From assembly GCA_041661045.1 (NCBI GenBank), contig JBAZVE010000001.1, forward strand, positions 690,001 through 722,000: DNA of 32,000 nucleotides, written 5' to 3'. Position numbers and translations under genes: made by a program. Below, one piece after another: positions 1 to 32,000 of this stretch (the first letter of the stretch is position 1; each line of letters begins with the position of its first letter). The notes under the pieces are model-generated. The model was not told the DNA's origin. It worked only from the letters and a program-made list of their open reading frames with translations, and did not search any database. Source of the stretch: Candidatus Saccharimonadota bacterium. Lineage in GTDB: Bacteria > Patescibacteriota > Gracilibacteria > UBA1369 > 2-02-FULL-48-14.

Positions 1-366
1 GTTGATGCGCGTTCCCCAGCCCACTTCTTCATTTTCGATATAGAGATCTCGTGGAATCGAGATCATGGAAACCAGTTTTTGGTTGTGGTCCAGGGAAGCC
101 ACGATCATGGTGTCGGTTAAGTTTTCTCCGTCATGACCTTCACCGCCCACTCCAATCAGCAGGATGTTGCTGTGCCCATAAGCATCGGTTTCCAGAGTGC
201 GGCCCACCGCCGAGATGAGGATTTGTTTCACCGAAAAGGGATTTCCCATGGCCAGCGCTCCGATCACGCCTTTTAAGGTGAAAACCCCCAAAATCAGGGC
301 CAGCACACTTAAAGCCAAATGCTCCTTTACCCAAGATTTGGCTTTGGAGGTCTTGATGGGTCTCAT
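1..366 (-). CDS. LytR-CpsA-Psr (LCP) family protein, N-terminal part (gene runs off left edge)
   Basis: Minus-strand frame is open from ATG (364-366) to the window edge, so it is absent from the ORF track. Translation MRPIKTSKAKSW..TM helix..NILLIGVGGEGHDGENLTDTMIVASLD..ISIPRDLY fits the LCP signature. Confidence 0.8.
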   Translation of the reverse strand, partial: MRPIKTSKAKSWVKEHLALSVLALILGVFTLKGVIGALAMGNPFSVKQILISAVGRTLETDAYGHSNILLIGVGGEGHDGENLTDTMIVASLDHNQKLVSMISIPRDLYIENEEVGWGTRIN

Positions 367-444
367 CTCAAAAGAATTCATGCGGAAGAGGCGTCAGAAA
401 CTTGCAGATATTCTACCGAAGGTTGGTCTTTTTTTAAAGAGGAT

Positions 445-702
445 TTATTGAGTTTTTTTAAGTATCCCCATGGTTTTGAGTATTTTCACGATTTCCTCAA
501 TTTTATCTTTTTCCATCCTTCTGTATTTCGCCGCCAAATCCAAATCTCCTTCTTTCAGTTTGTTTTCTTTGAACACGCAAAGCTCCAGTAGGTCTACACC
601 CAAGGTCTCGAGCTCCTTATTCTTGAGCTTTACCGAACTCAAGAGTTTGATTATTGAATGGGTGCTGTCTAGTTTGAGTTTTTTCATGACTCCTGATGTC
701 AA
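445..702 (-). CDS. hypothetical small protein (likely true start MKKLKLD at 687)
   Basis: 85-aa ORF in the track, co-oriented and tightly packed between tspO and the LCP gene. No recognisable domain. Confidence 0.5.
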   Translation of the reverse strand: MTSGVMKKLKLDSTHSIIKLLSSVKLKNKELETLGVDLLELCVFKENKLKEGDLDLAAKYRRMEKDKIEEIVKILKTMGILKKTQ

Positions 703-708
703 TTGAGC

Positions 709-1104
709 TTATCTGTTCAGGTAGGTGATGGTGAGTTGAAGCACCGTGGCAAAACTGCCCCAAAGCAGGTAGGGGATATTGGCGTACACAACCCATCGAA
801 AACGAGGCCACACGGCTACAAACGCCCAAATAAGCGTCCCCAAAACCAACAAAATATCTATGGAGGCCAGAATATTGTTTTCCAGCCCAAACTGAATGGG
901 CGTGAAGCTGAGATTGAAGATCAGATTGAGCAAAAAGGGGAGGGCAACCCATCGTGGGATTTTTCGGGTAAAGGCTTTGTAAAATACAAATCCAAATGAA
1001 ATGAAAATGAGTACATATAAAACGGTCCACACCGGCCCAAATAGCCAGCTTGGTGGCGCCCAGAGCGGCTTTATCAATTCCGTGTAATAAGTGATTTCAT
1101 CCAT
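709..1104 (-). CDS. tspO: TspO/MBR family tryptophan-rich sensory protein
   Basis: 131 aa, five-TM pattern, with motifs KPxWAPPSWLFGPVWTVLY and W/Y-rich helices typical of TspO. Confidence 0.85.
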   Translation of the reverse strand: MDEITYYTELIKPLWAPPSWLFGPVWTVLYVLIFISFGFVFYKAFTRKIPRWVALPFLLNLIFNLSFTPIQFGLENNILASIDILLVLGTLIWAFVAVWPRFRWVVYANIPYLLWGSFATVLQLTITYLNR

Positions 1105-1200
1105 GGTGTTGTGTACAGTTTAACCAGAAATAGCATTTGGTCCATACCTCTTAAATAAAAAGAGGCTGCGTTTTTCATATCTTTTTAAATATAATGGATT

Positions 1201-1581
1201 TTATTCCTTATGGCGTTTATATAAGAAAACAGTGTTAATAATAATCGCCCATACTGAAATTGCTAATGCTATTAGCATATAAGCCTCGCTGAGACCCCCA
1301 TAGTATCCATGTTGAATTAAATATGTTGAGGCGTAAATTGATGCCACATAATAGAAGCTTGATTGACGAAAGTGGTCGAGGCTATTTGGCTTGCGTAGTT
1401 TTTCGAGCTCCGCCATCAGTTTATTGGCCAGCCAAAATAATAGAGAACCTATTACAACAATCGAGAGAAACGCTTCGGGTGTTCCCACTAGTATTATACT
1501 GGATAAACCGATAGTCGACTCTAATGATGCCACAACAAAAATTGTGCCGATAAGAACAGGCATGAGAAAAGCTGCGTACAA
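1201..1581 (-). CDS. hypothetical integral membrane protein
   Basis: 126-aa ORF with about 4 hydrophobic helices. No recognisable family. Confidence 0.6.
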   Translation of the reverse strand: MYAAFLMPVLIGTIFVVASLESTIGLSSIILVGTPEAFLSIVVIGSLLFWLANKLMAELEKLRKPNSLDHFRQSSFYYVASIYASTYLIQHGYYGGLSEAYMLIALAISVWAIIINTVFLYKRHKE

Positions 1582-1647
1582 CAGGGGTGATATTATCTTT
1601 TTGATTATGTGTATATGCTATGGATAGTAATAAATGGGGCAACCGTC

Positions 1648-1692
1648 AGCTGATGTTCGTGTGTTGGTGAACTTGCTTAAATGGTAAAAATT
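1648..1692 (-). repeat. truncated attC-like site (left half only)
   Basis: agctgat-GTTC-gtgtgttggtg-aacttgcttaaatGGTAAAAAtt matches the left box, GKYC bulge, L stem and P2 5' arm with GGTAAAAT bulge of sites E and R. The right half is missing. Confidence 0.5.
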
Positions 1693-1900
1693 AATTTTGC
1701 TCAACGATTGTTAATGCTTTTTCGGCATCTTCTTCTTTACATTGCAGTTGATAGCCACCAAATGCATTTGAAAGTAATGGGTTCGTTCCAATTATTCCTT
1801 CGTTGTTGAGGAAGCATGGAATGCCTTCTGATTCGAGGTGGTTTTTACAGATGTTTGCTTCGTAAGGATCCAAAAAAGTTTTTATTGTGACGAAACTCAT
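1691..1900 (-). CDS. DUF2007-like small protein (putative signal-transducing protein fold)
   Basis: 69 aa. The pattern VTIxTFxDPxEAxxxKxxLEsEGIPCFLxNE resembles the DUF2007 family. Confidence 0.6.
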   Translation of the reverse strand: MSFVTIKTFLDPYEANICKNHLESEGIPCFLNNEGIIGTNPLLSNAFGGYQLQCKEEDAEKALTIVEQN

Positions 1901-2466
1901 TTACTCAGTAACTCAAAGGAGGCAATGATCTCCTGAATTTCTGCATTGATTCCATCTACTTCAGTTGATGGGCTGTAGTTGTAGTAGTAAGTAGCGTCTT
2001 CAGCAATGTATATTCTGTTGCCTTGCGTGACGAGTGGGTCCTCTTTTTCGTTTGCATACGAAATGATTACTTCAAAATAGTGGTTTCCACTAAATTCTGA
2101 TGTAAAGGTATAACTTGCTCGTTGCGGTGGATTGCAACCGAAACCACAATCGGTAAGATTACTTTTTTTCACGCTTACAAATCCCCAAGAAGAAGGAAAC
2201 TGCAGTGAAAATCCTGCACCTTCGTTGAATGTGTCTCTTACAGTAATTACGCTTGCTCCCGCCGTATCTTGATTTACTGATAATGCATAATCGGCCTCCG
2301 TTTCTGGTTCGGCGGAGCTTTCCTCCACAGTTTTCGTTTCATCTTCGATTGTTGGCACTGGAGTTTGGGAGCTTTGCCACCAGTACATCCCTCCGCCGAC
2401 TGCTACAGCCGTAATAATAACTGCGAGTATGACGGGAAGGATGCCTTTGGAATTTTGCTCATTCAT
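1897..2466 (-). CDS. N-terminally membrane-anchored secreted protein, unknown function
   Basis: 189 aa. It has a single N-terminal TM helix ending GGGMYWWQ, then an acidic linker and a soluble domain. It overlaps the downstream ORF by 4 nt. Confidence 0.65.
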   Translation of the reverse strand: MNEQNSKGILPVILAVIITAVAVGGGMYWWQSSQTPVPTIEDETKTVEESSAEPETEADYALSVNQDTAGASVITVRDTFNEGAGFSLQFPSSWGFVSVKKSNLTDCGFGCNPPQRASYTFTSEFSGNHYFEVIISYANEKEDPLVTQGNRIYIAEDATYYYNYSPSTEVDGINAEIQEIIASFELLSK

Positions 2467-2522
2467 GGTTTTATGAGTTAAGAATTATTTCTTGTTGGCA
2501 GTATAGAGGTCAGTGCAATTTT

Positions 2523-2567
2523 GTACAATGTTCGCGACAAAGCGAACCGTTTACCCTGCCGTTAGGG
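2523..2567 (-). repeat. degenerate short attC-like site (Z)
   Basis: gtacaat-GTTC-gcgacaaagcgaac...gcc-gttaggg. The left box and GKYC bulge are intact, there is a 6-bp hairpin gttcgc/gcgaac, and the right box is GTTAGGG. The body is deleted. Confidence 0.35.
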
Positions 2568-2630
2568 GATTAGATCTTGCTATTTCGTGTATAAGTTGTT
2601 AGGTTTGCTTACTAATTTTATTGGCTTCGA

Positions 2631-2933
2631 ATGAGTGCAATAGACATCAAATTCAATAGAGCTGCTACTCTTCATCTGCTTAGTCAAAGACCAAGAACTG
2701 TTCAGGAGCTTTGTGATGCGCTAGTGGATTCTGGAGTTGACGCTCATCGTTCTACTTATCATCGAATTATACAGGAATTAACTCGAGAGGGGTTAATAAC
2801 TCCTGCAGAAGTACTGCCTGCTTCTGGCCGTGGACCTGGATCAATAAGACACGAGCTTACTGCAGCTGGTAAAGAAGAAATTGGTAAGACACGAGCAGCA
2901 ATTGCAGCTGTTTTTATGGGGCCTTTCGCCTAA
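2631..2933 (+). CDS. winged-helix DNA-binding protein (putative transcriptional regulator), cassette-borne, inverted relative to array
   Basis: 100 aa. LLSQRPRTVQELCDAL...STYHRIIQELTREGLI resembles a wHTH (PadR/MarR/ArsR-like) recognition unit. The stop codon lies inside the left box of site A. Confidence 0.55.
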   Translation: MSAIDIKFNRAATLHLLSQRPRTVQELCDALVDSGVDAHRSTYHRIIQELTREGLITPAEVLPASGRGPGSIRHELTAAGKEEIGKTRAAIAAVFMGPFA

Positions 2934-2963
2934 TGTTCGTGAACCTGTTATTCATTGTTGGCT
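2928..2963 (-). repeat. internally deleted attC-like site (A), H/M family
   Basis: gcctaat-GTTC-gtgaa..cctg..ttattcat-T-gttggct. The ends are the same as in sites H and M, but the three-way-junction body is missing. Confidence 0.5.
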
Positions 2964-2979
2964 CTCGTTGCGCTGATTT

Positions 2980-3567
2980 TTATTCAAATTTTAGAGTGGA
3001 CATCATTTCTGTTAGATCATCAGCTGGTGGATCAGAAACTTCATGTATCCCAAGAGTATAAAAAATTACTACTGTACCTTTATTTGCTGCGAAATAGTAT
3101 GTTGTACCGTTCAAATCCTCAAGAATACCTTTTGTAAAATCATTCTCTCCCAAATGTATCTCTTCGGGAGATGTGGTGAGATAGTTGTAGTTTTTACCAA
3201 TATACTCTTCGAGAGTTAAGTCCGTTGTTTCAGATTTCACTCCAATGTTAGGGACCGTGCATGGTGCGATCATGTCACCTGGTGGAAGGGATTCAACAAA
3301 GCCTTCTAGGTCAAAATCAAGACAAGATTCAAATACATCTTGTTCCCACAAACCTTCTTGGGAAGGTGGTGACCACCAATTCTCGTGTGCAACCAGTGTG
3401 CTTGGGTACTCAAATGTAAACCCATTACCTCCCCAAGTATTTATATTTTCATCCTCCGCATCTTCAATTTCGAGAATGGCTTCTCGTTTTTGCCACGAGT
3501 AAATTCCGGCCCCTAAAATTAATGAGACTAAGAGGAGGGAGAGAATGATTTTGCTATATTTTGACAT
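2980..3567 (-). CDS. N-terminally membrane-anchored secreted protein, unknown function
   Basis: The track ORF 2980-3612 is trimmed to the internal ATG at 3565-3567 (MSKYSKIILSLLLVSLILGAGIYSWQ), because the upstream 45 nt lie inside attC-like site B. Confidence 0.65.
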   Translation of the reverse strand: MSKYSKIILSLLLVSLILGAGIYSWQKREAILEIEDAEDENINTWGGNGFTFEYPSTLVAHENWWSPPSQEGLWEQDVFESCLDFDLEGFVESLPPGDMIAPCTVPNIGVKSETTDLTLEEYIGKNYNYLTTSPEEIHLGENDFTKGILEDLNGTTYYFAANKGTVVIFYTLGIHEVSDPPADDLTEMMSTLKFE

Positions 3568-3685
3568 AAGATTTCGCAGTATGCGATATTCACTGGCTGT
3601 ATAATATCGCACGAAGTGCAGTGCAGCCAGTGAATATGGGTGTAGCGAGGTGCAACCGAGCGAAACCGCATACTGCGTGTTGCCA
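3564..3685 (-). repeat. attC-like site (B), left box degenerate
   Basis: L stems are cgcagtatgcg / cgcatactgcg, followed by -T-gttgcca. The P2 arm is cactggctg..cagccagtg with a ..gcacGAAgtgc.. loop. The left box acataag is degenerate and overlaps a start codon. Confidence 0.6.
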
Positions 3686-3705
3686 TAGAATAATTACGCC
3701 AATTT

Positions 3706-3714
3706 TGGTATAAT
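3706..3714 (+). promoter_or_regulatory. extended -10 promoter (TGgTATAAT) for cassette methyltransferase
   Basis: TG-n-TATAAT at 3706-3714, 18 nt upstream of the ATG at 3733. Confidence 0.5.
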
Positions 3715-3732
3715 GAGATAATTAAAATTAAA

Positions 3733-4254
3733 ATGAAACGAATTTTAGAAATAGGGCCGGGCTCGAATCCAATGCACCAAAAACATGGCGAGAATTTGAG
3801 GAAATTAGCACCAAATGAACGCAACTTGTTACTAGAGGAAGGAGAAGATTATACTGCGTTGGAATTACCAAGAGTTGCTTTTAATCACTGGATTTGGCAG
3901 ACCGCGAAAGAAGCATACGGAGATCGTGTGCATTTTGTGCATGGAGATGGAACAGAAATGTCATTTGAGGATGAAAGTTTTGATGAGTTGGTTGCGAACG
4001 GTTCATTTGTTGGTGATGAAAAAACTTTTGCTGAATTTCATCGTGTTTTAAAACAAGGAGGAATTTTGCGTTTGGGAACAAAAGCACAAAATGCACAAAG
4101 AGTAGTGCATGATTGGGCGTATAGACTTGGCAAAATGGGCTTTACCATGGTGGATGAATTAACTCATCGTTATAGGTATACCCATAATAAGGGAGTGATT
4201 GCCAATCTTAGAGGAACTGATTATGTCGTTTTAGTTTTTCGTAAGGAATCCTAA
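3733..4254 (+). CDS. class I SAM-dependent methyltransferase, cassette-borne, inverted relative to array
   Basis: 173 aa. Motif I is ILEIGPG, followed by the acidic post-I ALEL, GDGTEMSFEDESFDEL and LKQGGIL. Confidence 0.8.
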   Translation: MKRILEIGPGSNPMHQKHGENLRKLAPNERNLLLEEGEDYTALELPRVAFNHWIWQTAKEAYGDRVHFVHGDGTEMSFEDESFDELVANGSFVGDEKTFAEFHRVLKQGGILRLGTKAQNAQRVVHDWAYRLGKMGFTMVDELTHRYRYTHNKGVIANLRGTDYVVLVFRKES

Positions 4255-4280
4255 TTGAGCGTCCTGTCAAAATTATTCTA

Positions 4281-4300
4281 TGGCAAAGTGCGTGTTAAGT
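4281..4300 (-). repeat. minimal remnant attC-like site (C)
   Basis: tggcaaa-GTGC-g-T-gttaagt. Both R boxes and the bulge are present with no body. The left hexamer plus 9 more nt (4272-4286) are the exact reverse complement of 3680-3694, next to site B. Confidence 0.5.
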
Positions 4301-4380
4301 GATGTAATTTTTCTGGTTTAATCCTTTGATCTCTAAAAGAAATCACCTTTTAAAGGGAATAAAAATTTGATTTTCCGTCA

Positions 4381-4704
4381 TTATATGTCAATAACTTCAA
4401 CATGATCAGCAATTCCTAGTTCCCATCTTGGGTTAAAATTAGGATCTCCAAAAGTTGCCTGATATCTAGGATCAAGGTCTTCCTCTCCTTGAAAAACAGC
4501 TTGTCCGAGTGTCAAAACTACTAAATCATGTGCTGTGCCAAATACTTCCTCAACGGCAATGTCATATGCTCTTTCAGCACTAACTGGCCATTCTTGTTGT
4601 AATCTTTTGGCAACATTTGGAGCGTTATATCCATCCGTGCCGGCAATGACTTTCATTACGACTTCATCATGTTCACATACCGATACTATTCCTTGTGTAC
4701 CCAT
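4381..4704 (-). CDS. hypothetical protein (cassette ORF)
   Basis: 107-aa ORF, the only long ORF between sites C and D. No recognisable domain. Confidence 0.6.
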   Translation of the reverse strand: MGTQGIVSVCEHDEVVMKVIAGTDGYNAPNVAKRLQQEWPVSAERAYDIAVEEVFGTAHDLVVLTLGQAVFQGEEDLDPRYQATFGDPNFNPRWELGIADHVEVIDI

Positions 4705-4860
4705 GCAAGTGTTAGTTAAGTATTTAGTGGTGTACTGTAGGTTGGAACCGTCGACTCGTCAAGATTAAAATTTATTGTCTAATATGGTTCTATTACAGAA
4801 AATCAAATTTTCGTTTCTTTTTAAAAGTTGACGGGATGGAAAAAGAGAAAAATGTATTTT

Positions 4861-4935
4861 GCCTAATGTCCCTGCGTAGCCAACTTGGGTGAGGGCTTTT
4901 GTAGAAAAGCCCTCACCAGCTATGTAGTGTTGTCG
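4861..4935 (-). repeat. attC-like site (D), short form lacking P2
   Basis: gcctaat-GTCC-ctgcgtagc ... gctatgtag-T-gttgtcg. The body is caacTTGGGTGAG plus a perfect 13-bp hairpin ggtgagggctttt/aaaagccctcacc. The two L-stem mismatches are G.T on the plus strand. Confidence 0.7.
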
Positions 4936-4967
4936 GAAGTATCCAGCTCACTAACTTTTTCAAAACT

Positions 4968-5237
4968 TTAATTTGCTTCTTCGTATTTTTCTAAAAAATT
5001 ATGCATTCTTTTATATTTTTCGTGCACAACAACATCCTCTAGAATTCCTTCAGCTCTTGTCTTTAACAGAATTCGTAAATTTTGAATTATCTGTGGCTGT
5101 ATATTGCCTTCATTGTCTGTTCTAGGTTGTATTTTTGCAAAGACTTCTCCCAAACTAGTCTCACTTAAATGTTCAAGTGCGGCTGCTCTTAACTGAGTCG
5201 GCGTGATTTTTGATGGTGATGTTTCGCCTAGTTCCAT
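4968..5237 (-). CDS. hypothetical protein (cassette ORF)
   Basis: 89-aa ORF. Its last codons and stop lie inside the cassette's terminal inverted repeat. Confidence 0.6.
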   Translation of the reverse strand: MELGETSPSKITPTQLRAAALEHLSETSLGEVFAKIQPRTDNEGNIQPQIIQNLRILLKTRAEGILEDVVVHEKYKRMHNFLEKYEEAN

Positions 5238-5243
5238 TTTTAA

Positions 5244-5271
5244 ATTATATCATATATTTCAAATTTTGCAA
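5244..5271 (-). promoter_or_regulatory. sigma70-like promoter TTGCAA-N16-TATAAT, leaderless geometry
   Basis: On the minus strand the -35 TTGCAA is at 5266-5271 and the -10 TATAAT at 5244-5249. Only 6 nt separate the -10 from the ATG (5237). Confidence 0.5.
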
Positions 5272-5308
5272 ATTAAAGTTTTGAAAAAGAACCAATTCTG
5301 GATATTTC

Positions 5309-5445
5309 GTACAACGGCTGTGCGTTGGTGAAGTTGGACAGTAGTAAAATATACGAAGTGTGACTACTGGCCAACTTGGGTGAGGGCTTTATGGTTGAGC
5401 GAAGCCAGCCTAAAAAAAGACCGAACTGCTAACGCGCTGTTGTAC
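5309..5445 (-). repeat. attC-like site (E)
   Basis: gtacaac-GGCT-gtgcgttgg ... ctaacgcgc-T-gttgtac. P2 is aagttggacagtagt-AAAATAT-acGAAgt-..actactggccaactt, followed by TTGGGTGAG. It contains an exact GCGAAGC. Confidence 0.8.
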
Positions 5446-5492
5446 GATGAAGAAAAAAATGCGTCGCAATTAAAGCACAAATGAATGGCTTT

Positions 5493-5789
5493 CTAGAGGA
5501 GATAGTCAAGGTCAGTGACGAGACTGCCCGTAATGTTCCTAAGTGGTGCCCCCATTTCTGAAGAGGGGTATTTTTCTTGAAACTCAGATAGAGAAGCGTT
5601 TATGACAGGGCCATTTACTGTGAGAGCATATACCACAATGTCATTTTTTCTTCCCAAAATAACAACAGTTCCTCGAGTGCCAAGGTGATTTTTGCCAGTA
5701 AAAACATCTCCTCTTTGTGGGTTGCTCCAGATTTCGTGGGCAATATCTTGAGGAGTTTCTTCATTGCTGGACGCACATGACTCAGCCAT
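5493..5789 (-). CDS. hypothetical protein (cassette ORF)
   Basis: 98-aa ORF, the only long ORF between sites E and F. Confidence 0.6.
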   Translation of the reverse strand: MAESCASSNEETPQDIAHEIWSNPQRGDVFTGKNHLGTRGTVVILGRKNDIVVYALTVNGPVINASLSEFQEKYPSSEMGAPLRNITGSLVTDLDYLL

Positions 5790-5815
5790 TTTGTGATTTT
5801 TTAAATTGTCCTCTC

Positions 5816-5824
5816 ATTATAGCA
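5816..5824 (-). promoter_or_regulatory. extended -10 promoter (TGcTATAAT) for ORF 5493-5789
   Basis: The minus strand reads aTGcTATAATgagaggacaatttaaaaaatcacaaaATG. Confidence 0.45.
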
Positions 5825-5838
5825 TTTTTTCCTTTTTC

Positions 5839-5954
5839 GTACAACGGTCGCAGTATAGCTGAAGTTTATACATGGTAAAATGACCGAAAAGCCAACCAAG
5901 TATAAACTTGGGTGAGGGCTGATCTAGCCCGAACCAGCTATACTGCTGTTAGCT
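5839..5954 (-). repeat. attC-like site (F)
   Basis: gtacaac-GGTC-gcagtatagctg ... cagctatactgc-T-gttagct. It has a P2 with GGTAAAAT, then TTGGGTGAG and a gggct/agccc hairpin, then GAAC. Confidence 0.8.
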
Positions 5955-5962
5955 GATGTTTA

Positions 5963-6274
5963 CTAAATAGATATATCAGTTGGATTTTGTTCCGCATATC
6001 CAAATTTACCTAGGATGTGATTTGCAGCAATCCATAAATCAGAATAATCACCATTAACGATGGCGCTTGTTTCGTCTGGCGATAGATTAGTAACTCCAGT
6101 GGATGCAAAGTCTACTAAAATATCTGTGAGGATTGTATCCTCAGGATGTTCTCTGGCAACATTTAATAATGTGGCAGCGTCAGAGGACTCAGAATGCATC
6201 TTAATGATCTTTGCCAAACCCAAAACTACTTTTTCGTGGGCACTTCGCTTAACTGGTTCGTCATCTATACTCAT
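5963..6274 (-). CDS. hypothetical acidic protein (cassette ORF)
   Basis: 103-aa ORF between sites F and G. Confidence 0.6.
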   Translation of the reverse strand: MSIDDEPVKRSAHEKVVLGLAKIIKMHSESSDAATLLNVAREHPEDTILTDILVDFASTGVTNLSPDETSAIVNGDYSDLWIAANHILGKFGYAEQNPTDISI

Positions 6275-6282
6275 GTCAGTGC

Positions 6283-6309
6283 ATTATAATATATTTCGAT
6301 TGCATGCAA
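6283..6309 (-). promoter_or_regulatory. sigma70-like promoter TTGCAT-N15-TATAAT, near-leaderless
   Basis: On the minus strand the -10 TATAAT is at 6283-6288, 8 nt from the ATG at 6274. The -35 TTGCAT is at 6304-6309. The spacer is 1-2 nt short. Confidence 0.4.
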
Positions 6310-6317
6310 TAAATTTC

Positions 6318-6377
6318 AGCTAATGTTGGGAATGACTGAGCGAAGCGAAGGAATGAACCGCATAGTCATTGTTAGGC
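6318..6377 (-). repeat. attC-like site (G), 60-bp short form
   Basis: agctaat-GTTG..atgact-gaGCGAAGCGAAGgaatGAACc-gcatagtcat-T-gttaggc. It lacks P2 and keeps the GCGAAGC mini-hairpin and GAAC. Confidence 0.65.
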
Positions 6378-6396
6378 GATGTGAATTTTTCTCCAA

Positions 6397-6720
6397 TTAT
6401 TTAGTAGCTTCTTCTTCTTTTTCAAAAATCTTTGAAATCAATTCACGTACAAATGCTTTAGCTTGCTCTACGTCTAGTTCCTCAACATATCCGTCTTCAT
6501 CTAATTTACCATTAAGTACTCCAGCCCTAATTAAGCTTTCAAAAACAGCAAAATCATAGCTACCTGACCCATTAAATCTCTTACCATCAAAAATTCTTTC
6601 CGGATTATTTGTCCATGGGGCTACGGCAAGTTGACGGAGATATTCTCTAAGAGTAACTTCTTTTGCGTTATATGGTTCGTTGGGTTTAACACTGATGTCT
6701 AGAATTTCTTTGTGGTTCAT
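6397..6720 (-). CDS. hypothetical protein (cassette ORF)
   Basis: 107-aa ORF with a consensus promoter immediately upstream. Confidence 0.65.
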   Translation of the reverse strand: MNHKEILDISVKPNEPYNAKEVTLREYLRQLAVAPWTNNPERIFDGKRFNGSGSYDFAVFESLIRAGVLNGKLDEDGYVEELDVEQAKAFVRELISKIFEKEEEATK

Positions 6721-6739
6721 GGTTTTTGAAATAGAATTT

Positions 6740-6767
6740 ATTATATGTCAATCATAATATTTGTCAA
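6740..6767 (-). promoter_or_regulatory. consensus sigma70 promoter TTGACA-N16-TATAAT inside cassette
   Basis: The minus strand reads caacTTGACAaatattatgattgacaTATAATaaattctatttcaaaaaccATG. Confidence 0.65.
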
Positions 6768-6791
6768 GTTGAATGTGGGAAAATTCATTTC

Positions 6792-6897
6792 GCCTAATGT
6801 TCGTGAATAACCGAAGGTTGCTAATGGTAAAACATGCCGAAGGCGGACCGTTGGCAACTTTGGGCGAACGAAGTGAGCCGGTTATTCACTGTTGTAC
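6792..6897 (-). repeat. attC-like site (H)
   Basis: gcctaat-GTTC-gtgaataaccg ... cggttattcac-T-gttgtac. P2 is gttgctaatggt-AAAACAT-gccGAAggc-gg-accgttggcaac with two G.T pairs. It is followed by TTTGGGCGAA and cGAAg. The body is about 90% identical to site M. Confidence 0.85.
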
Positions 6898-6930
6898 GCT
6901 GTATTAAAATTTGATCGCGTTCAGCGAGCA

Positions 6931-6959
6931 TTGGAAGAGTGGCAATTTTTTGCTATAAT
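6931..6959 (+). promoter_or_regulatory. sigma70-like promoter TTGGAA-N17-TATAAT for inverted cassette ORF
   Basis: The -35 is at 6931-6936 and the -10 at 6954-6959. The -35 lies inside the cassette's terminal inverted repeat. Confidence 0.6.
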
Positions 6960-6982
6960 GTAAAGAATTAACTTTTTGTTCT

Positions 6983-7399
6983 ATGGCCATGGAAGGTCCT
7001 AATTACGACGATCCGATTGAGCAAGATAAGCAACACGCTTTGAATCAAATTAGAACTATTGGGCCAGAAAAACCAGTAGGGTATTTGCCAGTAGAAACCA
7101 TCACAGGTTATTGTGGTCAAAATTTTGATGTATTTGTAGCAGAATGTCGTCAGAGAGGTCACGAAACTCGTATATTCACGGGCGGAGGATGGCCTGGTTT
7201 TTCTGGCTCATTGTATGTATATGATAAAGTTTCTCTGCAAAATTTGCTCAATCGGAACCAAAGTATTCTGGAACAATCTGGTTGGCCACTGAATCCTGAT
7301 GAATTTGTAGCTAATCTTCATGTTTGGGTTCAAGAAGGAACTCCTATTTTTAAGTTGATTGCTCAAGCATTTGGAGATAAGTTCAGCGAAAGTCTTTAA
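6983..7399 (+). CDS. hypothetical protein (cassette ORF, inverted relative to array)
   Basis: 138-aa ORF, the only long ORF between sites H and I, with its own promoter. Confidence 0.65.
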   Translation: MAMEGPNYDDPIEQDKQHALNQIRTIGPEKPVGYLPVETITGYCGQNFDVFVAECRQRGHETRIFTGGGWPGFSGSLYVYDKVSLQNLLNRNQSILEQSGWPLNPDEFVANLHVWVQEGTPIFKLIAQAFGDKFSESL

Positions 7400-7447
7400 G
7401 CAAAAATTGCCACTCTTTCAATCCTGTTAGGGAAATTTTAGTATGGC

Positions 7448-7569
7448 GTACAACGTCCGAGACTATGAGAAGTCGGACAGGTGTAAAATACGCTGAAGGC
7501 GTACACCTGTCCAATTTGGGTGAACGACTGATCAAAGAGAAGGAGTGAACCTCATAGTCTCTGTTGTGT
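7448..7569 (-). repeat. attC-like site (I)
   Basis: gtacaac-GTCC-gagactatgag ... ctcatagtctc-T-gttgtgt. P2 is gtcggacaggtgt-AAAATA-cgcTGAAGgcg-t-acacctgtccaat, followed by TTGGGTGAA and ..GAAC. Confidence 0.85.
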
Positions 7570-7598
7570 GATGTTTTGCTGCAGTTACCCAGCGTCTA

Positions 7599-7627
7599 TA
7601 GACAAAATATATGTAAAGTGTTATAAT
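7599..7627 (+). promoter_or_regulatory. sigma70-like promoter TAGACA-N17-TGtTATAAT for inverted cassette ORF
   Basis: The -35 is at 7599-7604. The extended -10 has TG at 7619-7620 and TATAAT at 7622-7627. Confidence 0.6.
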
Positions 7628-7652
7628 TCTTACTTATCCCTAAAGCTTTTAC

Positions 7653-8027
7653 ATGAAGTCAACTACCGATTCAGATCAACCACATTTTAATGGACTGGAG
7701 ATATCAGAGGTGCCCAGAAAAATAAGAGTACGAACTACAACATATCCAAATGGGCTTGTTGGTGTTTTGTCTAGGAATGGCAATTCTGTGACATTTAAGA
7801 CATTAGAAGATGAGAATTACCCCGCTATACAGCAAGCAGGTGGTTATTGCGATGCTGTTTGGGAGTATCAATTTGAATTAGATACTAATGGACAGCCCAT
7901 TCGTACGGTAGAGAAAACGCTTGTAGTAAAGGAAGGTCAGTGGGCACCTTTGGACCCTAGCTTTCCCGAGCATATATCGGAGGGGCCTAATTATATGTGG
8001 AGTGTAATTACTGACACATTGTCATAA
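7653..8027 (+). CDS. hypothetical protein (cassette ORF, inverted relative to array)
   Basis: 124-aa ORF between sites I and J, with its own promoter. Confidence 0.65.
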   Translation: MKSTTDSDQPHFNGLEISEVPRKIRVRTTTYPNGLVGVLSRNGNSVTFKTLEDENYPAIQQAGGYCDAVWEYQFELDTNGQPIRTVEKTLVVKEGQWAPLDPSFPEHISEGPNYMWSVITDTLS

Positions 8028-8045
8028 AAGCTGCAGCAAAATTTC

Positions 8046-8162
8046 ACACAATGTTCGAGACTATGTAAAGTTTGCCAGTGATAAAATATGCTGAAGGCGG
8101 ATCACTGGCAAATTTGAGCGAAACGAGCAAAGCGAAGTGGAGCTACATAGTCTCTGTTGTGA
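8046..8162 (-). repeat. attC-like site (J)
   Basis: acacaat-GTTC-gagactatgta ... tacatagtctc-T-gttgtga. P2 is gtttgccagtgat-AAAATAT-gcTGAAggc-gg-atcactggcaaat, followed by TTTGAGCGAA and aGCGAAGt. Confidence 0.85.
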
Positions 8163-8180
8163 GAAGTTGCTTTGAACTTT

Positions 8181-8408
8181 TTATTTTGCTTTCGATTTGC
8201 TCATTTGATGTACGATGAGCGAAACAATCAGGCCAATAACTCCACCAACAATCATGCTAACGAAAACAACGGGCACAACTGGATTTGAGGATTCTAAATC
8301 TTGAGAGACAATGAATTGGATAGTGCTATAGACGGTGAGAGCTGAGACTAGCCCACAGAGGAGGCCTGTTGCAATGCCTGTTGTATAGAGATGTTTTGGA
8401 TGATGCAT
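8181..8408 (-). CDS. small two-TM membrane protein (paralog of 10213-10440)
   Basis: 75 aa, MHHPKHLY..two hydrophobic helices..SKSKAK. About 70% identical by eye to the ORF at 10213-10440. Confidence 0.7.
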   Translation of the reverse strand: MHHPKHLYTTGIATGLLCGLVSALTVYSTIQFIVSQDLESSNPVVPVVFVSMIVGGVIGLIVSLIVHQMSKSKAK

Positions 8409-8475
8409 AAGTGTAAAGTAAATTATTACCCTGATTGTTTAGACTCTTTTATATTATATGGTTCAAAGCAATTTC

Positions 8476-8581
8476 GTACAACGGTCGCGCATAAACGAAG
8501 AAGACCAGCGGTAGAATATCCCGTAGGGTTACCGCTGGTCAATTTGTGCGAACGAAGTGAGCTGTTTATGCGCTGTTGTAC
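8476..8581 (-). repeat. attC-like site (K)
   Basis: gtacaac-GGTC-gcgcataaac ... gtttatgcgc-T-gttgtac. P2 is gaccagcggt-AGAATAT-cccGTAggg-tt-accgctggtc, followed by TTTGTGCGAA and cGAAg. Confidence 0.85.
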
Positions 8582-8598
8582 GATGCCGTGAAAAATGG

Positions 8599-8841
8599 CT
8601 ACTCTTTTACTGGAAGACAGGTAATTGTACCTAATTCACCACTAACCCAATTGCCATCTAAATCATATAGTCTTGTGATAGTAGATGTTCCGTCAGGATT
8701 GTTTTCCAAAACTTCTCCATGAAATTGTTTGGTAGGGTCATAGGGTTTAAGGCCAAAGTTACTCATCCAGCTAAATTGTGAAAAAGTAAATCTAGGCAAT
8801 TCTTTTGCTTCTTCAGGGGAAAGGGTACGTGGATTCTCCAT
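8599..8841 (-). CDS. hypothetical protein (cassette ORF)
   Basis: 80-aa ORF between sites K and L. Confidence 0.6.
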   Translation of the reverse strand: MENPRTLSPEEAKELPRFTFSQFSWMSNFGLKPYDPTKQFHGEVLENNPDGTSTITRLYDLDGNWVSGELGTITCLPVKE

Positions 8842-8897
8842 ATTTCATGGTGATTAGGAATGTAAACTACTCTAATTATAACATTTTTCACGGTTTC

Positions 8898-9036
8898 GTA
8901 CAACGTTCCGCACTATGCGAACTTGTGCAGGTGTAAAATAGCCGAAGGCGGACACCTGTACAAGTTGGGTGAAGGTTTTTCAGGCTGCGCAAAGCCAGCC
9001 GATCAGAAAACCTGAACCGCATAGTGCGTGTTGTAC
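8898..9036 (-). repeat. attC-like site (L), near-identical body to P
   Basis: gtacaac-GTTC-cgcactatgcg ... cgcatagtgcg-T-gttgtac. P2 is cttgtgcaggtgt-AAAATA-gccGAAggc-gg-acacctgtacaag with one G.T pair. It is followed by TTGGGTGAA, P3 aggtttt../..aaaacct and GAAC. Confidence 0.85.
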
Positions 9037-9062
9037 GCTGTAATAAAAAATGCGATGACAAA

Positions 9063-9296
9063 CTATTTATCTTTCTTTTCTTCAACTCCACCAACCCATT
9101 GAACAACAGGCTTTGCCACTTCTGGCGTAGTTAGAGGTTCGAAAACTACTTCCCCAGCTTTTTTTGCTGTATCACCTGCTTGTGAAACAACTGGAGGTTG
9201 TAAACCATCCCAAGTAACAGCAGGAGATTCTGGCTTGGCAGGTGGCAAAGCCTCCCATGCAGTTACAGGAGATTCTGTTTTTTTTGTGTCAGACAT
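9063..9296 (-). CDS. hypothetical Pro/Val-rich small protein (cassette ORF)
   Basis: 77-aa ORF between sites L and M. Low-complexity composition. Confidence 0.55.
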   Translation of the reverse strand: MSDTKKTESPVTAWEALPPAKPESPAVTWDGLQPPVVSQAGDTAKKAGEVVFEPLTTPEVAKPVVQWVGGVEEKKDK

Positions 9297-9352
9297 GTAA
9301 ATGTTTGTTAAATTATGGTCTATCAGATGATTATAGCATTTTTTGTTATGGC

Positions 9353-9458
9353 GTACAATGTCCGTGAATAACCGAAGGTTGCTAATGGTAAAATATGCCG
9401 AAGGCCAACCATTAGCAACTTTGAGCGAACGAAGTGAGCCGGTTATTCACTGTTAGGC
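9353..9458 (-). repeat. attC-like site (M), H family
   Basis: gtacaat-GTCC-gtgaataaccg ... cggttattcac-T-gttaggc. The P2 stem gttgctaatggt/accattagcaac is perfectly paired. Confidence 0.85.
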
Positions 9459-9472
9459 GTTGGTTAGGGGTG

Positions 9473-10003
9473 CTAACGAATTGATGAAAAAATTTCTTCG
9501 ACTAAACCAGCTTCTGCGACTGGGGGCTGAAAAAATATTTGGCAATAATAATCCTGAGATTTTTCTTCTGACCATTCAGCAAGACTGAGACCGATGTTGC
9601 CATTTCCAACATTATCTTGAGTGCCAAATATTGAGTATTTTACTTTTACTAATTCGTCTTGTTTCTCAAAAGTGCGAGTGTCGGATTGAAGTATTTCAGC
9701 CTCCATGCCGCCTTGCCAGTCGCAGTCGATCATCATTGTTTTCTCCTGTTTTGCGTCGTAAAACTGTGTATAAACTCCTCCTGAATCATAAGTCTCATCA
9801 GCATAAGTCCAAGATGAAGGGTAATCTAATTCATAATTAATGCTACCGAATGTGAAGGAGGTAAGCAGGGCTTCTGGGCTTTCGACTGCGACGACATCAT
9901 CTGTTTCAATGGTAATACCGGAATTTATAGCAGTATCATCTACTTGTGACGAACAGGCGGCAAAAGAAACTGTGATAGCGAATAGGAGTAGAAATTTTTT
10001 CAT
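9473..10003 (-). CDS. putative lipoprotein, unknown function (cassette ORF)
   Basis: 176 aa. The signal peptide has a lipobox-like MKKFLLLFAITVSFAAC. Confidence 0.7.
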   Translation of the reverse strand: MKKFLLLFAITVSFAACSSQVDDTAINSGITIETDDVVAVESPEALLTSFTFGSINYELDYPSSWTYADETYDSGGVYTQFYDAKQEKTMMIDCDWQGGMEAEILQSDTRTFEKQDELVKVKYSIFGTQDNVGNGNIGLSLAEWSEEKSQDYYCQIFFQPPVAEAGLVEEIFSSIR

Positions 10004-10078
10004 ATTTACTTGTTAAATGATACTTGAATCATATCGGAAGTTGTTGTTTTTACAAAACTTCTCGTACCTCTAACTTTC

Positions 10079-10192
10079 GCCTAACGTTCGCGCATATGCA
10101 AAGTGCGAGCGCGGTAAAATGTTAGCACGCAGTGCTACACCGCGCGAGCATTTGGGCGAGGCCTCAGCCAAGCTGCATATGCGCTGTTGTAC
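10079..10192 (-). repeat. attC-like site (N)
   Basis: gcctaac-GTTC-gcgcatatgca ... tgcatatgcgc-T-gttgtac. P2 is gtgcgagcgcggt-AAAATGT-tagcacGCAgtgcta-c-accgcgcgagcat, followed by TTGGGCGAG. Confidence 0.85.
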
Positions 10193-10212
10193 GGTGTTGC
10201 TTTGAGCAAACA

Positions 10213-10440
10213 CTATTTGGTTTTTGATTTACTAACTTGATGTACTGTGAAAGACACGATCGAGCCAATAATGCCTCCAACTAAAAGGCTTATAACTACA
10301 ACTGCAATAACTGGATTTGTTGTTTCTAAGTCTTGTGAAGCAATATATTGCATTGTGCTGTATACGGTTAGTGCAGAAATAAGACCGCAGAGGACACCTG
10401 TTACTAGACCTGTCACATAAAGATGTTTTGGATGATGCAT
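10213..10440 (-). CDS. small two-TM membrane protein (paralog of 8181-8408)
   Basis: 75 aa, MHHPKHLY...SKSKTK. Same length and architecture as the ORF at 8181-8408. Confidence 0.7.
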   Translation of the reverse strand: MHHPKHLYVTGLVTGVLCGLISALTVYSTMQYIASQDLETTNPVIAVVVISLLVGGIIGSIVSFTVHQVSKSKTK

Positions 10441-10501
10441 ATTGATGAAATTAATTATTGGCTTGATTGAATATGATTATTGTACTGCTCAAAGCAATTT
10501 C

Positions 10502-10625
10502 GTATAACGGCCGAGAATATGTGAAGTTTTGTAGCGGTACAATTTGCCCGAAGGGCTCACCACTACAAAACTTGGGTGAGCGACTGAGTGGAACGAAGGA
10601 GAGAACCACATATTCTCTGTTAAGT
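10502..10625 (-). repeat. attC-like site (O)
   Basis: gtataac-GGCC-gagaatatgtg ... cacatattctc-T-gttaagt. P2 is gttttgtagcggt-ACAATTT-gcccGAAgggc-tc-accactacaaaac, followed by TTGGGTGAG and ..GAAC. Confidence 0.85.
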
Positions 10626-10641
10626 GGTGTTGTGCTGATTT

Positions 10642-11154
10642 TTACTTACAATATCCAGTAGACTTGTCATAAGTCTTACCATCGGAGCAGCTGCAACGGG
10701 CATTTAACCAGTCGCCATCCGTTTCCGTACAGTTATTCCCTACGACATCAGTCCAAAAATAATATGCCCCTTCTGGGTTCGGCAAGCCAACAGACACAGC
10801 AAAAGCGGCTCCACCTGGACCGCCGAATGTCGTCTGGCAGTAACCTGTTTTTTTGTCGTACATCATCTCTTGCGTTTGCCTTTCTTCTAGCGGACATTCA
10901 CAAACACTGTCGCTAAATGAACCGCCACTTAATTCACAGTTATATCCAACTAATTCGTCCCATTCATTTGATGAAGTGACTTCAGTTATAGTTTCAGGTT
11001 CGTTTAGTTCTTGCTCTTGGACGGAAACTGATGGCGACTCTTGCGATTCATTCGTTTGCCAAAAGTAAACTCCTCCACCACCAATCAATGCAGCGATAAC
11101 TGCAACGAGTACCATTTTGCTTGTTTGAGACATAAATGTTTTGGTTAAATGCAA
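10642..11154 (-). CDS. Cys-rich membrane-anchored secreted protein, unknown function (cassette ORF)
   Basis: 170 aa. The N-terminal TM helix ends GGGGVYFWQ, followed by an acidic linker. The C-terminal domain has about 10 Cys and a repeated KxTGYC motif. The start may be the internal MSQTSK. Confidence 0.65.
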   Translation of the reverse strand: MHLTKTFMSQTSKMVLVAVIAALIGGGGVYFWQTNESQESPSVSVQEQELNEPETITEVTSSNEWDELVGYNCELSGGSFSDSVCECPLEERQTQEMMYDKKTGYCQTTFGGPGGAAFAVSVGLPNPEGAYYFWTDVVGNNCTETDGDWLNARCSCSDGKTYDKSTGYCK

Positions 11155-11185
11155 ATTTAGCTTACGGGAAAATCAGCGCAATGTC

Positions 11186-11323
11186 ACTTAACGTCCCGCA
11201 CTATGCGAGCTTGTGCAGGTGTAAAATAGCCGAAGGCGGACACCTGTACAAGTTGGGTGAAGGTTTTCAGGCTGCGCGAAGCCAGCCCATCAGAAAACCT
11301 GAACCGCATAGTGCGTGTTATAT
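11186..11323 (-). repeat. attC-like site (P), near-identical body to L
   Basis: acttaac-GTCC-cgcactatgcg ... cgcatagtgcg-T-gttatat. The body matches L almost base for base and contains an exact GCGAAGC. Both R-box hexamers differ from those of L. Confidence 0.85.
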
Positions 11324-11327
11324 GGTT

Positions 11328-11720
11328 TTATTTGCCATCTTCCAAGACGCAATCTGCTTCAATTTCAATCAGCCATTCTGGATTTATAAATCCAGACACT
11401 TCTGCGAAAGTACAGGCGGGCTGTATGTTAGAGAAAAATTCTCCGTGAGCTTTTGCAGCATCTTTCCACGTTTTCATATCTCTTAACAAGATACGTGTGC
11501 GAATTACATCTTCAAGCGAACCGCCGGCTTGCTCGATAACATTTTTGATAATCGTTAGGCAACGTTTCGATTGTTCATATACATTGCCTGGAGAATGAAC
11601 TGAACCATCTTCCGCAATTGGCGCAGTTCCAGTGACAGCGATAAAGTTGCCGATTCTTACAGCCCGCGAAAACCCAATTTCTTTTTCTAACGGCTGATTG
11701 TAAGTGATGTTTTTTCTCAT
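11328..11720 (-). CDS. ridA: RidA/YjgF/UK114 family protein (cassette ORF)
   Basis: 130 aa. FSRAVRIGNFIAVTGTAP...VYEQSKRCLTIIKNVIEQAGGSLEDVIRTRILL...IEIEADC is the typical RidA family pattern. Confidence 0.85.
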   Translation of the reverse strand: MRKNITYNQPLEKEIGFSRAVRIGNFIAVTGTAPIAEDGSVHSPGNVYEQSKRCLTIIKNVIEQAGGSLEDVIRTRILLRDMKTWKDAAKAHGEFFSNIQPACTFAEVSGFINPEWLIEIEADCVLEDGK

Positions 11721-11757
11721 AAATGTTTTTTAAGAGGTAGTGCAGGCAAATAATGCC

Positions 11758-11883
11758 ATATAACGGCTGGGTATAGGCGATGTTGTTGCGCGGTAAAATA
11801 TGCCACGAAGTGGCTCACCGCGCAACAATATGGGAGAACGAAGAAGCGAAGCGACTGAGTGAACCGCCTATACCCTGTTACAT
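11758..11883 (-). repeat. attC-like site (Q)
   Basis: atataac-GGCT-gggtataggcg ... cgcctataccc-T-gttacat. P2 is gttgttgcgcggt-AAAATAT-gccacGAAgtggc-tc-accgcgcaacaat. It is followed by an exact GCGAAGC and GAAC. Confidence 0.85.
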
Positions 11884-12004
11884 GATGTGCATATTTTCCT
11901 TAATTTCTTGAAAAGGAATTCTTCTTTAAAAGAGACTGATTTTGTTTTCTGTTTTGGGCGAGGGCAGAGGGGATTAAGGGGTGAATGCCCGAGCCCAAAA
12001 CTCC

Positions 12005-12832
12005 TCATTCCACGTCTCCTTGCGCTATCCTATTTTGTGCTTCTTGCATTAATTTCTCTGCTTCCTTTTTCATGAGATCATTAATTCTGTCTACTGCATC
12101 CATACTTCCGTTATATCTTTCCATTACTTTCTTATCCCTGAAGTATTTCAGAGTTGTTCCCTCGTATTTCCATACTGTCCAAAGACGATTTTTCATCAGC
12201 TTGAGGTTGTAAACTTTTGCTTCGGCAATGGAGAGGGCATTTTCAATCTTGAGTGAATTTACGAATGTCTCAATCATGGTTATGAATCCGCCAAAATTTT
12301 CGACGAAAGCTGTTCGTTGAGCTGGCGGTCTCATTCGTTCGGGTGTTGCCATTCTCTCATTGCGATCCAGCAACCTTTCAAAGTCATATCGAAATTGTTT
12401 AATATTGCCGTTTGCTGATCTTACCAAGTAATCAGTGATTAAAATTTTGTTGTGAACATAATAACTTTTGAGTCTCATTTTGATCAGATCTTCATCAAAG
12501 TAAATGGCAATGGTTGCTGGGAAATTAGTCTCTTGGATAGCATAAAAATTTGGGTCGGTTACTACTTGAACTTGCTCCACAATTGTTTTTGCTCTGGCAA
12601 TAAAATCTTCAAGCTGACTGACTGCGACAAGTAAATGACTTAATGTTTGAGAAAAAGCTATCTCTGTCCGCCTGATTGCTTCTTTTCTGTTTGATCTCTT
12701 TTGTAGGCACCCTTTAACTAAAAATCCAATAACTGAGAGAATGATTGCTAAAAATGGACCTAGGGCAGAGCCAATTAGCGTTTGCCATTTTTCGATAAAT
12801 TCAGTTGATGTGATTAATTTTAGTGTTTCCAT
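12005..12832 (-). CDS. hypothetical membrane-anchored protein (third gene of three-gene cassette)
   Basis: 275 aa with one TM helix near the N-terminus and a helical/coiled C-terminal part. No recognisable domain. Confidence 0.65.
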   Translation of the reverse strand: METLKLITSTEFIEKWQTLIGSALGPFLAIILSVIGFLVKGCLQKRSNRKEAIRRTEIAFSQTLSHLLVAVSQLEDFIARAKTIVEQVQVVTDPNFYAIQETNFPATIAIYFDEDLIKMRLKSYYVHNKILITDYLVRSANGNIKQFRYDFERLLDRNERMATPERMRPPAQRTAFVENFGGFITMIETFVNSLKIENALSIAEAKVYNLKLMKNRLWTVWKYEGTTLKYFRDKKVMERYNGSMDAVDRINDLMKKEAEKLMQEAQNRIAQGDVE

Positions 12833-12872
12833 TGCTTGTGGATGATACTCTTTTTACCCTATAAAAAACACC

Positions 12873-13508
12873 TTAATTGTATGAGGGAACAGAATGTTCC
12901 CTACAATCATAGTTGCCTTTTATGTTGGCGTTATAGTAACTGCCAAAGGAGGATGCTTTTTGCAGTTCTGCCCAAATTGACTTTGGTGTTTCGCAATAGT
13001 GATAATATTTTCCATTAATGTTCATAATCAAGTAACTGTTGCTTTTGTCGTACCATGCGCCTTCGATGAAAGAGCTTTTTGATGTATTTAAGTATTCAAA
13101 ATATGAACTATCGAGATTAACGGAATCTTTTCGATACTGAACAGCAACGTAATTCTGTTTTGATTGTGAATCTTTTTCGTACTTTTCAAGGCAATCAAAA
13201 AGAATATCGGTCATTAACGATTCTTCTTCGTCTTCAAGCTCGAAGGTCGGATATTCGCCTTGAGAATTTACGAAAGAACCATCTGGTTGAGTTATGTATC
13301 CCTGAGAATTCAGAAATTCATTTCCTTTTTGGGCGGCTTCAGAAAGACAAACGTCATAGAAAGGTGAAGATGTTATCTCCTCAATGGTATTTTTTGATGA
13401 ATTGTCTTGAATATCTGGCCTGAGAACGTAAAACATGAAGCCACCAATAAGAAGTGTCCAAAAGGCAACTATGATTATTATTGGTTTTTTGGAGGAATTA
13501 GTTTTCAT
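12873..13508 (-). CDS. hypothetical membrane-anchored secreted protein (second gene of three-gene cassette)
   Basis: 211 aa with an N-terminal TM helix (PIIIIVAFWTLLIGGFMFYVL) and a soluble domain. Confidence 0.65.
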   Translation of the reverse strand: MKTNSSKKPIIIIVAFWTLLIGGFMFYVLRPDIQDNSSKNTIEEITSSPFYDVCLSEAAQKGNEFLNSQGYITQPDGSFVNSQGEYPTFELEDEEESLMTDILFDCLEKYEKDSQSKQNYVAVQYRKDSVNLDSSYFEYLNTSKSSFIEGAWYDKSNSYLIMNINGKYYHYCETPKSIWAELQKASSFGSYYNANIKGNYDCREHSVPSYN

Positions 13509-13517
13509 AAGTCTGTA

Positions 13518-13781
13518 TCACGTTAAATTAGTAATAATGCCGTAAAGTATAGAAAAAATAATGAAGGAAAAAATAATTCCAAGCTGAATCAGTATGCTTT
13601 TTTTGAGTGGAAATTTGTATATTGCTTCCAAAATTATCCCCAAGGCCAATATCAACGTTAAAACTACTAGCCAAATTATAGAAAAATTAAAATGCCACAT
13701 TAACAGCTCTAACAATATGTAAACAAAAATAATGCCTTGGTTTGTTCTATTATTAAATGTTTTTGTTAGAGCGTTTTTCAT
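13518..13781 (-). CDS. hypothetical small integral membrane protein (first gene of three-gene cassette)
   Basis: 87 aa with 2-3 hydrophobic helices. It lies 9 nt upstream of the next ORF. Confidence 0.55.
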   Translation of the reverse strand: MKNALTKTFNNRTNQGIIFVYILLELLMWHFNFSIIWLVVLTLILALGIILEAIYKFPLKKSILIQLGIIFSFIIFSILYGIITNLT

Positions 13782-13914
13782 GGTTTGTATTATATAGTAA
13801 ATTGTTTTCGGAGCGAAGCGGAGAAAACTCCTTATTTCCCCTCTATAAAACAGAAAACAAAATCAGATCTCATTTTTAAGAATTGGCTTTAGCCAAAAGG
13901 AAAATATGCATTTC

Positions 13915-14036
13915 ATGTAACGTCCGTGTGTTGGCGAAGTTTGGACGTGGTAAAATTAGCACGAAGTGCGTACCACGGCCAAACTTGTGAGAGGCTTTTC
14001 TGGAGGAAAGGCCGAACCGCTAACACACTGTTATGT
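13915..14036 (-). repeat. attC-like site (R), attC of the integrase-proximal cassette
   Basis: atgtaac-GTCC-gtgtgttggcg ... cgctaacacac-T-gttatgt. P2 is gtttggacgtggt-AAAATTA-gcacGAAgtgc-gt-accacggccaaac, followed by TTGTGAGAG, a P3 hairpin and GAAC. Confidence 0.85.
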
Positions 14037-14104
14037 GCTGTTTCATTTTTCATTTGCGACTGAAGGGAGCAAATGTGAGCAAAGTGAACAGAGAAATGCT
14101 TTTA

Positions 14105-14473
14105 CTACTTCCCTTCGATGAGTTCTAGTAAACGACTGCAATATTCTTCAACCGCTTCAGCACCACTAGCTGTTATTGTATCAAAATTCTGTCTAAGTTC
14201 ATTCATGATGGAATCAAAGGCGGCGATAGCCTCAGGGTTGCTTAATTGCATAGCCAGATCTGCTTGATCTTCGTTATATGTGCTACGCAAATACTCTTCG
14301 TAATTACGGAGAAATCTGCGAGGGTTTCCACCTGTATCTTGCCCACTAAAGGCATATTGGATGGCCCCCATCATATTGCGTGCCTGACGATCGAGTTTAC
14401 AGCCTCGAGAAAAATTATTTCTAATAATGTCTAATACATGATCTCTTTGGCTGTCGCCGCCTTCGATACGCAT
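14105..14473 (-). CDS. hypothetical protein (first, integrase-proximal cassette ORF)
   Basis: 122-aa ORF between site R and the attI-like junction. Confidence 0.6.
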   Translation of the reverse strand: MRIEGGDSQRDHVLDIIRNNFSRGCKLDRQARNMMGAIQYAFSGQDTGGNPRRFLRNYEEYLRSTYNEDQADLAMQLSNPEAIAAFDSIMNELRQNFDTITASGAEAVEEYCSRLLELIEGK

Positions 14474-14523
14474 ATTTTTTGGATTAAGTGATTAAAAGCA
14501 TTTCTCTAAAAAATGGAATGGCA

Positions 14524-14760
14524 CATAACTCGTTTCTAACGGAAAACAGTGCGGCTAGCAAGGGGGAATGGGGTGTTTTGGTGAAATGGGGGAGGAGGAG
14601 TGAAGAAACGAGTTGTGGGGAGTGGGGTGACAAAAAGGTGAATTCTGTAAGGAATTTGTCAGGTTTTTGTCATGAATTTGTCAGAAGGGCGGGGTGGGAG
14701 TGGGAAAAATTCAGGAAAGTTTAAGGAAAAATTCAGAAAAAATTCAGGATTTTTTCAGGT
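14524..14760 (-). promoter_or_regulatory. attI-like junction and intI/cassette intergenic control region
   Basis: acataa|c at 14524-14530 is the exact complement of the site R right box gttatgt, and the cassette inverted repeat ends there. Further right lie 2x GAATTTGTCAG (14652, 14674; 22 bp apart), 3x AAAAATTCAGR (14705, 14727, 14738) and a tract of (R)TGGGG runs (14562-14704). Confidence 0.6.
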
Positions 14761-14805
14761 TTGGGCTATAGAGTGGGGGTATTCCTTACTTTTTTACTTT
14801 TACTT

Positions 14806-15618
14806 ATGGAACTCAAAGAAGCTTTGGCCTTAATGGAAAGAGAGCTTCGGCTGAGGCATTACAGCTCTAAAACGGTGAAAAATTACTTAAGATGTGTGGA
14901 GCTTTATTTTTCGGGGAAGAAAAGTTTGGCGTATCGGGAGGAGGAGCTCAAAGGGTTTTTGTTTGGGAAGCTTGAAGCTGGGGCGGCGCCGGAGACGGTG
15001 AATCTTTATCTTTGTGCGGTGAAGTTTTTTTATAAACAATGTTTGCACTTTAAGGGTATTGTGAAAGTTCGTTTTGCGCGAAGAAATGTGCGCTTGCCGG
15101 TGGTGCTTTCGAGGGAGGAGATCCTTAAGATTTTAGAATTTATTCCCAACACAAAGCACCGTTATTTGGTGGCGCTGGCGTATGGGGCGGGGCTGCGCGT
15201 GAGTGAGGTGGTTCGGTTGAGGGTTGCAGATCTTGATTTTGCACGGAAGCTGCTTGTGGTGCGAGAAGGGAAGGGTGGCAAAGCGAGGGTGACGCTTTTG
15301 CCCGAAAATTTGAGGGAAGAGCTGAAGAGTTTTGTTGTGGGGAAAGTGGCGATGGATTTTGTGTTTGAGAGTGAACGGGGTGGGGCTTTGAGTACACGGT
15401 CGGCTCAAAAGGTTTTTGCGGTGGCTTTGGAGAAAACGGGACTGCAGAAAGAGGCTTCGTTCCATTCTTTGCGGCACAGTTTTGCGACGCATTGTTTGGA
15501 AAATGGAGTGGACAGTCGCTTCATTCAAAAACTGCTTGGACACAGTGCCATTCGTACTACAGAAAGGTATACGCAAGTGAGTCAGGTGAGTTTGGCGGGA
15601 ATTCGGAGTCCACTTTAG
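14806..15618 (+). CDS. IntI-like tyrosine recombinase lacking the IntI-specific insertion
   Basis: About 270 aa from the ATG at 14806 (the track starts at TTG 14761). Blocks shared with IntI1 are RLPVVLSxEE, YGAGLRVSE, LRVADLDF, VREGKGGKAR, HSLRHSFATH, LLGHS and ERYTQV, plus the C-terminal GIRSPL. Only about 58 aa separate GKGGKAR from HSLRH, against about 105 in IntI1. Confidence 0.85.
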   Translation: MELKEALALMERELRLRHYSSKTVKNYLRCVELYFSGKKSLAYREEELKGFLFGKLEAGAAPETVNLYLCAVKFFYKQCLHFKGIVKVRFARRNVRLPVVLSREEILKILEFIPNTKHRYLVALAYGAGLRVSEVVRLRVADLDFARKLLVVREGKGGKARVTLLPENLREELKSFVVGKVAMDFVFESERGGALSTRSAQKVFAVALEKTGLQKEASFHSLRHSFATHCLENGVDSRFIQKLLGHSAIRTTERYTQVSQVSLAGIRSPL

Positions 15619-15650
15619 GGTTTTGATTTTTATCTTATGATTTTTGTGAA

Positions 15651-17081
15651 ATGATTCTTCCACTGTTATCGGCGCTGAGTTTTTTCATTGGGATTTTGGT
15701 GGCGGCGTTTGGGGAGTGGAATCTTTTGCGTGGTGAGATGGCTTGGATTTTTGTGATCGCAATGGGCTGCCTTTTTAAGAAAAGATTTTTGGGTGTTTTG
15801 ATTTTAGCCTTTTTGTTCGGGGTTTTGAGGATGAATGTGTACGAGCAGAGCTTGGGGGAGGCTTCGATTGTGGCTTTGGAGGAGGGCGTTTTTGAGGGGC
15901 GGATTGTGTCTGAAGTGGACACGCGGATTGATCACCAAAACATTATAGTGGACACGGAGTATGGAAGGATTTTGGCGGAGCTGTCCTTGTATGAGTTGGT
16001 GCACTATGGAGATTTTGTGGAACTGCGGGGCCAATTGGAAGTTCCGGAGCAGGGGAGTTCGTATGCGCGGTATTTGTTTCGAAATAAAGTTCTTTACACA
16101 ATGAACTCTGCGCGGGTGGAAGTCTTAAAGGGTGCGGGGACTTCGTTGCGGGGGTCGCTGTATGCATTTAAAGGGGTGGTGCAAAAAAGAATCAACCGGC
16201 TTTATTTTGAGCCGGAGGCGAGTTTGGTTTCCGGCTTATTGTTGGGAAGCCGAAAGGGGATGAGCGAGGAGCTCACGGCGGATTTTCAGGCGGTGGGGCT
16301 CACGCACATTGTGGCGGTTTCCGGGTACAATATTAGCCTGGTGATTGCGTTTATCTTTTGGAGTTTTTCTTTTTTGTTGATAAAAAAACGAGTGGTTTTG
16401 AGTGTGCTCATGGTGGCTCTTTTTGTCCTTTTTGTGGGAGCTTCGGCGGCGGCGGTGCGGGCGGGAATCATGGGGAGTTTGACGGCGTGGGGGCTTTACA
16501 TCGGGCGCAAGAGTCAGGCGTTTTTTGCTTTGCTGTGGAGCGCCGTGCTCATGACGATATGGAATCCGGCGATTCTCCCTTTTGATATTGGCTTTCAACT
16601 TTCCTTTGCCTCGACCCTTGGCATTTTGGTCTTTGTTCCCATCTTGGAAAAAGCTTTTCCGCTCCAAAAGATCAAGTCAAAGCTTTTGAAGGAGGCTTTG
16701 TTTTTGACCCTTAGCGCGCAGTTGGCGACAACCCCTTTTATCGCCTTTTATTTTGGACGATTTTCCATTATTTCCCTGCTTGCAAATTTGCTTGTTGCTC
16801 CGCTTTTGCCCTTCTCGATGCTGTTTTCGGCACTGTCTTTGATTGGAGGAGAACTGTTTAGCCTTTTGGCCGGAGTCTATTTAAAAGCGGTGATCGGTGT
16901 GGTGCGTTTGCTCGCAAAAATTCCCCATGCGGACATTGCGATGCCGCTGAGTTTGGAGTTTTTTATTTTCTTTTTGTGCGTGCTTGTTTTTTCGACTCTT
17001 CTTTTTTATAGATCCAAATTGGCCCGAGCTTTTGGTCTCGAATCCTGGGGAGTTTTTTCCAAGGCTCTAAACCCTCAATAA
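15651..17081 (+). CDS. comEC: ComEC/Rec2 family DNA internalisation channel (short form, no metallo-beta-lactamase domain)
   Basis: 476 aa, polytopic. LVSGLLLGSRKGMSEELTADFQAVGLTHIVAVSGYNISLV is the ComEC competence-domain signature. Confidence 0.85.
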   Translation: MILPLLSALSFFIGILVAAFGEWNLLRGEMAWIFVIAMGCLFKKRFLGVLILAFLFGVLRMNVYEQSLGEASIVALEEGVFEGRIVSEVDTRIDHQNIIVDTEYGRILAELSLYELVHYGDFVELRGQLEVPEQGSSYARYLFRNKVLYTMNSARVEVLKGAGTSLRGSLYAFKGVVQKRINRLYFEPEASLVSGLLLGSRKGMSEELTADFQAVGLTHIVAVSGYNISLVIAFIFWSFSFLLIKKRVVLSVLMVALFVLFVGASAAAVRAGIMGSLTAWGLYIGRKSQAFFALLWSAVLMTIWNPAILPFDIGFQLSFASTLGILVFVPILEKAFPLQKIKSKLLKEALFLTLSAQLATTPFIAFYFGRFSIISLLANLLVAPLLPFSMLFSALSLIGGELFSLLAGVYLKAVIGVVRLLAKIPHADIAMPLSLEFFIFFLCVLVFSTLLFYRSKLARAFGLESWGVFSKALNPQ

Positions 17082-17532
17082 GAAAGGCGTTGGACACCAC
17101 CAAGGCGCCGGGTTTGAGTTGGGGAAGCAGTTGTTCCTTCATCCGCTTCATGGAGTGGGTGAGCAAGTAACAAAAAATAATGTCCGCGTCGCTGAGGTCT
17201 TTTTTCCAGAAATTTCCGAACTTAAGTTTTGCCTTGCTGCGCCACCAAAATAGACCAAGAAATTTTGCCCAGAGCCACACGAGCGGAGAAAATTCATAAC
17301 CCACGGCATTGGCACCGTATTCTTTTGCGGCCTTGTGCACCAAACGGCCATCACCACTGCCAAGGTCGTAAACTTTCATGCCGGGTTTGATGTGTGCTGC
17401 TTTGAGCATTCGTTCCACTTGCACCATTTCGGTGGGCACAAAAGGAGCGCCTGCGATCATGGCGTAGCAAGTGGGAACAATCAGTACGATGTAGCCGAGG
17501 ATTTCGAGTGGCGAGAGGTTTGGAACTGTCAT
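16963..17532 (-). CDS. class I SAM-dependent methyltransferase
   Basis: 189 aa. Motif I is VYDLGSGDGRLV, followed by the post-I GYEFSP. The 3' end overlaps the comEC 3' end convergently. Confidence 0.75.
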   Translation of the reverse strand: MTVPNLSPLEILGYIVLIVPTCYAMIAGAPFVPTEMVQVERMLKAAHIKPGMKVYDLGSGDGRLVHKAAKEYGANAVGYEFSPLVWLWAKFLGLFWWRSKAKLKFGNFWKKDLSDADIIFCYLLTHSMKRMKEQLLPQLKPGALVVSNAFLIEGLEPWKKLPRIRDQKLGPIWIYKKEESKKQARTKRK

Positions 17533-17644
17533 TGCGGCTTCTAAAGATCGGAGCTAAGATACAGTAAAATCCAGCCATGCACTATCTCATTCTCACTGCT
17601 TTGGTCATCGTTGGGTTTCCTTATATCCTTAGCCTCCTTCAAGC

Positions 17645-18055
17645 ATGTTCTTCAAAAGTAAAACGCTCTCGCACCGTCAAACGGCCATGATTGGTTTTGT
17701 ACTCGCGCTCATGTCACTGCTCACGATTGGCATTACGGTTTTTCTTTTTATGCAAGTGGGGGAATGGCTCTACCAAAATGGAATTTATTCCATGGATCTT
17801 TTCTTTGTGGTCTTTTTTGTAACGCTCTTTTTGGCGGTCCAAGGCATTTTGCTTTTTGGATTCCCTCTTTACTACGCTCAAGATAAAAAGAGCCACATGA
17901 CTGGACTCCGCATTTTGGTCTGGGCTTTGCTGTGGATGCTCGGCTTGGTTTTTGTTTCTTCATTGATTCTTGTGCCTTTGACCGGGCAGGAATCTTTTTC
18001 TTTGGAGCAGTTGGAGTCTGAGCTCGGGACCGAAGTTACGGAAGTCCTGGAATAA
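17645..18055 (+). CDS. hypothetical integral membrane protein
   Basis: 136 aa with about 4 TM helices. Confidence 0.6.
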   Translation: MFFKSKTLSHRQTAMIGFVLALMSLLTIGITVFLFMQVGEWLYQNGIYSMDLFFVVFFVTLFLAVQGILLFGFPLYYAQDKKSHMTGLRILVWALLWMLGLVFVSSLILVPLTGQESFSLEQLESELGTEVTEVLE

Positions 18056-18073
18056 TGGGTTTTGCTTTGGTCG

Positions 18074-18106
18074 AAAAAAGCCCTGCCGGATGGCGGGGCT
18101 TTTTTA
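18074..18106. terminator. bidirectional Rho-independent terminator
   Basis: aaaaaagccctgcc-ggat-ggcggggcttttttt. A GC-rich 9-bp stem with one G.T pair is flanked by an A-tract and a T-tract. It lies between convergent genes. Confidence 0.75.
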
Positions 18107-18124
18107 CTTAAGAAGCAAGGAAAA

Positions 18125-18322
18125 TTAAGCTTTCTTGAGCATTGGAAGCCCAGTTCGCTTGTTTTCGGTCGTCTTGTATCCATCTGGGAGAGCATCGAGA
18201 GCATCATCTTTTTCTTTGCGAGCAAAGTAATAGATTTGCTGTTTGCGTCCTCCGCGGAGGGTAACCATCTTTCCGTGAAGGAAGTAGGTTTGACCTTTGC
18301 TGTTTGTGACTGAGTAAGCCAT
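18125..18322 (-). CDS. small basic conserved-looking hypothetical protein
   Basis: 65-aa ORF (KGQTYFLHGK..LRGGRKQQIYYFARK..LPDGY..ENKRTGLPMLKK). The terminator lies directly downstream. Confidence 0.5.
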   Translation of the reverse strand: MAYSVTNSKGQTYFLHGKMVTLRGGRKQQIYYFARKEKDDALDALPDGYKTTENKRTGLPMLKKA

Positions 18323-18476
18323 AAACGATAGGGGTTAGGGGTTAAACTGATCCGATTATAGTAACCTGTTATCAGGTTGGAAAGCGCAAAGGCTTGCAAA
18401 ATATAGAAGCTGTGGTGTCTTTCAGATCAGCCAACCTGAAAAATCGCCCTTCCGTGGCCGACCTTTTTAGTGCCTA

Positions 18477-18504
18477 TTGACTTCAAAAAGCTTCTCAATA
18501 TACT
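18477..18504 (+). promoter_or_regulatory. sigma70-like promoter TTGACT-N16-TATACT upstream of tRNA-Glu
   Basis: The -35 is at 18477-18482 and the -10 at 18499-18504, about 44 nt upstream of the tRNA 5' end. Confidence 0.55.
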
Positions 18505-18547
18505 GGACTAGCCCTCAAACAGGAGCAGATTTGGCTTCGCCGAACAG

Positions 18548-18622
18548 GGTCCCATCGTCTAACGGTTAGGACAACAGGTTTTCATCCTGTAAATCGGAGT
18601 TCGATTCTCCGTGGGATCACCA
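18548..18622 (+). tRNA. tRNA-Glu (anticodon UUC), CCA encoded
   Basis: Cloverleaf by hand. The acceptor stem is GGTCCCA/TGGGATC, the D stem GTCT/GGAC and the anticodon stem ACAGG/CCTGT with loop TTTTCAT (TTC). The T arm is CGGAG-TTCGATT-CTCCG, followed by a discriminator A and CCA. Confidence 0.9.
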
Positions 18623-18674
18623 CACAAACAAGACCGCCCGCAGGGTGGAGTTCTTGGCGGGGGTTTGCGAGCGT

Positions 18675-19655
18675 TTAGCGATCTTTTCTCACTCGAAAGA
18701 GGTGAAAGCCTACACGACTATTATACTGAAAAGGAAGGTACAGGCTTTTATCTGGTTCTACTTTTTCAAACCTGTCTTTTGGAATGTATTTCAAATATTG
18801 ATCACCATCGGAAACAATAAAGAAAAATGAATCGTCGTGGCATAATTCCCAGATCTCATCACAACTTTTTTCTATTTTTGTTCTACCTATAACTCCATTG
18901 GTTTGATCTATTAAGAATGGCACAATTGCAGAGTCAAAATGGTTATTTCTATCCGCAAGCACCCTTGTTATTGAATGAGAGAAATTCCATAAATCTCCTA
19001 ATTCTGCTCTTTGTATATGCAGATTTTCTAGTGGCTGAGCTTTTTCATTGGCTATTACCCATCTTTTTATTAGGTTCGTATAATATTCACTATCACCTAA
19101 TTTTGACTCCAATTTTGCCCGACTTGGAGCTTTGTAGCCTGGATATATGGGGTCAAGAACATTGGGAGTAAAATGTATTCGACCTATGGAAGGAGTAAGT
19201 GGCGCTATTACAAGTTCCCCTAAAGTAAAATTTGTTTCTGGGTCTTTCTTATAGTAATAGCGTTGAATTGCCTCTTGCCACGCTACAGTTACAGGGTCTG
19301 AATCCACAACGGTGACTTCTGCGGCCTGTCCATAATTTGCAAGAATATTTCCGTTAGCACCAAATCCTGAAACAATAAGGATGTTTTTAGCATTAATAAG
19401 CTGAGCCCTTAAGAGTTCTTGCACTCTTGCAGCACTTGGTGTTCGGATATTTCCATCCGATTTGTCGGCTTGCTCCGGGTCTGAATAATCCGGATATTCA
19501 AAGAGTTCACCTTTCTTTGTTCGTGCAACACATTCCAACAGAGCTGCTTCAAAACCCTCTCCCGATAAGTCTAACCCTCTATTGACTGCATTGGACCTTA
19601 GTCTGGTTCCGTCAATGATGATTCTACGGTCTGCCTCAGTAAGTCCATTGTCCAT
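18675..19655 (-). CDS. hypothetical protein (possible Rossmann-like core)
   Basis: 326-aa ORF. ILIVSGFGANG...VTVVDSD is vaguely like a nucleotide-binding fold. No confident family. Confidence 0.6.
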   Translation of the reverse strand: MDNGLTEADRRIIIDGTRLRSNAVNRGLDLSGEGFEAALLECVARTKKGELFEYPDYSDPEQADKSDGNIRTPSAARVQELLRAQLINAKNILIVSGFGANGNILANYGQAAEVTVVDSDPVTVAWQEAIQRYYYKKDPETNFTLGELVIAPLTPSIGRIHFTPNVLDPIYPGYKAPSRAKLESKLGDSEYYTNLIKRWVIANEKAQPLENLHIQRAELGDLWNFSHSITRVLADRNNHFDSAIVPFLIDQTNGVIGRTKIEKSCDEIWELCHDDSFFFIVSDGDQYLKYIPKDRFEKVEPDKSLYLPFQYNSRVGFHLFRVRKDR

Positions 19656-19761
19656 GCGTAGATTTTAACATAGAATGAAGGCCTGTCAAATAGCTGGAAA
19701 AAGAGTAAGTAAAAATTATTGCTTGAATAAAATCCGTCCGCCTCTTTCGATAGAGTGCAAG

Positions 19762-20331
19762 CTACGCTTTAATGAGTGCCTTCGCACCCACTCGTCTATG
19801 TTGACTTATTTCAGTTCTAATTTCTTCGATCCGTGCATCGTCCAATCTTTTGCTCTTGAATGCTGCCAGTACAGCTTCTCTTGTGAGGCCAATTTCTTTG
19901 GCAACGCCTCTAATAATGTCCTCTGCCTCTTGAAGACTGAGGGTGCCAGAGTCCAAGTTGATCAGGGGTGGCTCTGCTTGTAGGTCCATGCCACTAATGA
20001 GTCGATCCGCCAGGTCTATTGCATAGTAGTGGTCTGTAGACCTTGTTTCATCAAGAATCTGCATGAGTGCTTGATGCATTTGGGCTTTCAGTTTTAGTGC
20101 CCTTTCCACTTTTGCACTGAATGCTGGTTCTGAATCTGCTTGAATCTTTTGACTGGCTGCTAATTCTTCTTCTTCTACTTTATGTTGTACCCTTAACCTT
20201 AACAATTCTGCTTCGTGCTTTTGATGAAGATGCCTTCGCTCGGTGCTTTGACCTTCTTCTAATTTCGCTCTTTTCCACTCCAGCTCACCAATGTCTTGGA
20301 AGCCTCCGTAAATGTCCTTGAGGTCGGTCAT
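19762..20331 (-). CDS. hypothetical coiled-coil protein
   Basis: 189-aa ORF, highly charged with a heptad-like N-terminal half. Confidence 0.6.
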   Translation of the reverse strand: MTDLKDIYGGFQDIGELEWKRAKLEEGQSTERRHLHQKHEAELLRLRVQHKVEEEELAASQKIQADSEPAFSAKVERALKLKAQMHQALMQILDETRSTDHYYAIDLADRLISGMDLQAEPPLINLDSGTLSLQEAEDIIRGVAKEIGLTREAVLAAFKSKRLDDARIEEIRTEISQHRRVGAKALIKA

Positions 20332-20472
20332 TTTTGTAAATTATGGGCAAGAGGGGATTAAACCACATATGTTGAGACTGTGTCAATCCCGTGTAGGTTG
20401 ATGTCATTGGAACATGCCAATTTGCGCTTTCTATTCTTTGATGATAACCTTTTTTCATCTTCACCTCGCCAT

Positions 20473-21348
20473 ATGAAAAAACTTACACTCTTTATTCTTG
20501 CGCTCTTCGTTTTGAGCGGTTGTAGCTCTTTTGGGACTCGGGACACGGTAACGGATTCTGATTTTGGCAGTACGGATGCACCTAAAATGATGGAGGAGAG
20601 TTATGAAATGGCGGCGGACAGTGTCGAGAGGAAGATGGATTCTTCTTTGGTGATCAATGGGGGTGGGGTGGTGGAAGGGGTGGAGCAAAAAGTGATTAAA
20701 ACGGGATCGCTCGCCTTGCACATGGAGAGTGTTCAAGATGGAGTGGCTGCTATCCAGTCTAATGTTAAGCTTTGGGGTGGGGAAGTAAGTGCCTCCAATG
20801 TGAATCGTTATGAAAATGCTTATGTTGCGAACATGACGGTGAAAGTGCCTTCTGCCCAGTTTGATACCGCTTTGGCGGGACTCAAGGCTTTGGCGGTTTA
20901 TGTGGACAGCGAAAGCACCAATGCGTCCAATGTGACGGAAGCGTACATGGATCTTGAAGCACGCCTGAGTAATGCAAAAGAAGCGGAAGTTCAGTACCTT
21001 GCTATTTTGGACAGGGCCACGACGGTGGAGGAGATTTTACAGGTTACCGATTATCTTTCCGCGGTTCGATATGAGATTGAAAGCATTGAAGGACAGCTGA
21101 AATATTACGACAGCACCGTGGACTATTCCACCATTGAGCTTTATTTAACCGAAGATGAAAGTGTTCAGGCGGTGCAAGAAACTTGGAGGCCGCTCAGCAC
21201 TTTGCGGGAGGCCTTGAGCAACTGGGCTGTCTTTTTGCAGGATTTGGCGGACTCCGCCATTTATCTCCTTATTTTTGGCTGGCCTCTGATTTTGGTGGGC
21301 ATTGCCCTTTGGATCTGGAGACGAGGCCGCGGAAAAAAACGGAAATAG
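20473..21348 (+). CDS. DUF4349-like lipoprotein
   Basis: The track ORF is trimmed to MKKLTLFILALFVLSGC (lipobox). It has the pattern VIKTGSLALHMESV...MTVKVPSAQFDTALAGLKAL...YMDLEARL..., a coiled segment and a C-terminal TM helix, as in DUF4349 proteins. Confidence 0.75.
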   Translation: MKKLTLFILALFVLSGCSSFGTRDTVTDSDFGSTDAPKMMEESYEMAADSVERKMDSSLVINGGGVVEGVEQKVIKTGSLALHMESVQDGVAAIQSNVKLWGGEVSASNVNRYENAYVANMTVKVPSAQFDTALAGLKALAVYVDSESTNASNVTEAYMDLEARLSNAKEAEVQYLAILDRATTVEEILQVTDYLSAVRYEIESIEGQLKYYDSTVDYSTIELYLTEDESVQAVQETWRPLSTLREALSNWAVFLQDLADSAIYLLIFGWPLILVGIALWIWRRGRGKKRK

Positions 21349-21359
21349 GATGTAAATAA

Positions 21360-21421
21360 GAGGGATGAAAGACTTGCTCGCTACGAGAGCCTTTATGTAG
21401 CTCACAAGTCCTTCATTCCTC
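21360..21421. repeat. 17-bp-arm inverted repeat between convergent genes (possible terminator)
   Basis: gagggatgaaagacttg (21360-21376) pairs with caagtccttcattcctc (21405-21421) with 2 mismatches and a 28-nt loop. There is no clear T-tract. Confidence 0.4.
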
Positions 21422-21428
21422 TTTCACC

Positions 21429-22067
21429 TTATCTCCGTTTTTTTGTCGTTTTCCCAGGCCAGGGACAGATTTTGTACAAGGGGCAGCTTTCACATTTGGG
21501 CTTACGGGCGGTGCAGGTTTTGCGGCCATGAAAAATCAACTGGAGGTGCAGCTTAGACCAATGTTCTTTGGGCACGACGGCTTTGACCTGGCGCTCGGTT
21601 TTATCCCGATTCTTTCCGGAATCTGCCAAGCCCAGACGGTTGCACACGCGATGAATGTGAGTGTCCACAGGGAAGGCGGGCATGTTGAACCATTGTGCTT
21701 GCACCACTTGAGCTGTTTTTGCGCCCACGCCGGGGAGAGAGGTCAACGCCTCCAGGGTGCTGGGAACTTCTCCCCCAAGCGCCTGAATCGCCCTGGCGCA
21801 GCCCATGATGGCCTTGGTCTTACTGTTGAAATAGCCGCAGGGAAAGATTATTTTTTTCACCGTTTCTTCTCCCATTGCCAAAATATCCTCCGGAGTGCAG
21901 CCGTGATCTTTTGGAAAGAGCAGCGGGGTGATGAGGTTCACCCGTTCATCCGTGCACTGTGCCGATAAAATCACGGAGATCAGCAATTCAAAAGCATTGC
22001 GATGCTCGAGGGGAGCCTCCGGGTTTGGGAATTCTTGATCGAGTATTTTGAGCAGCGTCTCAATCAT
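21429..22067 (-). CDS. nth: endonuclease III (DNA-(apurinic or apyrimidinic site) lyase)
   Basis: 212 aa. It has the HhH-GPD motif LPGVGAKTAQVV, VDTHIHRV, and a C-terminal 4Fe-4S cluster CTARKPKCESCPLYKIC. Confidence 0.9.
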   Translation of the reverse strand: MIETLLKILDQEFPNPEAPLEHRNAFELLISVILSAQCTDERVNLITPLLFPKDHGCTPEDILAMGEETVKKIIFPCGYFNSKTKAIMGCARAIQALGGEVPSTLEALTSLPGVGAKTAQVVQAQWFNMPAFPVDTHIHRVCNRLGLADSGKNRDKTERQVKAVVPKEHWSKLHLQLIFHGRKTCTARKPKCESCPLYKICPWPGKTTKKRR

Positions 22068-22446
22068 CCGTCATGGAAGAAGTTTTGGAGTTTTGGGCAA
22101 AACCGCTTTCTTCGAGGTAGGAAAGATCTTGATCTTCGGTCACTTCCATTTCTTGCAAAATCTCGCTTTCTTCCAAATGGATGAAGGATTGCGCCTCCAC
22201 TACGCTTCGGTCGAGTTTTCGGAGGTCTGATTGAAGAGATTCGTAGTCGATTTGCAGTTGCTTCAACTCGTAGCCTTTTGCGGGTCCGCGGCTGTTCATG
22301 TAGAGATAAGTTCCGGTGCTGCTGATGGCCAAAAAGAGCAGCGTCCCAATGAGGATTTGATAAGTGCTTCGGACTTCAAGGGAAAGGGGCTTGCGGCTTC
22401 TTCTCCACTTGAAAGGGCGAACGGCGTGGGTGAGTGGATCCATCAT
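22060..22446 (-). CDS. hypothetical single-TM protein (FtsL-like topology, speculative)
   Basis: 128 aa with one TM helix followed by a coiled segment. It overlaps nth by 8 nt. Confidence 0.5.
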   Translation of the reverse strand: MMDPLTHAVRPFKWRRSRKPLSLEVRSTYQILIGTLLFLAISSTGTYLYMNSRGPAKGYELKQLQIDYESLQSDLRKLDRSVVEAQSFIHLEESEILQEMEVTEDQDLSYLEESGFAQNSKTSSMTDD

Positions 22447-22462
22447 GGCTTTTACTTTACCA

Positions 22463-23356
22463 TTACTGATTTAAGACTTCCAGTCGAGTGTTCAGTAAGC
22501 CTGTGGAGAGGGCTCCAATCTGTTCAAAAGCGGCTGGGGTGAGGTCGATGATATAGCCCTCGGTATAGGGGCCACGGTCGACCACTTCCACCACCACGGT
22601 GATTTGGGTGTCCAGATTGGTGACGCGAACTAAAGTTCCGAAAGGAAGGGTTTTGTGGGCGGCCATGAAGCCGTAGGCCTCGAGGGCTGTGCCGGAAGCG
22701 GTGTTGTGCCCATCGAAACTGTAGCCGTAGTACGAGGCGATTCCATATTCCACTTGGCTGGTGAAGGGCTGTTTTTTAAAACGATAAATCAAATCGGCGA
22801 GTTCCCCACGGGTGAGGGGACTGCCGGGGAGGTAATCCCCGGTGTCATCGGGGACAATAAGGGCGTGATCAATTCCGTATTGGAGGTAGGCGGTGTACCA
22901 GGCATCGTTTGCGACGCCGGGGAGTTCACTTTGGAGTCCCGTGGCCAAAATCAACATTTTAAGCGCTTCGGCTCGGTTCACGGTGTCCAGAGGTTTAAGG
23001 GATCCATCTTCATGGCCGCTTACAATGTCCAGCTCGGCTGCAGTATTCACATAATTTATATACCAAGCGTCCACTTCAATGTCCGGGAAGCTGGCGACCT
23101 CTGTCCACTCCAGGGGCACTTCACTCACCTCCAGAATCATCTTTAAAGCCTCCACTCGATTCACCGGGTTCATGGGGCCAAAAGATCCATCTTCGTATCC
23201 CGTGAGAAAGCCCGCTTGAGTTCCGTAATAAACCCCGTCGTAATAGGCATGGTGATCCGGAACATCCGTGTACCAACTGCTTAAAGCTCCGGAGGTGACG
23301 CCGGGTGCCAGGAGGAGAGAAGCGAGGATGGGACCTAAAAAGGTGATGGACCTCAC
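22463..23356 (-). CDS. SLH-repeat protein with C-terminal RlpA-like double-psi beta-barrel domain
   Basis: 297 aa with a signal peptide and three SLH-like repeats (GYEDGSFGPMNPVNRVEALKMIL etc.). The C-terminal GIASYYG..GHNTASG...AAHKTLPFGTLVRVTN.....VVDRGP is the RlpA/DPBB pattern. Confidence 0.8.
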   Translation of the reverse strand: MRSITFLGPILASLLLAPGVTSGALSSWYTDVPDHHAYYDGVYYGTQAGFLTGYEDGSFGPMNPVNRVEALKMILEVSEVPLEWTEVASFPDIEVDAWYINYVNTAAELDIVSGHEDGSLKPLDTVNRAEALKMLILATGLQSELPGVANDAWYTAYLQYGIDHALIVPDDTGDYLPGSPLTRGELADLIYRFKKQPFTSQVEYGIASYYGYSFDGHNTASGTALEAYGFMAAHKTLPFGTLVRVTNLDTQITVVVEVVDRGPYTEGYIIDLTPAAFEQIGALSTGLLNTRLEVLNQ

Positions 23357-23808
23357 TGTTTATACTTAATCACGACTTGTCGGTAGTTGCCTTCGCCGAT
23401 GCTTTCGGTGACTAAATTGTCGTAGCCTTTGGTCTTGATCATCATGTGAACGAGACGGCGGAAATAAGGAGACATGGGGGGAAGAGCGGCTTGGATTTTG
23501 CTGCTTTCCACTTCTTTCATTTTTTGTTCGGCGATGGTGAGTACATTTTCTTCTTGGCGCTTGCGATAGTTGTCTACATCAAAGGAGATGGTGATGTCTT
23601 CTCCCAACTGTTTGTGGAACATAACGGTGAGAATTTTTTGCATGGCCAAAAGGTTTTCACCATGGTGGCCGATCAAAAGGCTGGGTTCTTCCGAAACGGA
23701 ATTCACACGGAAGTTTTTCGGTTCGGTCTCCTCAATCTCAATATCGGTGAAATCGATGCCTAATTTTACGAGGAACTCCGATACGAGCTTTTTGATTTGC
23801 TTTTCCAT
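23353..23808 (-). CDS. jag: Jag/KhpB-type R3H RNA-binding protein
   Basis: 151 aa. It has a KH-like segment LLIGHHGENLLAMQ and a C-terminal R3H (PPMSPYFRRLVHMMI...ESIGEG). It sits in the conserved position after yidC. Confidence 0.8.
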   Translation of the reverse strand: MEKQIKKLVSEFLVKLGIDFTDIEIEETEPKNFRVNSVSEEPSLLIGHHGENLLAMQKILTVMFHKQLGEDITISFDVDNYRKRQEENVLTIAEQKMKEVESSKIQAALPPMSPYFRRLVHMMIKTKGYDNLVTESIGEGNYRQVVIKYKQ

Positions 23809-23831
23809 AATAACGAATGGTTTAGGGTAAT

Positions 23832-25091
23832 CTAATGTTTGCGGTCGATCACTCGTACTTGAACGGAATCTTCAGGGGACTCTTTTTTTGGGCCCTCTTT
23901 ATTTACCACAAGTTGTTGGAGTATGCCATAGAAAGTTGAAGTTCCCCAGTATAGACCCACGGCTGCGGGGAGCTGGGCGGTGAACACCGCGATCATGGCG
24001 GGCATCAAATATTTCATCATTTTGTTGGCCATTTCCATCTCATTGGGCTTGGCATCCCCCGCTTTTTCGTCCTTTTTCTTTTCATCTTTCTTCTTCTTTT
24101 GTTTGGCCTGCATCAATTGCATCTGTAAAAATTGCAATCCCCCCACAATGATGGGCAAGACGATGACGCTTTTGGTGAGCAGATCAAAACCAAAGAAAGA
24201 GGAGTTGATTTCGTGAAGAGAAAAGGCCGGAAGAAAATCGTAAATCAGAGTGATCCGATCTGGAGAAAGCCCTCCGTTGATCACATAAAACAGAGCAATA
24301 AGGATTGGAAATTGGATGAGCATGGGCAAACAACTCGACAGAGGATTTGTTTTGCTGCTTTTCCAGAGCAACATGGTTTCTTGCGCCAGTCGGGTTTGGT
24401 CATTGGCGTACTTTTTCTTCAGTTCTTCCAATTTAGGTTGGAGCTCTTGCATGCGTTTTTGCGCCTTCATTGCCTTTTGAGAGGGGACCAAAAGAATGGT
24501 TCGAATCACCAAAGTGAGCAAAATAATGGCCAAGCCCAGGTGATGTCCGGGCATATAAATAAGGATGCCCACCAAAACATTGAGCAACGGTTGATAAATG
24601 AGAGTGCGCCACAATTTGGTGAGTACGCTGGGATTGTGGATTTCGAATTCCGGAGAACTGAACTCATTCCATTCCAATTTGTATCGGCCCAGCTCTCCAA
24701 AATAGGAATAACTGTAATTCAAGAGGCTGATGGTGGTCTTTTTCCCGGGTTCAATGATTTGATCTTTGTTCGTGGTGCATTCGGGCAGGTTTTGGCTGCT
24801 CACTTCTGTAAAGGCTTCATCCGCATAACGCAAAACTTTAAAAGGAGGGTGGAGAAAATCGACCTCCGCTCCGGAATCCACACATTCGTAGGTCAGCGTT
24901 ATGGGCTCCGTACTGTTGTTTTGGAGCACCACTTTGACCTCTTTTCCTATCGCATATTCATTTTTTTGAGTTTTGAAAGCAAGATCACCGCTTTCCAGAG
25001 AAGTGTCGCTTTTCCCTCCTTGGAAGGCCTGCATAATCAAAATAGTGGCCAAAAAGACCAATAGGTAAGGGAAAATATTGAATTTTTTCAT
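23832..25091 (-). CDS. yidC: membrane protein insertase YidC
   Basis: 419 aa. It has the YidC/Oxa1 core (LAIILLTLVIRTILLVPSQKAMKAQKRMQELQPKLEELKKKY..., NPLSSCLPMLIQFPILIALF) and lies in synteny with rnpA. Confidence 0.9.
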   Translation of the reverse strand: MKKFNIFPYLLVFLATILIMQAFQGGKSDTSLESGDLAFKTQKNEYAIGKEVKVVLQNNSTEPITLTYECVDSGAEVDFLHPPFKVLRYADEAFTEVSSQNLPECTTNKDQIIEPGKKTTISLLNYSYSYFGELGRYKLEWNEFSSPEFEIHNPSVLTKLWRTLIYQPLLNVLVGILIYMPGHHLGLAIILLTLVIRTILLVPSQKAMKAQKRMQELQPKLEELKKKYANDQTRLAQETMLLWKSSKTNPLSSCLPMLIQFPILIALFYVINGGLSPDRITLIYDFLPAFSLHEINSSFFGFDLLTKSVIVLPIIVGGLQFLQMQLMQAKQKKKKDEKKKDEKAGDAKPNEMEMANKMMKYLMPAMIAVFTAQLPAAVGLYWGTSTFYGILQQLVVNKEGPKKESPEDSVQVRVIDRKH

Positions 25092-25426
25092 GGCTTGAGG
25101 ATGTTTTTTAAACTGGATTGCAGCTCGTCAAAGGAGGCTTTGACCACCGGTCTTCGAGCTAGAAGCACTATATCAAAAGAATTTGTCTTTGGCACGAGAT
25201 CTTCTTTTTCCAAGAGGCGAACGATCTCATAGATCTGTCGGCGTTTTCGGTTTCGCTTCACTGCGGATTTCTCGAGTTTCTTCCCCACAAGCACGGCATA
25301 ATGATTTTCTCCAAGGCCATTCTCCTTCTTAAATACCACAAAAAAAGGGGTAGCTATGGACTTTTCATCCTTTAAAATAGCTCCCACCGCCGTCTTACCA
25401 TGAATTCGTTTACTTCGTTTTATCAC
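25088..25426 (-). CDS. rnpA: ribonuclease P protein component
   Basis: 112 aa, basic, with the RNR-like motif [12 protein letters not shown]. It lies between rpmH and yidC. Confidence 0.85.
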
Positions 25427-25562
25427 GACGAACAGATACCGTAAGCTGATGGCGGCCCTTAGCGCGGCGGCGGTTCAGCACCGCTTGTCCACTTTTTGTA
25501 GACATTCGCTTGAGGAAGCCATGGGTTCGAGCTCGTTTCCGTCTTTTAAGTTTTCCTAACAT
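25410..25562 (-). CDS. rpmH: 50S ribosomal protein L34
   Basis: Not in the ORF track (50 aa). Minus-strand translation [50 protein letters not shown] carries the L34 signature (RTHGF..RM.T..G..VL.RRRAKGR..LTV). It overlaps the rnpA start by 17 nt. Confidence 0.85.
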
Positions 25563-25732
25563 GGTTGTGTTGGTGCCGCTTACGCGGCGTTATTGCCTAG
25601 CAAGCCTTTTGGGCTCGCTTGGTAGTGCGGTGATTTTATTCAGGCTTCTCACGAAAGTCAAGGGTATTGGAGAGAGGATTGCTAAAAGCCAAAATCTTTT
25701 GTACAGTGGGTTCATCTGGATACCGTTTATCT

Positions 25733-27703
25733 ATGTTTCTACAACTTCAACAAGAATCCCTGATTTTGGGCCGTAAACCTCAGGGTTTTACCGAGCACTT
25801 CTATACGGAGTGGGACGACGGCATTGGAAAGGAGAAAATCTCCCTCTTCTTACTCATCTCTATTCACAGCACTCAGGTTCCCGGGCCCGAAGTGGCCAAA
25901 GAAGCCTTTCAACTCTTGCAAGACCACTTCTTGGATGACCTTTCGGGAGATCCTTATGATCGTTTTGAGAGTGCGCTGCGGGAAATCAACAGGATGGTGA
26001 ATGAGAAAGAGAAGGAATTAGACCTCAAATTTGTGCCCAATGTGAATGTGATTATTGGAGTGATTCAAAAGGACATGGTCTTTTTGTCTCAACGAGGGGA
26101 GGCGCAAGGCTATTTGCTTCGCAAACGACATGTGAGTTCGATCACCGAGGGGCTTTATGATGAGAAGAATAAAGAAGAGCTTTTCCAAAATATTGCGAGT
26201 GGAGGGATGGAAGTGGGGGACTCTTTGATGTTCGTTACAGGTCCGCTCATTCAGTTTGTGACGCCAAATGATCTGTCTAAGATCTTTTCCGAGCAAGCTT
26301 TGCCGGATGCCATGAAAGAGCTGGAGGATCTTTTGCAGGGGGATATGGAGGATCAAATGATGCTGTTGGCTTTCGAGGTTTTGGAGAAAACAGAGTCTCT
26401 TTCGGAAGCTCCCGTGGTGAGGGACCATAAGAGGGAAGAAGAAATTGAGGATGAAGATGAGCGGCCGGTGCCTTCGGCGCTCCATGCGGATGAGGATCGA
26501 CCTCGTGTGGGGCGCTTGAACAAGGGGATTGAAGAACTTCGTAAATTTGCGGCTCGTAAAGAAACTTGGGCCTTTTTGGACACGGTTCGATCTTGGGAAA
26601 AGAAAAAACTCTTATTTGCACTGGGAACGGTGGGTGCCGTTCTTCTGATTGGACTGTTCCTCATGACCTCGGTGCTTGGGAAACAAAGGAAAATTCAGGA
26701 GATGGAGGACAATCTGGCTTTGGCTCAAGAAAACATCACTCAAGCTCAAACGCAGGGTGCTTTTGATAAAGCGGCGGCGAATGAACTTTTGGATCAGGCG
26801 GAGGCTTTGGCGATCACCGTGCTCGACTCCGGGTTTTCGGGTGGAGAAGCCAGCCAAATCTTGGATGAAGTGGAGGATCAGAGGAATGCTTTGGACAATG
26901 TTCAAGTGGTGGATAAAGACAGCATTCGTTTGCTCGCGGATCTGAGTGATTCTTTGGCGGGAGCCTCCTTGATTGGAGTGGATGTTTATGGCGACCGCAT
27001 CGTGGCGTACACGGCTCAAAATGCATATCAAATTCTTTTGGATCAAGTTGAATCTCCCGACTTGCTGGATGCCAATGATAAGGTTCTTGCTGGAGAGTTT
27101 TTTGAAGACTATGACACGGTGGTGATGGTGACAGCGGGAGGAAATCTTATTGAATACACCAATGGCAACGCGCAATTTGCCGATACCGCGGATGTGGACT
27201 GGCATACGGGCGTGGATATTGCGACTTACTCCAACAAAGTTTATGTTTTGGATCCGATTTCCAATCAAATTTGGCGATACCAACGGGGAACCGATGGTTA
27301 CGGAGGAGCTCAGCCCTACTTTTCTGATGAAATCGATCTGACGGATGCGGTTTCCTTGGCGGTGGACGGCAGCATTTGGTTGCTCAATCAGGATGGCGGT
27401 TTGCTCAAATATCTGAGCGGTAGTCTCGTTGAATTTGAGATCAAAAAAGCGCCTCTCACTTCCATGGAAGGGGCCAGCCAAGTGTATACGGATCTTGAAA
27501 TCAATCAGCTCTACATTTTGGATCCTTCCGATGATCGACTGTTTATCTTTGATAAGAGCGCCAAGAATGCGGATCTCACTTATAACGCTCAATATGTCTT
27601 TGAAGATTTGAAAGGTACGCTCGTTGACTTTTTCATCGATAAAGATCGCAATGTGATTGTGCTCACCACTACGCAAGCTTTGTATGAACTGAGTTTTGAA
27701 TAG
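25733..27703 (+). CDS. large hypothetical membrane protein (cytoplasmic N-domain, one TM, repeat-rich C-domain)
   Basis: The track ORF starts at 25667; the ATG at 25733 (MFLQLQQESL) is preferred. There is a central TM helix LLFALGTVGAVLLIGLFLMTSVL. The C-terminal half has repeated beta-strand-like segments (VYVLDP..NQIWRY, LYILDPSDDRLFIF) suggesting a propeller. Confidence 0.7.
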   Translation: MFLQLQQESLILGRKPQGFTEHFYTEWDDGIGKEKISLFLLISIHSTQVPGPEVAKEAFQLLQDHFLDDLSGDPYDRFESALREINRMVNEKEKELDLKFVPNVNVIIGVIQKDMVFLSQRGEAQGYLLRKRHVSSITEGLYDEKNKEELFQNIASGGMEVGDSLMFVTGPLIQFVTPNDLSKIFSEQALPDAMKELEDLLQGDMEDQMMLLAFEVLEKTESLSEAPVVRDHKREEEIEDEDERPVPSALHADEDRPRVGRLNKGIEELRKFAARKETWAFLDTVRSWEKKKLLFALGTVGAVLLIGLFLMTSVLGKQRKIQEMEDNLALAQENITQAQTQGAFDKAAANELLDQAEALAITVLDSGFSGGEASQILDEVEDQRNALDNVQVVDKDSIRLLADLSDSLAGASLIGVDVYGDRIVAYTAQNAYQILLDQVESPDLLDANDKVLAGEFFEDYDTVVMVTAGGNLIEYTNGNAQFADTADVDWHTGVDIATYSNKVYVLDPISNQIWRYQRGTDGYGGAQPYFSDEIDLTDAVSLAVDGSIWLLNQDGGLLKYLSGSLVEFEIKKAPLTSMEGASQVYTDLEINQLYILDPSDDRLFIFDKSAKNADLTYNAQYVFEDLKGTLVDFFIDKDRNVIVLTTTQALYELSFE

Positions 27704-27776
27704 ACTATCAGAAATAGAAGACTCCTTTGGGAGCGCTCCGGGCCGCTAGGCCAAGTCTTACTCCCTCACGATCCTC

Positions 27777-28943
27777 TTATTTTCCTCCACTACTCTTTAT
27801 GAGTTGGGCCATAAACTTTTCTTCTTGGCTGGGCAGGACCAGAACTTTAATGCTGGATTTTGTTTTTGAAATGCAGACTGCGTTTTTCTTGTTCGCAGCT
27901 TCGTCCAGCTCCAGGCCAAAGGGTTTTAAATAATCGCAAATTTGGCGGCGGAGGTAGAAGGCGTTTTCACCAATTCCGGCGGTAAAGACAATGGCATCGG
28001 GAAGGCCGCCCAGCGGTATGAAATAACTGCCGATGAGTTTGGCCACTTGATAACTGAAGACTTCAAAGGTGCGGAGGGTTCCGGGTGCCTTGGGTTTTGC
28101 CCACAGGCTACGGATATCGGAGCCGATGCCCGAAAGACCCTTGAATCCGGATTCATGCTCCAAAAGATGATGCACGGCCTCCGGTTTTTGTTTCTTTTGG
28201 AGATGAAAAATGATGGCGGGATCAATGCTGCCGGAGCGAGTGCCCATCATGGGGCCTTCCAGTGGGGTGAAACCCATGGAAGTGTCTATGGATTTCCCGT
28301 TTTTAATGGCGCAGAGGCTCACCCCATTGCCAATGTGGCAGGTGATGAGCGAGGGCGACTTTTTTTTGAGGTGTTTGGAGGCCGCTTCCGCTGCTCCGGC
28401 GTGGCTGGTTCCATGGAAACCATAACGACGAATCCCTTCTTTTTTGTACAGTGCATAGGGAAGTCCATAAAGAAAAGCCTTTGCCGGAAGACTGTGATGA
28501 AAAGCGGTGTCGAAGACGGCAAAATGTTTGGCTGAGGGGATTTTTTTGAGACAAGCTTTGAGAGTGCTGAGATTGGACGGGTTGTGTAAAGGGGCCAGAG
28601 CATTGAGTCCCGCAAGTTTTTTTAAAACCAAAAAGTTGATGCGTGTCGGTTTTTTAAAGGCTTCTCCGCCGTGCACCACGCGGTGGGCTACTTTTTTGAT
28701 TTCCTTTAAATTTTTTACGATTCCATCATCTTGTAAACGGCCCAAGCCGTAACTCAAGGCTTCTTCGTGGTTTTTTATTTTTGTGGGGACGGTCTCTTCC
28801 GGGCCATCTTTAAAAGACCTCCTAAAATGACAGTGTTTTTGTCCAATGGCATCGATATGACCCTTGTAGACTTGATCCAACTCTTCATCAAAGAGCGCAA
28901 AACGGAGGGAAGAAGAACCGGCATTGAGAACGAGAATTGCCAT
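27777..28943 (-). CDS. ackA: acetate kinase
   Basis: The track ORF is trimmed to MAILVLNAGSSSLRFALF. It has RVVHGG, GFHGTSH and TCHIGNGVS, all typical AckA motifs. Confidence 0.9.
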   Translation of the reverse strand: MAILVLNAGSSSLRFALFDEELDQVYKGHIDAIGQKHCHFRRSFKDGPEETVPTKIKNHEEALSYGLGRLQDDGIVKNLKEIKKVAHRVVHGGEAFKKPTRINFLVLKKLAGLNALAPLHNPSNLSTLKACLKKIPSAKHFAVFDTAFHHSLPAKAFLYGLPYALYKKEGIRRYGFHGTSHAGAAEAASKHLKKKSPSLITCHIGNGVSLCAIKNGKSIDTSMGFTPLEGPMMGTRSGSIDPAIIFHLQKKQKPEAVHHLLEHESGFKGLSGIGSDIRSLWAKPKAPGTLRTFEVFSYQVAKLIGSYFIPLGGLPDAIVFTAGIGENAFYLRRQICDYLKPFGLELDEAANKKNAVCISKTKSSIKVLVLPSQEEKFMAQLIKSSGGK

Positions 28944-29039
28944 GGCGTAAGCAAACTTTAACACATAAAAAATGTGATGGGAATGGTCTTGATCCACCGG
29001 TAAAAGTGGGGTAAGATAATGGGGTAATAAACTTACCCC

Positions 29040-29288
29040 ATGCATTCACATAAACGATTGAATCGAGAGAAAGTGAATTTCATGCTTGACCGAAAGCTGG
29101 TCTTAGAAATGAAACAGTATGTTCCTGAAGGGGAGCGGAGTAATTTTGCAAATGAAGCTTTTGAGGAGGCACTGAGCCTTCTTAAAAGGCGAAAAGCCAT
29201 GGAAATGATTGATGAATTGAGAGCCAAAAATACCCTGCGACTCACGACAGAAGAGATCATTGAAGCAAAAAATTATGGAAGAAAATAA
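29040..29288 (+). CDS. ribbon-helix-helix type antitoxin (VapB-like)
   Basis: 82 aa. KVNFMLDRKLVLEMKQYVPEGERSNFANEAFEEAL has an RHH-like pattern. It overlaps the downstream PIN gene by 14 nt. Confidence 0.6.
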   Translation: MHSHKRLNREKVNFMLDRKLVLEMKQYVPEGERSNFANEAFEEALSLLKRRKAMEMIDELRAKNTLRLTTEEIIEAKNYGRK

Positions 29289-29700
29289 GTTTATTGTTGT
29301 GGACGCTTCTTTGGTTCTTAAATGGTTTTCTCCAGAAGAAGAGGATTTGGAACAGGCCTTAAAACTATATTACCGGCATGGGGAGGGGCAATTTCGTATT
29401 TTGGTTCCGGAGCACTTTTTTGTTGAGGTCTCCAATGTGTTTGCTCAGAAATTTTTAGACTCTGCCGAAAGCCATTTTTCAAAAATTAAAATGCTTGGAT
29501 TCGTTGGATGTTTCATTGATATTTCCATCGCCTCGGTGGCCTTTGGACTCAAAAGAAAATATCCTAAAATATCTTTTTATGATGCTGCCTACCATGCTTT
29601 GGCGCTTACAAAAGGAGTCCCTTTTATTACGGCAGATAAAAGTTACTATGAAATGGTTAAAAATGAGGGAAACATTGTTCTTCTTAAGGACTATCGTTAG
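29275..29700 (+). CDS. vapC: PIN-domain toxin (VapC-like)
   Basis: FIVVDASLVLKWF carries the first acidic residue, followed by YDAAYHALAL and FITADKSY, the typical PIN layout. The preferred start is MEENK at 29275 (the track starts at 29260). Confidence 0.75.
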   Translation: MEENKFIVVDASLVLKWFSPEEEDLEQALKLYYRHGEGQFRILVPEHFFVEVSNVFAQKFLDSAESHFSKIKMLGFVGCFIDISIASVAFGLKRKYPKISFYDAAYHALALTKGVPFITADKSYYEMVKNEGNIVLLKDYR

Positions 29701-29726
29701 AATGACCTTGTCTCTTAAGTCTCGCC

Positions 29727-32000
29727 ATGACTAAAACCGACAAGCAGGCCCTGCAGTGGCTTAAAAAATACTTGCGTTACACCGATTACATCGGGGCGGC
29801 GCAGCTCTATTTAAAGGACAATGCTTTGCTTGCGGAAAAGCTCAAGCCCGAGCACATTAAAGAACGCATTTTGGGGCATTGGGGAACGGTTCCCGGACTC
29901 AATTTTATTTATGCCAATTTGAATTATTTAGTGTGGAAGCACGATGCGGAAATGCTTTTGGTCACGGGGCCGGGGCATGGTGCACCGTCTATTTTAGCGA
30001 ACTTGTTTGCCGAAAAAACACTGACGGAATTTTATCCGGATTTTCCGCGGGATGGGAAGGGAATGGCACGATTGATTCATGATTTTAGCTGGCCGCACAC
30101 GGCGTTTCCCAGTCATGTGACGCCCGGAGTTCCCGGGTCCATTTTGGAAGGTGGTGAATTGGGTTACAGTTTAGCCACCGCCTTTGGCGCGGTGATGGAT
30201 AACCCCAACTTGATTGCAGCAGTGGTGGTTGGAGATGGAGAAGCGGAGACCGGGCCCATCGCGGCGGCTTGGCACAGTAATAAATTTCTCAATCCACGGA
30301 CCAGTGGAGCGGTGCTTCCTATTGTGCACATCAATGGTTACAAAATTTCAAACCCCACTATTTTTGGGCGCATGGATGATAAAGAACTTCGATCCTTGTT
30401 TGTGGGTTATGGTTATGAGCCTTTTATTGTGGAAGCCCCCAATTTGGAAAGCAAGATGATGGAGGTGATGGAGGAGGCGTATCAACGCATTCGTAAAATT
30501 CAAAAGGCTGCACGGAAGAGCAAGAAAGCATTTTTAAAGCCCAAGTGGCCTGTGATTTTGCTTCGGTCTCCCAAGGGCTGGAAGGGGATTCAGAAATTTC
30601 ATGGACACAGTATTGAAGGATCTTTTCGTGCGCATGGCGTTCCCGTTGGACATCCCAAGGAAGATCCCACGGCGCTCAAGGCTATTGAGAGCTGGCTCAA
30701 GATTTATAAAATTCAAGAATTGGTGGATGCACAGGGGCGGCCCAAGCCGGAGGTTTTGGAGTTTGTGCCCACGGGGGCCAAGCGCATCGGAGCATGCAAG
30801 CATGCTATTGGAGGGAATATCATGCAGCCGCTCAAATTGCCGGCGGCGGGGAAGTATGCGCTCAAATTTAAGAAACGGGGACAGGTACAGGCGGGAAGCA
30901 CGCCGGTGGGTGCGGAGTTTTTACGAGACCTTACGGTGCTCAATCCTAAGACATTTCGCATCTTTTGTCCCGATGAATTGGAATCGAATTTGTTCAAAGC
31001 CGTGTTTGAAAAAACGGGACGGGGCTTTATGTGGCCACTCAACAAAAATGATGAGCACATGCAGCCCGACGGGCGCATTCTGGAGATGCTTTCGGAGCAC
31101 ACTTTGCAGGGCTGGATGATGGGATACACGCTCACCGGTCGTTTTGGATTCTTCTCCAGTTATGAGGCTTTTCTTACGATTATTGCGAGCATGGTGGATC
31201 AGTATGCCAAGTTTTTAAAACAGAGCTTTAAAGTGAAATGGCGTAAGCCCGTGCCTCCTTTGGTTTATCATTTGGGCAGTGTGGGGTGGAGGCAGGAGCA
31301 CAATGGATATTCGCACCAAAATCCAAGTTTTGTGAGCAATCTTTTGCAAAAGCATGGGGAGTTTTGCCAAGTGTATTACCCCTGTGATGCCAACAGTTTT
31401 TTGGCGGCCATGGAAGAAGCTTTTCAAAAACCCAACACCATTAGTGTGATTGTGGCGGACAAACGCGAAGTGCCTCAGTGGCTCAGTTTGGCGGAGGCCC
31501 GTGAGCAGGCCAAGGCGGGTATTGGAATTTGGGAGTGGGCGACGGGCCGCGAGGCGAGTCGAAATCCGGATGTTGTTTTGGCCAGCGCCGGAGATTACAT
31601 GACGCAGGAAGCCATGCACGCCATTCAACTGTGTAAAGAACTGGTGCCGGAAATGAAGATTCGCATGGTGAATATTTCTGAACTCACCGGGCTGTGTATG
31701 GGAGACTACTGTGGTAGCTCTCACGCATGCATCAACGAAGCCATGGTGGAGAAATATTTTACAAAAGATAAGCCGGTGGTCATCAACTATCATGGGTACA
31801 CCAATGACATGGAGCAGGTGCTTTGGTCCTTTGTGGATGCCAAACGATTCAGTTTGCATGGTTACCAGGAACGCGGATCCACCACCACTCCTTTTGATCT
31901 TAAGGTGGTGAATGAAACGGATTTTTACCACTTGAGTATGGACATGATCCGCTTGGCCTCGCCGCACAATAAAGCGGTTGCCAAAAAACGCGATACACTC
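29727..32000 (+). CDS. xfp: xylulose-5-phosphate/fructose-6-phosphate phosphoketolase (C-terminus beyond window)
   Basis: The frame is open from ATG 29727 to the window end, so it is absent from the track. It has LGHWGTVPGLNFIYANLN, VTGPGHGAP, EGGELGYSL, VGDGEAETGP and LPIVHINGYKISNPT, which are phosphoketolase hallmarks. Confidence 0.9.
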   Translation, partial: MTKTDKQALQWLKKYLRYTDYIGAAQLYLKDNALLAEKLKPEHIKERILGHWGTVPGLNFIYANLNYLVWKHDAEMLLVTGPGHGAPSILANLFAEKTLTEFYPDFPRDGKGMARLIHDFSWPHTAFPSHVTPGVPGSILEGGELGYSLATAFGAVMDNPNLIAAVVVGDGEAETGPIAAAWHSNKFLNPRTSGAVLPIVHINGYKISNPTIFGRMDDKELRSLFVGYGYEPFIVEAPNLESKMMEVMEEAYQRIRKIQKAARKSKKAFLKPKWPVILLRSPKGWKGIQKFHGHSIEGSFRAHGVPVGHPKEDPTALKAIESWLKIYKIQELVDAQGRPKPEVLEFVPTGAKRIGACKHAIGGNIMQPLKLPAAGKYALKFKKRGQVQAGSTPVGAEFLRDLTVLNPKTFRIFCPDELESNLFKAVFEKTGRGFMWPLNKNDEHMQPDGRILEMLSEHTLQGWMMGYTLTGRFGFFSSYEAFLTIIASMVDQYAKFLKQSFKVKWRKPVPPLVYHLGSVGWRQEHNGYSHQNPSFVSNLLQKHGEFCQVYYPCDANSFLAAMEEAFQKPNTISVIVADKREVPQWLSLAEAREQAKAGIGIWEWATGREASRNPDVVLASAGDYMTQEAMHAIQLCKELVPEMKIRMVNISELTGLCMGDYCGSSHACINEAMVEKYFTKDKPVVINYHGYTNDMEQVLWSFVDAKRFSLHGYQERGSTTTPFDLKVVNETDFYHLSMDMIRLASPHNKAVAKKRDTL

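Follow-up and report, generated by a model that had tools for sequence, protein, structure and literature searches.

A putative integron-like cassette platform in a CPR bacterium, associated with a short tyrosine recombinase lacking the IntI additional domain

As judged by computational analysis, the stretch of DNA considered here, a window of 32,000 nt, probably contains a sedentary chromosomal integron-like platform of a CPR bacterium (Peribacteria/Gracilibacteria-like), which would be run by a 270-aa integrase devoid of the I2 helix. The putative platform would consist of the integrase gene, at least 16 cassettes divergent from it, and an attI-like site between the two. A wider and decidedly more tentative proposal is that CPR bacteria might harbor a widespread undescribed integron lineage, whose integrase never acquired I2 or the additional domain and recombines attC-like hairpins at AAC/GTT. 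According to the prevailing view in the field, the additional domain defines IntI, and the acquisition of the I2 helix allowed a Xer-like enzyme to change from double-stranded substrates to folded single-stranded ones (Messier and Roy, 2001; MacDonald, 2006; Escudero et al., 2020). Integron integrases were described as having innovated by acquiring I2 (Escudero et al., 2020), and archaeal IntIs were reported to keep the additional domain (Ghaly et al., 2022). In the literature covered, which was incomplete so that an earlier description is possible, we found no account of integrons in CPR bacteria or of integrons with I2-less integrases.

The gene of the putative integrase, an IntI-like or XerA-like tyrosine recombinase without the IntI additional domain, occupies positions 14806–15618 of the + strand, starting with ATG at 14806 and ending with a TAG stop at 15616–15618. 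NCBI holds an identical 270-aa protein from a 'Candidatus Gracilibacteria' MAG, encoded on a 1.32-Mb contig. An artefact of genetic code 25 (UGA as Gly) was ruled out, because the stop is TAG and the neighboring housekeeping ORFs are full-length under code 11. The initial annotation, which regarded the product as a minimal IntI and suggested a PF00589 search, was followed up with Pfam; the catalytic domain PF00589 (Phage_integrase) was matched at 4.6e-39, together with a SAM-like N-domain. The catalytic residues (R131, K156, H220, R223, H246, and Y255) are all conserved, and every block said to be shared with IntI (RLPVVLS, YGAGLRVSE, LRVADLDF, VREGKGGKAR, LPENL, HSLRHSFAT, LLGHS, and Tyr255) is present in the translation. 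The C-terminal GIRSPL, which had been taken for a very IntI-like feature, is also there, but it is not characteristic of IntI, SPL being common throughout the radiation of short recombinases described below.

The top NCBIfam model for the protein is the integron integrase TIGR02249 (194.6 bits, matched in two stretches); the cutoff of this model is 265, so that the score does not place the protein within IntI. The second integron model, NF011946, gave 139 against a cutoff of 435. XerA_Arch nearly ties with TIGR02249 at 190.4 bits without reaching its own cutoff of 220, and the protein is also under the cutoffs of XerC (160.7 vs. 335) and XerD (142.6 vs. 330). The best PDB match is VchIntIA (2a3v), both by sequence (phmmer) and by fold; Foldseek with the AlphaFold2 model returned 2a3v first (E 3e-17, TM 0.78). 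XerA of Pyrococcus (P. abyssi) aligns to the protein from end to end with 29–36% identity, and the short two-domain architecture without I2 is common to the protein, XerA, and XerC/D.

The claimed absence of the IntI-specific insertion (~43 aa, I2 helix included) was confirmed by phmmer, MAFFT, AlphaFold2, and Foldseek. Between GKGGKAR (residues 155–161) and HSLRHSFAT (220–228) there are 58 aa, as had been stated, while the corresponding interval of IntI1, for which about 105 aa had been given, measures 100 aa (residues 177–276) in an IntI1 sequence to which thousands of plasmid records are 100% identical. The phmmer alignment with 2a3v falls into two pieces (residues 12–177 with 11–181, and 199–270 with 246–317), between which lie 21 aa in the 270-aa protein vs. 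64 aa in VchIntIA. When aligned by MAFFT with three IntIs, the protein shows a gap of ~33 aa (RAWWLKDQ...KYPRAGHSWP in IntI1) and a second one of ~11 aa (HTHSTDPRSGV), and XerA and XerD are likewise without both segments in the multiple alignment. The Foldseek alignment to 2a3v has 315 columns for 270 query residues, leaving ~45 target residues unmatched. A structure prediction had been proposed as a check on the I2 region, and in the AlphaFold2 model (pLDDT 93.5) this region consists of nothing more than a strand/loop, 20 aa long, between helices 167–177 and 197–211, with no helix in 177–197. A frameshift or a mis-called start behind the short protein was ruled out, because thousands of ~270-aa homologues align with it end to end. 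Since the protein has neither the I2 helix nor the additional domain, an extrahelical-base pocket of the IntI type is not usable by it.

When 1.84 billion representatives were scanned in full with HMMER, 2003 matches to the 270-aa protein were obtained at E ≤ 1e-30. The best 150 of these 2003 are nearly all single-stretch matches of ~265–270 residues, some with N-terminal extensions, and the family is therefore considered uniformly short. It is also very large and widespread in CPR; a scan of genome contigs seeded by the single 270-aa protein found few close relatives. The best NCBIfam model for most family members is archaeal XerA, the cutoff of which is exceeded by the relatives P0085, P0155, and P0204. 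One relative at 50–53% identity, P0137, has an insertion at the position of the IntI insertion and matches TIGR02249 in one stretch; the inserted segment does not contain the ALxxKYPxA...W.W motif of IntI, and the second IntI insertion is absent from P0137 as well.

In a rough neighbor-joining tree (Kimura distances, 52 sequences, 270 columns, 300 bootstraps) with only five IntIs, because the profile search for diverse IntIs gave almost only IntI1-like proteins, IntI was monophyletic at 100% with the window protein outside. The IntIs plus the CPR radiation were split from XerC/D and XerA at 92% bootstrap, so that the protein is not nested in XerC/XerD, a placement that had been named as contrary to an IntI affinity. 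In 43% of the replicates IntI came out as sister to the entire radiation, and in 56% it stood next to small subsets of it. This radiation, which comprises >100 representative clusters, almost uniformly short, is probably the 'Cand' subgroup of Smyshlyaev et al. (2021; PMC8138268), i.e., Xer-related short recombinases of candidate phyla that were presumed to be Xer substitutes; no recombination sites or cassette arrays are given in that paper. Judged from its sequence, the window protein, which lacks the insertion, scores below the model cutoffs, and lies outside the clade, is not an IntI, but counts among the nearest relatives known for IntI. Of the designation 'minimal IntI', the likeness to IntI thus stands and the membership does not, as the protein is below the model cutoff and outside the IntI clade. 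Likewise, the suggestion of an early-branching or reduced form of IntI may hold only in its first half: an early-branching or sister position fits the tree, while reduction is disfavored by the exclusion from the 100%-supported IntI clade and by the uniformly short radiation.

To the left of the integrase gene, repeat finding revealed a family of co-oriented imperfect palindromes of ~110–150 nt. A covariance model built from the copies in the window detected 16 sites, all on the + strand between 3560 and 14040; every one of them lies to the left of the integrase, and the 17 kb on its other side contain none. Counted outward from the integrase, the attC-like sites are located at 13912–14040 (107.8 bits), 11755–11887 (115.5 bits), 11183–11327 (108.6 bits), 10499–10629 (112.6 bits), 10076–10196 (90.8 bits), 9350–9462 (109.2 bits), 8895–9040 (118.2 bits; its interior is 90–97% identical to that of the 11183–11327 site), 8473–8585 (112.8 bits), 8043–8166 (116 bits), 7445–7573 (122.6 bits; 90–93% identical to sites in unrelated metagenome contigs), and 6789–6901 (112.4 bits). 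They are followed by a weak or degenerate site at 6244–6381 (20.2 bits), by sites at 5836–5958 (77 bits) and 5306–5449 (109.7 bits), by a weak or truncated one at 4860–4939 (27.9 bits), and by the most distal site detected, at 3560–3688 (56.4 bits). A strict search of the window for RYYYAAC...GTTRRRY found one site only, because the R boxes are mostly GTACAAC-like, and a relaxed R-box search combined with a folding filter gave a noisy result. No Rfam family matched the repeats in the search of the window, where the sole Rfam match was a tRNA-Glu at 18548.

Folding, covariation, and the 16 model matches bear out the earlier statement that a clearly structured attC-like array lies beside the recombinase. 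When four sites were folded as single-stranded DNA on both strands, all eight folds were stabler than their shuffles, with z-scores of about −5 to −6.7 in five of the eight and −2.4 to −3.7 in the other three. RNAalifold, applied to a structure-blind MAFFT alignment of 12 window copies, recovered an R stem, a 3–4-nt bulge, a 10-bp L stem, and a three-way junction, with compensatory changes in 29 of 38 pairs. In an alignment of 129 distinct sites taken from other contigs, the paired cells amount to 94.2%, vs. 70.6% in shuffles and 33–39% in slid controls, a pairing somewhat inflated by the fitting of this alignment to the covariance model; compensatory changes were seen there in 34 of 41 pairs. 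AAC/GTT is invariant across the 129 sites, and the outer R-stem pairs are often unpaired.

Each repeat is thus laid out as an R stem (..AAC/GTT..), an unpaired asymmetric spacer of 4 nt vs. 1 nt (GKYC on one arm vs. T on the other), a 10-bp L stem, and a branched tip; the site at 8473–8585, for example, has the R stem GTACAAC/GTTGTAC, the spacer GGTC vs. T, and the 10-bp L stem. The tip carries a conserved GGTA(A/T)AAT loop and a TGGGnGA motif, and no conserved extrahelical bases were found in the L stem of the repeats. On the + strand, two positions are conserved as G.T wobbles, which means that either the + strand folds or the − strand has two fixed mismatches.

The cassette array extends over 3560–14529 (− strand) and is composed of small ORF modules separated by the attC-like repeats. 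The ORFs lie mostly on the − strand, divergent from the integrase, and each ends near the next repeat. The ORF of the first cassette, next to the attI-like site (14105–14473, − strand, 122 aa), has no Pfam match, as is the case for most of the cassette ORFs; the exceptions are KTSC, RidA/L-PSP, and methyltransferase domains. No cassette protein is common to the window and the other arrays fetched, and the tblastn matches between them were rejected, all of them arising from a spurious ORF that overlaps an attC.

The ends of the cassettes carry a computational signature of the crossover, one that is classical for integron cassettes. Over the 20 nt adjacent to AAC/GTT on the outside, complementarity between the ends of a given cassette averages 15.7 of 20 positions and reaches 14 or more in 11 of 12 cassettes, whereas the two flanks of a single repeat show no such complementarity (7.5 of 20, with 7.1 ± 2.7 for non-partner controls). 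Because the cassette ends are complementary and the repeat flanks are not, the computed pairings place the crossover at the AAC/GTT core, and each repeat in the array would be a chimera produced by it. The often unpaired outer R-stem pairs next to the invariant AAC/GTT of the 129 sites point the same way. For the last cassette, the partner is the attI flank, with pairing at 16 of 20 positions.

Paralogous ORF modules in the array are flanked on either side by unrelated repeats. Conversely, where repeat interiors are nearly identical, the ORFs to either side of them are unrelated, and the identity stops precisely at AAC and GTT. It therefore seems that ORF modules and repeat interiors assort independently. 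This pattern could point to crossovers at each of the two R boxes, and perhaps also to weak strand selectivity. Such independent assortment is not predicted by the classical single-crossover model.

The attI-like site is located at 14510–14549 (+ strand), ~275 nt upstream of the integrase start, and consists of AAAATGGAATGGCACATAAC followed across the junction by TCGTTTCTAACGGAAAACAG, with the array boundary directly after AAC (14527–14529). The half-site GCACATAAC at 14520–14529 includes this triplet, and it is its flank that pairs 16/20 with the right end of the last cassette; the sequence after AAC reads TCGTTTCTAACGGAA. In other contigs, AACTCGTTnnTAnnCGAA recurs as a conserved motif upstream of homologous integrases. 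In an alignment of 11 loci, ATTTCGyAyAAC is followed by TCGTTTnTATnCGAA and AACT is invariant, and a pattern search placed the attI motif just upstream of the integrase in ~17 loci. AAC followed by TCGTTTnTAnnCGAA constitutes the array boundary in the window and in ~17 other loci. Three Peribacteria contigs start exactly at the attI motif, which would be expected of assemblies that break in the array. On the − strand, the junction lies between G and TT, as in classical integrons, and a 13-bp palindrome with a 5-nt spacer lies beyond AAC in several loci. The stretch 14510–14549 presumably acts as attI.

The pairing of recombinase and array recurs with identical geometry in at least 20 other contigs, so that the association noted in the window was substantiated by searches seeded with the protein as well as with the repeat. 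Among the protein-seeded loci, repeats upstream on the same strand were found in L026 (seven sites), L031, L032, L159 (five sites), L157 (Komeilibacteria), and L158 (Wildermuthbacteria), the recombinase homologues of which are 50–67% identical to the window protein. The upstream side of the integrase is always occupied by accessory or defense genes in the compared genomes, and the downstream neighbors vary by genome (ComEC, pyrimidine genes, Cpn10, TsaE, rpsJ, and RecG). In the window, a ComEC-like competence channel gene (15651–17081, + strand) starts 33 nt downstream of the integrase and represents chromosomal context outside the array.

The repeat-seeded test used a 21-base DNA pattern taken from the repeat, which is unbiased as to a nearby recombinase; a first pattern was too specific to the window genome, and a loosened one was used. 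It matched >120 metagenome stretches vs. ~10 expected by chance on our own estimate, and the covariance model found 317 sites (218 + 99) in them, arranged as same-strand arrays. A tyrosine recombinase is present in 16 of the >120 stretches, and all 16 are homologous to the window protein (39–56% identity) and lie downstream of the array in the same strand relation. No canonical IntI was found among these stretches, and a scan of viral contigs with the repeat pattern gave no matches.

Some loci depart from this arrangement and count against the platform reading. L030, which encodes P0085, has no array, neither a repeat family upstream of the integrase nor an attI motif being found there, and L029 (P0109), where the repeats lie upstream on the same strand, has only two of them, at a distance of 5.7–7.4 kb. 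The array of L136 ends in the attI motif, which leads into tsaD instead of an integrase.

In the proposed mechanism, the 270-aa protein would be the catalyst, binding the R and L arms of a folded repeat as well as the attI site, and strand exchange would take place at the AAC/GTT triplet. Recombination between two repeats would excise a cassette, and recombination between attI and a repeat would insert one. The substrate would presumably be single-stranded, and a particular one of the two strands would be used. Recognition would presumably rely on partly conserved arm sequences (AACG..., TA..GAA) and the asymmetric spacer. The initial annotation had proposed a different mode of recognizing the folded site; the lack of L-stem extrahelical bases, the 4:1-nt spacer, and the partly conserved arms lend support to such a mode, which we infer from these features.

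The likeness to integrons is extensive. The integrase is divergent from the cassettes and has an attI-like site beside its gene, and, as in class 1 integrons and the Vibrio cholerae superintegron, the ORFs are small, mostly co-oriented, and mostly promoterless-looking. Each is followed by an imperfect palindrome of ~110–150 nt, which combines R and L stems and the conserved AAC/GTT core with a variable tip. The palindromes are better conserved in structure than in sequence, their chimeric outer R boxes indicate crossover at the core, and VchIntIA is the closest solved structure to the window integrase. On the other hand, the window integrase is without the ~43-aa additional domain (I2 helix plus flanking segments), is below the IntI model cutoff, and is outside the IntI clade, and the apparently independent assortment of ORF modules and repeat interiors also differs from integrons. 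Unlike classical attC, the window sites have a 4:1-nt asymmetric spacer in place of conserved extrahelical L-stem bases, a three-way junction, the GGTA(A/T)AAT loop, and more conserved sequence. If the coding strand of the cassettes is taken as top, the extra spacer bases lie on the arm opposite to that of the classical extrahelical bases, which goes against the platform reading. Another observation of this kind comes from IntI1, the activity of which is abolished by deletion of the additional domain (Messier and Roy, 2001, as cited in Escudero et al., 2020).

The main rival to the platform reading takes the protein for the Xer of its lineage, exclusively or as a second function, i.e., for a housekeeping dimer resolvase of the 'Cand' or XerA-like type; the adjacency of the array would then be incidental, or the array would have grown at or near a dif-like site. 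We regard this as unlikely, yet it has several points in its favor. The XerA_Arch score (190.4) nearly equals that of the integron model (194.6), most relatives score best on XerA, and P. abyssi XerA aligns end to end. The large CPR-wide family, the XerA best scores, and the classification of Cand as Xer-related (Smyshlyaev et al., 2021; PMC8138268) make it possible that the protein could serve as a dimer resolvase, alone or besides an integrase role; moreover, L030 is without an array, and the 13-bp palindrome with its 5-nt spacer at attI in several loci is reminiscent of dif. Against this, the geometry recurs in 16 of 16 repeat-seeded recombinase loci and in most protein-seeded ones despite differing downstream housekeeping neighbors, and the cassette ends cross over exactly at the core that they have in common with attI. 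The window protein further differs from the Xer enzymes in scoring under the cutoffs of XerA, XerC, and XerD and in falling on the IntI side of the tree (92%), and it is consistently tied to cassette arrays and an attI-like site, with no dif/FtsK context seen. In addition, the Saccharibacteria locus L020 encodes a conventional XerC/D-like protein, only 28% identical to the 270-aa protein, indicating that CPR bacteria are not devoid of classical Xer.

Less likely than the Xer alternative are two further explanations. The array might be of the CALIN type and served in trans, by a canonical IntI encoded elsewhere or by a Y1/HUH hairpin enzyme, the 270-aa recombinase being unrelated to it. CALINs are common, and Y1_Tnp genes occur inside the related arrays L026 and L031. 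We nevertheless consider this very improbable, because the window array is without a Y1 gene, a conserved attI motif stands immediately upstream of the recombinase gene, and the 120 repeat-seeded contigs are without a canonical IntI while every recombinase in them is of the window-protein family in fixed orientation. Recombinases without intI_Cterm near attC were previously concluded not to be IntI (Cury et al., 2016), but those cases had <3 attC sites vs. 16 in the window. It is likewise very improbable, finally, that the protein is a canonical integrase that has secondarily lost the additional domain. In favor of this, IntI supplies both the closest solved structure and the top NCBIfam model, and P0137, at 50–53% identity, matches TIGR02249 in one stretch with an insertion at the same position. 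However, IntI is monophyletic (100% bootstrap) to the exclusion of the window protein, the >100 surrounding representative clusters are almost uniformly short, and the insertion of P0137 comes without the ALxxKYPxA...W.W motif and without the second IntI insertion.

The absence of I2 need not preclude folded substrates, as the CTX phage, in folded single-stranded form, is integrated by Xer enzymes that have no I2 (Escudero et al., 2020), a likeness between the Xer enzymes and the integrase of the proposed platform. If the wider proposal is true, the capture of cassettes on structured sites predates I2 or arose in parallel with it, I2 was not the enabling step of integron-type recombination, and this lineage is a living proto-integron. 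A recurrent and complete integron-like architecture with an I2-less enzyme would make the origin of integrons directly testable and would reveal how a folded site is recognized in the absence of pockets for extrahelical bases. Moreover, cassette platforms would then be known from CPR bacteria as well, whose small genomes depend on gene acquisition. Such elements would not be scored as complete integrons by current tools, because these require the IntI domain, which IntegronFinder builds in. The compact 270-aa enzyme and its partly sequence-defined hairpin sites could be of use as a recombination tool.

The region between the attI-like site and the integrase start contains further features. A consensus sigma-70 scan of 14450–14830 for a Pc promoter gave no match, and CPR promoters may differ from this consensus. 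Two blocks of 11-nt tandem repeats, GAATTTGTCAG in four copies and GGAAAAATTCA in 4.3 copies, are located at 14640–14749 (+ strand). Motifs similar to ATTTGTCA are also present in L026 and L083, and these tandem repeats could be accessory binding or regulatory sites.

Repeat interiors and ORF modules seem to assort independently in the window array, as judged from the comparison of three pairs of regions (8150-8485 with 10180-10510, 8902-9036 with 11190-11323, and 6796-6893 with 9357-9454). Paralogous ORF modules, about 72-80% identical to one another, have unrelated repeats next to them, and near-identical repeat interiors (86-97%) have unrelated ORFs on either side, the identity ending precisely at AAC and GTT. 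This independent assortment suggests either that crossovers take place at both R boxes or that the ORF modules are inverted. Four ORF modules of the array are encoded on the + strand; the 16 repeats all share a single orientation.

The window repeat at 7445-7573 is 90-93% identical to repeats of four unrelated metagenome contigs (L045, L043, L099, and L040), while the integrases of these contigs are merely about 50% identical. Because the repeats are so much more similar than the recombinases, sequence comparison suggests that cassettes or repeats have been exchanged horizontally among lineages. Related arrays with cargo genes were found in L026 (CP064962.1; 1700-9300) and in two further contigs, L029 (4490-9500) and L032 (1-9650). 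Their cargo includes IS elements (rve, DDE_Tnp_1, and Y1_Tnp), restriction-modification genes, a CBASS-like SMODS gene, and a HicA toxin, and is similar to the toxin-antitoxin and defence genes that sedentary chromosomal integrons are reported to carry. An array with an attI motif but without an adjoining recombinase is present on the - strand of another comparison contig, L136 (1-800), where the array terminates in a perfect attI motif (ATTTCCGATAACTCGTTTCTATGCGAA) followed by tsaD, with no integrase.

Two members of the integrase family have extra residues inserted where IntI has its own insertion. The insertion of the relative P0137 (324 aa), which matches TIGR02249 in a single stretch at 231.8 bits (cutoff 265), is about 55 aa long, and that of the protein encoded at 1725-2642 of contig L097 (326 aa) is about 25 aa. 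The IntI ALxxKYP...W.W motif is absent from both insertions, which could be independent events or intermediates. Many relatives at 35-45% identity have long N-terminal extensions (80-290 aa) and a common IKSPLD C-terminal tail; these N-terminally extended proteins (from the Bacteroidales/Lentimicrobiaceae contigs L003-L009, and P0204 and P0155) form their own branch within the short-recombinase radiation.

A ComEC-like DNA-uptake channel gene (15651-17081) starts 33 nt past the integrase stop codon on the same strand, and because of this short gap and shared strand the two genes may constitute an operon, which, if true, would connect the integrase to an uptake route for single-stranded DNA. 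The ComEC neighbour is not conserved across other genomes. The right flank of the window (17000-25500) is syntenic with L027, a Peribacteria contig, over genes for a methyltransferase, DUF4349, EndoIII, SLH/DPBB, Jag, YidC, and RnpA, and this gene order places the platform at a fixed chromosomal locus near the origin-proximal rnpA-yidC region. In contigs L030 and L031, dnaA is about 7 kb from the integrase.

The interval between attI and the integrase start (14560-14750) contains G-rich repeats of the GGGG(A/T)G type as well as tandem repeats with an 11-nt unit (GAATTTGTCAG, four copies; GGAAAAATTCA, 4.3 copies). L097 has a comparable G-rich GGTGA array with AAATTTAAGGAAAA repeats at about 1440-1700, and the ATTTGTCA motif is also present in L026 and the comparison contig L083.

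A conserved GGTAAAAT / TGGTATAAT motif was observed on the + strand at the tip of the long hairpin, for example in the attC loops at 7482-7489 and 13950-13957 of the window, and in L029 (4176-4296) and L026 (8333-8481). In several contigs it reads as a perfect extended -10 promoter element directed towards the integrase, and the motif might serve as a promoter or as a loop to which a protein binds.
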